62,701 nucleotides of DNA, from positions 1-62,701 of the IMG/VR virus record IMGVR_UViG_3300044911_000843; one strand, 5' to 3'. The notes beneath the pieces were generated by a model. It searched no databases, was not told the DNA's origin, and saw only the letters and a list, made by a program, of their open reading frames with translations. Below are positions 1 to 62,701 of the stretch, piece after piece (the stretch's first letter is position 1; every line of letters starts with the position of its first letter). A program made the position numbers and the translations under genes. The stretch comes from a virus. Its lineage: Duplodnaviria > Caudoviricetes.

Positions 1-1
1 C

Positions 2-3000
2 CTCCGAGTAATCGAACAGCCACTTGTTCGCCTCGCGTACCGCCTGCTCCGCAGACATCCCGTTCGGATGTTCCTTGGTCTTGGTCTCCATGGCATGCAT
101 GATCTTGGCGATCTTGCCCCATGTCTCCAGCTTCTGGTAGAAATCGGTTACGCTATTGGCTCCCTTGAGAAGCCCGCGATATACCGCACGCCATCCAGCG
201 AACCCGTTCTGCTTGTTGACTTCCAGCTTCTGTAGTTCCTCCGAGATGGCGAACAGTTCCTGTTCGGTCATGCTGGCATTTCCGACACCGAAGTCCTTGG
301 CGATCTTGAAGTACTTCCCGCCAGCCCGCATGTCGGTCGCGGAACGAACCATGTACGTTCCCAGCTTATGGATCGGCACACCTGACAGGTGCAGCAGGAT
401 CATGTTCGATGCGACGTTACGCATCTGGGAAGGCGGGTTCAGCGGAACCTTGAGGGTCTTCCATAGGCTGGTCAGGCGGCTGATCTTGGAACCCCTGTCG
501 CCAAACCAGTTGTCCCATGTGTTGTCTGGGTTGACGAAGTTGTTGGTGCCAATGATGTCTTCCGCGATCTGCTTCTGGACGATCATCCCCCGTAGAGGAC
601 CATAGTCGTAGGAGTCGGGAAGCTTGGTGTACTTGCTCTGGTCGTAGTTGGTGCGGTTAAGAGCAACGATACCCTCGTTGGCAACCCTGTCCATGTCGTC
701 GGCAATCGCCAGCATCCCAGCCTTGCGGGTGGGATCGGGTTCTCCAATAATCCTGTCTGTCCGGATGTCCTCAGCTTCCCGCTTCAGCCAGTCAGCCGTT
801 ACCCTCTTCCCATTCCATGTCACCAGACTCTGGGGCAGTGCCCAGTCCGAGTTATTGGATACCTTGTTGAGGAAATCCATGACCGCAAGGTCGCGCTGCG
901 TCCGGTAGATTGCATGGAAGGTACGGACGCCGGGGTCTTTAATCTCGCCCATGGCGAGGAGTTCTTCTGGACTCTTGGAGCTACGCTTCTTCGCCCATGA
1001 CAGGTTCGCCTTGATGCCGGAACCCTTGATCCCAGATGCATCGAGAAGATACTTGAGATACAGGCGAGGCAGATAGCTATCGACGTTCTTCTCGGCAACA
1101 CTTTCCGGAAGCAGATTGTTGTCGATCAGCTTCTGCTTCAGTTCCCCGTTGATGTAGTTCTTCAGCCTGATCGTATCTGCCCGGATACTAGAGGGAATCA
1201 GATTGGTATCGGCATTCGGTGTATCGAAGTAGGTGTTGACCGATTCTTTCTGGGCAGAAGTCAGCTTGGCGAAGAGGTTCTTGTACTTCGTACCTTGCTC
1301 TGTTGCGGCGTACTGGCTGCCACCAAGAAGGTTCCGCAAATCCCTGTACTGTTCCGGATTAGAAATCTCCGAGAACGGATTGAAGAATTTCTCGACCTTG
1401 CGCTTTACGTTCTGCTTCCACGAAGCCTTGTTGATGGCGTAGATCGAGGTCGGGTTCTGGCCGGGGGTCTGCTGGGCAGCCTGTTGCAGGGTTATGCTTG
1501 CTGTAGCAGGGCTCTCCATTCCTCCAGCGTCTTCGCTCTCTCTAACCTGATTCTCCAGAGAGCGAACTCCTTTATTCCCTTCCTGTTGGCTGGCGTTGGG
1601 TTCATTTCCAACGCCATTATCATTGACTCCATAACCGCGTCCGGTGTCTTTTTCCAATCCGCTCCACGTATTGGTGTCTCCGAGTGACGCAGTATAATTT
1701 TCTGTATCTGGTTCATAATAGGCATCCGTCAAAGCGGTTATTTCTTTTCGATACGAAAAGACAAGGGCTTCAAGGTCATCAAGATGACCCCTCATTACAT
1801 CCGGTCCGGGAAGATCACCGATAGCAGAAGCTAGGTCGATTTCCTGAGAGGCAAAACTAGCGCCATGATTCCGTTCGATTTCATGAGATGCTTCATGAAT
1901 CATCAAGGCGTACCACTTGGCAGCTATGCCACGAGGAGATGTGGTTCTTCCTCCCGCAACAGTGCCCGCTCTTTGCAGAGCAAGGGGGTTAATGAAGAAC
2001 CCATTGAACGGAACCCTTGTACTTACTCCGCGATATTCCTTGTCCAAGGATACGCCGACAATCCTTTTGTCGCCAGAAACAAAAGCCGCAAAGTTCTTCT
2101 CCCCTCCCTCGCTCGCGACACGGCCCAGCGTAAAGGCAAAGTCCTTGACGATGGAACCAAACTTGGCAAAGAATTCTTGTGCCTTCTTGGGGTCAGTCCC
2201 GGATTTCTCTTTAGCCCGCTCGATAACATCGATGTTCAGGTTGGAGTGGAAATACGGATTGCTTGGATTGAGTTTGGCAGTATCGGAGGCGAAATTATTT
2301 TCAGCCATCATGGCTTCGGTTACAGTGGACTGCATCTCCTTCCACTTCCCGGAAGTCGAAGAACCAAGGGATGTGTATGGCATCTCCATAAGAGACGACA
2401 TCTTCTTCACATCTTCTGCAATCGCTCTGCGATTTGATTCGGCCATGATCGCTTGCGAAATGTTCCCTACATCTTTGGCAATCTGTGGAGCCCAGTTCTC
2501 TCTGTCCGTTCTGAACGGATAAACATCTCCTCCGGAGCGGGAGTCTTCAGCAGTCACATCCTGAACGGGACGATTGTTCGGAAGAACATTCACGATTGCA
2601 TCAATGACAGGGGATTTGCCGCCCACATCTTTGACGTTCCAATTAAACTGGGGCATGCCAGCACTGTTAACGGCAACACTCCCGCCGTATTTCTGCATGT
2701 CCTTCCCAAGAAATAGTTCAATCTTGCCCCAAGGAAAGTTCATCTGCTTGGGGGGAAGAAATTTATCCATATCTGTTGCTGATGATTTGTCATAGTCATT
2801 GGACCTCATCTCATCCGGATTGTTTTCCTTGGTGTTAGAATTATAGATATCAAAATTCCCAACGAATTTACTGTCGAGAATGTTGGGCCTTGAGTATCCC
2901 CCAAACATCTGGAACGGAGTCTTAGTTCCATCCTTGTTTTTCTTTTCCGAAGGGAAGGTAACTTGAACAACCGTGCCATTGGGCCTGTCGGGGGTATTGG

Positions 3001-6000
3001 ATACCCGCGCCTGAATCGGCACGTTGTTCGTCAGCATATTCTTGATGGCTTCTGGATTAGACCTGACTTCGGTCGTCACCCCATTGTGGGTGGTCTTGAC
3101 GTATATTTCCTTTGAGCCAAGCAGGAAGGCAATCTTCGCCAGACCATATCCACCGGAAGATTCCTGCGGAGACAGACCTTTCTTTTCTGTGCCAAACACA
3201 GTGAAGAAGGCTTTGGTTACGGTGGGAGTGGACATGCCAATACCATTGTCCTTGATGGTAACGGTATTGGTAGCATTGTTCGCAAAGATTTCGACCTTGC
3301 CGCGACCGTTCAGGGTTTTGTTCTTCTGTGCAGCCTTGATGGCATCGAATGAATTCTGGACGAGTTCCTTGGCTGTCACCTGATCAATGCGATCAGAGTA
3401 CATGGTCATACCAAGAACATTCAGGGCTTCTGCGGTAGAGAAGCCACCCTGAATGCTTATATTCTTTCCTTCTTTATCCTGACTGAACTTCTCAGCCACC
3501 CCACTGATTGGCAAGGGATCGGCATTCAGGGAGTACGATGTTCTCCCATCTGCGGCGGTCTTCTCATCGACACTGAACATGCGCTCATAGACTTGCATGA
3601 TATGTTCCGGCACCTCGATGGACTTGCCATCGGGGGTCCTGATGTCGGAAGCCTTGGCGTAGACACCCTTCAGCCATGTAGCGAACTGCTTGAAAATCTT
3701 TGTGAGGGCTGCCGTCGGGCCTCTTCCGCTATAGAGGAACAACTCGAAACCGCGAGCGAACTTCTCGTGCTGGGCGGTGGTGAAGGGTTCGCCCTTGTTG
3801 CCAACCCAATCCCTGATGGTCTCCACATCCTTGGCGATCTGGGAATGGAACGGTGCATTCTTGACCATGCTCCGCAGCCAGAGATGCGAAGACTCATGCA
3901 TGAACGAACTGACGTTGGCTGCCTTGTAGAGCCGGATGATGGCGCTGTTGGGCAGCAGTTCTATCTCGGCGTTGACGATGTTCTCGGCAGTCTTCTGGTC
4001 GGGGTTCTGCTTGAGAAGACGGTTTGTTTCATCGAAGGTGCCGCGATTGAACTGGCTCTTTGTCTGGCCGTCGTTAAAGGGCACCACATGCAGGGTGTCC
4101 TTGGTCATCTCCTCCATGTTGGAGAACTGCTGGCCTGCCTGTTGGATCAGGCCGTCGTAATTCAATTTCTTGGCAAGGTCCTGTATCAACTGGCCGAACC
4201 CGCCGAACTCAGGGTCCGGATCGACATGACCAAACTTCCTGATGATGTCGTATACATCCTTGGCACTGACATTCCCGGTATTCTGATACTGGTTGTTCAG
4301 GATATTGACCGGGCCAGCGACATCAGCATTAGGATGGCTGTCGGCAAGATCATTCAGCGCCTTGATCAGGCGGGTGTAGTCTCGCCCGGTGAAGTTGGTG
4401 CCGTTGGTCCGCATGTCCATGGGGTTGTTCAGTCGGACATAGACCGGCATCACCACGCCACTGGTGTCTCCAAAGATTTCCTTCTCGGCAATTGAGCGCG
4501 AGACGTTGTTACCTTCCTGCGCTTCCAGTGCGTCATACACCTTGTTCGGCAGGGACAGGAGCGCCTCAGGCCAATACTTCCCTTTCAGGACTTTCCCGAC
4601 AAAGCTGTTGGCATCCCATGGACCATTGTTTGCAAGGTATTCCGACAGGTACTTGGCTCTCTCCTCCTTGGGGAGGTTGGTCAGATAGTCATCTATCTCG
4701 GACGTTCTGCGATTTACACGGTGGACTGCATCGGGACCTTCACGGGTGCCGTAATTAGCCGAAGCATCACGCGGGTTTGTGCTGACGTAGAAGCCCTGAC
4801 CTAGGGCACCCGTCTTGTCTCCCTTGCGGGAGTTGACCCGCCTTATGTTCCCATGGGTGGTGCCATGGTAAGCTTTGAACACAGCGGGACCGCCGCGATA
4901 GTTTGCAGGCCTCTCCACCAGAGGGGCACCCTTGGCCCATCTCTTGAAGTTAGCCCACCATGTTCCGCGATCCTCGATCAGCCCTTCCTGAGGACCTTTG
5001 ATGTCCCCCTCCTGCTTGAGGATGTTGGAGCCCGAGTCATAGGTCCCACGGTTATGGACAGACTTGATCTGGTTGGCGTCCTTCAGAACAACCCAGACGC
5101 CGTTCCCGTAGGTAACTCCGTCGTATCCCTGACGCCGTAGCTGATTGAAGAAATCAGACTGAACCTTCTTGTACCCCATGGCACCAAGGCGTCCGCTTGC
5201 CTGATTCAGTTGATCCGTGTCGGCCCTAGTCATGGTGTAGGGATTTTCGATCCTGACATGGACCGGCATCACCCGCGAAGCGGTGTTGGTCTTCTCCATC
5301 TTCCAGCCAGCACCTTGGCGGTATCCCATGCTGTCGTTCTGCATGGCGTACTGAGACGCAGATTCAGGATCGGTGGTGAACCACGCACCATGGGGTCCAA
5401 CCTTGAAGCCAGAGAAGTCCTTATCCTTGGAGGTGCCGTGGTAGAGGGTGATGGGGGCACCATCTTCATTGGCTACCTTGCTGCGGCCAAACCAGTTACG
5501 GAATGCTGAACCCAACTGACTGAGGGTCGTCTTGTTCTTTGGCGGCCAATGATGATCAGTCGCAGCTTCAGCAAACTTCTTCGCCTCTGGCAGAGGCATC
5601 CCGTTGTTGTAAGCTTCGACAACTACCCTGTCGTAGTAGCTGTTGTCGTTCTCGGAGGGACGCTTGGCTGGATAGTTGGTCTGCGCTGAAGCGGACGTTG
5701 TTTTGGTGGGATACTTGGCTTCGGTTGTCTTGGTCGCCTCTGCAACAGGGTCCTTCACGCCCTTCTTCTGTAGCCGAAGGATTTCGTTGTTGAAGAACTG
5801 CGTCTTGCTCTGTTCTGGAGCAGCAGGCACCTCGGGGGCGGCGGTCGGCTTCTTCAGGAACTTCTTGGGTGGGGGTGCCGCTACCTCAGGCTGGGCATTC
5901 GGATCGCCGCCATACTGGACCGAAAGATTCTCCAGCTTGTACTCATCGAAGGCAGTCGTGCCCTTTAGCCTAGCCAGCGTCTCATAGCGATCTCGCCAAA

Positions 6001-7492
6001 TCTTGGCCATGGCATTGATCTGGATCGGATTGGCAGATGCCTTCTGGCCAGCCGCGATTTCCTGCTGGGCCACAGCCCTTAGCTGTTCCGCTATGTGATC
6101 GAAGACTTGCTGCCCGGTATTATCTTTCTTCCCAGCGGGGGCTTTGGGGGGAGGAGGAGGGGAAGGGGCTACAGGGGCCGCAGGCGGGGCTACGGGGGCC
6201 GCTGGAGGGGGTGCCGGGGAAGCCGGGGGTTGGGGGACAGCAGGACCGGAAGGCCCTCCAGCAGGCCCGGAAGGGCCACCCGGAGGGGGGCTACCCAGAG
6301 GGGGCTGTGTGTCATCCCCGCCATAGCCGGTGCTACCGGGCGTACCATCGTGGCGATCAGCCGGGTAAACCTGAGGAGCGTAAGGATTCGGGTATTCATC
6401 CGGACGCTCGATATAGGGAAGCAGCTTCTGAGGCGTGAGATCAGGAGCAGGCTTGGGTTCTCCCCATCCAGTGGATGTCGGGTCTAGGTCATGCCTTCCA
6501 GCGGGATATGTCTGAGGTGCCCATTCATTCGGGTACTCAGGCATATTGGGTCTGTATTCAAGCAGTCCTGCGGGTCCCGGAGGGGGAGTAGACGGAGGAG
6601 CAGGCGGGACGGAGGGGTCATCCGCCGTGGGGGATGGGTCGGCCTGCGGTTTCTTGATTCCCGAAGCACCACCACCCAGCAAACCCATGGCACCACCAAC
6701 GATACCAGAGTCTCGGATTTCTTTCCGAACCTCCGGGGGCATCGCGTAGGCCTTTTCTGGATTGGCCTGTAGAACCTCCAGCCACTGCTGCGCCATCTCT
6801 GTGAGACCCTCCGTAAGGCCTCCCTCGATGGCTTTAGCGGCCATACGGCTGACGGTCTTCTTGGCAATGGAAGCCGGGACCTTGAACAGTCCACCGAACA
6901 GGCCGCCCCCAAGCAGGGAGTCCAATGACGCTTGAGCCAAGGCAGTGCCACTCGCTGTGGCAAGGTCGGTATCGGCAAGCGGAACCTTGTTCTCTTCGGT
7001 CTGACGCTTGAGGTTAGAGCCAATGAATTGGGGTATCGCCGCAGCGGCACCGCCAATAAGGGAACCAGCCAGCGAACCCAGAGGACCGCCAGCGAGGCCA
7101 ATAGCGGCACCTGTGGCACCACCAGCCATGACGGGGGCCATGCTGGGCAGCGATGATACTGCCTGTTCATAGATGCCCTTGGCGCTATTCCATGTCCACG
7201 GGTTCTCCTCGATCTCGGTGAGGGGACGAGTAGCTTGACGGGCGTAGTTCTCTTGCGCCTGCTTCTCGACTTCCCCGGCCCACTCAGGCGCACCAACGGC
7301 ATGCAGGATGCGGGCTCCACCCGTCCGGAGATCACCCTTCAGGCCTTCAATGCCAGCACCGATCAGAGTCTCTTTGGGTAGAGGCGGGGGAGCGGGAGCC
7401 TTCTTACTGACGACGACCGGATCGTTCGCCCACCATTCATCTCCCTTGGAGGGAGACTGCCCAGCTATTGGATCATTCTCCCACCAACTCAT
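2..7492 (-). CDS. Giant polyvalent, probably virion-injected protein (partial, >2,490 aa): Pro-rich linker, 2x ART-PolyVal-like, zincin, GHKL ATPase, zincin, helical C-terminal region
   Basis: ATG at 7492 overlaps the upstream stop (ATGA); the frame reads open to the window edge (MSWWENDP...NKWLFDYSE). Motifs: LYHGT..GAWFTT..MPVHVRIENP..GYDGV (~5450-5040); AYHGT..GFYVST..MPVYVRLNNP..NYDG (~4875-4030); FMHESSH (~3890); KELVQNSFDA/IKDNGIGM/GGYGLAK/NGTVV (~3370-2970); IHEASHEIERNH (~1880). Confidence 0.88.
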   Translation of the reverse strand, partial: MSWWENDPIAGQSPSKGDEWWANDPVVVSKKAPAPPPLPKETLIGAGIEGLKGDLRTGGARILHAVGAPEWAGEVEKQAQENYARQATRPLTEIEENPWTWNSAKGIYEQAVSSLPSMAPVMAGGATGAAIGLAGGPLGSLAGSLIGGAAAAIPQFIGSNLKRQTEENKVPLADTDLATASGTALAQASLDSLLGGGLFGGLFKVPASIAKKTVSRMAAKAIEGGLTEGLTEMAQQWLEVLQANPEKAYAMPPEVRKEIRDSGIVGGAMGLLGGGASGIKKPQADPSPTADDPSVPPAPPSTPPPGPAGLLEYRPNMPEYPNEWAPQTYPAGRHDLDPTSTGWGEPKPAPDLTPQKLLPYIERPDEYPNPYAPQVYPADRHDGTPGSTGYGGDDTQPPLGSPPPGGPSGPAGGPSGPAVPQPPASPAPPPAAPVAPPAAPVAPSPPPPPKAPAGKKDNTGQQVFDHIAEQLRAVAQQEIAAGQKASANPIQINAMAKIWRDRYETLARLKGTTAFDEYKLENLSVQYGGDPNAQPEVAAPPPKKFLKKPTAAPEVPAAPEQSKTQFFNNEILRLQKKGVKDPVAEATKTTEAKYPTKTTSASAQTNYPAKRPSENDNSYYDRVVVEAYNNGMPLPEAKKFAEAATDHHWPPKNKTTLSQLGSAFRNWFGRSKVANEDGAPITLYHGTSKDKDFSGFKVGPHGAWFTTDPESASQYAMQNDSMGYRQGAGWKMEKTNTASRVMPVHVRIENPYTMTRADTDQLNQASGRLGAMGYKKVQSDFFNQLRRQGYDGVTYGNGVWVVLKDANQIKSVHNRGTYDSGSNILKQEGDIKGPQEGLIEDRGTWWANFKRWAKGAPLVERPANYRGGPAVFKAYHGTTHGNIRRVNSRKGDKTGALGQGFYVSTNPRDASANYGTREGPDAVHRVNRRTSEIDDYLTNLPKEERAKYLSEYLANNGPWDANSFVGKVLKGKYWPEALLSLPNKVYDALEAQEGNNVSRSIAEKEIFGDTSGVVMPVYVRLNNPMDMRTNGTNFTGRDYTRLIKALNDLADSHPNADVAGPVNILNNQYQNTGNVSAKDVYDIIRKFGHVDPDPEFGGFGQLIQDLAKKLNYDGLIQQAGQQFSNMEEMTKDTLHVVPFNDGQTKSQFNRGTFDETNRLLKQNPDQKTAENIVNAEIELLPNSAIIRLYKAANVSSFMHESSHLWLRSMVKNAPFHSQIAKDVETIRDWVGNKGEPFTTAQHEKFARGFELFLYSGRGPTAALTKIFKQFATWLKGVYAKASDIRTPDGKSIEVPEHIMQVYERMFSVDEKTAADGRTSYSLNADPLPISGVAEKFSQDKEGKNISIQGGFSTAEALNVLGMTMYSDRIDQVTAKELVQNSFDAIKAAQKNKTLNGRGKVEIFANNATNTVTIKDNGIGMSTPTVTKAFFTVFGTEKKGLSPQESSGGYGLAKIAFLLGSKEIYVKTTHNGVTTEVRSNPEAIKNMLTNNVPIQARVSNTPDRPNGTVVQVTFPSEKKNKDGTKTPFQMFGGYSRPNILDSKFVGNFDIYNSNTKENNPDEMRSNDYDKSSATDMDKFLPPKQMNFPWGKIELFLGKDMQKYGGSVAVNSAGMPQFNWNVKDVGGKSPVIDAIVNVLPNNRPVQDVTAEDSRSGGDVYPFRTDRENWAPQIAKDVGNISQAIMAESNRRAIAEDVKKMSSLMEMPYTSLGSSTSGKWKEMQSTVTEAMMAENNFASDTAKLNPSNPYFHSNLNIDVIERAKEKSGTDPKKAQEFFAKFGSIVKDFAFTLGRVASEGGEKNFAAFVSGDKRIVGVSLDKEYRGVSTRVPFNGFFINPLALQRAGTVAGGRTTSPRGIAAKWYALMIHEASHEIERNHGASFASQEIDLASAIGDLPGPDVMRGHLDDLEALVFSYRKEITALTDAYYEPDTENYTASLGDTNTWSGLEKDTGRGYGVNDNGVGNEPNASQQEGNKGVRSLENQVRESEDAGGMESPATASITLQQAAQQTPGQNPTSIYAINKASWKQNVKRKVEKFFNPFSEISNPEQYRDLRNLLGGSQYAATEQGTKYKNLFAKLTSAQKESVNTYFDTPNADTNLIPSSIRADTIRLKNYINGELKQKLIDNNLLPESVAEKNVDSYLPRLYLKYLLDASGIKGSGIKANLSWAKKRSSKSPEELLAMGEIKDPGVRTFHAIYRTQRDLAVMDFLNKVSNNSDWALPQSLVTWNGKRVTADWLKREAEDIRTDRIIGEPDPTRKAGMLAIADDMDRVANEGIVALNRTNYDQSKYTKLPDSYDYGPLRGMIVQKQIAEDIIGTNNFVNPDNTWDNWFGDRGSKISRLTSLWKTLKVPLNPPSQMRNVASNMILLHLSGVPIHKLGTYMVRSATDMRAGGKYFKIAKDFGVGNASMTEQELFAISEELQKLEVNKQNGFAGWRAVYRGLLKGANSVTDFYQKLETWGKIAKIMHAMETKTKEHPNGMSAEQAVREANKWLFDYSE
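6345..6565 (-). repeat. Internal 26-aa duplication in the polyvalent protein
   Basis: LLEYRPNMPEYPNEWAPQTYPAGRHD vs LLPYIERPDEYPNPYAPQVYPADRHD. Confidence 0.7.
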
Positions 7493-10275
7493 GGCTTCGT
7501 CCTCACCGTTCCATCGGGGGCAGTGTATTGGGTGCCGGAAGGCATACGATCATAGGCAGATTTGGTTGTGGGTGATGTAGTCACCCGTCCGGACCTGTCG
7601 GCAATACCGCCGCGAAGCTGACTAAGGTCTCTAACAAGGGCGTGCATTGCAGCTTCTTGAGCCGCAATCCTTTCGCGGAGAGCCTTCTGTTCTTCCGGGC
7701 TGGCCCCACTCGTGCCCATGGCAGTAAGCAGACGCTCATTCCTGTCTATGGAGGTGGACAGGGTATTGATGGACGACTGAATGCTACCTGCTTCCCTTAG
7801 CGCACGGCTTTCTGCACGATCCAATACCCGCTCTTCGCGGGCATCGGCCCTAGCAGAGGCAGCATCAGACCTAGCACCAGCAGCGGCACCAGCAGCATCC
7901 CGTCTGGCTGCCGCCTTCTCCCGCATTTCTTCGAAATGCATCTTCACCTTGACGGCCATCTCAAGCTGTCTCTCGTCCCTGTTGGCGCGAGCAATCTGGA
8001 TGGCATTCTCGGCAGAGCGGATAGCCTGATTGGCGACACGGAACTCCTTCTCTGCCGCGCTCCATTCACTGATGCCAGCGGTTACGCCAGCAGAGATGTT
8101 GGACAGCGCATTGGAAGAGGTGCCACCAGCCATGGTCATGCCAGCTTTAAGCAGGGCCAGACCCTTGTCGCTTTCCCGGCCAGCCTTCAGGTCATCGCGC
8201 TCCTGCTGGTTACGGGCCTCAATCTCACCGAATCGATCTGGCAACTGCAAGCCACGGACCTGTCCGACGAAACCATCGAGATCAGGATTTAAAGCAGCAC
8301 CAATGCCACCATTAGGAGAGCCGCCGCCACGACGGCCATCACCACCGCTAGGTCCGCTTGCATCAGGAATACCTCCGCCCGGAGGAGAAATCTGTCTGCG
8401 CGAAGAAGGAGGGGGTTGAGCGCCCGGAACAACAGGTCCTTTGCCCTGAGGAATAGGTGCTTTGCCCGGAGCAAAACCTCCTTCATCAACATCTCCATTC
8501 GGGTTACTCAGGGCAGGCTCAAGCCGCCCGGTGTTGTCGATCCCTGCGGCGGGAATTCCAGCGGAAGACGCGGTCAGGTCTTTTTTCTTCTGCTCCAGAA
8601 CAGCATTCTTTGCTTCAATTTCCGCACGCTCGGCTTCTGTAGTTTGTGTGAACCAACTGGGTCTATTGCCTACCTGCTCCATAGTGAGCAAATCTTTTTC
8701 ACTAAAGACAGGCTCGGGCTTTTTATTCCATTGCTTCACCAATGGGTCCACAATGTTTCTTCCGAAAGCCGAAGAGCGCGGCTCAGACGGCAGAATATAT
8801 GTACCCTCTGGATAGGGATTGTATTGATTGCCTAGCGCGGGGTTGATGGGACCCGGTATTCTATTTTCAGACTGACGGGAGAGCGGATAAGGATTCGGGA
8901 GAATGGCATTGGGATTCTCCAATCCAATCCGTTCCCTCGTCGCTTCAGCATCGGCTACATCCTGTTCGGTGATAGCCGTTGGGCGAATGCTACGCTCAGT
9001 CGGCATACCCATTGCCCGCTGTGCGCGATACAGCCAACTCGGAATACCGCCGCCCTTGTCGAAGCGAACCGGACCACCGTCACCAAAGCGAACCGGACCA
9101 CCACGGTAATAGGTTGCACCAGTACCACCTCCAGTGCCGTCATCCCCGCTGTTCCCTGCTGACGCCGCGCCTGCACTCGCCGCGCTTGCGTCTGCCGCAG
9201 CCCCATCTGCTGCGGCACTGTTGCTAGAAGACGTTCCGCTGTCACTAGCGCCACCACTACCCGGTCCACCAGAGTTGGCACCGCCGAAGGTATCAATGTA
9301 CGAAACCGATTGATACGGGTTCATGTTGGAGGCACCGGCAATCCCAAGCCTTTGGTCGGTGATGCCGATACCTTTCAGGATATCCTGAATGGTCGTTGGG
9401 CCGGGAAGGGCTCCAGAGGAAGCCAAGGCTGCCTTCGTGGGCCTTAATGCTTCCTGTGCCTTGTCTGCTTCAATAGAAGAGAATGGACCAGTGATGGCGG
9501 GAATATTGTTTCCGCTGCTGGAAGGCAGTGCCATCTGACCAGTAATCATACGCCACAAATCCGGAACAGAAGTGTTTCCGTATATGACGCCGCCATTGTC
9601 ATAATGCACCGGACCGCCATCGGCAAAGCCCTTGAAGCCCAGCAGTCTTGGAACAGGACCAATCATAGAGTTGGCAAAGCCTTTGAAGCTGTCGCCAACA
9701 GACTGCCCTGCGATGATGCCAGCCAGCGGGCCAAGGGCTGCGGGGTTGAAGCTGCCATCTTCCTTCTTGAATCCAGCAAGGATATCCTTCTCGTCCTTGC
9801 GCGGAGGGGAGCTACCATTGTTTTGGCTGTTATAATTCCCAAGCGTTCCCATGGTGGCTCCAACAGCCGGTGTCGCGCCGGGGGCCATGATGGCACCGCC
9901 AGCCGCGAACTGCTGCTGCTGCATCGGAGCCTGCATCGGAGCCTGCATCGGAGCCTGCATTGGAGGCTGCATTGGAGGCTGCATCGGGGGCGGCATCGGC
10001 GGCTGTTCCCCTCCGGGGGATGAAGGCATCGCCCCGCGTACCGCCTCGCCGTACTTACCGACATCAGCACCACCAAGACCGCGAGAGAACTCTTCGGCCA
10101 TGCTGCTACCGGGCTTGCCCTGCAAGGACTGGTAACTGGCACGCATGTCCTTCCGGCGCTGGAGTTCGGAGAGAGCCAGATACGAAGGCAGCGCCCCAGA
10201 CGGATTGAGAAGCTCCTGCTGGAGTTGCTGGTCCGAAAGTTCCTTGGCGGAATTCTGCTGCTGAAGGATGTTCAT
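7489..10275 (-). CDS. Putative DNA ejection / internal virion protein
   Basis: Gly/Ala/Pro/Gln-rich with a C-terminal coiled coil; lies between the nozzle and the polyvalent gene; start moved to ATG 10275 (TAATG overlap); six [FY]xxGG motifs. Confidence 0.7.
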   Translation of the reverse strand: MNILQQQNSAKELSDQQLQQELLNPSGALPSYLALSELQRRKDMRASYQSLQGKPGSSMAEEFSRGLGGADVGKYGEAVRGAMPSSPGGEQPPMPPPMQPPMQPPMQAPMQAPMQAPMQQQQFAAGGAIMAPGATPAVGATMGTLGNYNSQNNGSSPPRKDEKDILAGFKKEDGSFNPAALGPLAGIIAGQSVGDSFKGFANSMIGPVPRLLGFKGFADGGPVHYDNGGVIYGNTSVPDLWRMITGQMALPSSSGNNIPAITGPFSSIEADKAQEALRPTKAALASSGALPGPTTIQDILKGIGITDQRLGIAGASNMNPYQSVSYIDTFGGANSGGPGSGGASDSGTSSSNSAAADGAAADASAASAGAASAGNSGDDGTGGGTGATYYRGGPVRFGDGGPVRFDKGGGIPSWLYRAQRAMGMPTERSIRPTAITEQDVADAEATRERIGLENPNAILPNPYPLSRQSENRIPGPINPALGNQYNPYPEGTYILPSEPRSSAFGRNIVDPLVKQWNKKPEPVFSEKDLLTMEQVGNRPSWFTQTTEAERAEIEAKNAVLEQKKKDLTASSAGIPAAGIDNTGRLEPALSNPNGDVDEGGFAPGKAPIPQGKGPVVPGAQPPPSSRRQISPPGGGIPDASGPSGGDGRRGGGSPNGGIGAALNPDLDGFVGQVRGLQLPDRFGEIEARNQQERDDLKAGRESDKGLALLKAGMTMAGGTSSNALSNISAGVTAGISEWSAAEKEFRVANQAIRSAENAIQIARANRDERQLEMAVKVKMHFEEMREKAAARRDAAGAAAGARSDAASARADAREERVLDRAESRALREAGSIQSSINTLSTSIDRNERLLTAMGTSGASPEEQKALRERIAAQEAAMHALVRDLSQLRGGIADRSGRVTTSPTTKSAYDRMPSGTQYTAPDGTVRTKP
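9919..10002. repeat. 12-bp tandem repeat x7 encoding (Q/P)(A/P)PM
   Basis: CTGCATCGGAGC x3, CTGCATTGGAGG x2 and two degenerate units. Confidence 0.9.
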
Positions 10276-10553
10276 TAGTGTCTCACTTCCGACCATTCGG
10301 TAGGGAACAACGGCTGCGATTTTTGTGCATCACGGAAAGACCAAGAGTCATTTTTCCTGATGCAGATTACATCTGAGGTGCCGTCCACAAAGATGTGAAT
10401 AAGCAAGACTTCCGGGTCTACCTTCAGAAAAATATCGATACATGCCTCGGACATACGGCACCCTTCTTCGACCGCAAAGATAAGACCCTCTTTGGTTGCG
10501 AAGTTATAGGAGATGCCCATAACCCCACAGGTGCAGTGCGTCCCGTGGGCCAT
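10275..10553 (-). CDS. Hypothetical Cys-containing protein
   Basis: 92-aa ORF coupled by TAATG overlaps on both sides. Confidence 0.6.
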   Translation of the reverse strand: MAHGTHCTCGVMGISYNFATKEGLIFAVEEGCRMSEACIDIFLKVDPEVLLIHIFVDGTSDVICIRKNDSWSFRDAQKSQPLFPTEWSEVRH

Positions 10554-11584
10554 TACCCGACCATCTTTGCCAGACCAGCAGCCCCGAGACCAAGACCAGC
10601 AATCTGACTCGTTGTGCTGGGTGGGGCAGTGTACCCGGTCGTGCTGCTGTTGGCCTGAACAGGAACGCCTCGCAGGATTCCACTCAGCCAGTTCATGTTC
10701 TGCCTGTCGTAGTCCCGCTGGTTGATGAAGTCCTGATACGCAATGTCCTTGCCAGCCTGACCGTATGCCTGCTGGGCACCACCAGCCTGTTGTAGAGCAG
10801 CGACATCAGCCTGACCAGCAGCCTGAGTTGCGGAACCCAAGTTCTGCTGTCGCGTTCCAACGTCGGCCTGTAGCTGGGCGTTCTGAATGCCGTACTGGTT
10901 GTTCGCCCCCTGCGCGGCCATGATCATCTCGGCCATCTTCTGAGCATACTGGTTGTTAAGCTGGTTCGCATTCATCGTGGACGAACGATCTTGATTGAAG
11001 GCAGCCAACCCGCTGCTATAGGCGTTCTGAAGTCCTTTATCCTGAATATCCTGAAGCCCCGTATTCAGGTTGCGGGTAGCTTCGGAAGCCTCGATGCCCT
11101 GACGGTATCCGCCAAAAGCACCCCCGGCTTGAGCACTCCTGTTCAGGACTTGCTGCTGCTGGCCATAATCCCTGATAGCTTCCCGCTTGTTGATGTCGGT
11201 GACGTTCTGCTGATAGGGACTCATGTACTGGGAAGCTACATTGGGATCGATCCAGTTCTGCGGCGTGTAGCCATTCGCCTCATAAGTGTTGGTGACTTGG
11301 GTGGGATTATATCCACTAGCCGCCTGATATCTCTGGGATGCCTGATCGAACATGGGCTGGTAGTTGCCGACATTCTTATCGACATTATCGAAAGCCTGTT
11401 TCTGCTGAGTACTGAACGCTTCCTGACGCTCCCCCGTATAGGGTACGTAGGGATTGTTGCTGATCGCCTGCGCCCTATCCATCATCGACTTGAAATAAGG
11501 TTCCGCATAAGCAGGAAGCGACGAACTGTTTACGTTCTGAGTCGTCGGCTGCGACGGGCTAGAGCCGCCTTTTCCACTACCCAT
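10553..11584 (-). CDS. Putative DNA transfer (ejection) protein
   Basis: MGSGKGGS..LPAYAEPY N-terminus, Q/A/N-rich helical body, hydrophobic Gly-rich C-terminus; GGAGG RBS. Confidence 0.7.
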   Translation of the reverse strand: MGSGKGGSSPSQPTTQNVNSSSLPAYAEPYFKSMMDRAQAISNNPYVPYTGERQEAFSTQQKQAFDNVDKNVGNYQPMFDQASQRYQAASGYNPTQVTNTYEANGYTPQNWIDPNVASQYMSPYQQNVTDINKREAIRDYGQQQQVLNRSAQAGGAFGGYRQGIEASEATRNLNTGLQDIQDKGLQNAYSSGLAAFNQDRSSTMNANQLNNQYAQKMAEMIMAAQGANNQYGIQNAQLQADVGTRQQNLGSATQAAGQADVAALQQAGGAQQAYGQAGKDIAYQDFINQRDYDRQNMNWLSGILRGVPVQANSSTTGYTAPPSTTSQIAGLGLGAAGLAKMVG

Positions 11585-11600
11585 GATTAATATCCTCCGG

Positions 11601-12029
11601 TCACTTTAGGTCTTTCTGATAGGTACGGTACATCTCTCGATACCCGTTCGGAGCTAGGACCTTGGACCATCCGGACCTGCCTGTAAGTTCTACGCTTTTG
11701 CATTTACAGTCCAAACCCCATTGATCAAAGACATCGCAGAACTTGTCTTTCCAATCGTCCAGTCGGGTGCCGCCAAGAAACTGGCCGCTTAGAAACTTCC
11801 CGTCCGGGTACTCGGTGCAAGTGCTGGTGACTGCCGCAACGATCTCAAACTTCTGATCGAAGATCACCCAAAGCTGAAACTCCCCCGTAGTCAGTTTCCT
11901 TTTAAGATCATTGATCTTGTATCGGCCACCGCTCATGTCGGTCGCCACCTTCAACATGTTTTTGACGCGGTCCCATTCTTTCTCGACAGCGAAGAGAGGG
12001 ACGAGGGAAATCTGGAGATCATCTGCCAT
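11601..12029 (-). CDS. GNAT-fold-like virion assembly protein (P22 gp14/T7 gp13 position)
   Basis: 142 aa; QLWVIFD..FLGG..GRSGWSKVL pattern; directly upstream of an ejection gene. Confidence 0.55.
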   Translation of the reverse strand: MADDLQISLVPLFAVEKEWDRVKNMLKVATDMSGGRYKINDLKRKLTTGEFQLWVIFDQKFEIVAAVTSTCTEYPDGKFLSGQFLGGTRLDDWKDKFCDVFDQWGLDCKCKSVELTGRSGWSKVLAPNGYREMYRTYQKDLK

Positions 12030-12035
12030 GGGGGA

Positions 12036-13688
12036 TTAAGCCACCAGCATCTTTGCAGGGTTAAGCGGGCGCGGCGTCCTGTTCTTGGTGCCGAACTTCT
12101 TCTTCAGAATCCTGTCAGTCATGGCCTCAAGCTGGCGGGAACCTTCCTCGGTGGAACCATTCCCCAAGGCAGAGACTGCCGCAGCGGGCATGACATGCTC
12201 TCCCGAAGAGAGGCTGGCCGGTACGCGACCATCGATGATGGCGGGGATGGAATCATCCAGCCCGTTGCCCGGTCCCGATATCGCACGGCTTAGTCCACCA
12301 TGTGCCACGCCGCCACCGTCAGCGTAGTTAGTGTCGGCTTGCTGGTAAGCAGACGGCAAGTACATATCCCTCGCGGGCATGCCACGCTGCTGCGCAGACC
12401 ACACCAACTGTCGGTATTTTCCGTCGTACAAAGCACCCGGTTCGTTCAACGACCTAGACGCGCTCTCGTAGCTGGAGGGCTTGTCGGGCCATGCTCTGCT
12501 GTAGCTGTCGGGGTGCGTATCGTTGGCGTAGGACACCAAGGAGTACAACTCGGGGTCGTCACTCTGGTCAAACCCACCGTCCCGCCCGTTCCCCGGCTGC
12601 GTGACGCGCATCGCGCCTGCCTTGATGAGGTTCTCGGCGTTCAACGGAGGGTATTTACCCACCGTGAGGTCGCTAAAGTACTCGTTCGACGGGCGGACGT
12701 TGCCACCATCCCGATAACCCCCTCGGAAATAGTTCCACTCAGGGTCTCTTCCCGGCCTATAGCTGGAGGGTGCCTCGGCGTACTGGCGTCCGGTGCCAGC
12801 AGTCGAGGCTGCGGGGTAGGTTGGCTCGACGGGCATCTGCGGCGGGGGCTTCTGGTCGAACATGCCCTGACCGGCAATGGACAGGCCCATGGGGAGGAGC
12901 GTCCTTGAAGAATTCGTTCCGAAGGTTCCCCACAAAGCCTTGGGGTTGGTCAGATTACCTGCCGCCTTTTGGGCTGTGTCCAGATAGTTTGATCCAGCAT
13001 TGGATAGCTGGTTCCCCATGTCCCCGAACATGCCGGGGGCAGGAACCTGCAATGGGGCACCGACACTAGTAGCACCGGCCCACGGCTGGGCGCTGGACGC
13101 GGGAAGATACTGCCCCTGATCAAGTGGGTTAAACCTGTCGATGCTGCTGGTGCTGGGCATAACAGATGGATCAAGAGGAGTACTACCCGGAAGGGCCGCG
13201 CCAATACCTCCTGTGGCACCCTGCTTCGCAGCTTCCTTGGTCGCAGCTTCAGCCGCCTCGGCAGCGGTAGCCCCTGTTCCGCTGGCCAGACCCTCCAGCG
13301 CGGAACCAAAGCCATAGCTGCCCAGACCCGAGAGCAGTCCCTTGCCAGCAGCAGTCCCTATGTCGTTGCCCTCTGCCAGACCAAGACCCGCAGCCACGGC
13401 ACCGGAGCCAATGGCACCAGCCATCGTGGTGCCCAGCGTACCCAAGCCCATGGCGGCAACGGCACCGGGCAGGAATGCACTGCCAGCCAGACCGCCCAGA
13501 AGGGGTAGCAGGAACGGCAGGAACGCTTCAGGCTTTCCGGTGTGGGGGTTGATCGTCAGCTTGCCACCGGGCATGGCGGCGGCTAGGCCACGAAGCTCCG
13601 CACGGTTTACATGCAGGAGTTCAGTATCTCCATACCTGCCCTTGGAAGCCAGATGATTCGCAATGTCTTTATAGGGATGTGATGGCAT
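12036..13688 (-). CDS. Internal virion / ejection protein with a tape-measure-like C-terminal domain
   Basis: Start at ATG 13688 (GAGGA RBS); N-terminal GRYGDTELLH..TINPHTGKPEAF, Gly-rich hydrophobic helices, C-terminal YADGG..GPGNGLDDSIPA..LSSGEHV. Confidence 0.7.
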   Translation of the reverse strand: MPSHPYKDIANHLASKGRYGDTELLHVNRAELRGLAAAMPGGKLTINPHTGKPEAFLPFLLPLLGGLAGSAFLPGAVAAMGLGTLGTTMAGAIGSGAVAAGLGLAEGNDIGTAAGKGLLSGLGSYGFGSALEGLASGTGATAAEAAEAATKEAAKQGATGGIGAALPGSTPLDPSVMPSTSSIDRFNPLDQGQYLPASSAQPWAGATSVGAPLQVPAPGMFGDMGNQLSNAGSNYLDTAQKAAGNLTNPKALWGTFGTNSSRTLLPMGLSIAGQGMFDQKPPPQMPVEPTYPAASTAGTGRQYAEAPSSYRPGRDPEWNYFRGGYRDGGNVRPSNEYFSDLTVGKYPPLNAENLIKAGAMRVTQPGNGRDGGFDQSDDPELYSLVSYANDTHPDSYSRAWPDKPSSYESASRSLNEPGALYDGKYRQLVWSAQQRGMPARDMYLPSAYQQADTNYADGGGVAHGGLSRAISGPGNGLDDSIPAIIDGRVPASLSSGEHVMPAAAVSALGNGSTEEGSRQLEAMTDRILKKKFGTKNRTPRPLNPAKMLVA

Positions 13689-13696
13689 TGCTGTCC

Positions 13697-13945
13697 TCAT
13701 ACACTCGTTATGGTTTGCCAGCCCGCGCCGGTATTGATGCAAGCCTTGCCGAGCGTGCTATCGAAGATCAGCCAGCCCGCCCTGTTTGTCAGGGTGACTT
13801 TCTCCGCCGTCGTGTAGGAAGGTAGCGTACTTTGCTGCAAAAGCCGGATGGCGTTCCATAGGTTCTGCACTTCCTGCTCAAGCACACGCGAGTACTGGTT
13901 GCCCCACGCAATTTCGTAATCCGGAGGCGGATTGGGAAGCCTCAT
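13697..13945 (-). CDS. Small tail-associated protein
   Basis: 82 aa, overlaps the nozzle stop; short coiled coil plus GWLIFDSTLGK..GAGW. Confidence 0.55.
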   Translation of the reverse strand: MRLPNPPPDYEIAWGNQYSRVLEQEVQNLWNAIRLLQQSTLPSYTTAEKVTLTNRAGWLIFDSTLGKACINTGAGWQTITSV

Positions 13946-15786
13946 CGCCTGCCATCCGATCTGATGTCAGCGCGGACAACACCAAGACGCCAAGCAACCC
14001 CAAGGTCATTGCTCTCGCAGCGGAAGGATGCGCTTCTTCCCCTGAGGCGGATAAAGCACTGCTCCGTGAACTGCTCCACTGTGACCGTCGAGGTTTGCGT
14101 GACTGTCTTGCTGTAGTTTTGCGTAAGGCTTCCGCCCGGATAGTTCTGCATGGTGAAGGTCATGTCCACGGACGGGTTCGCCGCCGAAGAATCCCTGAAC
14201 GTAACGTCAGGAATGAACCTGTTGATGAACATGAACTGCTCACCATTCGGCGCTTCCATGGGAGAACTCTCGATGTAAGCCGTTATCGGAGATGGCGGAT
14301 TGGTGCTGCCATCATCATAACCATACTCATGGTCATACAGGTAGCCGTCTTCGGAAGTGGCTACCGGCAGATAACTCGGACCACGATCAATCCATGCGGT
14401 CCTGCCGAGTGAGCCAGTGTACCAGACGTTTTCCCTGATACTGTAGATCACATAGCTGTCGCATTCATTACTGTCTCCGGGATAAAGCCAACCGACTTCA
14501 TCGAAGTGACTGTTGCTGAATGCATAGATTTTCTGAGACTGCGCCATGGTCAAACGACTAAATACATAATCCGCAACGGGACAATTCATTATCTGAATGC
14601 GACCATTGTAGGAATAGAACTGGTTGTGACCCATCCAGAATGAAACATCTCCCAAGGCTACTGCCGCGTTGGGAGAAATGATTGCGATGTTCGTACCAAT
14701 CTGAACGAAGCTGAAGACAAAGGGCGCTCCCGTCCAGCGCATCTGGTAGATGGCAACATCCGTGTAGATAAGAGTTTCTGCTCTTCCTTCAAGAACAGCT
14801 ACAATCTTGGTGCCGACAGAAAGGCGATAGCCACCGGCTGTATTGATTACGGTCGGCGTCCAGTCAGCGGCATCTTCCGTTGCGGACCAGCGAATGAAGA
14901 GAGGGTCTTGGGTTGCCGACCCAATCGGGTTGGTCCCGAATGCAAGAACATGCCTCTCTTCAGAGGACACCATGATAATTGTTGCAACAACCGGGGCATC
15001 AGACGCGGCGGGTATATCCTCAAGAGGAACCATTCTTGCCAGCGGCGTGGTCGCATCCCAGTAATAGATGTTACCATTGCGGACATTCGCGATCAGGTCT
15101 TCTCCGTAGTTATCATGCGACCAGAGACGGAGATTTTGTGAAATGCCATCGGTGGCATCCGATCCCCATGTATCATGCCCCCATGTGCCAGCGCCCCACC
15201 CAACACCCGGCACTGAGTTAGCAAGACCAACATTGATCTGGTACTCAGCCTCAACCGCTGCGCCGCCTCCCGAAGCAACGATTTGGCCTGCCGTATCTAC
15301 GGTGATTGTGTAACTGCTGCCATTGATGATGCCGGTGATCTGGTGTTCTTGGTTAAAGTCTCCTGCCGGGATACCGGAGAAACTGGTTGCTCCAGAAAAG
15401 GTCACGAAGTCATTCAGGACAGCACCATGGCCAGCGTCTGTCACTGTAACTGTGGTCGATCCAATGGTGGTGGCAAACGGATCGGCTGCCAAGGTAACTG
15501 TTCTGCGGATTGGAGTAATGTCAGTATAAGAACCACTGCCAGAATTAATGTAATACTTCAGGTTGGTTCCGAGTCCGAAGTATTGCCTTCCACTTAGAAT
15601 CGTCCAGTTGATGAGAGCCCTGCAAATCCCCAGAAATGTAGAAGTCGAATACTTCTGCCAGCCCCCCATCTTCTCTGGAAGGCTCATACGAAACCGAACC
15701 CAGTTGGAATCAAACCAGCCAGTCTCGTTGGCATATCTGGTCAGGTCTTTGACGATCCCCGGCTTAAACTTCAGGGGGGTAAGCAT
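13942..15786 (-). CDS. Tail nozzle / tubular protein B (P22 gp10-like stabilisation protein)
   Basis: 614 aa, beta-rich, IRWS motif, C-terminal IRLRGR..WRLG..DGRR; upstream of the ejection genes. Confidence 0.75.
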   Translation of the reverse strand: MLTPLKFKPGIVKDLTRYANETGWFDSNWVRFRMSLPEKMGGWQKYSTSTFLGICRALINWTILSGRQYFGLGTNLKYYINSGSGSYTDITPIRRTVTLAADPFATTIGSTTVTVTDAGHGAVLNDFVTFSGATSFSGIPAGDFNQEHQITGIINGSSYTITVDTAGQIVASGGGAAVEAEYQINVGLANSVPGVGWGAGTWGHDTWGSDATDGISQNLRLWSHDNYGEDLIANVRNGNIYYWDATTPLARMVPLEDIPAASDAPVVATIIMVSSEERHVLAFGTNPIGSATQDPLFIRWSATEDAADWTPTVINTAGGYRLSVGTKIVAVLEGRAETLIYTDVAIYQMRWTGAPFVFSFVQIGTNIAIISPNAAVALGDVSFWMGHNQFYSYNGRIQIMNCPVADYVFSRLTMAQSQKIYAFSNSHFDEVGWLYPGDSNECDSYVIYSIRENVWYTGSLGRTAWIDRGPSYLPVATSEDGYLYDHEYGYDDGSTNPPSPITAYIESSPMEAPNGEQFMFINRFIPDVTFRDSSAANPSVDMTFTMQNYPGGSLTQNYSKTVTQTSTVTVEQFTEQCFIRLRGRSASFRCESNDLGVAWRLGVVRADIRSDGRR

Positions 15787-15832
15787 CAGGACACCATGCC
15801 TCTAGTCAATCCGGATTGCGCTGATAGCGAAA

Positions 15833-17101
15833 TCACGAAATCACTCCGTAGGATTCAGTGACGCGCATGTACACCGTTCCCGAGCCCGTCAGCGTGCCGC
15901 CGCCCGTCAAAGCGGAGCCAATAGTAAGCGCCGCAGCCGACGCAACCTGATACGTCCCAATGACGCGAAATGGGCTTGCGTGGTAGGCTAGGTTTGTGAA
16001 CTGGATAAAGGCCGTGTTGAGCGTTGACGCACCGACGGTCACCGTCAAAGAATTGGTGGTGTTCGAGCCGCCAATAGACGGAATGTCGACTTCGATAGTC
16101 AAGATAGAAGTGGACCGGCGGGGCGTGTAGGAAAAGCTGAACGGGAATGCTCCGATAACCTTCATCGTGACGTAGGCTGTGTTGGTTGCTGCGGTGTCAA
16201 CGTATGCCGTCGTCGCCAGCTTCGTGGAGTTATCGCCCGCCGTCTGCGTCGTCGCGGTCGAGGCAGCGCCCATCGATCCGGTATTGATAGTCGCTGTATT
16301 GATTGTTGCGGTATTAATCGTGGGAGTGTTGATCGTTGGACTGGTTAGCGTCTTGTTCGTCAGCGTCTGCGTAGCGTCAAGCGTGACAACCGTTCCGGAG
16401 GTTCCCGGAAACGTCATGGCTGTGTTATCTGTTCCGGTCAGCGTCAGCGTATTGCTGGCGGTAAACGTCTTGCCGTCAGCAATAGACAGAGTAGACCCGG
16501 TCGCCGGGGCGGTGATTGCAGTCTTGTTGAAGCTGGCTCCGGTCACAGCCCCGGTAACGCCCACTGTACCGGCCATCGTGGCGTTGCCCGTCAGAGCCGT
16601 TGTGCCGGTGACCGCAAGGTTGCCACCGATTGTAGCGTTACCCGTAGTAGACACCGAAGAGATACCGAGAGTACCCGCAACGGTAAAATCACCAACGCTG
16701 TTAATTGCCTCTACGACGTTGGTTCCGTCAGCGTAGACATACCGCTTCAGGGCGGGGCCTATGGTGATACCCGTACCGGCTGTCGTCTTGACCACGATGG
16801 AGAACCCACCCGTGGTCGAATTGGTAACGACGTAGTTTTTGTTCAATGTCGGAACAACCAGATTGCGGTTGGCTGTCAGGACCCCAGTACAATTGAGATA
16901 GACATGGCGACCACTTCCCGTGACCCCATCAGGGGTCGTGATGGTCTGATTGGCGTCTGCCATGGCAACCGTAGCAGCACCGACAATGGACTCCTCGATC
17001 AGGGTGCCAAGGTTGTTGTTGGTGTTGACGCCCCAAGTGCCGCTGTCCTCGCCCGTGGCCATCAATTGCAGCTTGAGATTGGTTGAGTATGTACTGGGCA
17101 T
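15833..17101 (-). CDS. Tail fibre-like protein
   Basis: MPSTYSTNLKL..GEDSGTWG..TNNNL N-terminus; Thr/Gly-rich, TLTNKTLT and DNSTKLATTAYV motifs. Confidence 0.7.
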   Translation of the reverse strand: MPSTYSTNLKLQLMATGEDSGTWGVNTNNNLGTLIEESIVGAATVAMADANQTITTPDGVTGSGRHVYLNCTGVLTANRNLVVPTLNKNYVVTNSTTGGFSIVVKTTAGTGITIGPALKRYVYADGTNVVEAINSVGDFTVAGTLGISSVSTTGNATIGGNLAVTGTTALTGNATMAGTVGVTGAVTGASFNKTAITAPATGSTLSIADGKTFTASNTLTLTGTDNTAMTFPGTSGTVVTLDATQTLTNKTLTSPTINTPTINTATINTATINTGSMGAASTATTQTAGDNSTKLATTAYVDTAATNTAYVTMKVIGAFPFSFSYTPRRSTSILTIEVDIPSIGGSNTTNSLTVTVGASTLNTAFIQFTNLAYHASPFRVIGTYQVASAAALTIGSALTGGGTLTGSGTVYMRVTESYGVIS

Positions 17102-17533
17102 TTAGCTAACCCTTATAATCGCAGATGAGGAATTAAAGGTTGGGAAGGTAATCGTGAAAACCCCACTCAGGTCAGAACGATCCATCCCGAAGTCCAGAAC
17201 CATGACGGACGGGTTGGTGTACCCCACAGCATCTGAATTGTAGATCAAGGCACCGCGAGCGGTCAGTCCGCTGGCCGCCCATGTCACCGTAGAGAAGCTT
17301 GTAAATCCAGTGGTGCCGCTGGAGGAAGGGTTCACGTTGGTCAGGGTTGCCCCGCCCGCCGTGTAGCCGGAAACATTAACCTCCCCGGAGGATGAATAGG
17401 CCGTGGTCGAGGAGTTAAGCGTGGCGGAACTGGAGTAGAGGGCAATTTTGAAGACGTTCCCGGTCGTGCGGAAATCATGCACGCCCTCCAGCAATTGTTG
17501 TCTGAAACTGGCCGTGGGGGTCTGCTGAATCAT
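17102..17533 (-). CDS. Virion structural protein
   Basis: SFRQQLLEGVHDF..FKIALY..GYTAGG..ARGALIYN..LDFG pattern in the tail module. Confidence 0.65.
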   Translation of the reverse strand: MIQQTPTASFRQQLLEGVHDFRTTGNVFKIALYSSSATLNSSTTAYSSSGEVNVSGYTAGGATLTNVNPSSSGTTGFTSFSTVTWAASGLTARGALIYNSDAVGYTNPSVMVLDFGMDRSDLSGVFTITFPTFNSSSAIIRVS

Positions 17534-18168
17534 GCAGTCACCCGGCGCTCATTCATTCGATATGCATCCCCAAGGTCCATGCCTTCACCAAGTTTCTTCA
17601 GACCACCCAAAGCAACCTGATACTTTTCCTCGTACAGCTTCATCAGGTCAGGGTCGCCCTTGAGAAAGGTGTAAGCCTCTGCCAAGCAGCCATAGAGCAA
17701 ACAGTTCTCGGCATTACTGCCGAGCCACGAAGTTCCGGCAGTAACGATGGACTCCGGTTTGTGGAAGTAGTTGAGCCACCCTCTCAGACCAGTTGTCGGA
17801 GTGGGTGCCAAGATGATGGTTGTTGCATCGAACATCGAATACCAGCGAGGCACCCCAACCATTAGCGGGTTGGGGAATGCCGAACGCATGTAGGAGACAT
17901 CCGAGTAATCAACGTGCGTGAACTCCCCCGCGTTGTTGATCCTGAGTTCGAATGGAGCCAGAAAATCAGAAGGAAGATCAGCCGTGGTTGAGCCACTTGG
18001 TAGATTGATCAGATCATGCTTCCGATTTGCGGGGAGGATAACCGACTTGGAAATCCGGTCTTCAGCCTGCCTGATGGCGACATCGATATAGGTATCGACA
18101 AACTCCGTCTCGGAGTTTTGCAGATAGGACTCGATAGCAGCTTTCAGCGTAGTGTATGTCCAAGCCAC
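17530..18168 (-). CDS. Head-tail adaptor / tubular protein A-like
   Basis: GTG start; TYTTLKAAI..LPSDFL..PTP..WL..LLYGCL.EAY pattern. Confidence 0.7.
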   Translation of the reverse strand: MAWTYTTLKAAIESYLQNSETEFVDTYIDVAIRQAEDRISKSVILPANRKHDLINLPSGSTTADLPSDFLAPFELRINNAGEFTHVDYSDVSYMRSAFPNPLMVGVPRWYSMFDATTIILAPTPTTGLRGWLNYFHKPESIVTAGTSWLGSNAENCLLYGCLAEAYTFLKGDPDLMKLYEEKYQVALGGLKKLGEGMDLGDAYRMNERRVTA

Positions 18169-18192
18169 GGTTCATCCCCTCTGGGGGTTAGG

Positions 18193-18459
18193 TTAGAACG
18201 ATCCCTTGAAAGCCTTGCCCTTGGTCTGGGCCTTGCCGCCACGGGCAGTGCCGGAACCAAAGCCGCTGTCGTCCATGCCCATGCCATTCATGGAACCCAT
18301 CTTGCCAGACGGGGGGACCATCTCTTTGGGAGCCTTCACATTCCCGCCCTTGGCGTACTTCATCGGCACCTTGGCCGAAGACTTCTGGTTATTTGCCCGA
18401 GCCATGTTGCGACCAACAGACTTCATCGCGCCGCTGGTAACACCTTTTGCTTTTGCCAT
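18193..18459 (-). CDS. Small Lys/Gly/Met-rich basic protein
   Basis: ATG 18459 after a GGAGA RBS; contains YAKGG. Confidence 0.7.
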   Translation of the reverse strand: MAKAKGVTSGAMKSVGRNMARANNQKSSAKVPMKYAKGGNVKAPKEMVPPSGKMGSMNGMGMDDSGFGSGTARGGKAQTKGKAFKGSF

Positions 18460-18469
18460 TGTCGTTCTC

Positions 18470-18796
18470 CTAACACTTGCTTTTAACGGAACCGCCACGC
18501 TTCATGTCTGCATGGCCGCAGTGATCGTCTTTGAAGCGGGTGACACCGCCGCCCTTGGCGTATCTTTCGCCGGAGATACGTCGATCCATGTTCTTAAACC
18601 CAATCTTAGATGCGGCGCTGATGTCCTCAAGGTCCGCAGCCCTTGCAGCCTCGTTCTGGTCGGTATATTGGTCCCACTGACTGGGCCGAATCCTTTGGCC
18701 CATCAGTTCGGGGCTGCGCGGGCGAATCGATGTCTTGGGGATAAATTCCGCTTCGTCAACGGCGTACTCTAACGACTTCGTCTTTTTGTCAGCCAT
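18470..18796 (-). CDS. Small protein with YAKGG and MKRGG motifs
   Basis: 108 aa, GGAGG RBS. Confidence 0.7.
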   Translation of the reverse strand: MADKKTKSLEYAVDEAEFIPKTSIRPRSPELMGQRIRPSQWDQYTDQNEAARAADLEDISAASKIGFKNMDRRISGERYAKGGGVTRFKDDHCGHADMKRGGSVKSKC

Positions 18797-18808
18797 GGTC
18801 GGTCCCTC

Positions 18809-18985
18809 CTAATACTTGCCTTTGACTTTGCCGCCAGCCTTGAGTCCCTTCATGGAACCCTGCCGGTCATGCTTCGCATCCATCGGGGACTTCTCCCAAG
18901 CCTTGAAGCTCATGCCCTTCTTGGCAGCCAGCTTCTTGTCCTGATCCTTGTCCTTCTTGGAATCTTCAAATTTACCCTTAGCCAT
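18809..18985 (-). CDS. Small basic protein (58 aa, not in ORF track)
   Basis: [25 protein letters not shown]...[11 protein letters not shown]; TGATG coupling to the upstream gene. Confidence 0.7.
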
Positions 18986-19335
18986 CACGGATTCTCCTGA
19001 GTATTGGGAAATTGGAACTGACCATTTACGCTAACGAACCCAGCATATACCTGAGACTGGGTGGACGCATTACCTACTGGAGACCATCCCCAAAGTTGTC
19101 GGCTCTGGATCAGGTTGGTATCGACACGGGGGTTTCGCAGAGCCTGAGGATCGTTGATCGGGAATTTGCCCAACTGAAGCTGGGGGTTATCCAAATCCCA
19201 GCAACTGGAGCAAACCAGAAACCCGGTGGGGGCTTGGTTGTAGATTTCCGGACGAAGCTCATGGAGCAGGTAGACCCCCGCACACATGTCGCAAGTACCC
19301 TTGGCCCTCCTGCCAGCGGCAAACCGGCTCGTCAT
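18985..19335 (-). CDS. Zn-ribbon protein
   Basis: CDMC...VCSSCWD..PQL..DPQAL.NPR. Confidence 0.7.
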
Positions 19336-19336
19336 T

Positions 19337-20104
19337 TCATAGCCTCTGGGGGATGAACGGCACGAACCGGAAGGAAGCCCTTGTCCGGTCCTCGTCCGCA
19401 GCCAACTGCCACTGCTCTTCGTAGATCGTCTTCAGCCCAGCCACCCGGTCTATGGCCGAGGTTTTCTTCATCGCTACATAGTAAGCCAAGCCAGCAATAA
19501 GGGCGGGCATGAAACGGAACGGCATGTCCATCACGTTGGAGGCCGGGGTGCCGGTGTCCTGAATGCGACGGAGCCGCCAATAGGCCAGCGTGTAGGTCCG
19601 GGCAGCATCCGGGGTCGGCCAGACCGTGAAGGTCGGGGTGATCTGGCGGTTGACGTAAACCTGCACCGGGCGGCCCGTCACCAGCTTGTTGGCGATGGTG
19701 GCGTAGGACGATACCGAAATCTTCGTCAGGGTGTAGTCCTGCTGATTCGTTCCGGTGCCGGTACGCAGCATGGTCTCGATCAGGTCAACCGTATCGATGG
19801 GCAGATTGTAGGTGTTGGTCCCAGCCGTCAGGACCTGTGTCCCGGTTTCAACCGTCCAGAGGTTGAGCCCCCGGTTTGCCCATTCCTGCATCATGATATC
19901 GATGGACCGCCGAGCCGTCCGGTAGTCGTTGCCCGACAGGACCATGATCCCGCAACGCTCGTAAGCCTCAGTGATGATATCACCAAGGTCTAGATTGAAG
20001 GTCGTGGTTCCAGAAGGCGCAGGAGGAGTCGGGACTGGTACAAGACTAATAAGAGGACTGCTGCCATATGGGTCTATGCCATACGGGTCTTCGCTAAAGG
20101 GCAT
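19337..20104 (-). CDS. Second adaptor / tubular protein A-like protein
   Basis: IITEAYERCG..EWANRGLNLW..GRP..WPTPD..GLAYY pattern. Confidence 0.65.
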   Translation of the reverse strand: MPFSEDPYGIDPYGSSPLISLVPVPTPPAPSGTTTFNLDLGDIITEAYERCGIMVLSGNDYRTARRSIDIMMQEWANRGLNLWTVETGTQVLTAGTNTYNLPIDTVDLIETMLRTGTGTNQQDYTLTKISVSSYATIANKLVTGRPVQVYVNRQITPTFTVWPTPDAARTYTLAYWRLRRIQDTGTPASNVMDMPFRFMPALIAGLAYYVAMKKTSAIDRVAGLKTIYEEQWQLAADEDRTRASFRFVPFIPQRL

Positions 20105-20150
20105 GAGATTGCCTCCGGTTAACCAATGCTCGCTTCGCCATCAAATGCTC

Positions 20151-20681
20151 CTAACCACGAGCAATCTTCTCAAGCGCGCTTGTTTTCTGCGCGGAGCCAG
20201 CAGAACTGCCGACCCAATATCCAACCACCGCAGTGAAAGAAGTACCAAGGCTACCCAACATGATATTGGCGAGCGTCTGGGAACTCTCTGGGATTTCTTG
20301 GCGGATCACAAGATACAGCATTGCAAAGAAGCCGAACGTGATCAGCGTGCTGATGATCGGGGCACCCCACGCAATCGCTGAACCAGTCTCGGCAAGCTTT
20401 ACCGTCTGGCTACGGGCGCTGGCCACGTCAGCAAGCTGAGCCTGCAAGGTATCAAACTGCTGGCGGCGGGCGTCGGCTTCAGCCTGAATGATCGCCATCT
20501 TAAACTGCAAGGCTAGGTTCGGGTCAGCAGCAATAGCCCGCTCCATATCCGTAGCGTCGTCGGTGCCCAACAGGTTGCGGGCGATGCCGGTGATTTTCGT
20601 TACTGCGGCACCAGTCTTGTCTCCCATGATCCAGCTAGCGACGGTCGGCGCGATGCCGAGCAGCAGAGGAAGAAATGGCAT
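20151..20681 (-). CDS. Holin (3TM-type)
   Basis: Next to the endolysin; DVASAR motif, two C-terminal TM helices, YWVGSSAGS.QK. Confidence 0.7.
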   Translation of the reverse strand: MPFLPLLLGIAPTVASWIMGDKTGAAVTKITGIARNLLGTDDATDMERAIAADPNLALQFKMAIIQAEADARRQQFDTLQAQLADVASARSQTVKLAETGSAIAWGAPIISTLITFGFFAMLYLVIRQEIPESSQTLANIMLGSLGTSFTAVVGYWVGSSAGSAQKTSALEKIARG

Positions 20682-21259
20682 CAGACGGCTCCCCCACGGG
20701 CGTACAGGAGATCGCTCAGAAACCCGCGATGATACCCGGCAATCAGGTCGGCTTTGTCGGTCCCGTTGATGATGCGCCGCGCCCCGACCGGGTCATCGAC
20801 CGTGTCGTTGAAGTACATCTCAAGGCACTTGCCGGTGAAGTCGCCAACACTGCTGTCGGCTTTCATCATACCCTCAAACATGATGGCGGCGGCGATGTGC
20901 GCGACCATGGCGAGGTCGAGATTGCCCAGCAGGTTGACGCCCAGCAGTCGGCCCATCTTGCGGTAGTTCTCTTCCCACGTGAGCTGCACGTAGCCACGGC
21001 CATACCACGGGTAATACCGCAGGTTCCGGCGCCGCCAGTCTTCGGAGAGCCAGTAGGCTTCGCGAACCGGCTGCATGGTCATGTTCGTCTCGTGGTAGGT
21101 CGTGGCGAGCATGTAGGCCAGCCAGCGCAGGTCCGTCAGCTTGCGCGCCTCCCACTCGTCGAGGATGGCGTCGATGCCGTTCACCTGATCCTGCGTAAGC
21201 GTGCCGCCGAACAGGTCCGGGCGGATGCCGTCGAAGAATGCCTTCCGGTTCGTACTCAT
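20681..21259 (-). CDS. Endolysin, glycoside hydrolase family 19-like
   Basis: YMLATTYHET..PVRE, YGRGYVQLTWEENY, ARRIING.D. Confidence 0.88.
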   Translation of the reverse strand: MSTNRKAFFDGIRPDLFGGTLTQDQVNGIDAILDEWEARKLTDLRWLAYMLATTYHETNMTMQPVREAYWLSEDWRRRNLRYYPWYGRGYVQLTWEENYRKMGRLLGVNLLGNLDLAMVAHIAAAIMFEGMMKADSSVGDFTGKCLEMYFNDTVDDPVGARRIINGTDKADLIAGYHRGFLSDLLYARGGAV

Positions 21260-21274
21260 AGAATCCTCATAATC

Positions 21275-21595
21275 TTAGGGAGCAGGCTTTTGGGGCAAAA
21301 GTGGAGGTATATAACGATCACGCACAAGAAGCTCGATGCGGTCAAGCTGATGTCCTTGCCGGTCCTGCTCTTTCCGCAACGCCTTGGCATCGCCGCGAAG
21401 CTCGATCACAGAACCAGTGAGCGCATTAAGCGCCTTGTTATCTTCTGCATCACGCAAATCGCCTTTATCCACACGCTGCGCCAGCGCACGAAAGTCCGCC
21501 GTGAGGGTGCCCCACGCAATGAGGCCGCCTCCAACAATGGCCGCTAGACCCAGCCAGTCGCGTAAAGAAAGCGGCTGATTTTCACTAATGATCAT
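21275..21595 (-). CDS. Membrane-anchored coiled-coil protein (lysis module)
   Basis: N-terminal TM segment followed by heptad repeats. Confidence 0.6.
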   Translation of the reverse strand: MIISENQPLSLRDWLGLAAIVGGGLIAWGTLTADFRALAQRVDKGDLRDAEDNKALNALTGSVIELRGDAKALRKEQDRQGHQLDRIELLVRDRYIPPLLPQKPAP

Positions 21596-21650
21596 AATTC
21601 ATCCTCCCCCGAGGATTAACGCATTTATTGCCTAGGACACACCGCAGCGT
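21591..21650. repeat. 60-bp direct repeat, copy 1 (copy 2 at 25361-25420)
   Basis: 55/60 identical by manual alignment. Confidence 0.9.
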
Positions 21651-21801
21651 GCTGCACCCCGGTTTCCCGGTGCAGCCTGCCAATGTGTTCCACCATCTCC
21701 GCTTCAGTGCCGGTAAATGCATGGCCGGTGCTATCGTCAACATGCCCGTCGATAATCGGGCGGACCCACCAAAGGGGTTGGCCGTTTTTGCGGTTACTCA
21801 T
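21625..21801 (-). CDS. Hypothetical protein (58 aa)
   Basis: MSNRKNGQPLWWVRP...HAAVCPRQ; GAGGG RBS. Confidence 0.6.
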   Translation of the reverse strand: MSNRKNGQPLWWVRPIIDGHVDDSTGHAFTGTEAEMVEHIGRLHRETGVQHAAVCPRQ

Positions 21802-21836
21802 AACGTCCCTCACGAAAGACAGGGTTGGCGTGGTGA

Positions 21837-22040
21837 TCACGGTGCGCGAGCCAGTTCGGCCAGCCACCCGACCAGCCGCGCGCTGAGTGTGTGCGAGCCG
21901 GACCCGTCGTCGGCGTAGTCGATCCCGTCCACATCCGAGAGCGCCACGAGGCGGGCAATCTCGGTGTGAGAGAACGCGGCGCTTCCCCCGCCCTGCTCGC
22001 ACCGGGCCACGCAGTCGGTTAGAAACTCTGCATCGCTCAT
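21837..22040 (-). CDS. Hypothetical protein (possible fibre chaperone)
   Basis: 67 aa, ATGA-coupled to the fibre gene. Confidence 0.5.
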   Translation of the reverse strand: MSDAEFLTDCVARCEQGGGSAAFSHTEIARLVALSDVDGIDYADDGSGSHTLSARLVGWLAELARAP

Positions 22041-24961
22041 GACAGGCTCACATTCACACAGATGACAGCGACCCCACCAGTATCTGTGTCGCCTGTGTAG
22101 GTCGAGGCCAACGCGCCCGTGTTGCTGACGTGATAGGTCGCGCGGGACACCACCCCCGACGCCGACGTTGCCGTGATGACTTCGTCGTCGCCAAGCGAGC
22201 TTTGGTTCGCGGGCGGCGTGCCGCCGTCATAGACCGCGCATCCGACGACGACACAGGGAGACGTGCCTGCCGCCATGCTCTGCGCTGCAACTCCGGTCGC
22301 CGCGCCAGTAATCTCCACGCGGGCATTTAGGCGCGTCCAAGTGTCACCAACGACCGGGTCGCTGGGGCGGAATACCATGACGCTCATGGTTTGGCCTCGC
22401 GAAGCCAACGCCATACTGGTTACTGTCGTTTCCGTGCCAAGCAGTATTTTGACGTAGGCGCTGATGCGGCAGGCACGACCTGTTGCGTTGGAAAACTGCT
22501 GGTTCACCAGCGTCCAGTTTGGTGATGCGCTGGTATCAGTGACGGAAACGAGCGCCGGGGCCGAGTTTGTGTTGTTCTGCGCGAAGCTGATGATGTACGC
22601 ATAGTCGCCCGCCTTGATGTCGGTGGGCATGGTGATGGTCGTGCTATCGACAGATGTCGCGCTGGAGACAAGCGACATAGCCAGCGGCGGATTGAGGACG
22701 ATGGTCGGATTGGCTGGTGTTGGTGCCGTGTTGATGATCGGGTAGTCTGGCGTGATGACGCCACGCGACCACTCTGCGCCGAAGCCGGAAGGCATGCCCG
22801 CCAGAAGTGCCGCGTCAGATAGACCCGTGACGCCCGTAGTAACGCCAGAGCCGACGCCGACCGCGTTGCCGGAACTGTCGATGTCCCAATAGACATCCGT
22901 GGCCGTGACGCCCGCTGCGCGAATGGCGATGGAGCCGCCGACACGCGATGGCGCAGACGGCACGCCGAGACTGTACGCCTCGTTTATGCTGCTGCCTGCG
23001 ATGGCCTGCCCGATCAAGCCGCCGACGCCTGAAGTTCCTGTAGCGTTGCCGAACGCAAAGATAGACGTGACCACGCCCGTATCACGAAGCAGGCCGATGG
23101 CACCTCCGATGCTGGTCGTGCCCGACACGTCGCCCGACGCCCAGCTTTCATCCACGGTGCCATAGTTCTGGCCGACAATGCCGCCAATGTTGCTGACGGT
23201 CGCGGTAACGTCTCCGCTCGCACCGCAACGCTGAACGACGGCAGTAGAGATCGCATTGAACCCGACGATGCCCCCGCAGCTATTGCCGCCGTTCACATCA
23301 CCATACGCACGACAATCTTCCGTCGTGCCGTCGCCCTGATAGCCGACGATGCCGCCAGTGTAGTTGGCGCTGTTGAGGTTGTCTGAGTTGTTGAGAGCGG
23401 CATAGGACGTGCAGTTCTGGATCAGCGACGTGGGGCTGTCACCCACACCGGGCAACCCATTGTCGCCTGCGATAGCTCCCATCCACGAACCTGTGGTCAG
23501 GAATGAGTCAGTGTCGCCGTCCGCTGCCATCAAATCGCGGCTGGCGACGGTCTGCGAGATGCTGACTTGCCAGTTTCCGCCACCAAGGTTAGCCACGACC
23601 TGCGTGCCGTCCGCGATGATAGACCCCGGCACGGAGTTTGGGGCGTAGATATACAGACCAACAGCCATCCCGCCGAGGTCGGTGAAGGTGACGTTCATGG
23701 TCGTACCGGAAATCGAGGCCGTACCCGTCCAGCCCGCCGCGTAGTCCCCGACTACGGGGGTCGGCGCGTATCCTTGCGGCGCAGTAGTAACGGCAGATGA
23801 ATTGGTCACACAATTGTCGATCAGGCCACGGTTCGACGCAACCAGCGGGGATTGATAGGTGTTGTAGCACTCTCTGCTGATGACAACGGTGGCGTTGCTT
23901 GTGCAGTTCTTGACCGTGCCCGCACCTTGCGCGACGCCGCCCGACGTGTACGCAGAGTATCCTGAGGTATCCACGCCGATACTAAAGGTGTTGGCCGACA
24001 GCGACGTGATCGTATAGGTCGTGTTATTCACCTCTGTCATACCGACGACGTTTTCAATATGAATACGTGAACCAGTCGCCATGCCGTGAGCGGTAACAGT
24101 GACGACGCCCGGATTGGCCTTCGTGATCCCGGTGATTGTCTTATCTGGCCACTGCTCATTGCGCCCGACGAGGCCGCCATGCTGGCCGCCCGAGGAGGAG
24201 CCGTAGACTGCCATGTTCGAGGTGACGTTATCGAGCGTGCCACGGAGAGAGCCAACCACGCCGCCGATTGTCGTTCCAAGTAGATAACGTCCATCGCTTG
24301 CGATGGTCTCGCGCTCCCACGCCGTTTGCGTAAGTGTGCCGTGAACAGTCAGGTTCTTGACGGTGCCGATGCCGGAATTGTTCCCGACGTTGCCAAAAAG
24401 CCCGTCTTCCAAGCCGGGAGTTGCTGACGTGTCCAGCAAGCTGAAATTGCGGAGCGTGTAGCCAGCGCCGTCGAATGTGCCAGTGTAGGGCGTGGCCGAC
24501 GTGGTGCCGAGGGGCGATTCTGTAAACACGCCGTCATATTCCGCGTTGTAGCTGCCCAGCATCGTGACGTTGAGCGTTGGGTCCGCGTTTAGCAGCACGC
24601 TCAACTCGGGCAACGTCCGCACAGTCCCGACGCCCGACACGAAGAAGCCTGCCCCCCTGCCCACGCTCTGCCAAGCACCATCAATGTAGAAATAGAAAGT
24701 GTCGTTGGTTGCATCGACAACAACCGGAGCAAACCCCGTCTTAGATATTGGCGTACCAGTTGGTGTGCCTGCACAAGTTGGAATATAGATAAAACCGTCC
24801 GTTGCGTTCGTGGCAATCAACCCGCCGCCGATAGACACATTATTATTTGCGTCGATGGCGATACCCACAGTGCCGCCGCCCTGCAATTCCAGCACGCCAC
24901 TGTCATCCGCAGTCTCCGCGATGCCGTTTAATGTGCCAGTCGAGTTAATTATTGAAGCCAT
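22037..24961 (-). CDS. Large fibre / receptor-binding protein with GLUG-like repeats
   Basis: Repeated GGIVG/GGLVG.N..G.V units; ITGITKANPGVVT..HG..GMTEVN (E1-FCCH-like) insert. Confidence 0.75.
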   Translation of the reverse strand: MASIINSTGTLNGIAETADDSGVLELQGGGTVGIAIDANNNVSIGGGLIATNATDGFIYIPTCAGTPTGTPISKTGFAPVVVDATNDTFYFYIDGAWQSVGRGAGFFVSGVGTVRTLPELSVLLNADPTLNVTMLGSYNAEYDGVFTESPLGTTSATPYTGTFDGAGYTLRNFSLLDTSATPGLEDGLFGNVGNNSGIGTVKNLTVHGTLTQTAWERETIASDGRYLLGTTIGGVVGSLRGTLDNVTSNMAVYGSSSGGQHGGLVGRNEQWPDKTITGITKANPGVVTVTAHGMATGSRIHIENVVGMTEVNNTTYTITSLSANTFSIGVDTSGYSAYTSGGVAQGAGTVKNCTSNATVVISRECYNTYQSPLVASNRGLIDNCVTNSSAVTTAPQGYAPTPVVGDYAAGWTGTASISGTTMNVTFTDLGGMAVGLYIYAPNSVPGSIIADGTQVVANLGGGNWQVSISQTVASRDLMAADGDTDSFLTTGSWMGAIAGDNGLPGVGDSPTSLIQNCTSYAALNNSDNLNSANYTGGIVGYQGDGTTEDCRAYGDVNGGNSCGGIVGFNAISTAVVQRCGASGDVTATVSNIGGIVGQNYGTVDESWASGDVSGTTSIGGAIGLLRDTGVVTSIFAFGNATGTSGVGGLIGQAIAGSSINEAYSLGVPSAPSRVGGSIAIRAAGVTATDVYWDIDSSGNAVGVGSGVTTGVTGLSDAALLAGMPSGFGAEWSRGVITPDYPIINTAPTPANPTIVLNPPLAMSLVSSATSVDSTTITMPTDIKAGDYAYIISFAQNNTNSAPALVSVTDTSASPNWTLVNQQFSNATGRACRISAYVKILLGTETTVTSMALASRGQTMSVMVFRPSDPVVGDTWTRLNARVEITGAATGVAAQSMAAGTSPCVVVGCAVYDGGTPPANQSSLGDDEVITATSASGVVSRATYHVSNTGALASTYTGDTDTGGVAVICVNVSLS

Positions 24962-24980
24962 GACGAATTCCTATTGTGCG

Positions 24981-25289
24981 TCACAGACCAGCGTCCCGCC
25001 AAGCGCCGCCGCTGTAGAAATAAAGCTTGCCGTTGGTTGCATCGACAACAACTGAAGAAAATCCAGTCTTAGCTGTTGGCGCACCAGTTGGTGTGCCTGC
25101 ACAAGTTGGAATATAGACGAAGCCGTTCGTTGCGTTCGTGGCAATCAAACCGCCGCCGATAGTCGCATTTCTTGTTGCGTCGATGGATATGCCGATGTTC
25201 CCGGCACACTGAAGTTCCAGCACGCCGCTGGCATCCGCCGTCGTTGCGAGGCCGCTTGATGTACCAGTCGAGTTGATTATTGAAGGCAT
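24981..25289 (-). CDS. Stand-alone paralogue of the N-terminal ~100 aa of the 22037-24961 fibre
   Basis: MPSIINSTGT..GVLELQ..IATNATNGFVYIPTCAGTPTG vs MASIINSTGT..IATNATDGFIYIPTCAGTPTG; GAGG RBS before ATG 25289. Confidence 0.75.
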   Translation of the reverse strand: MPSIINSTGTSSGLATTADASGVLELQCAGNIGISIDATRNATIGGGLIATNATNGFVYIPTCAGTPTGAPTAKTGFSSVVVDATNGKLYFYSGGAWRDAGL

Positions 25290-25360
25290 GGTAACCTCTA
25301 AAAATAAACCAGCGCGAGAAGTAGAAGGAACATTTTCATGCTGGGGTCCGTTCACCAAAA

Positions 25361-25420
25361 ATCATAATTCATCCTCCTACGAGGATTAACGCACTTATTG
25401 CCGAGGGCACACCGCAGCGT
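25361..25420. repeat. 60-bp direct repeat, copy 2; includes a remnant 3' end (..AAVCPRQ*) of the 21625 gene
   Basis: Manual alignment, offset 3770 bp. Confidence 0.9.
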
Positions 25421-25427
25421 ACCGTGA

Positions 25428-28166
25428 TCATGGTGTCCACTCGATCACGATGCTGCCGTCGCCGCCAGTGCCGCCCGCGCCGCCCGTGGTGATGCCACGG
25501 CCACCACCGCCGCCGCCGCCGCCGCTACACCCGCCATTGCCCCCTGCTGCGCCCGTGGCGAGCGTCACGCCAAGACCGCCGCCACCACCACCGCCAGAAC
25601 CCGAACCAGTGCCCGAGCCGTCGTAGGCGCAGGAGCCCGCACCGCCGACGCTTGCGGCAGTCTGGGAGGAGCTTCCGCCACCTCCGCCAGAGCCGTTGGA
25701 ACCAGCAGCGCCGGGTGTAGCTGTACTGGTCGAGCCTGCGCCGCCCGCCGTGTAACCCGCAACCGTGGTCGAGGTCATAGCCTCGCTGCCAAACGTAGCG
25801 GACGTAGAAACAAGCCATTCCGTACCACTGATAGCCGATAGGAGGACCGTGTTGGCCGGTGCGGACGCGCTGGTCACTACCGCTCCGACAATCATCGTTC
25901 CTGTCACGGCAGAGACAGTGAGAGTCGTACCCGCCATTGATCCGGTAAACGAAGCAGTGACGGGAGGAGTTGGGTCGTAAGAGCGACCACCGTTGCCGCC
26001 CACACCCGCCGTTCCATCGACGCCTATCGTGCCGTTGTCAGCGGCACCGCCGCCGCCACCACCACCGATAAGGATATTGCCGAAACCGTCGCCAGCTATC
26101 TTGCCCGCACCGTTGGGGCCGCCCGCGCCGCCGCCGCCGCCGCCAGAACGCGCGCCGCTGCCCGTCAGACCAGAATTGCCACCGTTGCGGACAAATGTTC
26201 CAGCCCCCTCGCTCCCCGCGCCGCCAAGCGCGTTCGTGGCGGGAGCGCCATTACCTCCGCTCATTGCCTTGAGGGTCGTGACATTACTGAAGTACGTAAA
26301 GGTGGCCGCGCCGCTACCCCCAGCGGCCACGCTGAACGTGATGGGCGTCGAAGGCGTAGCTGGACAGAAGTTTCTGATGGAGGAATACGCCCCGCCGCCA
26401 CCGCCACCGCCAGAGCCGTCAACCAAATCCGCCGTCCCACCGTTGCCGCCCGACCCCAAAGCGCGAATGATGTTGTTGGCGCAATTGAAATCAGGCGCGG
26501 AGACCGACAGGTCGAGCGGGCTGGTCGATCCCGGCGTCAATACCAGATACTTGCGAGGGTTAGGCGGTGCCGGTGCCGCAGGGATAGGCATGTTTGCGAG
26601 ATACGGATATCCGCCTGCGTTGGCGTTTTGGAGCCAGTCTCCATCAAAGTTAGTCGGTAGCCCCCCTAGAAAAGCTGCGTCTGTCAGGCCCGTGATGGCC
26701 GCGCCGGGTGCTGCATTCGTGCCGCAACCTACCGACAGCCCGCTTGTTGTCGTGTTCCAGTAGACGTTTGTGATGCTGCCGATGTTAGCGCAGACACCCG
26801 CCGCGCCAGCGATAGCAGACATTCCGTTAACTGCCGAAAGAGTGTAGGCCTGATCTATCGTGCCCGACGATGGAGAGTTGCGCCCTATTGTTCCTCCCGC
26901 AGCGGCATTGCAATACGTCGTACCCCAGCCGAAAACATGATCGACTTTGCCCCCGCTGTAGTTATAACCAAGCACGGTTCCGCAAGAGCTTGCAGTGGCC
27001 CCGGTAACAGTGCCAGTCGAGTAGGCATGGTGCAGGTAGCCCGCGTTGACGGCGGCTACACCGCCCAAGGCAGTCACGGTTCCAGTGACTGCTCCCGTGT
27101 TGTACACGTAGCTCACGCGCGAGGGGGAGCTGCTCCCGTCTGCGTATCGAAGACTTGAGACGACGCCCCCGACATTGCGCGAACCCGAAACCGATCCCGC
27201 GTTGGAGCTATTGGTCAGCGTTCCACAGAAGACCGGACCTGTGACACCACCCGTCTCCCCCTGCCCATCGTTGGTCGTGTTCTGGAGGCTCACCGTAGAC
27301 TCGACCGTGATGTTCGTGGCAGTGGCGCACTGCGTTCCGCTGTAGCCCAGCGCGCCAATGGCAGCGCCCAGATATGCGCCAGACGTAGAACACGGGGGCG
27401 TCGAACATTGCTGCGTCTCGCCCGGTGATTCGCCCGTGGCTACCACGACCGAAAGGTTGTGTACCCGCATCGTATCCAAGGTGCCTTGGAAAAACGATGG
27501 AATGCACCCGGCAAGATTGTTGTTCGCCGTCAGAGAAAGAGATTGCGATCCTTGGCATTCAAGGTTTGTCATAGCTGTCGTACCGCGAACATCCGCGAAC
27601 AGGATACCGTTGTAGTTAAAGTAGCCGTTTATGGTCATGGCAAAGTTGCCTTTGACATTATCAACCGTTGCGTTGTCTAAGACGCCTACGATGCCCGCGA
27701 CACGATACGTCTGAAGATCACCATTCAGACTGGTCGATAATTGGGAAACAGTTCCCTGCATGTCGCAATTCTTCAGAGTACCGCCTGCGATCTCATTGAA
27801 AAATGAGACAGAAGAGGACACCGGCAGATCAGGCAGGCCAGCCGTGCTGTAGATGTTGATGTTTATTATTGGGAAATTCTGGCAGTCGAATATTCCGGTG
27901 TAGATGGAGCTTATGACATTTTGCGTAAACTGCCCATCCTTGCCGCCGTTATAGCGGCGTAGCTGAATAACATCAGCAGATGGATTTGCGTCAACCAAAG
28001 CGCCCAATTCACGCAACGTGCGAGCGTAACCGTGGCCAACGACCTGCCACGCAGGACCAGCGTCTGCTTCCATCACGGCGCGTGCTATGCCGACACTCTG
28101 TCCGTTAGCTACGCCAACGTTGAAAAACGCCAGTAACACCAAAATAAAGAGTGAAAACTTTTTCAT
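25428..28166 (-). CDS. GLUG-repeat / Gly-rich adhesin-like protein with an N-terminal signal-peptide-like segment
   Basis: ATG 28166 (ATGA overlap); MKKFSLFILVLLAFFNVGVANG-Q; GGV..G units; poly-Gly C-terminus ending GDGSIVIEW. Confidence 0.75.
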   Translation of the reverse strand: MKKFSLFILVLLAFFNVGVANGQSVGIARAVMEADAGPAWQVVGHGYARTLRELGALVDANPSADVIQLRRYNGGKDGQFTQNVISSIYTGIFDCQNFPIININIYSTAGLPDLPVSSSVSFFNEIAGGTLKNCDMQGTVSQLSTSLNGDLQTYRVAGIVGVLDNATVDNVKGNFAMTINGYFNYNGILFADVRGTTAMTNLECQGSQSLSLTANNNLAGCIPSFFQGTLDTMRVHNLSVVVATGESPGETQQCSTPPCSTSGAYLGAAIGALGYSGTQCATATNITVESTVSLQNTTNDGQGETGGVTGPVFCGTLTNSSNAGSVSGSRNVGGVVSSLRYADGSSSPSRVSYVYNTGAVTGTVTALGGVAAVNAGYLHHAYSTGTVTGATASSCGTVLGYNYSGGKVDHVFGWGTTYCNAAAGGTIGRNSPSSGTIDQAYTLSAVNGMSAIAGAAGVCANIGSITNVYWNTTTSGLSVGCGTNAAPGAAITGLTDAAFLGGLPTNFDGDWLQNANAGGYPYLANMPIPAAPAPPNPRKYLVLTPGSTSPLDLSVSAPDFNCANNIIRALGSGGNGGTADLVDGSGGGGGGGAYSSIRNFCPATPSTPITFSVAAGGSGAATFTYFSNVTTLKAMSGGNGAPATNALGGAGSEGAGTFVRNGGNSGLTGSGARSGGGGGGAGGPNGAGKIAGDGFGNILIGGGGGGGAADNGTIGVDGTAGVGGNGGRSYDPTPPVTASFTGSMAGTTLTVSAVTGTMIVGAVVTSASAPANTVLLSAISGTEWLVSTSATFGSEAMTSTTVAGYTAGGAGSTSTATPGAAGSNGSGGGGGSSSQTAASVGGAGSCAYDGSGTGSGSGGGGGGGLGVTLATGAAGGNGGCSGGGGGGGGRGITTGGAGGTGGDGSIVIEWTP

Positions 28167-28753
28167 TGGAATGCCTGTCCTCCCACGAAGCCAGACCAAG
28201 TTGTGCCTCCATTAAAGGTAACAAAAGAAATTACATCGTAGACGCCGTTGGTCGTGCTTAGAACTGGTGCCGCTGCTGACGGCCATTTTACGGAAGCGCC
28301 CCACGCTTGGGTGTAGGTGCTGCCATTGGCAGTTAGCACCAGCGTGAAAGCAGTTGCGCCTGCGGGAGCGTTTGAAATCGTGAAGGTCGTGATGTTAGCG
28401 TTTGATGTAGTCGTGTAGACCGTAGCGTTGCCACTAAGATTGATTGTCAGTATGTTGTCCGTAATAGATACCGCCGATACCGCCTCAACGAGGCTCTTAA
28501 TCCGCGTCCAACATCCGGTCGGCCCCGCAGTCGGCGTGACTTGATACAAGTCGTCCGCCGCCGCGCACGGTGTCGTGCCCCATGCGAACTCTCCACCCGT
28601 GGCGAGGTCCATCACAATAACAACAGGAGGACGCGAGGTTGGGATCGCCTTGAGCGCGGCGATGTTGTTAACCCGGTACATGGTCGTCGTGGTCTGCCCC
28701 CACGCGGAGACAGGAGCCAGAACAAGCGCGAGGAGGAGAAGGAACTTTTTCAC
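28163..28753 (-). CDS. Fibre-like protein with a signal-peptide-like N-terminus
   Basis: GTG 28753 (GTGA overlap); MKKFLLLLALVLAPVSAWG-Q; C-terminal VKWP..P.LS..DVISF..GGTTW. Confidence 0.7.
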   Translation of the reverse strand: MKKFLLLLALVLAPVSAWGQTTTTMYRVNNIAALKAIPTSRPPVVIVMDLATGGEFAWGTTPCAAADDLYQVTPTAGPTGCWTRIKSLVEAVSAVSITDNILTINLSGNATVYTTTSNANITTFTISNAPAGATAFTLVLTANGSTYTQAWGASVKWPSAAAPVLSTTNGVYDVISFVTFNGGTTWSGFVGGQAFQ

Positions 28754-29142
28754 GCTGGGCTCCACGATCCGAGACGAGCTTGGGCGTACCACGTTGTGAC
28801 AGAGCGGCACTTGAGAAGGAGGTAGGCACCTTTAGTTGTCGCGGTGACGGTCCCGCCTGAAGTGGAAGCAAGGTCTTCCACGTAGATGGTGACACCACCG
28901 GGCGCATCCACCACGAGTGACTGGTCTTCAGCGACGGTGAAAGAGAACACGTAACCGACTACCGCCGCAGGCAGAGTAAACGTGACAGGGCCAGCCGCCC
29001 CAGCATTGTCGAAGTCTGAAGGATCGTCAGTGGCCAGTATCACGTAGTTGGTTGTCTTGGACGATATTGTCCGGTTTACTACACCCGTGAGAGTGGTAAG
29101 GGCTACACCGCCAGAATCGCCGTCAACTATTGTGGCCATCAC
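28750..29142 (-). CDS. Short fibre-like structural protein
   Basis: KTTNY..FTLPAAVVG..F.F motif. Confidence 0.6.
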   Translation of the reverse strand: MMATIVDGDSGGVALTTLTGVVNRTISSKTTNYVILATDDPSDFDNAGAAGPVTFTLPAAVVGYVFSFTVAEDQSLVVDAPGGVTIYVEDLASTSGGTVTATTKGAYLLLKCRSVTTWYAQARLGSWSPA

Positions 29143-29178
29143 GTCACCCGCGCCGCTGGTTGTTGGTGTCCCGCATCA

Positions 29179-30729
29179 TCATCCGGCCTGCAGTATTACC
29201 CAGTTCGTCCCGTCGGATACAACCGTACACCATTTACCCGGAACACTCTGAAGCAGGGCCGTACCGGCAGCGCCGCCGCCCAACGGCACAACATTGGACG
29301 ACGCAGACACAACAGTGTGATTCTCGTAATTCTGAAACATGATTTCACGGCCCGTCCACGACGACGCAGCGGGGAACGTCACAGTGCAGGTCGATCCGGC
29401 CTTGTTGCTGATAAGCCAGTTATCGGTGTCCGCGACCGTGAAGTTCTCTGTTTTCGTGACAGGTGCGCCGCGCCCAAATGCGCCCGACAGGTTCTTTAAG
29501 TACCCATTATTGCCGATCTGCCAGCGGTCAGTGCGCGTTGCCGCGCCGTCCGCCGTGGTGGCAAACATAAGCCGCCCCGGCATGTCGTTAGTGCCGGGAG
29601 TGCCATCCACTTCTGCTCTGATGCAAGCGCCTTCAATAAAGCCGGTGCCGTCAGACCCTTCAAAGACCAACTCACCCATCACGCCATTATCCGACAAAAC
29701 CGAATGTGTTCCGATTGTGCTGCCGAGTGAATGGGCGAGCCTTACGGTCGGCCCGGTCGTAATTGTTGAATTCCATAGGGCCGCGCCAAAACCCGACAGC
29801 AACTGCGTGGTGGTGACGGTCTCGTAGAGCGGCGTAGCGCCGCCAGAAAAAGACACGGCTGCTGTGGTACCCGCAACAACTTGGCCGGTTGCACTAACCA
29901 AAAACGGCGTAGCGTCCGGGTTTGTGGCATCCTCAACAAGGATTGCGTTGCCTGTACCAAGCTGTGTGACACGCAGCGCAGCATTTGTGTTGTCCGTTAC
30001 CGAGATGATTTGATTGACGGAAAACGTATTGGCCGTGTTGAGTGTCGCCACAGTCCCTGTCGTCGCCGGGAACGTCATGGTTGTCGAGTCGGTGCCCGCG
30101 AGCGTCAGCGAGTTGTTCGCGGTCAGCGTCTTGGCGGCAGCAATCGTGAGCGTCCCCGTACCTGCCGTCCAAGTGTTGCCGTTGTACGTTTTATTGGTAA
30201 GGGCCTCAGACCCAGCCAGCGTGGCCAGCGTGCCCGTTATAGGCATCGTGATGCTGGTATTGGCCGTCAACGTGGCCGTCAGGTTATAGGCACCGCTGGT
30301 AACAAGGTTACCGGCCAATGTCAGGGTAGATGCGCCAGCCGTCCACGTATTGCCGTTGTAGGTCTTGTTGGTGAGGGCATCAGTGGTTGCCCTGCCGACA
30401 AGCGTATCTGTCGATATGGGCAGCGTAAGAGTGCCAGTATTTGAGATGGTCGCAATGACAGGCAGGATAAGTGTCTTGTTGGTAAGAACGTCAGTGGTTG
30501 CCCTGCCAACAAGCGTGTCAGTAGATGTCGGTAAAGTCAGCGTGCCGGTGTTGACGATGGTCGCAATGACAGGCGCGGTGAGTGTCTTGTTGCTCAGCGT
30601 GTCTGTCGTTTCCTTGCCGACAAGAGTATCCGTGGCCGTAGGCAGCGTTAGAGTGTTGTTCCCCGCGACGGCGGGTGCCTCGACCGAAATCTGTCCGCTT
30701 GTGTCGCCGGAAAAAACAACGGCGCTCAT
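29179..30729 (-). CDS. Tail fibre protein with TLTLPT.TDTLVGRATTD.LTNKT repeats
   Basis: Three to five visible ~39-aa repeats; DMPGRL.F.T and SDGTNW motifs. Confidence 0.8.
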   Translation of the reverse strand: MSAVVFSGDTSGQISVEAPAVAGNNTLTLPTATDTLVGKETTDTLSNKTLTAPVIATIVNTGTLTLPTSTDTLVGRATTDVLTNKTLILPVIATISNTGTLTLPISTDTLVGRATTDALTNKTYNGNTWTAGASTLTLAGNLVTSGAYNLTATLTANTSITMPITGTLATLAGSEALTNKTYNGNTWTAGTGTLTIAAAKTLTANNSLTLAGTDSTTMTFPATTGTVATLNTANTFSVNQIISVTDNTNAALRVTQLGTGNAILVEDATNPDATPFLVSATGQVVAGTTAAVSFSGGATPLYETVTTTQLLSGFGAALWNSTITTGPTVRLAHSLGSTIGTHSVLSDNGVMGELVFEGSDGTGFIEGACIRAEVDGTPGTNDMPGRLMFATTADGAATRTDRWQIGNNGYLKNLSGAFGRGAPVTKTENFTVADTDNWLISNKAGSTCTVTFPAASSWTGREIMFQNYENHTVVSASSNVVPLGGGAAGTALLQSVPGKWCTVVSDGTNWVILQAG

Positions 30730-31259
30730 TACAACACCACCCAGCGAGAACCGGAAGAAACTGTGACGGCGACACCAGAGGCTACCGTGATGGGACCTGC
30801 GCTCATACCGCTTCGCCCTACCGGAATGGTGTAGTTGCTCGACACCATCAGGCTGTTTGTGATGATGCCGTTACTGGCCTGTAAGACATTTGCAGAAAGT
30901 TCCCCTTCAACCGTGGCGTTTCCGAGGTTGTCCTCGACCACCATGGACGAAGCGATTGGCAGCATCGCCACCCGCTTGGTGCCAGATGTAAACGTCACAG
31001 TCGCATTGGCATTGGAAGACGAGATGATCGCAGTGCGTACCAGATACGAACTGCTGCCGGTGAGAAGGTAACTGCCCTCTCCAATCTCCCATTCGTCGTC
31101 AGCGTCTGTGTTTATGATCAAATACTGGCAGGTATCGCCAGTGGTCATCTGACTGGCAAATGTCCGGTAAGACGTTTGATATACGCCTTCAAGGGTCATG
31201 TTGCCGGTTCCGGTGGAAGTTGAGGATTCCTGAACACGGTCAGCTTTAACAAATGCCAT
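30729..31259 (-). CDS. Tail fibre anchor / structural protein
   Basis: MAFVKADRVQESSTSTGTG..EWEIGEG; C-terminal SAGPITVASGVAVTVSSGSRWVVL. Confidence 0.7.
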   Translation of the reverse strand: MAFVKADRVQESSTSTGTGNMTLEGVYQTSYRTFASQMTTGDTCQYLIINTDADDEWEIGEGSYLLTGSSSYLVRTAIISSSNANATVTFTSGTKRVAMLPIASSMVVEDNLGNATVEGELSANVLQASNGIITNSLMVSSNYTIPVGRSGMSAGPITVASGVAVTVSSGSRWVVL

Positions 31260-31354
31260 TTTAAGATTTCTCCAGAACTTCCATGAGTCCCTTTGTAACC
31301 AAAGCCTCAAGGTCCTCGCGGTTCATCCTCGCGGGGGGATTACCATTCAAGGGA

Positions 31355-31756
31355 TCAAGCAAGTCTCCCACGGGTCCGCCCCCTCTGAGCGATCCCATTT
31401 CCACGAGCCCCGACTCGATTGCCACCTGTATCCATAGCTCCGGGTCTTGCTGCGTTCTTTTCCCCGGAACGTATTTTCCCAGAGAGAATGGCAGCCGGTA
31501 TTCCGGCTGTTTGAACACCCGTACTTTGTCCCAGTTTATTTTCTTTGACCGGCCTCTCGATTGCACCGGGGCTTTCGTAGTCGAAGAACTCGGTGAGGCC
31601 GCCAAGGCCTTGCCTGATGGTGCCGCCTTCGGCGTACCCACCCGGTTGCATGGCTCGCGAGACATAGTTGGCCCCCTTGGTGCCCTGTAAAAACCGGGGC
31701 ATTTTAACGTATCTGGATTTGTCTTTGTATTTTTCGGCGCTAGGGAGGCCCCTCAT
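31355..31756 (-). CDS. Small basic protein with YAEGG and a C-terminal RGNGIAQRGRTRG
   Basis: 133-aa ORF immediately after the upstream stop. Confidence 0.6.
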   Translation of the reverse strand: MRGLPSAEKYKDKSRYVKMPRFLQGTKGANYVSRAMQPGGYAEGGTIRQGLGGLTEFFDYESPGAIERPVKENKLGQSTGVQTAGIPAAILSGKIRSGEKNAARPGAMDTGGNRVGARGNGIAQRGRTRGRLA

Positions 31757-31758
31757 TA

Positions 31759-32010
31759 CTAGCCCTTACCGACGTTCAAGGAGCCAACGGAAACTGCCAA
31801 CTCTGGCGCAAAGTCGGGGTCTTCGATGTCTTTCTGAGGGAGCTTCGCCAGAACGTCCAAGTGCGCCTTGTGTGCCGGATCATCCAGCACCTCGACGCCT
31901 AACAGGAATACACCGCCTTCCCGCTCTATCGGATTAAGAGCGGCAGACGGCGTGGAGAGGCCGCGCACGCTGTCGGCTTCAGTTGAGGTTAGAAGGATGA
32001 ACATAGGCAT
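31759..32010 (-). CDS. Hypothetical protein
   Basis: MPMFILL..; TGATG coupling. Confidence 0.6.
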   Translation of the reverse strand: MPMFILLTSTEADSVRGLSTPSAALNPIEREGGVFLLGVEVLDDPAHKAHLDVLAKLPQKDIEDPDFAPELAVSVGSLNVGKG

Positions 32011-32828
32011 CAGACATTCGCTCCGACTGAGGTCGCCCACGCCTGCACCGCGTTGTAGCGCGCAAGACGCTGCGCTTGACTGAGCGCGGCACCGACAGCC
32101 GAGAACCCAATCGAGGCCGCGCGGAAGCCCGCCGCCGTTCCAACGTTGTTGTAAGCGCCGAGGAAAATGCTGTTCGCGGGAAGCGAAACCCCAACCGCAG
32201 CCGGGTCAACCGTGCGCGTCATGCTGACGCCGTTTTTTGAACCATAGACATCGGTCACAGCCGCGCCATTCCGGCCGCCTTGCGTGAGGCCGAGGCTGCT
32301 TGCGGACGGCAGCGTAAACGTAGCCGCCGCGCTTCCCGCTTGAACGAACGCGTTTCCGGCGGCTCGTGGGCGCATGGTGATGGCGCGACTCAAGCTGTTG
32401 ATTACGCCGGCCGCGTAGGTGTTCGCGCTCAACTCCGCGCGCTCGTAAACCTCCAGATGGATGGAGGTGGCCGTCATCACCGCCGCGTGGGTCAATGGAA
32501 TGAAACCTGTGTCGATGTACTGCGTCGTGCCGTTGAAGGCGTACCCGCGATCCGTCGTGAAGGTCGGTGAATTGGTCGCCACGGCAAGCCTGCGCTGCTT
32601 CAGGGAGGTGAGAGCCTGCGCGAGGTTCTCGGCCCACAAGCCCCAATAGTCATCCGTCAAATCCCATGCTCCGGAAGCCCTCTCAGCAGCGATGAAGGTG
32701 CCAACGATAACCGCGCGTCCAGCCGACACCGTGCCACCGTTGGCCACGACACTGGCAACCCATGCGTTAAGGGTGTCTAGCCCGCTGCCCTGCGTTGCAG
32801 ACGACATCAGGATATCGGAGAAGCGCAT
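32010..32828 (-). CDS. Putative structural protein, lectin/ConA-like beta domain
   Basis: ATG 32828 (TGATG); FTTDRGY.FNGTTQYIDTG motif. Confidence 0.6.
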   Translation of the reverse strand: MRFSDILMSSATQGSGLDTLNAWVASVVANGGTVSAGRAVIVGTFIAAERASGAWDLTDDYWGLWAENLAQALTSLKQRRLAVATNSPTFTTDRGYAFNGTTQYIDTGFIPLTHAAVMTATSIHLEVYERAELSANTYAAGVINSLSRAITMRPRAAGNAFVQAGSAAATFTLPSASSLGLTQGGRNGAAVTDVYGSKNGVSMTRTVDPAAVGVSLPANSIFLGAYNNVGTAAGFRAASIGFSAVGAALSQAQRLARYNAVQAWATSVGANV

Positions 32829-33190
32829 CAGGTGAAGTTCCCCACGCCGACCACAGCGATGCTTGCGCCGGTTGTAACCTTCCACGCCCCGGAGACGCTA
32901 AAGCAGCCAATCGGGACGACGATGGGACGAAGGTCTGCCAACGTGCCGGTCGTGAACGTGTAAATGACCGTCGCGTTGTCGAGGACCGTGGTTGTTCCCG
33001 CCCCCGTCGTCGTGGGCTGCAAGATGACGTGGCTGAGATAGTCACCCGCCGCGCCGGTCGCGCCTAGAACTTGCGCCGTCTGCCCGGCTGCTACCGTCTC
33101 GTACTGAAAACCAGCGGGGACAACGGAAAAGCTGGCGCTTGGCGCTTTCGCGCCACCGCCGATGACCTCTACCAGAGTTGCATTGCTCAT
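32828..33190 (-). CDS. Hypothetical structural protein
   Basis: 120 aa, beta-rich, coupled to its neighbours. Confidence 0.6.
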   Translation of the reverse strand: MSNATLVEVIGGGAKAPSASFSVVPAGFQYETVAAGQTAQVLGATGAAGDYLSHVILQPTTTGAGTTTVLDNATVIYTFTTGTLADLRPIVVPIGCFSVSGAWKVTTGASIAVVGVGNFT

Positions 33191-33834
33191 CAGACCATCC
33201 CTCCCGACTGGATAATGCGCCCAGTAAGAGACTGTGGGCTGGCCGCCGTCGTGATAACAAAACGCACAGCGGTCACCGGATTATTGATTGTGGCATCTGC
33301 CGTGGCAGTCTTGGAGACCATGGTCGCGTGGTCGAACCACGTCTGGGTGCCGTTGGGCCAAGTCGTCGCCTGCACATCGTCGTAGGTGTACTGCAACTTG
33401 TAGGTTGCCCCAGTCACGGCTGTAACAGCAACCGAGATGTTTGCGGGAGGATAGACATCCAAGGGAATGATCTGGCTCGTGCCAAGCCCGTTGACTCCAA
33501 CGGTAATGGCACCCGCCGCAGCCCCCGAGATGGTAACTCCGGTGACTTCTTTGAAATACTTGGTGGTCGCAACGGTTTCGTTGTTGGGTCCGGTAATAGA
33601 GGTCTGGGATATCGTGTTGCCGTCACGGTCGCGTCCCGTAACGTCTAACGTCCGATTGGAGATATCCGAGCCTGAGTAAATCGTGACGATCTGGGGGGAG
33701 GCGAACGTGGCCACACCACCCGTGGCGAGAGCGCCATTGATCGTGACCGCACCCGCGCCTGCTGGCGTCTGGGATGCGGCAACGCCGTCAGCATCGAGAA
33801 CTGATGGCGAAAGAGAAACTGTAATGGGTCGCAT
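33190..33834 (-). CDS. Hypothetical structural protein
   Basis: 214 aa; DADG.A.SQT..V.G.D..G..ITGPN..TTKYF pattern. Confidence 0.65.
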   Translation of the reverse strand: MRPITVSLSPSVLDADGVAASQTPAGAGAVTINGALATGGVATFASPQIVTIYSGSDISNRTLDVTGRDRDGNTISQTSITGPNNETVATTKYFKEVTGVTISGAAAGAITVGVNGLGTSQIIPLDVYPPANISVAVTAVTGATYKLQYTYDDVQATTWPNGTQTWFDHATMVSKTATADATINNPVTAVRFVITTAASPQSLTGRIIQSGGMV

Positions 33835-33863
33835 AATTCATCCTCTACAAAGGATTACCGCGC

Positions 33864-33894
33864 AAAAATGGCCCGTAACCGGAGCTACGGGCCA
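33864..33894 (-). terminator. Probable intrinsic terminator
   Basis: GGCCCGTA/TACGGGCC stem followed by ATTTTT on the minus strand. Confidence 0.6.
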
Positions 33895-33963
33895 AGTCTG
33901 CGAGGAGGAAGCCGGGAGTGACACCGGCTATTAACGCCCGGAGTGGAGGCGTTAATCCAGTTG

Positions 33964-34998
33964 TTAGGTCGGGTTGACGGCGATGCCGCTGGTGGCGGCG
34001 ACTACGCTTGCACCGTCAACGTAGATTTGACCGCGCGAGGTGGCGTCGGTGCCGAACTCCGTGATGCCGACCAGCGTGCAGTCCTTCATCAGAAGGAGAC
34101 CGCCAGCGGAGGCCGGAAGCGTTACCAGACCGCTCATCGTGGTCGAACCCGACTGCGCGGCGTTACCGAACGTGCAACCCCGGAAGAGGGTCGTGCGGTC
34201 AATGCAGTTTGCACCCGTACCAAGGATACCAATGGTGGTAGCCGAAGAGGTATAGAACGGGAAGTTACAGCCAATGAACTCGTTGCGCGGGGTCGCCTCT
34301 GCCAGTTCAAGAGTGGCGTTAGCCACCGTCTTGGTCACAGTATCGAGGCCCATCGTGCAGTTGACGAAGCGATTCTCGCCCGTGCCGCTGACCAGCAGGC
34401 TACGACTGGTCGTTGACTGCGCCGAAGCCGCGTCACCGGCACCGCCAAACGTGACGTTCTCAAAGTAGTTACGTCCGCCCGTGACAGTGAAGCAAATCTG
34501 GCTTGCCCCTCCGGTCGAGAAGCCGTTGAAAAAGGACACGTTCTGGATGATGCAGCCCGAACCAGACATCGTCACGAAGTTACCCGACCCGAAGGTCGCC
34601 ATCGTATAGGTGCCGGTGGGGGGAGCAAAACGGGAACGGCTGTTCAGGGTCGGGGCCGCCATGCCAACAATGTGAACCGCGTTCTTGCTCAGAACGAGGG
34701 TGCCAGCCGTGACCGTCGAATCGACAGCCACAGCATTCGCCAGCGACAGACGCTGCGAGCCCGTGGACAGACCATTATCAACGATGACAATGACATCATT
34801 GTAGCCATCACGGGCATTCGCATAAGCGGAATAGATCGTCTTCTTCGGAGACGAAGCATTACCGTTATAGCTATCAGACCCGTTGACATAATCGACAAAG
34901 ATGACTCGACCATTGGTCAGCGGGATTCCGCTGATACCCATGGTGGGGACGCCATCGACAAGAAGACCGTTGAGAAATTCAGTGGTGGTATCAGACAT
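33964..34998 (-). CDS. Beta-helix-like protein (possible head spike)
   Basis: IFVDYVNGSDSYNG..SPKKTI entry motif and F.NC.F repeats; directly after the MCP. Confidence 0.6.
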   Translation of the reverse strand: MSDTTTEFLNGLLVDGVPTMGISGIPLTNGRVIFVDYVNGSDSYNGNASSPKKTIYSAYANARDGYNDVIVIVDNGLSTGSQRLSLANAVAVDSTVTAGTLVLSKNAVHIVGMAAPTLNSRSRFAPPTGTYTMATFGSGNFVTMSGSGCIIQNVSFFNGFSTGGASQICFTVTGGRNYFENVTFGGAGDAASAQSTTSRSLLVSGTGENRFVNCTMGLDTVTKTVANATLELAEATPRNEFIGCNFPFYTSSATTIGILGTGANCIDRTTLFRGCTFGNAAQSGSTTMSGLVTLPASAGGLLLMKDCTLVGITEFGTDATSRGQIYVDGASVVAATSGIAVNPT

Positions 34999-35041
34999 TA
35001 AAGCCTCCAGAAAAATTGGCCAACGCTACGCGGAGGGAAGG

Positions 35042-35071
35042 ACACCGGGGAACTGATTGGTCCCCCGGTGT
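35042..35071 (-). terminator. Hairpin after the MCP gene
   Basis: ACACCGGGG/CCCCGGTGT stem; weak U-tract. Confidence 0.5.
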
Positions 35072-35084
35072 TAAGACAGGATTA

Positions 35085-35996
35085 TCAGCTTGCGCCGGGG
35101 CTACCGTACATGCCGAGAGGATCAGAGACGCCGAACGAATAGCGGGCGCGTGCCCGATACCGCACATTGCCCGTATCGAAGTCGCCGTCCATGGAAGTCT
35201 TCATGGGCATGCGTTCGAAGTGCTTCAGGCCATTCGGCACATCCGTCTTCAGGAACCAAGCATTGGTGTCCGTCAGGTAATGGTTGACCGTGTAGCCTTC
35301 CGGGATCGAGCCGTTGTTCTTGATCGCGTTGATGTCGTTATTCGCGACACCGACACGAAGCTCCGTCTGGAGAAGACGAGTCGCAACGAACATGAGAGCC
35401 GTCGGAATGATCAGCTTGCGAGGCTGGGCTGCAATCAGCAGACCGCGTTCGTCAAGCCATCCGGCGATCTGGATGACAGCCGCTTCCAGCGAGGTCTCGT
35501 TGAGGTCGGCACCCGTCGTCGGACGATTGCTGTTGGTGCCACCGCTGACCAGCGGATGGTCCGTAGCAAACAGACGCTTGCCGTCACCGTACAGGAAGCT
35601 CGCACTGAAGCCATTGTTGAGAATGGCAGCAGCCTTAACCTGCTTGGTGTAGGCCATCGAGCGAGCCAGCGCCTTGGTGTACCGGGTCGAGAGCGAGTCA
35701 TACAGGTTATCTTCCATCGCTTCTTCAGTGATGGAGAAACCCATGGCTACCGTCTCATGGGTATACCGCGCCGTCCAAGCTTCCTGCGCGTTGTCGTAGG
35801 CGATGCCTTCGCCTTCCGCCTTGACCGGGGCTGCCGCAAACGTGGCGAGCTTGGTCTCTTCTTCGAACGAACGCTCGGAAGTCTCCGTATCGAAGATTTC
35901 CGTGTCTTCGTTTTCGTACTTCTTGTACTCCAGCCCAAACAGAGCGTTGAGACCGGGGAGCAACTCCTTGAGGAGTTGTGCGCGTGAAATTGCCAT
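35085..35996 (-). CDS. Major capsid protein
   Basis: MAISRAQLLKELLPGLNALFG..A.GFSITEEA.EDNLY..RYSFG.SD; head-module position. Confidence 0.88.
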   Translation of the reverse strand: MAISRAQLLKELLPGLNALFGLEYKKYENEDTEIFDTETSERSFEEETKLATFAAAPVKAEGEGIAYDNAQEAWTARYTHETVAMGFSITEEAMEDNLYDSLSTRYTKALARSMAYTKQVKAAAILNNGFSASFLYGDGKRLFATDHPLVSGGTNSNRPTTGADLNETSLEAAVIQIAGWLDERGLLIAAQPRKLIIPTALMFVATRLLQTELRVGVANNDINAIKNNGSIPEGYTVNHYLTDTNAWFLKTDVPNGLKHFERMPMKTSMDGDFDTGNVRYRARARYSFGVSDPLGMYGSPGAS

Positions 35997-36010
35997 TGTC
36001 TAATGCTCCC

Positions 36011-36631
36011 TTAGATCGCGAGTGCGCGCTGATAGGCGTGCATTCCGAAGTTCCAAGAAACCAGAACGTCGGGGTAATCGTCCGTAGGGGCAAGGCAATC
36101 CTGTGCAATGCCAGCGGCAATGCCGGGTTCTACGTTGTTACCGGCCCAGCCGATAATACGCAGCGGCAGGGTATCGGTCGTAGCGACCGTGGACACATCC
36201 AGAGTGACGCCGCTGTTGCCAGAGGTCGTCACGCCCGCACCCTGAACCACACCAGCGTTGTTGAACAACATGGTCTGGGTCATGGCCGCATTACCCTGAA
36301 TCCTGAAGACCGTGGACGGGTCATCGCAGACATAGGCAATGGAAAGCGTCGAGTTCGCCGGAACGGTGTTCGCCGTGTACATCTGGCGGAACGTCGCTCC
36401 GTAGGTCGGGTCCATGTACGACACGCCCATGAAGATGCCAATCGGCGTCAGCGTGGAGGTGCCAACATCCTTGGCGATGGTGCCGGTATCAACGAGTTTG
36501 ACGACATCACCAAAGAAGATGCTCGTAGCGTAGTTGGATGCGATAGGCAGCATCCGGGTCGAGCCTGCAAAAGGACGGCCACCGATCAAATTGACCGGCA
36601 CCATCCCGTAGGCGGAGGCAGTGTTTGCCAT
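36011..36631 (-). CDS. Capsid decoration / minor head protein
   Basis: IASNYATSIFFGD.V..G.F.G..DDP..F; upstream of the MCP. Confidence 0.65.
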   Translation of the reverse strand: MANTASAYGMVPVNLIGGRPFAGSTRMLPIASNYATSIFFGDVVKLVDTGTIAKDVGTSTLTPIGIFMGVSYMDPTYGATFRQMYTANTVPANSTLSIAYVCDDPSTVFRIQGNAAMTQTMLFNNAGVVQGAGVTTSGNSGVTLDVSTVATTDTLPLRIIGWAGNNVEPGIAAGIAQDCLAPTDDYPDVLVSWNFGMHAYQRALAI

Positions 36632-36654
36632 GATAGGTCCTCTGTTTAGGTGCC

Positions 36655-37122
36655 CTACTTATTCGGGCGACCTGATCCAAACGTCACAGTTGAAGTACGA
36701 GACGGTGCGAGAATGGGCATACGAGGATCAGCCTGCTTCATGAAGTTGTGATCAGATGCCTGAATCTGATTCTTTGTCAGCTTCGTGAAGTGGGCAGCCC
36801 GTTGTTCAGCCCGTTCCGATTCCATCTTGCAAAGGAGAAGGCCACCGACTTCCAGATTCTCCGGAAAGCGCGTCTTGTGATCCTGCATCAGACCAAGATG
36901 CATAACCTCTTCCTTGGGGACTGGAATCCAGCCCTCGCGGAAGCGGGTAGACACATTGGTCGGGTCTGCCTGACCAAGAGTTGCCGTCCGAATCCAGCGA
37001 TAAACGTATCCATCCTGAGGGTCCGGGTCGGGTAGCTTTGACGGCTCAACCCAAGCTTCAGTCCGTTGCGTAGCCTCACGGGTATCATTGGTGCGTGGGG
37101 CGCGGGGGTCCGAGTTAGCCAT
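36655..37122 (-). CDS. Conserved head-module protein
   Basis: YRWIR..D..N..REGW.PV..VGGLLLCK. Confidence 0.65.
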   Translation of the reverse strand: MANSDPRAPRTNDTREATQRTEAWVEPSKLPDPDPQDGYVYRWIRTATLGQADPTNVSTRFREGWIPVPKEEVMHLGLMQDHKTRFPENLEVGGLLLCKMESERAEQRAAHFTKLTKNQIQASDHNFMKQADPRMPILAPSRTSTVTFGSGRPNK

Positions 37123-38119
37123 CGTTGTTCTCCAGTCTAATCATTTCTCGGGCATACTGTTGTTCAGTAATTCCAAGACGCTTTGCCAGCGCCACTTGGG
37201 ACGCCGTGAGAGTCACCCGGTTACTGGCCCTTCCCGCAGGACTGCGGGTTACGCCAGCAACGGCATTCCTACGGGGCGGTGACTGAGTGCGCCCGTTGGT
37301 GCCATTCCCGTTACGGGAATTCCCTTCGTCTTCATCCCGGAAATAATTCGGGAACGACTCGCGAACTGCCTTGTTGATCTCCGCGAAGTATTTCGGAGAT
37401 TCCAAGGGAATCTTTTTCTCAAGCAACTCTTCGTGGACACCGAAGGCAAACGCCGTCATGCGCTTGTCCTGATTGAACCACGGATTGTTTGCTACCCAAT
37501 CCTGCATCGACTCCGACAGGCGGACTTCCTGACGCTGCGGCTGTTGAACCTGCTCCCTGCGTTCATCCCCCTGAGGGAATGAAATAGGGGGGATGTAGTT
37601 CTGGGCCTCTGCCCGCGCCGCAGTCCTTGCCAGTTTCCCCTGAAGTTCCGCAGCCTTCGCGGTGTCGCCAGTCTCCAGCGCCACCCTCAGGCCTTCTTCC
37701 AGAGAGATCATCTCCGTTTCTGCCGCCTGCTTGGTACTATCCAAGAGAGTCTTGTGACCCTCCGAGACCAAGCTGCGGAGCTTCTCGTTTTCTCCGTGGA
37801 CCCTCTTGGCGAAGTCAACGGCGGCGTTATGTTCGCGCTGCCAAGCTTCCTTTGCCCGACGTTCCTCGTGGTATTCCCACTTCATCTGCCTGAGGCGGTC
37901 CTGAACACCTTGGGTGTACTGACCGATCTCTTCCTCTTCCGGAATCAGGGACGGGGTGCCGGGAGCGCGGGGCTGCCTGCCCCGGTCTGCTTCTGGCGTA
38001 TCGTCCTCGACCTCTATCTGGAGATCGTCATCCCCCGGAGCGGATGAAGTCGCAACAACCTTGTCGCCGCTCTTGTCAGGGCGAACATCGATCTCGCTTT
38101 CGATTCTCTCGGTAGCCAT
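37115..38119 (-). CDS. Putative scaffolding protein
   Basis: Acidic coiled coil, W...NPWF, C-terminal LT.SQVALAKRLG....YA. Confidence 0.7.
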   Translation of the reverse strand: MATERIESEIDVRPDKSGDKVVATSSAPGDDDLQIEVEDDTPEADRGRQPRAPGTPSLIPEEEEIGQYTQGVQDRLRQMKWEYHEERRAKEAWQREHNAAVDFAKRVHGENEKLRSLVSEGHKTLLDSTKQAAETEMISLEEGLRVALETGDTAKAAELQGKLARTAARAEAQNYIPPISFPQGDERREQVQQPQRQEVRLSESMQDWVANNPWFNQDKRMTAFAFGVHEELLEKKIPLESPKYFAEINKAVRESFPNYFRDEDEGNSRNGNGTNGRTQSPPRRNAVAGVTRSPAGRASNRVTLTASQVALAKRLGITEQQYAREMIRLENNDG

Positions 38120-38127
38120 GATTTCTC

Positions 38128-38472
38128 CTATGCACGCTCGATGAAGCGCGGATCAGCCACTACAGACAGGATCGAATCGTCATTGATGATGCGAAACTCC
38201 TGTTCCTTGATCTTGAAGCGAGCGCCTGTGTAGCTCTTCATCAAAATCCAGTCTCCAACTTTGCACCAAGGCCCAGTCGGAAACTTTACCGTATCCAGAT
38301 AACAATCCGGACCCATGGCAAGCACATTGCCAACGATTGAGGCGGTATGCTCTCTGGCTTTCAGATCATCAGGGATGAATACATTCCCGATTTTCTCTCC
38401 CTGCGGAGGCAAAGCTATCAGCATGTGATAGCCAACCGGCACGGGCATCATTGTCTTGTTCGTTTTCGCCAT
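38128..38472 (-). CDS. groES: GroES-like co-chaperonin
   Basis: P.GYHMLI..IFIPD..G.VLAMGP..KVGD.I...Y.G..E.RIINDD.IL. Confidence 0.85.
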   Translation of the reverse strand: MAKTNKTMMPVPVGYHMLIALPPQGEKIGNVFIPDDLKAREHTASIVGNVLAMGPDCYLDTVKFPTGPWCKVGDWILMKSYTGARFKIKEQEFRIINDDSILSVVADPRFIERA

Positions 38473-38474
38473 GA

Positions 38475-38672
38475 CTATTCCTCATCACCGGCTGAATCCG
38501 GGTCTTTCAGGAGGGGATGAATATCCTCCATCAGGTCCCACATGCCTCTGAGATAGCCTATCGAATAACGATACTCTTCGAATGTCTGGACACCATTGAT
38601 GATGGTTTCCTGTGTTCTCTTGAAGCGATCTGTGTATCGCCTCTGAACAAGTTCATTCAGATTCATATTCAC
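38475..38672 (-). CDS. Small protein downstream of the portal
   Basis: FEEYRY.IG..RG motif. Confidence 0.65.
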   Translation of the reverse strand: MNMNLNELVQRRYTDRFKRTQETIINGVQTFEEYRYSIGYLRGMWDLMEDIHPLLKDPDSAGDEE

Positions 38673-38722
38673 TCCGGATGCCTAGGATAACCCCTAGTGG
38701 CTCGCTGCGCTCGGTGGCTTGC

Positions 38723-41281
38723 TTAGTAATTCTGATTCGATCCATTGTTGGATCGTTTCTTGTTGTCCTGACTCTTCAGTTGCTGCGCCCTCATTTCGAG
38801 GTCGAGTAGTTCAAGTCCCGTATCAAGCATGTTCTGACGCTTGTTCGCATCTTCGCTGTTTTTGCTTTGAGCGATCTTTACGCCAAGAGCAGCGCCAGCG
38901 ACTCGTTCCTGTGAGGTGAGCCTGCGCTGATCGGCAGCTTCCTTCTGTGCAAGGGCTGCCATCTTGAACTGTAGTTCCTGCTTCGCAGCCTCGGCCTTCT
39001 GCTGGGCCTGCATCTGCTTGATCTGGAGTTCCTGCTGCTGCATCTGAACAACCGGGTCCTGCTGGGCCTGCTGGTTTTTCTTCTGTGCCGCCTCTGCCTG
39101 ATCCTTCTGGAGAAGCCTCTTGCTTGCCTCCGCCACGGTCTTGGAGAGCATGACCTCCACATCTTCCGGAAGAGGCTGATCCTCTGGCGGAAGAGGAACA
39201 CCCATCTGCTCTTCGATGCCCTTGCGGTAGGCGTAGGCGAGATGCTCCGACACATGGGCAGCAAGAGCCGCCTGTATGCGGGATGCCTGCGGGCTCTGCC
39301 CGACAAGCTCCATGATCTTCGGGTCCTGTGCCGCCGCCAGATGAACCTGAATATGGGCTTCCTGATCCTGATAGAGGAAAGCCTTTACCGGCTTGCCCAT
39401 CAGCAGCGCCATGTTCTCCGATACCGGGTCCATCGGAGTAATATCCTCCGGGTCCTTGACGATCTTGTCGGCATTCTGGACGCCAAGGATCGTCACGAAA
39501 TCCCGGTACAGGAGCGGCATATCGAATGCCTGCTGGTCTGTCTGGGCCAACTGGAGGACAGCCTGTCCCTGAACAACCCGCTGCGCCATGCTGGCTGCAT
39601 TCGGATCGGACACCGGGATGATATCCACTTGAGCGAAGTCCTCGACGCGAGAGCTATCGGCTTGCTCAACCTCGTATTCGTACTCCGGACCCATGTCTGT
39701 CGCGATGATATCCGCAATCAGCTTCAGGTCCTGCTTGAGGCTGGCATGGAGTCTTGCCTGAACCGCAGACATGACCTTCATGGATCGCTCCAGAAGGGCA
39801 AGTGTGGTGCCGACAGGAGCCTGCTGCGTCATCGCATTGATGGGGAGATCGGGTGCCGCACCAAGCCTGCGGCCTTCCTGAATCATGTCATTCAGGAGAC
39901 TGTGAAGAACCGCACTCGGTTCCTTGTAGGGCAGGAATGCGATGTTATCCCTGATGTTCCCGGAAGGAACATCGACATCGCGGAACTCACCCGGCATGAT
40001 CGGACTGTCGTCGCCCTTGATCCTCATGCCTCTGGATTTGAGGCCGCCGGGGAGATTGGCGAGTGTGCCCGCGTCCACAAGCTGTCTAAGAATGCTCGTG
40101 GCAGAAGCGGTAATCCCGCCAATCAGGTGAATAAGGCCAGAGCCATAGAAGCCCAAGCCCGGTAGATAGTGATAAGGCGTGAAATGCTGACGCCTGATCT
40201 TCATCGGGTCGCTCTCACTCCAGTTCCGGCGAATGGCCAGAACCTTCTGAGACGATTTATCGACCGTGATCACATAGGGAAGTTCGATGCCCGTCTGGGC
40301 TTCTTCTCCCGTATCCTCATCCGTAATCGTGTCTTCGAATCCGGGCAAATCCCAGTCTACATGGCACTCGTAGAGAGTATATCGCTCATCATCCTGAGAG
40401 GGATGGGAGCTACCTGTCAGCTTGTCGTACTTCTCTTTGATGTCGTCCTGCCGATAGGTTGGCTTCGGAAGATCGACACCTGAATACTGCCCAGTAACCT
40501 GCATCTTCTTCAGGTCGTTTGGGAAGATTCGCATGACCTGTGTATATCGGGGACAGGTCCTCAGGTCCGTGGTTCCGTATGGAACGATGAAGTCCTCTGC
40601 CGGAATGAAACGCCCCACAGGCCTTTTTAGTTCCGGGGAAAAGTAGATTTTTCTGAAGGCACTCCCGGCGAGTGCCAGATAGAACAGAAGCTGTTCCGTT
40701 TCTGGACGGAACTCGGTCATGCGATCCAGCAGGAAGTAGTTCAGTTCCTGCTCAACGCGCTTGGCCTGCTTCTCCTTGTCCTTGGTCCACTTGCCAAGGG
40801 TCTTGGTTCGAACCGGCCCGCCAGCCGGGTAGATTTCCATAATGGCCTGAGACTGAAACCTGACCGCAGCCTCGGTCATTACCGGGTGGAAGACACCACA
40901 GGCACCGGACCAAGGGTCGGTACGCTCTTCGGTCTTGAAGCCCAGAAGGCTCAGACCCTTAATGTACGCCCGCTTCCAGTCATCCCGCGAACGGTCATCG
41001 ATCTCGACCATCTCGCAGATTTTCCGGCCAATCGAATCGAGTTCGTTCTCTTCAATGTAGCCAGCCAGATTGTCATCGAATTCTTCTTCCTCCTCGGGAG
41101 ATGAATCCTCCGGAGCAAAGTCTACCGTGACGCCGCCATCATCGTTCTGCTCGATACCGACTTCCGGATCATCCGGAACAAGATCGATGTCGGTGCCAAG
41201 TCCCTGAACAATATCTTCGGGAAGAGAACCTTCCGGAGCGATTGTCGTTTCAATAAATGAGGGTCTTGGAGAGCGAGCCAT
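38723..41281 (-). CDS. Portal protein (P22-like, Gln-rich C-terminal barrel)
   Basis: 852 aa after terL; HP...EA..RFQ, G..FRK.Y, R.L.DAG.L.N; Q-rich tail. Confidence 0.85.
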   Translation of the reverse strand: MARSPRPSFIETTIAPEGSLPEDIVQGLGTDIDLVPDDPEVGIEQNDDGGVTVDFAPEDSSPEEEEEFDDNLAGYIEENELDSIGRKICEMVEIDDRSRDDWKRAYIKGLSLLGFKTEERTDPWSGACGVFHPVMTEAAVRFQSQAIMEIYPAGGPVRTKTLGKWTKDKEKQAKRVEQELNYFLLDRMTEFRPETEQLLFYLALAGSAFRKIYFSPELKRPVGRFIPAEDFIVPYGTTDLRTCPRYTQVMRIFPNDLKKMQVTGQYSGVDLPKPTYRQDDIKEKYDKLTGSSHPSQDDERYTLYECHVDWDLPGFEDTITDEDTGEEAQTGIELPYVITVDKSSQKVLAIRRNWSESDPMKIRRQHFTPYHYLPGLGFYGSGLIHLIGGITASATSILRQLVDAGTLANLPGGLKSRGMRIKGDDSPIMPGEFRDVDVPSGNIRDNIAFLPYKEPSAVLHSLLNDMIQEGRRLGAAPDLPINAMTQQAPVGTTLALLERSMKVMSAVQARLHASLKQDLKLIADIIATDMGPEYEYEVEQADSSRVEDFAQVDIIPVSDPNAASMAQRVVQGQAVLQLAQTDQQAFDMPLLYRDFVTILGVQNADKIVKDPEDITPMDPVSENMALLMGKPVKAFLYQDQEAHIQVHLAAAQDPKIMELVGQSPQASRIQAALAAHVSEHLAYAYRKGIEEQMGVPLPPEDQPLPEDVEVMLSKTVAEASKRLLQKDQAEAAQKKNQQAQQDPVVQMQQQELQIKQMQAQQKAEAAKQELQFKMAALAQKEAADQRRLTSQERVAGAALGVKIAQSKNSEDANKRQNMLDTGLELLDLEMRAQQLKSQDNKKRSNNGSNQNY

Positions 41282-41301
41282 CAGGTTCCGATTCTGGTTA
41301 A

Positions 41302-42864
41302 TCAGTAATAGGCACGGCGACGGGGACGGACGGGTTCGTCATCACCCCATGTGTCTGAAGCTAGAGTTAGAAATCCACCTTGCCTGAATCTCATTAAAGC
41401 CATCGCTACGCAATCGACCAAGTCGTCATGCTCGACGGATGGGAAGTTCGCACAGTCCTCGATGACCTCATCCGCCCACACGAACTCCGGTGCCCACACA
41501 AGCCCGGAGGCAAAGATATCCGAGACTGCATTGACCCGGCTGATCTTGTCGTTGGGAGCCAGCTTGGTTCCACGGGTAGGATTGTATTCCTGTACCGGAA
41601 TCCCTCTGGCGCGCAACTCGTAGATCAGCGGAGCCCCCGCCGCCTTGGCCTCGACCATGAAGATGTCAGGCTGCCACTTCATGTAATGACGATGGGCAAT
41701 CGCCTTCAGTTCAGGGAACTCAAGGCGCTCCTTCCATGCGTCCAGAAGGATGAGATTGGGAACGCTCTTCCCGCCCTTGTCCGTCCGTGTCGCCTCGCTC
41801 TCCCCCGTAAAGATTCCCCAAGTGGTGAAGGCCGTGTAGTCGGCTGACTCCTTCTGGGAGTAAGCGGTATCGACCGTCACCATTTTTAGCGAGCATTCTG
41901 GGACCCTCGGCTCCTTCCAGCGTTTCCACCATTCCCGCCTGATGATGGAACCGGAATCATTCGAAGGTTCCTGCTGGTACTGGGCATTCCACCTGTTCGG
42001 TGGAAGGGCCAGCTTGGTCGCCTCAAGGTTCTCCAGACTCCAGAACTCTGGCCACAGAGACTTGCCGCTGGGCATGATTGCAGGAAGGGCCACGACCTTC
42101 CATTTGTCCGCCCTGTCCGACGCCGCCTCGCGCTCTGCCTTCAGAAGCTGGCCGGTGAAATCATTCACTGCCCACCGAGACTGGACCACCACGATGCGCC
42201 CGTTGGGCTGCAAACGCTGGCGGGGACCGGCCACGAACCAAGAGTAAACCCGCTGGAAGACACTGCTGTCTCCTATGGCGGCTACTGCCTGCTGCTCGCC
42301 GGTCGGGTCATCGATGATCACGATGTCGCCGCCCTTGCCGGTCACGTTACCTTCGGCACCCACCGCAAAATACTCTCCCCCGTGGGAGGTATGCCAGCGG
42401 CCCGCCGCCTTGGAGTCAGCCCTCAGGCCAACTCCGGGGAATATCTGCTGGTACTCGGTGGACGCGACAAGGTTACGCACCTTCCTCGACCAGCCAATGG
42501 CCATATCTCCGGTGCCACAAATCTGGATGATCTTGGCTTCGGGGTTCAGCCCGATATACCAAGCCGGAAGCATGTAGCTGAATAGCTCGGACTTGCTGAA
42601 TCGGGGCGGGAGATTGAGAATTACCCGGTTTTCACGCCCAAAAACAACGTCTTCAGCCAGTGCCGCCATCGTTTTATGATGGGTTCCAAGGATGAAACTA
42701 GGCCAACAAAGCCTCACAAAATCCAAGAAACTGGTACGAGCGTTCTCAATTCGCTCCAATCCGTCGATCTTTCCGACCAATTCCAGAAGATTTGAATACT
42801 CTTCCGGGTCCACCGTCTGAAGCATCTTCAGGCTTTTGTGGATTTCGTTCGGATCGAGGGCCAT
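41302..42864 (-). CDS. terL: Terminase large subunit
   Basis: LNLPPRFSKSE (Walker A-like), IIDDP (Walker B), DTA..DYTA and HDDLVD nuclease motifs. Confidence 0.95.
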   Translation of the reverse strand: MALDPNEIHKSLKMLQTVDPEEYSNLLELVGKIDGLERIENARTSFLDFVRLCWPSFILGTHHKTMAALAEDVVFGRENRVILNLPPRFSKSELFSYMLPAWYIGLNPEAKIIQICGTGDMAIGWSRKVRNLVASTEYQQIFPGVGLRADSKAAGRWHTSHGGEYFAVGAEGNVTGKGGDIVIIDDPTGEQQAVAAIGDSSVFQRVYSWFVAGPRQRLQPNGRIVVVQSRWAVNDFTGQLLKAEREAASDRADKWKVVALPAIMPSGKSLWPEFWSLENLEATKLALPPNRWNAQYQQEPSNDSGSIIRREWWKRWKEPRVPECSLKMVTVDTAYSQKESADYTAFTTWGIFTGESEATRTDKGGKSVPNLILLDAWKERLEFPELKAIAHRHYMKWQPDIFMVEAKAAGAPLIYELRARGIPVQEYNPTRGTKLAPNDKISRVNAVSDIFASGLVWAPEFVWADEVIEDCANFPSVEHDDLVDCVAMALMRFRQGGFLTLASDTWGDDEPVRPRRRAYY

Positions 42865-42880
42865 TCAGGGTCCAGATATG

Positions 42881-42906
42881 AAAAAGCCCCGCAAATACGG
42901 GGCTTT
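42881..42906 (-). terminator. Intrinsic terminator immediately upstream of terL
   Basis: AAAGCCCCG-TATTTG-CGGGGCTTTTT on the minus strand. Confidence 0.7.
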
Positions 42907-42955
42907 CCTGTGGTTCATCCCCCGTGGGGGGACAGCTTCCCACTACATCTGGTAG

Positions 42956-42984
42956 AACCTATTGACATTTTATCTACAGGTCAA
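42956..42984 (-). promoter_or_regulatory. Sigma70-like promoter for the terL leader with a TTGAC/GTCAA inverted repeat
   Basis: TTGACC-17 bp-TAGGTT. Confidence 0.55.
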
Positions 42985-42994
42985 GGGAAAGGTA

Positions 42995-43432
42995 TCAGGA
43001 TACCCCACTAGGGTCCTCTGCCTCCTCTTCCTGCGGGATATTTGCAGTCATACTGCTCAAGAAACTGATGGAATTGTTCAGTTGGTGCAGTTCCCGGCTG
43101 TATCTGGCGATAATCTCCTCAAGCCAGAGGCGTCTTTCCTTCATTTCAGCGATTCCCATGCGGGGTGCCGGGGAAATGTAGGTCTCTGGTGCGAATACCG
43201 GGGCAAAAGGAGCCCCTCCTGCGGCTACAAAGTCAGAAACAACCTCTATCGCCGGGTTCTCCAGCGTTTCTGAGGACTTACGCCTCTCCCAGTGGTTCCT
43301 CCGGGCGAGGATCATCATGTAATTCTCGGAAGTCTCATGCTTGATGGCGACATCCTTGAGGGACATGCGGCGTTCCTCGTAGTCAGCCCGCAATCTGGCC
43401 AGCTTCTGGCCGCGCCACTTACTTGCGACCAT
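42995..43432 (-). CDS. HTH-containing protein
   Basis: LRADYE...SLKDVAIKHETS..ARRNHW. Confidence 0.6.
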   Translation of the reverse strand: MVASKWRGQKLARLRADYEERRMSLKDVAIKHETSENYMMILARRNHWERRKSSETLENPAIEVVSDFVAAGGAPFAPVFAPETYISPAPRMGIAEMKERRLWLEEIIARYSRELHQLNNSISFLSSMTANIPQEEEAEDPSGVS

Positions 43433-43790
43433 CGGCCCTCACCTCAGAGCCACAGTCGATGTCCTCCTTGCACTCGCCCATGCTGAAAACCATCCTTGCC
43501 AGAGGCACCGGATCGACATTCTCTTGTGCTGCAAGAATGCAGACATCATCAAGAGTACATTCTTCTGCGTGTTTCCATGGACGATTGTAATAAGCCTTAT
43601 AAAGACCTTGTAGGTCTTCCTTTGACTCCTTTGGGATGCCTGTCATTCGGGACATGGTTCCCGCCAAGTACGTGACGGCCTCTATATTGGGCCACGTCAT
43701 CTTGATATTTTGCCGCGTCATCTTGTTGATCCTCCATAGAAGAAGACGAACATAAGAATACCGGCCAAGACCATACCAACGGCCAGCCAC
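43419..43790 (-). CDS. Hypothetical protein (start uncertain)
   Basis: ORF in a run of leftward small genes. Confidence 0.5.
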   Translation of the reverse strand: MAGRWYGLGRYSYVRLLLWRINKMTRQNIKMTWPNIEAVTYLAGTMSRMTGIPKESKEDLQGLYKAYYNRPWKHAEECTLDDVCILAAQENVDPVPLARMVFSMGECKEDIDCGSEVRADGRK

Positions 43791-43833
43791 TCAATCCGGT
43801 CACGCCGGATGCGCTTCTCCCGGTAGCGGCTCC

Positions 43834-44043
43834 TCATCTTCCCTCTCCCTGACCGTTGGCAGCGTCAGCAAGCTCCTGCGCCTGTGCCTTGGTCATCCCG
43901 TAGCCGGGGGTGCCGTGGTTGGTATTCCACCCGGTATGCTTGGGATCATGGGACAGGGTCCAGATTCGGTCCTTGGGGTCCGGATCGGTCGCCAGAGCGG
44001 AACAGACTACATACCAATGGTTAGTCACGGGGGATACCCACAC
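43834..44043 (-). CDS. Hypothetical protein
   Basis: 69-aa ORF overlapping the end of the upstream gene. Confidence 0.5.
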   Translation of the reverse strand: MWVSPVTNHWYVVCSALATDPDPKDRIWTLSHDPKHTGWNTNHGTPGYGMTKAQAQELADAANGQGEGR

Positions 44044-44362
44044 CAGCCCTGAGGGTATATTCAGGCTTCGGGCTGGAATGACTGGCTCTGTCCTTGGGCT
44101 TCACCCAGCGCCCGGTAGGGTTAAGAACTCCCTTGTTCAGGAGTAGCCTGACTACAGTCCCATAGACGTTCGGGGAATGGGCCTTGCCGACATCCTCCTC
44201 GATCAGGTGCCTCAGGTACTCTCCGGTGACGATCCTGCCATTGAAGGCATCAGCATGGCACATGCAGCATTCTACTGCCTTGTCCATCCATACCTTGCCC
44301 GCATTCTTGGCTACCAGAGCCAGACCCTCATCCCTCGCGATATCGCCTTCACTCATCGACAT
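44021..44362 (-). CDS. Hypothetical protein (winged-helix-like)
   Basis: MSMSEGDIARDEG..W..A..HSPNVYG..SH; start revised. Confidence 0.55.
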   Translation of the reverse strand: MSMSEGDIARDEGLALVAKNAGKVWMDKAVECCMCHADAFNGRIVTGEYLRHLIEEDVGKAHSPNVYGTVVRLLLNKGVLNPTGRWVKPKDRASHSSPKPEYTLRAGVGIPRD

Positions 44363-44435
44363 AAGAATTCCCTTTGGTTGCGACGGGCGATAATAGCGCG
44401 GTTCGGGTGCCGGTGGGTGCGACATTTCAGCGCGG

Positions 44436-44690
44436 CTACGCGGAACCCCTGTTCCTGCTGTGCATGTAGCCACCGTTGCCTAGGCTGACATATCCAGTCC
44501 TCAGGGAGGGAGACCCGGCTTCCTGCTTGAGATACCTGTCCATAATGAATCTGCTGATTGGTTCTTCATGCTGGACCTTGGAAGGACTGATCATCCCATC
44601 TTCAGCAATCCGGGTGTGACCCCGGTAATGGGCATAGGAGGATACTCCCAGCCGATCTTTCAGACCTTGAATATATTCCTTTTGGGACAT
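44436..44690 (-). CDS. Hypothetical protein
   Basis: 84 aa, GGAGG RBS. Confidence 0.55.
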   Translation of the reverse strand: MSQKEYIQGLKDRLGVSSYAHYRGHTRIAEDGMISPSKVQHEEPISRFIMDRYLKQEAGSPSLRTGYVSLGNGGYMHSRNRGSA

Positions 44691-44742
44691 GAGACTATCC
44701 TCCCCAGAGGACCATCAGCCTATACCGATACCCAAACGTAAC

Positions 44743-44772
44743 AAGCCCCGCGAATTTTTCATCGCGGGGCTT
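44743..44772. terminator. Strong hairpin / terminator
   Basis: AAGCCCCGCGA/TCGCGGGGCTT 11-bp stem. Confidence 0.6.
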
Positions 44773-44833
44773 GCCAAGCCGAAGCTTTGCGTCATAAGCT
44801 TCGAACCGTTGGGCGTTGCCGCGCCCGTGTCCG

Positions 44834-44863
44834 ATACTAGTATCCCCGGACACAGCGCGTCAA
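44834..44863 (-). promoter_or_regulatory. Sigma70-like promoter overlapped by the palindrome GATACTAGTATC
   Basis: TTGACG-18 bp-TAGTAT. Confidence 0.45.
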
Positions 44864-44884
44864 CTCTCCCAAAAGAACTAAGAA

Positions 44885-45085
44885 GCAGGCCGTAGACGTA
44901 AACGGTCAGCCCTCAGAAGCCATTACCTCGGTGACTGAGGGTCCCATTGGGCGGTTGGAGCGGGGAAACCTCATCCAGCCCCGGACACCCAGAATTCCTC
45001 GGCGGGTTTGCTATTGCGAGGGTCCTGTAAAAAGGGCGGGTGGAGGTAAATGGCGGGGGCTGGCTCCGTCAGAACTGGAACCTGT
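44885..45085 (+). ncRNA. Candidate ~200-nt structured RNA
   Basis: No convincing ORF; 44907-44929 pairs with 45043-45062; internal hairpins, one with a GAAA loop. Confidence 0.4.
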
Positions 45086-45163
45086 TATGCCTGCTTGACC
45101 CCCCCAAAGGTCAGGCAGGCTCGTTCTATGGCAAAAGCTTCACCGTCAAAACTGGATAGATGA

Positions 45164-45466
45164 ATGCAGCCCACTTCAGCCGAAGGTATTCGAAGACAAA
45201 TCCAACGAAAACAAAAAGCCGGAAAGTTGGTGCCACAAAGAATGATTGATGCCCTTGCGGAAGCCATCAAAAGAAATCCCGAGAAAGCTCATTTAACGAA
45301 GGGTATTGATGGGAAGCTAATCAAACCAAGTCGCAAGAATAAAATATACAAAGTTCTTCATGGAACAAAATTAGGGAAGGCTTCCAAAGGAAGAACCATT
45401 TCAGGAGATGAACTGGAAAGAAGAAAGAAAGAACTCGAAAAACTCTGCGACATTCCAGCGTACTGA
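45164..45466 (+). CDS. Basic hypothetical protein
   Basis: 100-aa Lys-rich ORF in an AT-richer stretch. Confidence 0.55.
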   Translation: MQPTSAEGIRRQIQRKQKAGKLVPQRMIDALAEAIKRNPEKAHLTKGIDGKLIKPSRKNKIYKVLHGTKLGKASKGRTISGDELERRKKELEKLCDIPAY

Positions 45467-45559
45467 TATGTTTATCCACCACAGAGGAACACAAGCAGGA
45501 GAAGCCGCAGGGCTTATCCTGCGTTGTCCCAGCAAGTTATTGCCGTTGAAAGAGACACT

Positions 45560-45796
45560 ATGAAATATCCTGATCCCTTGGAATCCGCTCGCAGGAACCT
45601 TCTTGCTCGGATCGAACGCATGACCAATCCATCGCCATGGCAGGCCAAGCGGCTGCTACGGGCTCGGGAATGGTTGGACAAGGGAGAGTATCGCAAGGGC
45701 GAGGATCATATGGCCGCCACTGAGAGACCGGATTTATACGATCTAGATCACAAGAAAGATCAATCATCAGAATCCCCGAGTGGGAGATACAGATGA
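45560..45796 (+). CDS. Hypothetical protein
   Basis: MKYPDPLES..; ATGA-coupled to the HTH gene. Confidence 0.5.
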   Translation: MKYPDPLESARRNLLARIERMTNPSPWQAKRLLRAREWLDKGEYRKGEDHMAATERPDLYDLDHKKDQSSESPSGRYR

Positions 45797-46050
45797 AGAC
45801 TATTACGGACCCTGACCTCCCTTTGGGTGAGCGCCTGAGAAGGCTTGCAGCGGCTCAAGGCAAGAAGCCAAAGGACATCGCTGCCGAGTTGGACATGTCG
45901 GTACAACACATCAGCAGGCTCTACTGCGGCAAGAAAACCATGCGCCCAGCAATGCTCGACGGATTCATTGCGGCGCTGGACCTTGAGTACATGGCAGCGG
46001 CGCTGCACAAGGCCGCCGCGCGCGAGTATGGCTTTAGAATAGGAGGATAG
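45793..46050 (+). CDS. XRE/Cro-C1 family HTH regulator
   Basis: LGERLRRL..G....DIAAELDMS.QHISRL..GK. Confidence 0.8.
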   Translation: MKTITDPDLPLGERLRRLAAAQGKKPKDIAAELDMSVQHISRLYCGKKTMRPAMLDGFIAALDLEYMAAALHKAAAREYGFRIGG

Positions 46051-46053
46051 GAC

Positions 46054-46191
46054 ATGATCGACGCGAAAGAACTGGAAGAGGCGCTAAACGCCATCGAACT
46101 GACGCCGAGGGGGCGCTACGCGGACATACTGATCGCCGCCGCCCGCGCTGCGCTCCTCACAGATGAACCCGACAAGGCCAAGACACCCTAA
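46054..46191 (+). CDS. Small hypothetical protein (45 aa, not in ORF track)
   Basis: AGGAGG RBS; MIDAKELEEALNAIE... Confidence 0.5.
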   Translation: MIDAKELEEALNAIELTPRGRYADILIAAARAALLTDEPDKAKTP

Positions 46192-46616
46192 AGCTTACGG
46201 AACCTGTCCTTCCTCAGGAGGACTACAGGCTCGCAGTCCTGATCATCGTTCCGGTCCGTTCTACCGCCGTACCCAATTCCATCATGGGAGAAGTCACTGG
46301 TCCTGTACCAGTAGGTGCCACCAAGACCATCCCTGACGATCACTATCAGGGGACAGGCGGCTACCTCACAAAGGTTCTTGGCGGTGCCCCACTTGAGCAG
46401 GCTGATGAAGACCCCGCCCATCCGGTCCATGGCATCCATGGAATAGTCCCGATGCTTGATCTCCGCGAAGGCAGACCCGCTCGGTCTCTTGAGCATGTAA
46501 TCTACAGGAAAGGCTGTCTTCATCCGGATGATCTTGCAGTCCCAGCGGGTAGCTACGTAACGAGCTATGAGTTCCTCGTTGGACCTCTGGGAAGAGGTTT
46601 CATAGAACGGGCGCAA
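46188..46616 (-). CDS. PD-(D/E)XK nuclease-like protein
   Basis: PVDY....AFAEIKHR; start revised to TTG 46616. Confidence 0.65.
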   Translation of the reverse strand: MRPFYETSSQRSNEELIARYVATRWDCKIIRMKTAFPVDYMLKRPSGSAFAEIKHRDYSMDAMDRMGGVFISLLKWGTAKNLCEVAACPLIVIVRDGLGGTYWYRTSDFSHDGIGYGGRTDRNDDQDCEPVVLLRKDRFRKL

Positions 46617-46617
46617 G

Positions 46618-46914
46618 CTACTTCTTATTCCGCTTGGAGATAGCCGACGCCTTCGCCTTGGCATCCGACTTGGACCCGGCACCCCAAGCCTGAAGGGAAA
46701 GCAGCAATCTGGTCGGCTTCCCGTCCGGTTTCCTCTCCGGTCCCGGCATCCCTCCCATCCGGGCAAGGAACGACGCACGGCGGGGATTATCCCCGGACTT
46801 CACAGGAGCCTTCAGGTTCATTCCATCTGCCTTGGCGGAAGAACGTCCCTTGGCGTTGAGACCTCCCTCCGGGTTCTTTCCAGCCTTGGTCTGCCAAGCG
46901 GGTGATTTAGCCAC
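46618..46914 (-). CDS. Basic conserved phage protein (DUF6321-like)
   Basis: K.P.GGLNAKGR..RRASF.ARM..TRL.LSL.AW. Confidence 0.7.
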   Translation of the reverse strand: MAKSPAWQTKAGKNPEGGLNAKGRSSAKADGMNLKAPVKSGDNPRRASFLARMGGMPGPERKPDGKPTRLLLSLQAWGAGSKSDAKAKASAISKRNKK

Positions 46915-47176
46915 AGCGCATCTCCTTCAGCATGCGGTTCCTAAGGGACCGGCGAGCCCGCCAATGTCTCTCATAGCTGGTCATTGTCAGGCCAATGACA
47001 TTCTTTCTATCCACTTGAGCAGCAAGCTCAAAGACCAGTTCCCAAGACAGGTCATCCCCAAGGTCAGCCAAAAGCTCACAGATAGCCCAGTCCTCTGAGT
47101 TAACAGCGTTTGCCGAGTCGATGCCCAACACGGGGTCAAGGTTGAAACGGTAGTTTTCGTAACTGTCTGTATTCAT
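46907..47176 (-). CDS. Hypothetical protein
   Basis: 89 aa, GGAG RBS. Confidence 0.55.
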   Translation of the reverse strand: MNTDSYENYRFNLDPVLGIDSANAVNSEDWAICELLADLGDDLSWELVFELAAQVDRKNVIGLTMTSYERHWRARRSLRNRMLKEMRCG

Positions 47177-47223
47177 TGGATAAAATGCTCCCTCTCCACG
47201 GGCGGGACACTTAGCTTGGAAGA

Positions 47224-48183
47224 CTACAGATCAGTCTCAAGCATTTCTCGATGCTGCGCTTCCTCGACCTCCGGTCTGCGGTGCAGAATAGGCTCGATGT
47301 CCGAAACCTTTGATTTTTCAGAAAATTCAGACAGGCCTTTTCGGACTGGCTCATGGCCAAAATGCACCCCCGGTTGGGTTTGGGAGGGGGAGCTAGGATT
47401 ATTGGGTTCGTATGCGGGGGTTACTATAAAATTCTCAGGCGGGTCCGCTGGTGCTGCAAGGGGGCTGCCCGGTGGGTGGGGTTCGCGCGAGCCTTTTTCT
47501 TCCGCCGTGGCGGATGGCGGGCTGTTCACCGTCCCTATGCCGAGGGACAGCGAGGGATTGTAGCGCCCTAGGGCAGTGCTAAGTCTTTGATATAGCTGAG
47601 ACTTTAGTGCCTCAAGGTCCTTGGGATTGATGCTGCGTTCAGTGCGGCGGACATCAGTGAACAAAGCTTCCGTCTTCCCCAATAGCTCCAATGCCCGGAT
47701 ACGGCTGCTACTCTCACCTGCGGTCTGGGCTTCCATGGTGAGCCTGCCGAGCACGAAATCTCTCATGTTTACAACAGCTTGCGCCCTCTTCGCCTCCATC
47801 TCCCCGCGATACTGCCCTATTGCGTCCCGCCACACCGGCTTGCTGGTGATCCTATGTGCCGCATATGTCACCTGTTCTGGCGCTATGTCGGGCCTTGCCT
47901 GATACGCTGCCCTGTATGCGTCGGACAGGGTGGCACCCCTTGCGACCAGCCTTGCCATTGCGTCCGCTCTGGGGGTTAGCCCATTGGCCAGCGTTCGCCC
48001 GGTCCTGATTTCCCCGGAGATTGTGACCGGAGGTATGTCCAAATCTACAGGGAGCCTAGGCATTAGGGTGCCGCCCGCTAGGTATACGATCTCGGCTTCT
48101 CCCATTGGTGCCTTTTGAGCTTTGGTTCTGGCAGCCGCTGGTATCTCGCTTGCGCTCGCAGGCCGGCGCTTAGTTGGTTTCAT
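47224..48183 (-). CDS. terS: Terminase small subunit with a Pro-rich C-terminal tail
   Basis: LTPR..A..G..SDAYRAAY..A.R...P...I; VL..L..EA..RIRALELLGK...F. Confidence 0.75.
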   Translation of the reverse strand: MKPTKRRPASASEIPAAARTKAQKAPMGEAEIVYLAGGTLMPRLPVDLDIPPVTISGEIRTGRTLANGLTPRADAMARLVARGATLSDAYRAAYQARPDIAPEQVTYAAHRITSKPVWRDAIGQYRGEMEAKRAQAVVNMRDFVLGRLTMEAQTAGESSSRIRALELLGKTEALFTDVRRTERSINPKDLEALKSQLYQRLSTALGRYNPSLSLGIGTVNSPPSATAEEKGSREPHPPGSPLAAPADPPENFIVTPAYEPNNPSSPSQTQPGVHFGHEPVRKGLSEFSEKSKVSDIEPILHRRPEVEEAQHREMLETDL

Positions 48184-48330
48184 TTAGTAACCCGTGAGCA
48201 AATTCAGCGTTATATGTGCGGCGGATTGTCGCATTATCACCGGGCATTGGAAACCGTATCTTCGATGAACCGGCGACGAGATCGCCCGGCGGGGAACCAT
48301 CCCGGTTCCGCCCCTTCAGAGGACAGCACC

Positions 48331-48522
48331 ATGATCACCAAGTATGACGCCAAGTCCAAGCTCGTCACCATCTCGTTCTCGTACGATCCCGCTGCCAAGT
48401 ACCCGGCCAGCAAGTCCGGCAAGACCTCACTGGTCGGCACCACAGGCGGGAACGTCGTGGTGAGCGGGACCAACGGCCTTCTGAAGGTGGGCGTCAACGC
48501 CTTCATCCCGAAGCAGGACTAG
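48331..48522 (+). CDS. Small conserved protein (63 aa)
   Basis: GAGGA RBS; SKSGKT..V.TTGGN..KVGVNAF; followed by its own terminator. Confidence 0.75.
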   Translation: MITKYDAKSKLVTISFSYDPAAKYPASKSGKTSLVGTTGGNVVVSGTNGLLKVGVNAFIPKQD

Positions 48523-48538
48523 CCCCTACCGCCACCAG

Positions 48539-48572
48539 AACCCCCCGGATAATCTCCGGGGGGTTTTTCTTT
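48539..48572 (+). terminator. Intrinsic terminator
   Basis: AACCCCCCGGA/TCCGGGGGGTT followed by TTTCTTT. Confidence 0.85.
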
Positions 48573-48917
48573 GCCTGCAATGGGGTATCATAATACCCCA
48601 TCTTTTTTGCCCTCCAGAGGCCTTCGACCTCGCTCTGGTACCACCCTACAGGCCACCTAGCGCAAGGCCTTGTGGCGGGCAAATTTACCGCCCTAGCGGC
48701 AATCCAAAGCCCCGACCGATCCCCCGCCTTGACGGCCCGATCCCCCCGGAGATTTCTCCGGGCAATCTCCGGGCGCATGGTCAATGCATATTCACATGCA
48801 ATGCAGACGATGGGCTGCGGTCTCGCCTGTCCCGCTGTCCCATTCAATAGAGATGGGACAAGCGGGACAGAGTGTAGCCTGTAATCAGGGCAATTCATAC
48901 CAGTCTGGCACCACCTG

Positions 48918-49042
48918 AGAGGGTCTGAACCCTAGTCATCTGGGGCGGCTCTGAGAGGAGATCAGAGGGTCTGGATGGTGATCATCTGGGGCTGCTCTGG
49001 TGTGGTCTTTGGGGTTTGGATACCCATCATCTGGGGCGGCTC
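48918..49042. repeat. Three ~45-bp imperfect tandem units with core TCATCTGGGGCKGCTC
   Basis: Cores at 48936, 48982 and 49027 (periods 46 and 45 bp). Confidence 0.85.
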
Positions 49043-49117
49043 GATAAGGTGATCACCTCCTAGAGAGCAGGTATCCTGCGCGCACGTTCTTTTGTCGCGC
49101 CGCGCCCGCCGCGTGGC

Positions 49118-49140
49118 TGCGACAATTTGTCGCATTGACG
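49118..49140. promoter_or_regulatory. Palindrome TGCGACAA-T-TTGTCGCA abutting TTGACG
   Basis: Perfect 8-bp arms; related copy at 48217-48239. Confidence 0.5.
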
Positions 49141-49220
49141 CCAGAAAACCCAACGAAAACAACGGCTTGTCCCTGCGTCGTTCGGTCGCAGGGACAACGG
49201 TTTTCGTTCGTGCCCATAAT

Positions 49221-49800
49221 GCCGCCGTTGCCCCCTCATGGGGTAACGCGGGGCGAGTGAGTTGTCCCGGCAAGGTACCGCAAGGTGCTTATGTGAAACG
49301 GCAGCCGACAGTACCCGCAAGGGGAAGCGGTAAGGCGAGATGCAAGGAGTGCTGATCGTCAGTAAGGCCAGAAACTCTCCGAGTGGCGGCGAGTAGATGT
49401 CGAGGTCCGATTAGTCCTCTAGCGAGGATGAAAGGCTGCCCTTCATCGAAACACCCCGCGAGGGATTGCCCTAGTGGACCATGAGCAGGTTCCTAGCTGC
49501 GGCGTCTGGTAGTAACGAACCAGCGTCGGCGGGCAACTTGGTAGGTTGGTTGAGCAGGACGCTCCCACCCTATCGAACCCCTGTTCCCACCAATCAAGCC
49601 AACGGACGTTCCCATAGGCCAAAGCCCATCGTCGCTTTCGCGCTCTCTGGTCAGTGCCCCTCTCCCATCGTGGCCGCGCACCAGACACCCGGCAGTCCCT
49701 CGTGACAGCCTATGCAATCACCATCCCGGCACCAATACCAATAAGGGAACAGGTTCAACTAGATACCGGCGCGACGGCGCAAATAGCGGTGCCGGTATCT
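49221..49800 (+). ncRNA. Candidate large structured non-coding RNA (~580 nt)
   Basis: No credible ORF; three GNRA-capped hairpins; long-range helices 49300-06/49434-40, 49466-71/49531-36, 49580-88/49745-53, 49613-19/49708-14; 12-bp terminal stem 49761-49800. Confidence 0.6.
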
Positions 49801-49857
49801 CCTTGTCTATGAAGCCCATGCCTTCCTGTGTGGGCTTCACCTACAAGGAGAATCATC

Positions 49858-50049
49858 ATGAATGAACTGGGTCATGCCATCTATCTCCAGACCCTCTACG
49901 TCTTCACCAACATCTTCTTGCGCCATACCCGCAAGATAGACCTTCTCGCAGACGTGAAGTCCAATGACTACATCGTCCGTGAGTTCTATCGAGTGATGAA
50001 CAAGCGTCATCCCAACAATCCGTGGCTCTACTACGGCACCAAATACTAG
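49858..50049 (+). CDS. Early hypothetical protein
   Basis: AAGGAG RBS, ATG 49858. Confidence 0.6.
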   Translation: MNELGHAIYLQTLYVFTNIFLRHTRKIDLLADVKSNDYIVREFYRVMNKRHPNNPWLYYGTKY

Positions 50050-50059
50050 GAGGTAATCC

Positions 50060-50341
50060 ATGAACGCCGAATGGCGTCTCGTTCCCATGCCCGGTTATCA
50101 GGATGTGGGTGGTGTCTGTGTTGTCGGACCGGACAACCTGTCCGTTGCCGACTGTGACAATGCAGAGGTTGCCCGTCTGTTGGTTGCGGCACCCGATATG
50201 CTGCAGGCACTGAAGCGTGCCCTGCCTTGGATTGGCAAGATGATTGCCAACAATTCGCACATGGATTCCGTGGCACCGAATGATTGTGTCGGTGCCATGT
50301 ATATGATGATCGCTGCAATCAAGAGAGCAGAGGAGAACTGA
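50060..50341 (+). CDS. Early hypothetical protein (ARL.AAPDML motif family)
   Basis: GGAGG RBS; ARLLVAAPDMLQALK. Confidence 0.7.
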   Translation: MNAEWRLVPMPGYQDVGGVCVVGPDNLSVADCDNAEVARLLVAAPDMLQALKRALPWIGKMIANNSHMDSVAPNDCVGAMYMMIAAIKRAEEN

Positions 50342-50342
50342 G

Positions 50343-50543
50343 ATGCTTCTTCAACACAGACACTACACGGCATTGGCTGCCAATGCGAAGGCCCGTCTCA
50401 GGGATGGGATGGGTGAGGATGAGTTCGATGAGTTCATCAGGAGAATGACCGTCGTTCTCCGGGGAACCAATCCCAACTTCGATGAGGAGAGGTTCTCCTC
50501 TGCCTGCAAGGGCCAGCCGATTAACTGGAGGGACCGGCCATGA
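50343..50543 (+). CDS. Early hypothetical protein
   Basis: RHY..LA....L..TNPNFD.ERF..AC motif. Confidence 0.7.
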   Translation: MLLQHRHYTALAANAKARLRDGMGEDEFDEFIRRMTVVLRGTNPNFDEERFSSACKGQPINWRDRP

Positions 50544-50944
50544 CCACAATCATTACCCGCATCTCGCAGCTTCTCCAAGCCATGGAGAACTGCGAGAGGA
50601 GCAACAATACCAAGTGGCTCTCGATCTGGAGCGATGAACTGTATCGGATCGAAAGGGAAGTTCTCCCTCGTGGGAGCGGCTTCGATCTGGGTACTCAGAT
50701 CGCCAAAGATGAATGCCGCAAAAACAGGATCGTTCTCAACACATCGTTCCACCACATGGATGAACATGGTTCATATGATGGATCGTCCAGCCATCATATT
50801 ATTGTGACACCGGCCTTTGATGGATTTGATATCAAGGTTGACGGTGCAAATCGCAATCAGATCAAGGACTACATCGGTGAGATATTCCACGATGTGCTGG
50901 CGCAGCCCTATGTGAAGCCAGAGGCAGGAGAGAAAGATGCCTAA
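50540..50944 (+). CDS. Early hypothetical protein
   Basis: LP.GSGFD..FHHMDEHG.YDG..P.F motif. Confidence 0.7.
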   Translation: MTTIITRISQLLQAMENCERSNNTKWLSIWSDELYRIEREVLPRGSGFDLGTQIAKDECRKNRIVLNTSFHHMDEHGSYDGSSSHHIIVTPAFDGFDIKVDGANRNQIKDYIGEIFHDVLAQPYVKPEAGEKDA

Positions 50945-51116
50945 TCAAGAAGCGCGCTACGACTACACTGGATACTACAATGACTTCGAACGGGCAGATG
51001 CAATCCTACAGGACCTGTTCGCCAGTGGGCAGGTATCGGAAGGCGACCGACCCAAGATTGAACGTCGCGTCACACCAACCGGCACGTTCTATCTGATTAC
51101 ATTGCCAATGGCTTGA
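50937..51116 (+). CDS. Early hypothetical protein (59 aa, not in ORF track)
   Basis: AGGAG RBS; MPNQEARYDYTG...LPMA. Confidence 0.55.
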   Translation: MPNQEARYDYTGYYNDFERADAILQDLFASGQVSEGDRPKIERRVTPTGTFYLITLPMA

Positions 51117-51210
51117 AGAGCCTTCAGCCAGTTCATCCCTTTCGGGGGATGAACGAGCGGACGGCTCGTCCGAAGCCCACTCCGGGCATAACAGGAGATT
51201 GGAGTGACAA

Positions 51211-51750
51211 ATGGCTATCAATAGCAACAGCAAGAACTACCTCCGCGAGGGTGCCAATCTGGTCAAGGGCGATCTCGCCACCATCAAGGCCGAGATCAGC
51301 GCCGCCAATGAGAAGAAGGGCGGTATCCTCTGGCAGGTACTGACCAACTGGATTCTCTACGCCAACAACAGCGTGTTCATGGACGGCTACAGCAAGAAGC
51401 TGGCGAAGCAGTTCAAGATGGATGTCATGGCAGAGACTGGCCTGTCGGAGAAGCAGGCTGCCAAGTACACCGAATCCATCAGTGCCGGTCTGGGCGTGCG
51501 TGGTGTCCGCAAGGGTATGCGTGCCATCGACGGTCTGCCCGCCGCTTGCGATAGCCTGCCCTCAGTACAGGCGTTCCTCATGTCCGCCGAGATCGAAACC
51601 TTCAACAAGTTTCAGCGGGCTGTCCGCATCGACCCGACGCCGGTACAGGCTGCGGCCAAGGTTCTTCTCAAGCTGACCCCCAAGCAGAGGGATGATGCCC
51701 GTATTCTGGCAGACAAGCTGGACGAGGAGATCGCAGAGCAGGAGGAATAG
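51211..51750 (+). CDS. Early hypothetical protein
   Basis: 179 aa, GGAG RBS, strongly biased codon usage. Confidence 0.75.
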   Translation: MAINSNSKNYLREGANLVKGDLATIKAEISAANEKKGGILWQVLTNWILYANNSVFMDGYSKKLAKQFKMDVMAETGLSEKQAAKYTESISAGLGVRGVRKGMRAIDGLPAACDSLPSVQAFLMSAEIETFNKFQRAVRIDPTPVQAAAKVLLKLTPKQRDDARILADKLDEEIAEQEE

Positions 51751-51857
51751 AGATTCATCCCGAGCCCCACTTGGGATGATAGGCGGATGGTGGAAGCAAC
51801 ATCAATCATGGGCGGCTCCCCCTGTCCATGTTGCGATGACGCCAAGCCATTCATTGG

Positions 51858-51886
51858 AGAGGCCCGGAGTAATCCGGGCCTCTTTC
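51858..51886 (+). terminator. Intrinsic terminator
   Basis: AGAGGCCCGGA-GTAA-TCCGGGCCTCT-TTC. Confidence 0.7.
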
Positions 51887-51939
51887 ATGTTCATCCTCTG
51901 TCGGGGATGAACATGAAAGAGTTTCAACAAGAAGAGGTG

Positions 51940-52131
51940 ATGATGAAAGATGCCATCGAGTATGAAGCAACGCACCTACGCAATCGGGACTGGGCAGTGC
52001 GGCCCTTGGGTCATCTAGGCACCATGGGTTGGACACCTGTGCCGTGGACCGTCGTGTATGTGCGTGCTGACAGTCCGCGCAGCGCACTGGTGCTTGCTGC
52101 CTCAGTGCGTGCAAAGACTGGGCAGGCTTAA
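51940..52131 (+). CDS. Early hypothetical protein
   Basis: GAGGTG RBS before ATG 51940. Confidence 0.55.
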   Translation: MMKDAIEYEATHLRNRDWAVRPLGHLGTMGWTPVPWTVVYVRADSPRSALVLAASVRAKTGQA

Positions 52132-52147
52132 TTTTTGGAGGTGAAAG

Positions 52148-52384
52148 ATGGCAAAAGAAAACGTCGGCCAGTTTGTCGGGTCCAAGTGGACCGGCAGGTA
52201 CTGGCAGGGTGGTTGTACCTGTGGCTCTGGAAAGGAGGGCCGTGAGTTGCATGATGGTCGCGGTATCTACTGCGGCATTACCTGTTCCTCCTGCAAGAGG
52301 GAGGATACCTACCGCAAGGTAGTGATGAACACGCACTACAATGAGAACGATGTCGATGAACAGATCGAAGCGGAATATTACTAA
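52148..52384 (+). CDS. Small Zn-finger protein
   Basis: CTCGSG..DGRGIY..CSSC. Confidence 0.7.
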   Translation: MAKENVGQFVGSKWTGRYWQGGCTCGSGKEGRELHDGRGIYCGITCSSCKREDTYRKVVMNTHYNENDVDEQIEAEYY

Positions 52385-52407
52385 TCTTTAATTGAAGGAG
52401 GACTATC

Positions 52408-53514
52408 TTGGAGTACACAATGCGGCAAGCCCGAGACATCATTGAAGACTCGGTGATGAACCCTCTCGGTAACGGACAGCACCGGACTATCTACCTTGTG
52501 GGTGATCCGGGTATCGGCAAGACCTCCCTTGCAAGGTCTGTGTTCATGGCCCATCGCAAGTGGGACGATCACTCGCTGCCCCTCAAGGACAGGAAGGTAA
52601 TCAATCCCAATGGGTTCACCCACTTCATCGCCTATGTGGCACCGGAGAGGGAGCCTATCGACTGGGGTCTGCCGTCCGTTAACAAAGCGCGGGATGCTTT
52701 CAGCATGCTGCCGCTGGATGAGTTCAAGTTCCTGCCGACTGATCGCCCCTTCATCCTGATTGATGAGGTCGATAAGGCACCCAACATGATGCAGAACCTA
52801 ATCGCCCGCATCGCCAATGACCGGACGGTGGGTAACATCGTGTTCCCCGAGGGGACATTCATCCTGATGGCGGGCAACAAGCTGACCAATAAGGCGGGTG
52901 GGTTTGTTGCCAACACCCATATCAAGAACCGTCGAACCAATGTCCCTCTGATGGTGTCACCGGAGGAATGGATCGATGATGTGGCGATACCCTTCGAACT
53001 CCACAGTTCGGTGGTGTCGTTCATCCGAGTGGCGAATGACATGCTGCACAAGTTCGATGCCGGTGCGCCATCGTTTCCGTCGCCCCGGTCTGTGACCAAG
53101 GTCGGGCTGATGCTGAACCAGACCAAGTCACCGCATGTCGAGCGTGCCCTGATCGAGGGTGACTGCGGTGTCGAGTGGGCCAATAGTTTCTGGGGTCATC
53201 TCAGAATCTTCCGCTCTCTCAGAAACCCGGAGATGGTGATTGCTGACCCCGACAACATCGAGGTGCCGGATGGTAATGACTCCATGCCGATCCTCTTTGC
53301 GGAGACGACCCACCTCGCCAAGTATGTGAACCGTAAGAATGCGGACGCTATCTTCCGCTACTTCAACAGGCTGCCCGGTGAGTTCGGCTTCATCGGATAC
53401 CGCGATGTGCTGAAGCGGGACAGGTTGCTGGTATCGGGCAGCCCGTCAGGCCAGCGGTGGCTGGTCAAGAACGCCACCATGATTGCCGCTACTGAAGCGC
53501 CAGCCAAGGACTGA
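52408..53514 (+). CDS. MoxR-like AAA+ ATPase
   Basis: GDPGIGKT (Walker A), ILIDE (Walker B), AGN sensor, NR finger, PSPRS. Confidence 0.88.
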   Translation: MEYTMRQARDIIEDSVMNPLGNGQHRTIYLVGDPGIGKTSLARSVFMAHRKWDDHSLPLKDRKVINPNGFTHFIAYVAPEREPIDWGLPSVNKARDAFSMLPLDEFKFLPTDRPFILIDEVDKAPNMMQNLIARIANDRTVGNIVFPEGTFILMAGNKLTNKAGGFVANTHIKNRRTNVPLMVSPEEWIDDVAIPFELHSSVVSFIRVANDMLHKFDAGAPSFPSPRSVTKVGLMLNQTKSPHVERALIEGDCGVEWANSFWGHLRIFRSLRNPEMVIADPDNIEVPDGNDSMPILFAETTHLAKYVNRKNADAIFRYFNRLPGEFGFIGYRDVLKRDRLLVSGSPSGQRWLVKNATMIAATEAPAKD

Positions 53515-53539
53515 ACTCATCCCCTATCGAGGATGACTT

Positions 53540-53570
53540 GCCCCTTCACGGTCTGGTGAAGGGGTTTTTT
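53540..53570 (+). terminator. Intrinsic terminator between the AAA and vWA genes
   Basis: GCCCCTTCAC/GTGAAGGGGT followed by TTTTT. Confidence 0.75.
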
Positions 53571-53584
53571 ATGAGAGGTGAGTC

Positions 53585-54823
53585 ATGAACGTCAATCAAG
53601 AGAGACTGGTAACAGAAGCCAAGCTGGTCATGCTGCGACGGCTTGCTTACTACGGCACCTATGTGATTGGGATTCCCCTCATCGAATCCGAATCCATCCC
53701 GACTGCCTGCACTGACGGCACCATGATCATGTTCAACCCGATATGGCTCCTGCATGAGGGCAGTAAGGACAAGCCTCTGCGTCCAAGGGATCAGGTCATC
53801 TTTGTGCTTGCCCATGAGGTCATGCACATCTGTCTCAAGCATGGGCTTCGCATGGGGTTTCGTGATCCGTCTCTGTGGAATGTAGCCTGTGACTACGCAA
53901 TCAATCTGCTGCTGCACAAGGGCAATGTCGGCACCATGCCACCGGCAGAGGTCAATCCCGAGACAGGCGAGAAGTATCCCATCCTTCTCGACTTGAAGTA
54001 CGATGGCATGTCAGCCGAAGCCATCTATGATCTGCTTGATAAAGAACACAAGAAGCAGGGTGGTTCCGGCAAGCTACAGATTGGCAATGTCATCATTGAT
54101 CTGAGCCAGTCTGATCCGGGTGGTACGGGTGGATTCAAGAAGCCCACCGCTGAAGACGGGTCTGAACTCTCTGCTAACAAAACGCAGGAGATCGAGCGGG
54201 ACATCGACTCCAAGACCTCCGCTGCACTGGCTGCGGCCAAGGCTATTGGCCAGATGCCGAGTGAACTGGAGTTCCTGCTGAAGACCTCGCTCAAGCCCAT
54301 CATCGACTGGCGGGACAGGCTGCGGCAGTTTGTCTTCAGGCAGATACCGAATGACTACTCATGGAGCAGGCCATCCCGCCGACACCTGTCGCATGACCTG
54401 TACCTACCGCACATCGAGAAGTCCGGTGTCGGAAAGATACTCGTCATCATGGATACCTCCGGTTCCGTTGAATATACCTCACCGCAATCAGAGGGTGCCC
54501 AGTATTACTCGGAGATCAAGGCAATACATGAGGATGTAATGCCGGAAACATTACACATCATGTACTGCGATTCACAGGTGGCAGGGCATGACGTTTTTCA
54601 GGGCGGAGAAGAACCTGTCCTGAAGCCTCGCGGTGGCGGTGGCACTGACTTCAATCCGCCCTTCAAGATGATCGATGAGATCGGCATTGATATCCAGTGT
54701 GCGATCTATCTGACAGATGGACACGGACCCTTCCCCAAGGAGCCTGCTCCCTATCCGGTGCTTTGGGTCATCACATCAGATGTCATTGCCCCATGGGGTG
54801 AGACAGTTCCGCTGCGTAAATAA
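53585..54823 (+). CDS. DUF2201-type metallopeptidase-vWA protein
   Basis: TACTDG, HEVMH, WN.ACDYAIN; MIDAS DTSGS, GGGGTDF, LTDG. Confidence 0.9.
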   Translation: MNVNQERLVTEAKLVMLRRLAYYGTYVIGIPLIESESIPTACTDGTMIMFNPIWLLHEGSKDKPLRPRDQVIFVLAHEVMHICLKHGLRMGFRDPSLWNVACDYAINLLLHKGNVGTMPPAEVNPETGEKYPILLDLKYDGMSAEAIYDLLDKEHKKQGGSGKLQIGNVIIDLSQSDPGGTGGFKKPTAEDGSELSANKTQEIERDIDSKTSAALAAAKAIGQMPSELEFLLKTSLKPIIDWRDRLRQFVFRQIPNDYSWSRPSRRHLSHDLYLPHIEKSGVGKILVIMDTSGSVEYTSPQSEGAQYYSEIKAIHEDVMPETLHIMYCDSQVAGHDVFQGGEEPVLKPRGGGGTDFNPPFKMIDEIGIDIQCAIYLTDGHGPFPKEPAPYPVLWVITSDVIAPWGETVPLRK

Positions 54824-54834
54824 GGGAGGTCAAC

Positions 54835-55173
54835 ATGACCAAGGTATTACCGGCACCCGACGTTGATGCATGCGAATGGGTGGCTGAGATGTCAGTGCGT
54901 CCTGATGGTATCAGCCTGCGTGATTACCGCGAATTCAGCGGGGACAAGAAGCGACTCTGGATGACAGAGGGTGCCAGACAAATCGTTCGGGCAATGAAGC
55001 ATCGCTTCATGAAGTCTAATCTTATCACCGTCAATGGAGAACCAGTAAACCACTTCATCTTTACGGATGAAGCCCGAGAGTTCTGGAATATGGGACGAAA
55101 ACAGGGACTGACCAGTCAAGAGATACTCGATGGATGGATCGCATTGCAGTCTATCACTGCGGATGTGAAGTAA
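54835..55173 (+). CDS. Hypothetical protein
   Basis: GGAGG RBS, 112 aa. Confidence 0.65.
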   Translation: MTKVLPAPDVDACEWVAEMSVRPDGISLRDYREFSGDKKRLWMTEGARQIVRAMKHRFMKSNLITVNGEPVNHFIFTDEAREFWNMGRKQGLTSQEILDGWIALQSITADVK

Positions 55174-55298
55174 TGCGTGCCATCAAATCCATTACAGGCA
55201 TGGCCCTTACCATTGCCTGCCTGAGTATGGCTCAGAGTAATCTGGGTGTGTCCCTTGTCCTGTTCTTTGTCGGTATGTTGTTCCTTCTGAAGGGATGA
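55173..55298 (+). CDS. Small hydrophobic peptide (41 aa, not in ORF track)
   Basis: TAATG coupling; MRAIKSITGMALTIACL..LVLFFVGMLFLLKG. Confidence 0.45.
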   Translation: MRAIKSITGMALTIACLSMAQSNLGVSLVLFFVGMLFLLKG

Positions 55299-55301
55299 AA
55301 G

Positions 55302-55484
55302 ATGCCACGCAGACATAGATTGTTTGACGCGGAACTAGACTTCGACGCCAAGGATTATTCGACACCCTTCACTGTCGTTGGATTGCTTTCATATGCAATT
55401 CATCAAGTGAGTCTGGGGTTTGATGATGCCTTGGAATCTACGATTGCTACGATCTTCGACAACAAAACAGAAGTTAGATGGTGA
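55302..55484 (+). CDS. Hypothetical protein
   Basis: 60 aa in the operon. Confidence 0.45.
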   Translation: MPRRHRLFDAELDFDAKDYSTPFTVVGLLSYAIHQVSLGFDDALESTIATIFDNKTEVRW

Positions 55485-55813
55485 CGAGCATGCGCCTCAA
55501 GATTAAACGACATACGGATGACAAGGAAAAGATTGTCACCGGCAAGGAAGCGAGAGCGGTACTGAAGGATGTTCTCTCCTCTATTAGCAAGAACATCCTG
55601 ATACCGGAGCCACCCTATACCGGGATCGTGCGGCGTCGAGCCGTCGATGCACTGAAGAGTGGCAATAGCATCTGGACTGAGATCGATGACAACGGTCATC
55701 CCCTGAAGGGGATTATTGTCAGCATGCCACCGCGTATCATTGGCATCATCGGAACGGATGGTGTCTACAAAGCAATCGATGGAGGCGACGATGAATCTGG
55801 CAAGCAAGAGTAG
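55478..55813 (+). CDS. Hypothetical protein
   Basis: 111 aa in the operon. Confidence 0.55.
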   Translation: MVTSMRLKIKRHTDDKEKIVTGKEARAVLKDVLSSISKNILIPEPPYTGIVRRRAVDALKSGNSIWTEIDDNGHPLKGIIVSMPPRIIGIIGTDGVYKAIDGGDDESGKQE

Positions 55814-56501
55814 AACCCGGCTGTTCAGGGAACTGGACAAGGTTCTTGGCAGACCGGAAAACATGACTGACAAGAAGAAGAGGATTGTCAGGGAGTTGCT
55901 GGGTCGGTGGTACTACCAGAAAAATTATAATGGCAAGAAGGAATCAGGCCACTACAGGTACGCCGAGACACTCACTCGGAAGACAGGTGACTACAAGCCT
56001 CACGTCCAGAAGAAATACTTCTATGATGCTGCTATAAAATCACTGGCCTGTTTCCCAAAAAGTTTGGGTCGGACTTCGATCCAGTCTTTGATCAAGCATC
56101 CAGATGTTGCGCCAGCAGATGCGGTTCTTATTCCGAAACCAGCAGGAGAGATTCTCTCTGCGCCGCGTGTTGGCTGGGATTATCTATCTCGCTACGGATC
56201 GATGATGACTATCGTGATCCCGGCGAATTATTACGCGACGGTGAAGCGTCACGGGGTGCAGATGGATGGTCGCAAGATTGTCCAGCGTATCTGGAATCAC
56301 AGGGTATATGAGGACAAGGAAACTTGGGAGTGCATGTACTGGCACGTCACTCCGAAAAGTCTATCGCACCATTCCGGTTACGTCTGCAAGACCGGCACTC
56401 ACATATCAGTTCATCAGACGTTGGAGATGGCACTTGGTATGGCAAGGAAGAAGACTGTTGCCGCTGCCATCAAGTCCATCATGAAGGACGAGACTTCCTG
56501 A
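55791..56501 (+). CDS. Basic hypothetical protein
   Basis: GGAGG RBS before ATG 55791. Confidence 0.65.
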   Translation: MNLASKSRTRLFRELDKVLGRPENMTDKKKRIVRELLGRWYYQKNYNGKKESGHYRYAETLTRKTGDYKPHVQKKYFYDAAIKSLACFPKSLGRTSIQSLIKHPDVAPADAVLIPKPAGEILSAPRVGWDYLSRYGSMMTIVIPANYYATVKRHGVQMDGRKIVQRIWNHRVYEDKETWECMYWHVTPKSLSHHSGYVCKTGTHISVHQTLEMALGMARKKTVAAAIKSIMKDETS

Positions 56502-57012
56502 TTGGTATCTCTGCCAGCAGTTCAGGGATGGTGTTGTCCTTCTCCGCACCATACCACCATGACTCAAAGGAATGGTAACGATCCAGTCCTAGGCGAACGA
56601 CTGGAATCTGTGGGTCGGGAACCTTGCGCTCCCCAAGGATGACGCCAAACAGGTACTCGGTGATCCTCCGTCCAGCCTGCTGGATCATCCATGATCTGGC
56701 GAGGACGATCTTCATCATGGCATCTGATCTGCTGGTGGAGATGGACTGGACATCTCCCCTGATGTTGGAGTCGAGCGCCCACTTGCAGGAGGGAAAGTAT
56801 CCGGCATCGGATATGTCCCTAAAGAGATGCTCGCCTGCTGTGTGCTGGTCGAGGCTTATCTTGCGCTGGTGCAGCAGCCTGTCGATCTCGGTTGCATCAA
56901 GGATACGGAGGCGGGCACGCATGTTGGCACCCTGCTCGATGACAACCTTGTTGTGCTGCTTACGCTCTACAGGGCCAGTGTCGAACACGATTGCATGTCT
57001 GGACATGTTCAT
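56479..57012 (-). CDS. Putative DUF6456-like transcription regulator / antiterminator
   Basis: R.RILD..IDRL....I...QH.AGE.L..D...AG pattern; downstream of the primase-helicase. Confidence 0.4.
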   Translation of the reverse strand: MNMSRHAIVFDTGPVERKQHNKVVIEQGANMRARLRILDATEIDRLLHQRKISLDQHTAGEHLFRDISDAGYFPSCKWALDSNIRGDVQSISTSRSDAMMKIVLARSWMIQQAGRRITEYLFGVILGERKVPDPQIPVVRLGLDRYHSFESWWYGAEKDNTIPELLAEIPIRKSRPS

Positions 57013-57015
57013 CCC

Positions 57016-58743
57016 CTACGGAAGATCATCATCGAATTCACAGCCAGTGAACTTCTCCAGATAGATACCGCTTGGTGCATCGTATGTCATCTCTGTCTTG
57101 CCCACCTTGCCGGTGAAGCTGAAGCGAACCTTCCACATGTGGACTTCGGTCTTGCTGGAAAGGAAGTCGGGGCGATGCACGGTCAGTCCCATGTCCGCTT
57201 TGTTGAACCAGTGGGCCGAACCGGAGATGTCATAGCCAGTGGGGATGGGAAAGGAACCGTCGTCCTTGCGCCGCATCTTGGTGGGGTGGGCCATGATCCA
57301 TGTATGGATATCATGACCCATCGAGAGAACCTTCAACTTGGTGAGGGCATCCGATACCCAGTCTGTCTCGCTGGATTCACCGCCCCTGTCGATGAAGTTA
57401 TAGGGATCGATGACCAATCCCTGTATCCCGTACCGCATGATCGAGGTGCGAGCCAGATCAACGATGTCATCCAGCGTAGCAAGGGTGCCGTCAGACTGAT
57501 GCAGGAAAAAGAAATGCTCCCTTACCCATGTAAGGGCTTCGTCTCTGGCAGCCACGCTCATGCGCGGAGTGGGGCCGTCGAAGAATGGCTTGCCTGCATA
57601 GATACCAGCAAGCTTGGCAATGTGTACTTCGGGAGGGTTTTCGAATGAGCAGACTGCGAACTTCCAGTCCTTGTTCTTGGCCATGTTGACCATGAAGTTA
57701 TCGATCATGGTGGACTTGCCCGATCCGGGTGATCCCGTGACGACGGTTAGCTGGCCGGGAACCACGGTGTATATCTCATCGATGCACTTAAAGCCGGTGC
57801 TTTCCCCTTTCGGGAGACCCTTGTCATAAAGGGCTACGACCCTGTCGAAGAAATGTTCCGCATCATAGAGTCCCTTGACCGGCCAAGGCTGGGCGTTCTC
57901 TATGCAATCACGAAGGGCTTGGGAACCATGGGTACGAAGTACATCGTTAGCATCCTTGCATCCATCTGGCCAAAGAACTCGCCAGCACTTCGCTCTGCCG
58001 ATACGACGGGCAAGTTCTTCAGCGAGGATGTTGCCGGGATTATCGGAATCAGTTGCGATGATGATCTTTGGGGCATCATCAAGGATAGCCTTAGCCTCCC
58101 ACATATATTTATATTTCTTGTCGGAAGGAACCGCGGACTTAGGAACGTCAGCATGACTAACCGTATTCGGGGCACCGTTTGGAACGGATACCGCAGTGAC
58201 TCCAGCCTGAAGGAAAGACAGACAATCTACTTCTCCCTCAACGATGACGATCTGCGTGCCTTTTGTAACTCTATCAATCTGCCAAAAGGTATTGGCGGAA
58301 CCAGTCTGTATGAATCCCTTCTCCGCAACCGCACGCCACTTGATGGCGTAGGGTTCGGAACCTTTCTTATAGACAAACCCGCAGACTTTCTGGTTCTTTC
58401 CGTCGATGAATTTGTTGCCACCGATTACGCCTGCTTCTTTGGCGATGCTACGTGTGATCCCTCTTGTTGAGAGCCATGCATAGGCAGTTTCGTTCTCGTC
58501 TTCTTCCATCTCGGGCATGATGATTGGTGCCGGTGTTGATTGGAACAGGGGGCGGCGCTCGGTCAGGCGCATGGCACCAGCAAAGTTGCAGTGCCAGCAT
58601 TGCCACTTGGCAAGTGAACCTTCGACAGTAATGGAGAGGCAGGGATCGTGGCTATGCTTGCGTTCAGCGGAGCAAGCAGGGCAAATGTAGCGTTTGGTGG
58701 ATTCTTTTTGGGAAAGGGCAAGCGACCGGATTGTTTCTTCCAT
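57016..58743 (-). CDS. Primase-helicase (T7 gp4/Twinkle-like)
   Basis: CPAC..CWHC Zn domain, TOPRIM EGEVD..DSD..KDAN, GSPGSGKST, IDP, AHP, DISGS. Confidence 0.93.
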   Translation of the reverse strand: MEETIRSLALSQKESTKRYICPACSAERKHSHDPCLSITVEGSLAKWQCWHCNFAGAMRLTERRPLFQSTPAPIIMPEMEEDENETAYAWLSTRGITRSIAKEAGVIGGNKFIDGKNQKVCGFVYKKGSEPYAIKWRAVAEKGFIQTGSANTFWQIDRVTKGTQIVIVEGEVDCLSFLQAGVTAVSVPNGAPNTVSHADVPKSAVPSDKKYKYMWEAKAILDDAPKIIIATDSDNPGNILAEELARRIGRAKCWRVLWPDGCKDANDVLRTHGSQALRDCIENAQPWPVKGLYDAEHFFDRVVALYDKGLPKGESTGFKCIDEIYTVVPGQLTVVTGSPGSGKSTMIDNFMVNMAKNKDWKFAVCSFENPPEVHIAKLAGIYAGKPFFDGPTPRMSVAARDEALTWVREHFFFLHQSDGTLATLDDIVDLARTSIMRYGIQGLVIDPYNFIDRGGESSETDWVSDALTKLKVLSMGHDIHTWIMAHPTKMRRKDDGSFPIPTGYDISGSAHWFNKADMGLTVHRPDFLSSKTEVHMWKVRFSFTGKVGKTEMTYDAPSGIYLEKFTGCEFDDDLP

Positions 58744-58839
58744 TGGCGTTTCTCCCGTGAAACGTCCAGCCTAGCGAAGCCCGCCTTGCTTCGCAAGCAA
58801 CAATCGCGTCGGTTGTTTTCCCCCTATGCATTACACTCG

Positions 58840-59142
58840 TTATGTCTTGTAGGCTGCGAGTGTCTTCTTCAGTCGAGCTAACAGAAACTTCTGTTGCTCG
58901 GGACTCTTGCCAGCCATGAACTCTATGGCCTTGCAGTATTCTTCGTAGTCAACACCGGCATGTTCGCAATAGGTTTTGATATGTTCCGTTCTCAGCCAGC
59001 GTGTGTGTCTGTCATGCTGGTCCTTCGCTCCCTTAAACAGTACAGCCCTCGCCAATTTGCGCGACCACAATATCCGCTCTGGGATTGATTCGGTCGAGGC
59101 TCCAGTAGATGTGTCGTTCTTTGACGGATCGGTCGTTGACAT
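58840..59142 (-). CDS. Hypothetical protein (start uncertain; overlaps rusA)
   Basis: PERILW..AVL..A.D..W....C.HAG.D pattern. Confidence 0.5.
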   Translation of the reverse strand: MSTTDPSKNDTSTGASTESIPERILWSRKLARAVLFKGAKDQHDRHTRWLRTEHIKTYCEHAGVDYEEYCKAIEFMAGKSPEQQKFLLARLKKTLAAYKT

Positions 59143-59404
59143 AGATTAACCCTTGCATGGCATCGAGGATGAGTGAGTCATCAAGATCAGGACGACGGCT
59201 TGCGTAATGAATTCTAATCCATACAGCGACATCATCCTCTATGAGGGGTGAAAGCTTCGGGCATTGCATCTTAAATGCTTCTACATAGGAGATTGCTTTC
59301 TTTGATTTGATAACCGCTGGACGATTGCCGAATGTTACCAGCCTGCGGGAGTTGGCCTTTGAGGCAGGCTCTCCCTTGATCGTAAATCTAACTGGAGTTA
59401 GCAT
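59033..59404 (-). CDS. rusA: RusA-like Holliday junction resolvase
   Basis: G.P.SKAN..RPDLD..ILDAMQG..YVNDR.V. Confidence 0.8.
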   Translation of the reverse strand: MLTPVRFTIKGEPASKANSRRLVTFGNRPAVIKSKKAISYVEAFKMQCPKLSPLIEDDVAVWIRIHYASRRPDLDDSLILDAMQGLIYVNDRSVKERHIYWSLDRINPRADIVVAQIGEGCTV

Positions 59405-59436
59405 CCGATAACTCCTTCAATCAGAAAGGAACGAGA

Positions 59437-60318
59437 GTGAAGTATACAAATAAATTTGGTCTGCCGAAGACCATCGTCAACGCAATGGAGCGTGACCAAT
59501 ATAGCATGGGCGAAGCTCGCATGTCTGTAACAGGACTGCTCAAGCCACCCCGTATTGGCGCATTGTTCAAGCTGCATCATGAAAAGATCGAGAAGGATGT
59601 CAGCGATGGTATCTGGGCGCTGTTCGGTCAGGCTATTCATGCCATACTTGAGCGGGGCGGCGACGAGGAACACATCCCCGAAGAGAGACTCTTCATCACC
59701 GTGCGTGGGTGGGTGATCTCCGGACAGTTGGATGTCCAGAAGCTGGACAACAACAAGGTCAAGATCATCGACTACAAATCATGCTCTGCCTATGCGGTGA
59801 TGAGTGAGAAGAAGGATTGGGTAGAGCAGCTTAACGTCTACGGACATTTGCTTCGGGTGGCCAAGGGCTATGAGGTAGAAGCCCTGTCCGTCTGCGCCTT
59901 CATCAGGGACTGGTCCCGTCATCAGGCGGGGCAGTCCAACGAGTATCCGCAGTCTCCCATTATCCCCGTGGAGATACCTCTGTGGGCACCAGAGACAGCA
60001 GCCGCCTTTGTCGAGGAGCGAGTGGCTGTCCACCAGAAAGCCATCGCTTCATCTGACATGGGGGAAGAGCCTCCGGAATGCACGGATGAAGAACGATGGA
60101 TGCGTCCCGACTCATGGGCGGTGATGAAGGTCGGCAACAAGCGGGCGACCAAGGTCCATGACAGTCGGCATGAAGCCGAGAAACATCTGGCGAATCTTGA
60201 TGGGAACTTCGTGATCGATCACCGACGCGGGGAACCCATCAGGTGTACGGGAGACTACTGCAACGTGTCGGCATGGTGCCGTCAGTATGAGAGGTGGAAG
60301 AAGGAGAATCCAAAATGA
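59437..60318 (+). CDS. PD-(D/E)XK exonuclease (RecB/Cas4-like)
   Basis: G.AIH, E, SGQLD, IIDYK, QLNVY, C-terminal C..YC....C. Confidence 0.85.
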   Translation: MKYTNKFGLPKTIVNAMERDQYSMGEARMSVTGLLKPPRIGALFKLHHEKIEKDVSDGIWALFGQAIHAILERGGDEEHIPEERLFITVRGWVISGQLDVQKLDNNKVKIIDYKSCSAYAVMSEKKDWVEQLNVYGHLLRVAKGYEVEALSVCAFIRDWSRHQAGQSNEYPQSPIIPVEIPLWAPETAAAFVEERVAVHQKAIASSDMGEEPPECTDEERWMRPDSWAVMKVGNKRATKVHDSRHEAEKHLANLDGNFVIDHRRGEPIRCTGDYCNVSAWCRQYERWKKENPK

Positions 60319-60680
60319 GAAGCGTCATTCGTAGTGTGATGCTTGCTGCTGCAAGCTGTGTTGCTCTTGGAACTGTTGATGCCAAGGCGGAAACATATCC
60401 GACGCATGACCATTGGGGTTATCGATTCCCTCAGGAGTGTCGGACGAACCTCGATCATCTTCAGTATGTACTGAGGAAGAACTACGATCTCGGATACCAG
60501 AGCGGCAAGTCACGCTCAATCGGCTACTGGTGGAACAGCCAGAAGCCGGGGGCAATAGACGTTATCTTCATCGACAAGAGTGTCATCGATCCGGTGATGC
60601 AGCAGCACGTCCTTCGGCATGAACTGTGTCATGCCCAGATGTACCGGCTCTACGGCAATCCCTATTGGCATAAGGAATAG
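60315..60680 (+). CDS. Small zincin-like protein with a signal-peptide-like N-terminus
   Basis: ATG 60315 (ATGA overlap); MRSVIRSVMLAAASCVALGTVDAKA-E; LRHELCH....WH. Confidence 0.6.
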   Translation: MRSVIRSVMLAAASCVALGTVDAKAETYPTHDHWGYRFPQECRTNLDHLQYVLRKNYDLGYQSGKSRSIGYWWNSQKPGAIDVIFIDKSVIDPVMQQHVLRHELCHAQMYRLYGNPYWHKE

Positions 60681-60682
60681 AC

Positions 60683-61522
60683 ATGGCTACTTCCAAAGAT
60701 ACCACCTCCGATCTTATCGAGGCCATCAAGAATGTTCGATCCAAGATGGTGTCGCTCAAGCAGGATTCGGAGAACAAGCATGGAGGCTACAACTATGTCT
60801 CCATCGATACCTACTACGAGAAGGTATCGAAGGTCGCCACTGAGGTCGGGGTGATCTGGCGCACACGGGAACTGACCTTCGATCTGGTTCCCAATCAAGG
60901 CAAGATGAAGGACAGGACTTATGTCCAGTCCAAGTTTGCCTTCGATGTCTATTACGGATCATCCTCCATCGAGGATTACATGAGCGTTACCGTCTTCAGT
61001 CCCTATGACGGGCCGCAGACGACGGGTCAGTTGTTCAGCTATGCCGACAAGGTGTTCATGCGGGTTGCCTTCTGCGTCTCGACCGGAGAGAAGGACGCCG
61101 ACGACATCAAGCAGGAGCCGGTGAACATCAAGGCCACCAAGGCTGATCCCTTGCTGGATGATCTGACCCTTACCCCGAAGGCTAATGGGGTGGTGCCGCA
61201 CGACCCACTGACTGGAGAACTGGATGATCCCGGTGTTCACGAGACACTGGAATTGTCCGTCGAGCAGACTGACGTTGCACCGACGTTCGATGAGGGCCTC
61301 CCCCTCATGGACCCCAAGAAGATAGCTGGCATCAAGGCTGTCCAGATGATCAAGGAAATCTTCAATACGTTCCTTCCATCTGTGAAGACCAAGACCAAGC
61401 TGACGGATTGGTACGCCGTGAATCTTGCTGCCATCGAGAAAGCAGACAAGGTTATTCCCGGCACCAAGAAGGAGATTTCAGCAATGTTCAGGGTTCACCT
61501 GAATAATCTGGAATCCAAGTAG
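60683..61522 (+). CDS. erf: ERF-family single-strand annealing protein
   Basis: K...N.HGGYNY.SID..PQ.TG...SYA.K....F..STGE.DAD. Confidence 0.75.
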   Translation: MATSKDTTSDLIEAIKNVRSKMVSLKQDSENKHGGYNYVSIDTYYEKVSKVATEVGVIWRTRELTFDLVPNQGKMKDRTYVQSKFAFDVYYGSSSIEDYMSVTVFSPYDGPQTTGQLFSYADKVFMRVAFCVSTGEKDADDIKQEPVNIKATKADPLLDDLTLTPKANGVVPHDPLTGELDDPGVHETLELSVEQTDVAPTFDEGLPLMDPKKIAGIKAVQMIKEIFNTFLPSVKTKTKLTDWYAVNLAAIEKADKVIPGTKKEISAMFRVHLNNLESK

Positions 61523-61542
61523 TAACACAGAGGAGAAAGACA

Positions 61543-61818
61543 ATGGCTGACAACACGAACGGTGCCTTGTTCCCGAACAAGGATAAGAAGTCCACGAAGG
61601 CCCCGGACTACACGGGTAACTTCACCATGACCAAGCCCTTCCTCAAGGCTTGGATCGAGGAGTTTAAGAAGGACGGAAGTCCCGACGAACTGAAGGTGCA
61701 GTTGGGTGCATGGATCAAGGAGGGAAAGAACGGAAAGTATCTGAGCATTTCCGTCAACGCTCCCTTCGAAAAGAAGGCCCCGGCCAAGAACGATCTGAAC
61801 GACGACATTCCTTTTTAG
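61543..61818 (+). CDS. Small ssDNA-binding protein (DUF736-like)
   Basis: GALF.N..K..PDY.G..AW.K..GKYLS; acidic DDIPF tail. Confidence 0.75.
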   Translation: MADNTNGALFPNKDKKSTKAPDYTGNFTMTKPFLKAWIEEFKKDGSPDELKVQLGAWIKEGKNGKYLSISVNAPFEKKAPAKNDLNDDIPF

Positions 61819-61877
61819 AGTGACCTGTCTCCGGGCATGGCTGTCATGCCCGGAGTTCTTCTACCAGCGAGGATGAA

Positions 61878-62219
61878 ATGAAAAATCTTAATAAAATCAA
61901 CATGCGCTCTGTCGTGAACAACCTGCATGATCTCGGGTTCACTGTGTCTGGCATTGCCAGCATGTTGAACAAGACACCAGCCAACATCTATGTTCATCTG
62001 AAGAAGTCAGGCCGGATGAAGGGTCGGGTGTTTATCCGGGAGTATCCGGAGTGGGATGTCGCTACACGCACGGTACTGCGCCACTTCTTTCAGGAACCCG
62101 AATGCATGTATCACGTACTAATCGGCATGGCCCGACAGGGGAAGACAGGTTTGGCCCCCGCTCCCCGGACTTCCGCGATAAAGCGTACCTACAAAAAGTC
62201 AGGGAAGAAGACTGCCTGA
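61878..62219 (+). CDS. HTH protein
   Basis: LH.LG.T...IA.ML..T...IY.HL. Confidence 0.6.
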   Translation: MKNLNKINMRSVVNNLHDLGFTVSGIASMLNKTPANIYVHLKKSGRMKGRVFIREYPEWDVATRTVLRHFFQEPECMYHVLIGMARQGKTGLAPAPRTSAIKRTYKKSGKKTA

Positions 62220-62419
62220 TATGTAGTCGAACCCCCTGTCATGCTCATCATGTCAGGGGATTCAGACCCAGAACCATGGGCAAGAGGGTGCATGATCATC
62301 TGGTGGTGCCCCTCTGCGCCGATCATCATGACGAACTGCACCGCACCGGAAGAGAAGAACTCTTTTGGGCGGTACAGGGAGTCGATCCAATTGCATGGAT
62401 AGAGGATAGGCATAAATGA
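62102..62419 (+). CDS. DUF968/HNH-like nuclease (start uncertain)
   Basis: RDKAYL..VR..CLIC...HAHH..VPLC..HH.ELH. Confidence 0.75.
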   Translation: MHVSRTNRHGPTGEDRFGPRSPDFRDKAYLQKVREEDCLICSRTPCHAHHVRGFRPRTMGKRVHDHLVVPLCADHHDELHRTGREELFWAVQGVDPIAWIEDRHK

Positions 62420-62685
62420 AATGGTCACATGATCCCCTTCATCGAACCTATGATGCCGGTCGATGGATTAATTCAAGCAATACCAAATCACATCAGCTTC
62501 TGAATGTCCTTACCTTCTTTGTCGAGGAAGGATTACCGGAAGAACATCTTGATGATTTTCTGAATGGCATAGTTGCAGACGGCGGATGGAATGAAGCCCA
62601 TCACAAGATAAGAAAAACTCACGAGTACGGTTTTATGGTTCACAATCTTATTGTGGCGACGGCAGCCAGAAGAATGGGGATATGA
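62416..62685 (+). CDS. Hypothetical protein
   Basis: 89 aa, ATGA coupling on both sides. Confidence 0.6.
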   Translation: MKWSHDPLHRTYDAGRWINSSNTKSHQLLNVLTFFVEEGLPEEHLDDFLNGIVADGGWNEAHHKIRKTHEYGFMVHNLIVATAARRMGI

Positions 62686-62701
62686 AATGAAGTCACCAGC
62701 A

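What the first reader, a model, noticed from the sequence alone, without database searches (positions are those of the whole stretch)
49221..49840. Large, densely structured non-coding RNA candidate leading the early region
Seen: ~600 nt with no credible ORF, just after CATAAT (49215). Local stems: CGTTGCCCC/GGGGTAACG, AGGTACC-GCAA-GGTGCTT, CCC-GCAA-GGG, CCC-GCGA-GGG, GTCCTC/GAGGAT, CTGGT/ACCAG. Domain-closing helices: GGCAGCC/GGCTGCC, TTGCCC/GGGCAA, CATAGGC/GCCTATG. Crossing pairings that could be pseudoknots: GGTCC 49404/GGACC 49476, and CCTGTTCCC/GGGAACAGG across GTTGGTTGA/TCAAGCCAAC. G-U pairs and GNRA loops favour the + strand. Known: phages encode large ncRNAs such as GOLLD and ROOL; I cannot assign this one to a family. 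Inference: a possibly new large RNA made first in infection (ribozyme, scaffold, defence decoy or antiterminator). It contains one ATCC-N8-GGATGAA-type box.
Basis: partly seen in the sequence, partly recalled or inferred. Interest (0 to 1): 0.82.

Follow-up and report, generated by a model that had tools for sequence, protein, structure and literature searches.

The report
Long untranslated leader, not ornate RNA
The 620-base gene-free stretch is most likely the long untranslated leader of a lake phage's rightward operon, well folded only at its two ends, and nothing shows it to be a new large structured RNA.

Summary
The stretch is real. "Densely structured" holds only for the two ends.

- **5' end:** three tandem hairpins (49226-49294) fold better than shuffles on the + strand only (z -3.35, 0 of 200, against +0.66 on the - strand).
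- **3' end:** a three-way junction (49752-49854, -53.2 kcal/mol, z -6.44) buries the Shine-Dalgarno sequence of the first gene (ATG 49858).
- **Core:** the 450 nt between them fold no better than shuffles (z -0.34, 39 of 100). They include a C-rich, G-poor tract (49571-49730). Near-identical strains carry a 35-nt insertion and an inferred 7-nt deletion here.

No Rfam family matches. The only retrievable diverged relative shares the first gene but has no alignable leader. That leader is built the same way: a TATAAT box, + strand-specific tandem hairpins, an unremarkable middle and a structured 3' end. No RNA data and no covariation test were possible.

Best reading: a long cis-regulatory 5' leader with 5' hairpins, a possible Rho-loading tract and a locked ribosome-binding site. 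A new large RNA family is not excluded, at about 0.1.

The parts
49191..49220 (+). Candidate sigma-70-type promoter, GGGACA-18 nt-CATAAT (9 of 12 consensus positions). The -35 hexamer lies in the 3' arm of the upstream hairpin 49152-49208.
   Evidence: the only promoter-like site in 48400-50200, but shuffles give 0.7 +/- 0.8, so it is at chance level. Its position, 5 nt before the strand-specific hairpins, is the supporting point. Start site inferred, not shown.
49226..49294 (+). 5' module of three tandem hairpins. H1 is 49226-49234/49240-49248 (9 bp, one G-U). H2 is 49249-49256/49262-49269. H3 is 49270-49294, with core AGGUACC-GCAA-GGUGCUU at 49273-49290.
   Evidence: 49221-49300 on the + strand gives -37.6 kcal/mol, z -3.35, 0 of 200 shuffles as stable. 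The - strand gives z +0.66 (144 of 200).
49296..49750 (+). Core of the leader. The core tolerates indels.
   Evidence: z -1.36, -0.82, -0.39 and +0.82 for four sub-segments; 49301-49750 gives z -0.34 (39 of 100); a minor contig in run X24 has a 35-nt insertion at 49355, T49294C and C49318T; a 7-nt deletion at 49664-49670 is inferred from P0013.
49571..49730 (+). C-rich, G-poor tract (C 39-45%, G 19-21%, C/G about 2.1) that is thermodynamically unstructured. Possible Rho-loading (rut-like) site.
   Evidence: windows starting at 49561 and 49661 are among the 15 most C-over-G 80-nt windows of the genome (above the 99th percentile of 0.20); 49650-49760 gives z +0.82. The rut function is inferred.
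49752..49854 (+). Three-way junction. Closing helix is 49752-49756/49850-49854. Hairpin A is 49762-49799. Hairpin B is 49800-49849. It pairs every base of the Shine-Dalgarno AAGGAG (49845-49850).
   Evidence: -53.2 kcal/mol, the MFE structure is 32% of the ensemble, z -6.44 (0 of 200). The - strand gives z -4.99. L023 (97.2% identical over 646 nt) has 0 of its 18 differences in the 103 nt 49755-49857; the inferred A49765G changes A-U to G-U in hairpin A, and 49774 and 49776 lie in its internal loop.
49858..50049 (+). First gene of the + strand arm, 63 aa, no known family, real protein.
   Evidence: 4 homologues, all 63 aa, 62-87% identical, all starting at the same Met. No Pfam or PHROG match.
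48539..48610 (+). Two intrinsic-terminator-like hairpins with U runs after the small + strand gene 48331-48522. They mark the upstream end of the roughly 1250-nt gene-free stretch.
   Evidence: sequence; one search lists 48580-48601; I11 gives 48539-48565.
48730..49145 (.). Upstream control region. Holds two long hairpins (48742-48775, 48826-48872), three 44-nt direct repeats spaced 45-46 nt (48921-49055), and the palindromes AGGTGATCACCT (49047-49058) and TGCGACAATTTGTCGCA (49118-49134).
   Evidence: repeats; 48730-48879 gives z -5.46 (+) and -5.10 (-); 49005-49145 gives z -2.59 and -3.04. The symmetry between strands fits DNA sites as well as RNA. TTGTCGCATT occurs exactly twice, at 48226 and 49127.

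Best explanation
The stretch is the long (about 630 nt) untranslated 5' leader of the mRNA for the phage's rightward, probably early, operon. It is a cis-regulatory leader and not a free-standing large structured RNA.

Transcription probably starts just after CATAAT (49215-49220). The transcript opens with three tandem hairpins. These could protect the 5' end and might act on the polymerase as the two-hairpin put RNA of phage HK022 does.

A thermodynamically unremarkable spacer follows. It contains a 160-nt C-rich, G-poor, unstructured tract, which in an untranslated RNA is the kind of site where Rho loads.

The leader ends in a very stable three-way junction that pairs the whole Shine-Dalgarno sequence of the first gene. 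That gene can then be translated only after the junction is opened or cut.

Shown here: the absence of coding, the strand-specific folding of the 5' module, the stability and local conservation of the 3' junction, and the composition of the C-rich tract. Inferred: the start site, Rho action, any antitermination, and the way the junction is opened.
For: - No ORF with homologues. The 74-aa ORF has 1 hit of 1.84 billion representatives, a near-identical contig with a shifted frame. There are no pseudogene remnants.
- + strand RNA is favoured. The whole leader gives z -3.74 (0 of 100) on + against -0.58 on -. The 5' 80 nt give z -3.35 (0 of 200) against +0.66.
- The 3' junction gives -53.2 kcal/mol and z -6.44, and all six SD bases are paired.
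- 0 of the 18 differences in L023 fall in the 103 leader bases it covers. Under uniform spread the chance is (543/646)^18, about 0.04.
- Variant changes at stably predicted pairs keep them. A49765G turns A-U into G-U in hairpin A, and T49491C turns G-U into G-C. C49318T gives GCAA to GUAA if the CCC-GCAA-GGG hairpin forms.
- C-rich tract: two of the 15 most C-over-G windows of the genome.
- The only diverged relative (L024/L025) has the same design without sequence similarity. It has TATAAT, then tandem hairpins (z -2.60 on +, +0.41 on -), a non-significant middle with a C-rich window (C 0.42, G 0.20), and a structured 3' end (z -3.20).
- Genes downstream all run on the + strand and the first has a canonical SD and ATG.
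Against: - No transcript data. All 24 runs that hold the stretch are DNA.
- The promoter is a chance-level consensus match. The relative's TATAAT has no -35 by the same scan.
- The 3' junction also folds on the - strand (z -4.99), so it is a palindrome at DNA level too.
- Strongly folded intergenic hairpins are common in this genome, as is a CATCC-N8-GGATG motif (16 matches against 3.3 expected). The end modules are therefore not special to this leader.
- The relative's leader is not syntenic: four extra genes lie between it and the shared gene. The parallel is one of design, not homology.
- Two of two pair-preserving transitions prove little, since about half of all transitions in stems preserve pairing.
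- The global MFE changes with the ends chosen. In the 49221-49860 fold, 49318 is paired (with 49422) and not in a loop.
Confidence: 0.5

Rival explanations
1. A free-standing, new family of large structured non-coding RNA (scaffold, ribozyme, decoy). Its core would fold through tertiary contacts and long-range helices that nearest-neighbour energy does not capture.
For: - About 630 nt without coding.
- + strand-specific stability overall.
- Three GNRA-capped stems within 250 nt, putting the region among the 47 of 2496 300-nt windows with 3 or more.
- 9-mer inverted repeats: 4 against 0.83 expected (7 of 300 shuffles).
- The two variant bases seen in GNRA loops both fall at the N position: C49318T here and G1059C between L024 and L025.
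- The 35-nt insertion in a variant sits in the loop of a small hairpin.
Against: - The core 49301-49750 gives z -0.34 (39 of 100), and its sub-segments -1.36 to +0.82.
- No Rfam family reaches threshold in the whole window. Within 48800-50100 only 8 matches appear up to E = 10, all far below gathering scores.
- No nucleotide homologue in INPHARED phages, in 20 TerL-related loci, or in L024/L025.
- Three pattern scans of IMG/VR and one of GTDB genomes gave nothing or chance hits.
- The leader ends in an SD-sequestering junction fused to the first gene, which is typical of a 5' UTR.
- No terminator separates it from the gene.
- The predicted structure is unstable to the choice of ends.
Confidence: 0.1
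2. Mostly DNA-level control or spacer sequence. It would hold promoters, operators, an origin or packaging signals for the divergent arms. The real mRNA start would lie close to the first gene, and the stems in the core would be chance.
For: - The stretch is the right part of a roughly 1250-nt gene-free region at the switch between the - and + gene arms, which is also the minimum of cumulative GC skew.
- Upstream lie three 44-nt direct repeats and two perfect palindromes.
- The upstream hairpins fold equally on both strands.
- The promoter match is at chance level.
- The core is indistinguishable from shuffles and shows indels between strains.
Against: - The 5' hairpins are stable only as + strand RNA (z -3.35 against +0.66). 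A DNA palindrome would not give that.
- The same holds for the relative.
- The repeats and palindromes lie upstream of 49221, not inside the stretch.
- No alternative promoter-like site was found between 49221 and 50200.
Confidence: 0.3
3. Decayed or unrecognised coding sequence: a pseudogene remnant or small leader peptides.
For: Short ORFs exist, at 49383-49484 (33 aa), 49481-49705 (74 aa) and 49654-49812 (52 aa). The relative has four small genes between its leader and the shared gene.
Against: - The 74-aa ORF has no homologue beyond one near-identical contig, where a 7-nt deletion changes the frame.
- tblastn of 12 L024 proteins and tblastx against the region give nothing better than E = 0.12.
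- No SD precedes the 74-aa ORF (sequence).
Confidence: 0.05

Closest known systems
HK022 put RNAs (putL, putR), cis-acting antiterminator RNAs
   Same: Hairpins made from the very start of an early phage transcript, just downstream of the promoter. [quoted passage not shown] Here 69 nt of tandem hairpins start 5 nt after the -10-like box and are followed by a Rho-type C-rich tract.
   Different: Three hairpins rather than two. No sequence comparison with put was possible, because no model or sequence was on hand. No triplex or bulge features were examined. The host is unknown, so RNA polymerase contact cannot be judged. This is a resemblance of layout only.
Phage early leaders with processing or RBS-occluding hairpins (lambda N leader, T7 early leader with an RNase III site); recalled, no call
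   Same: A long untranslated leader before the first early gene, ending in a long imperfect duplex that includes the ribosome-binding site.
   Different: Recalled from general knowledge. My one literature search for it found 0 papers. No RNase III cleavage can be predicted from sequence. The leader here is two to three times longer.
Rho-dependent leader attenuators with rut sites (recalled as a class)
   Same: An untranslated stretch of at least 80 nt that is C-rich, G-poor and weakly structured, between promoter and first gene.
   Different: Composition is the only evidence. Rho dependence is untested and the host is unknown.
GOLLD, ROOL and OLE large ornate RNAs
   Same: Size class (hundreds of nt). 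[quoted passage not shown]
   Different: No match to any Rfam model at gathering score in the window, and none of these families appears even at E up to 10 in 48800-50100. The core lacks excess folding energy.

Membership tests
Any Rfam 15 family (including GOLLD, ROOL, OLE, raiA, group I/II introns, RNase P, riboswitches, small ribozymes) | Covariance-model score at or above the family's gathering threshold | tested here: not met
   0 matches in the whole window on both strands; 8 matches up to E = 10 in 48800-50100. The best is mir-233 at 21.7 bits against a gathering score of 67, and it lies outside the stretch. None is a large-RNA family.
HK022 put-type antiterminator RNA | About 70 nt of stem-loops transcribed just downstream of an early promoter | tested here: inconclusive
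   69 nt of three hairpins start 5 nt after CATAAT and are + strand-specific. The promoter is a chance-level match, and put has two stems rather than three (PMC9378689).
HK022 put-type antiterminator RNA | Sequence or structure similarity to putL/putR; binding to the beta' zinc-binding domain; read-through of terminators | not testable with these tools
The function needs transcription assays.
RBS-sequestering 5' UTR element | Shine-Dalgarno bases paired in a structure more stable than chance, directly upstream of a real start codon | tested here: met
   AAGGAG 49845-49850 is fully paired, -53.2 kcal/mol, z -6.44 (0 of 200). The start codon is confirmed by 4 homologues of equal length.
Rho-dependent leader attenuator | C-rich, G-poor, unstructured tract of at least 80 nt in untranslated RNA | tested here: met
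   49571-49730 has C 39-45% and G 19-21%; z -0.39 and +0.82.
Rho-dependent leader attenuator | Termination that depends on Rho | not testable with these tools
   Needs an in vitro or bicyclomycin assay in the (unknown) host.
New large structured RNA family | Conserved homologues with covarying base pairs | tested here: inconclusive
   No alignable homologue could be fetched.

The most novel reading that the evidence does not exclude
The leader, or its 5' hairpin module together with the C-rich tract and the 3' junction, is a new class of cis-acting phage early-leader RNA. The 5' hairpins would modify the host polymerase or block Rho, in the manner of put. The three-way junction would gate translation of the first gene. 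In the bolder form, the whole 630 nt folds into a new large RNA whose core is held by tertiary contacts that energy models do not see. The same layout in an unrelated leader (L024) would then mark a widespread but sequence-diverse class in freshwater phages.
Probability: 0.12. Interest if true: 0.6.

Novelty: new member of a known kind. Interest (0 to 1): 0.25.

Why it matters
If the reading is right, this is an ordinary long regulatory leader in an uncultured lake phage. It is useful for annotation: it gives the promoter region, the true start of the first gene and its locked ribosome-binding site. It is not a discovery.

It would matter more if the 5' hairpins proved to be a protein-independent antiterminator. 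Few such elements are known outside HK022-type phages. The stretch, together with the relative's leader of like design, would then give two test cases.

The finding also shows that lists of hand-picked stems in GC-rich non-coding DNA need a shuffle control. Here the 450-nt core fails that control.

Tried and rejected
**Known RNA family.** Rejected (for the relative, one search gave only a CRISPR-repeat model at 21.4 bits against a gathering score of 39).

**Homologue hunt**
- blastn against INPHARED phages with 48900-49860 and with 40000-62701 gave no match.
- The TerS-like protein in IMG/VR gave 0 relatives.
- TerL in IMG/VR gave 20 loci. One is 98% identical but ends 160 nt upstream of TerL; the others are 47-59% identical. 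None shows nucleotide similarity to 48900-49860.
- The ATPase in IMG/VR gave 1 locus at 98% identity, which starts about 600 nt downstream of the leader, near 50447.
- The alignment of the first-gene family gave 2 loci in JGI metagenomes (L023, L024), 1 in IMG/VR (L025) and 0 in GTDB genomes.
- A 22-nt match between the two leaders (E 0.32) was tested as a motif. It has 0 hits in IMG/VR, and L025 carries a change inside it. Rejected as chance.
- The core of the three upstream repeats, used as a pattern, gave 34 single hits with no extended similarity.
- A 16-mer from hairpin H3 gave 8 hits with no extended similarity.
- A 30-mer from the 3' junction gave 0 hits in GTDB genomes.

**Other searches and dead ends**
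- tblastn of TerL against cultured phages: the best hits are 44.6-48.4% identical (Pelagibacter, Planktothrix and others), so the host stays unknown. The first gene has no match there.
- RNA evidence: no RNA holder is listed among the 24 runs.
- Laying contigs of 4 runs: three runs are identical to the window, and one minor contig in X24 varies. 'No support' from these contigs says nothing on expression.
- MAFFT alignment of the two leaders was meaningless.
- Coding or pseudogene reading: rejected.
- N4-type hairpin promoters: the giant ORF at 2-7492 is a polyvalent protein with ART and HATPase domains, not an RNA polymerase.
- Literature: the lambda N leader / RNase III search found 0 papers, so that comparison is recalled only.
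- Supplements of papers were not consulted.
This blocked access to the contigs of P0001 (87% identical), P0002 (79%), P0004 (62%) and P0013.

Full report
**Context.** The window is a complete 62.7-kb virus record from freshwater lakes. 24 DNA runs from 21 studies hold the stretch almost word for word, and none is on record as RNA. Structural and packaging genes fill the - strand up to 48183: TerL at 41302-42864, portal at 38723-41281 and a TerS-like gene at 47224-48183. From 49858 the genes run on the + strand. They include small ORFs, an ATPase at 52408-53514 and a DUF2201/VWA protein at 53585-54823.

Between the arms lies a small + strand gene (48331-48522) followed by two terminator-like hairpins with U runs (48539-48610). 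After them come about 1250 nt without a credible gene. The - strand ORF 48503-48898 overlaps both terminators and has no family match, so I treat it as spurious. That is an inference. The cumulative GC skew has its minimum here.

**The observation.** There is no credible ORF. The longest + strand ORF (74 aa) has a single hit among 1.84 billion representatives. That hit, P0013, is a 125-aa gene call on one near-identical contig. It agrees for 61 residues and then continues in another frame of the window, which implies a 7-nt deletion at 49664-49670. A frame that is not kept between 97%-identical strains is not a gene. tblastn of 12 proteins of the relative L024, and tblastx, found no gene remnants (best E 0.12).

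**Is the folding more than chance?** As a whole, yes, and only on the + strand. For 49221-49857 the + strand gives z -3.74 (0 of 100 dinucleotide shuffles as stable) and the - strand z -0.58 (27 of 100). The tool's own 20-shuffle run on 49221-49840 gave -2.23 and -0.22. The signal comes from the two ends (200 shuffles each):

| Segment | + strand z | - strand z |
|---|---|---|
| 49221-49300 | -3.35 (0 of 200) | +0.66 |
| 49296-49445 | -1.36 (20 of 200) | -1.10 |
| 49440-49545 | -0.82 | +0.87 |
| 49545-49690 | -0.39 | +0.28 |
| 49650-49760 | +0.82 | -0.22 |
| 49750-49860 | -6.44 (0 of 200) | -4.99 |

The core 49301-49750 as one piece gives z -0.34 (39 of 100) on + and +0.29 on -. A sliding scan of 40-55 kb shows the core windows (z +0.12, -1.21, -0.72, -1.09) inside the range of coding sequence. 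Many intergenic hairpins elsewhere reach z -4 to -9 (15 shuffles per window, stopped at 55.2 kb by the time limit).

Inverted repeats are mildly enriched. For 7-mers there are 21 against 13.2 expected (22 of 300 shuffles reach it), for 8-mers 8 against 3.4 (20 of 300), and for 9-mers 4 against 0.83 (7 of 300). GNRA-capped stems of 3 bp or more number 4 (two overlapping), against 2.3 per kb genome-wide on the + strand. 47 of 2496 300-nt windows hold 3 or more, several of them antisense to genes, and only one stem in the region is 5 bp or longer. The MFE of the whole stretch also changes with the chosen ends: position 49318 is in a loop in one fold and paired in another. So 'densely structured' is confirmed for about 170 nt at the ends and not for the 450-nt core.

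**Anatomy.**
- **5' module.** H1 is 49226-49234/49240-49248, H2 is 49249-49256/49262-49269, and H3 is 49270-49294 with a GCAA loop. G-U pairs make it stable on the + strand only. It begins 5 nt after CATAAT. With GGGACA 18 nt upstream, that box is the one sigma-70-like site the scan finds in 48400-50200, but 0.7 sites are expected by chance.
- **Core.** It holds a tract at 49571-49730 with C 39-45% and G 19-21%. Two of its windows are among the 15 most C-over-G windows of the genome, and it is unstructured.
- **3' module.** The closing helix is 49752-49756/49850-49854, hairpin A is 49762-49799 and hairpin B is 49800-49849. It folds at -53.2 kcal/mol, and the MFE structure takes 32% of the ensemble. 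All six bases of the SD AAGGAG (49845-49850) are paired, while ATG 49858 lies just outside. The start codon is fixed by four homologues of exactly 63 aa.

**Variation.**
- L023 (97.2% identical over 646 nt, 18 differences) starts at 49755. It has none of its differences in the 103 leader bases it covers. Under a uniform spread the chance of this is about 0.04.
- Three of four laid runs are identical to the window. A minor contig in X24 shows T49294C, C49318T (GCAA to GUAA if that hairpin forms) and a 35-nt insertion at 49355.
- From P0013 I infer T49491C (G-U to G-C in the 49471-49496 helix), A49535G, the 7-nt deletion, C49686T, C49722T, A49765G (A-U to G-U in hairpin A), and A49774T and G49776A (internal loop of hairpin A). 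These are read from a protein, so silent changes are invisible.
- The changes at stably predicted pairs keep them, but about half of all transitions do so by chance. The two indels fall in the core.

**Relatives.** No nucleotide homologue was found anywhere. The first gene has four homologues (87, 79, 65 and 62% identical). Only the 65% one could be fetched, as L024/L025, two copies of one phage that differ at 63 of 6189 bases. Similarity to the window begins 12 nt before the ATG. In that phage four other small genes, each preceded by a repeated 70-90-nt element, lie upstream of the shared gene. None of its other proteins has a match in the window.

Further upstream it has its own gene-free stretch of about 785 nt with a perfect TATAAT at 1036-1041 (no -35 by the scan). 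Next come tandem hairpins that are stable on the + strand only (z -2.60, 1 of 200, against +0.41). The middle is non-significant (z -0.97, -0.97, +0.65) and has a C-rich window (C 0.42, G 0.20). The end is structured (z -3.20). This is the same design without homology. It supports 'long leader with functional ends' as a recurrent layout, and says nothing for a conserved large fold.

**What it most likely is.** It is a long untranslated leader of the rightward operon (confidence 0.5). The 5' hairpins would stabilise the transcript, and by position they resemble the put RNAs of HK022: about 70 nt, two stem-loops, just downstream of PL, acting against intrinsic and Rho-dependent terminators (PMC9378689, Introduction passages). 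The C-rich tract is the kind of site where Rho loads on untranslated RNA. This is an inference from composition and from recalled knowledge of rut sites. The junction locks the ribosome-binding site, and how it is opened is unknown. Cleavage by RNase III, as recalled for the lambda N and T7 early leaders, is one option, but my literature search for it found nothing.

The rivals are:
- DNA-level control region or spacer with a start site nearer the gene (0.3);
- a new free-standing large RNA (0.1);
- decayed coding sequence (0.05).

**Comparison with known systems and novelty.** The stretch is not a member of any Rfam family, GOLLD, ROOL and OLE included (named from the abstract of PMC12286853 in the listing). 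As a leader with an RBS-sequestering structure it is a new member of a known kind. Membership in the put family could not be tested. Interest is low to moderate, at 0.25. The boldest reading that is not excluded, a new cis-acting early-leader RNA class or a large RNA with a tertiary-held core, gets 0.12.

**Limits.** There are no RNA data, no host and no alignable homologue. Supplementary files of papers were not seen.

Noticed in passing
window, genome-wide, e.g. 21600-21617, 25370-25387, 33839-33856, 51134-51151, 51892-51909, 53518-53535, 60960-60977: The palindromic hairpin motif CATCC-N8-GGATG (up to 1 mismatch) occurs 16 times against 3.3 +/- 1.5 expected (0 of 100 shuffles reach 16). Many copies lie between genes. 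On the - strand arm the motif reads as AATCCTC...GAGGATG, that is an SD-like GGAGG/GAGGA paired with its complement, so it may be a genome-wide SD-occluding or operator hairpin. The leader copy at 49414-49429 is a degenerate version.
   Followed up: partly
window 48921-49055: Three 44-nt direct repeats spaced 45-46 nt with the core TCATCTGGGGC(G/T)GCTC. They lie next to the perfect palindromes AGGTGATCACCT (49047-49058) and TGCGACAATTTGTCGCA (49118-49134), at the GC-skew minimum. They look like iterons, operators or terminase-binding sites. The core motif has only chance-level single hits in IMG/VR.
   Followed up: partly
window 48226-48235 and 49127-49136: TTGTCGCATT occurs exactly twice in the genome. 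One copy is upstream of the small + gene 48331-48522 and one upstream of the leader, each within a similar box of about 25 nt. It may be a shared operator or promoter element (8 matches with up to 1 mismatch against 3.8 expected).
   Followed up: partly
window 48730-48879: Two long hairpins (48742-48775 and a roughly 19-bp stem at 48826-48872) fold far better than shuffles on both strands (z -5.46 and -5.10).
   Followed up: partly
window 44690-45163: A second gene-free divergent region of about 470 nt inside the - strand arm, with strong hairpins (z about -6 at 44601-44800 on both strands). It is followed by four small + strand genes at 45164-46191, one of which (45793-46050) looks like an HTH regulator by eye.
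   Followed up: no
window 2-7492 (- strand): A giant ORF of more than 2497 aa runs off the record's left end. It carries an ART-PolyVal ADP-ribosyltransferase domain and a GHKL ATPase domain, so it is a polyvalent, probably injected, protein.
   Followed up: no
L024 1561-1632, 1845-1932, 2176-2265, 2543-2634, 3296-3357, 4255-4321, 4679-4750, 5727-5791: The relative phage carries a 60-90-nt repeated intergenic element (two hairpins ending in an SD) before most of its small early genes. The copy before the first gene folds with z -3.2.
   Followed up: partly
window 49264-49391: A hotspot of strain variation. In run X24 the assembly breaks here, and a minor 164-nt contig differs by 7 letters and a 35-nt insertion, while flanks are identical.
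   Followed up: partly
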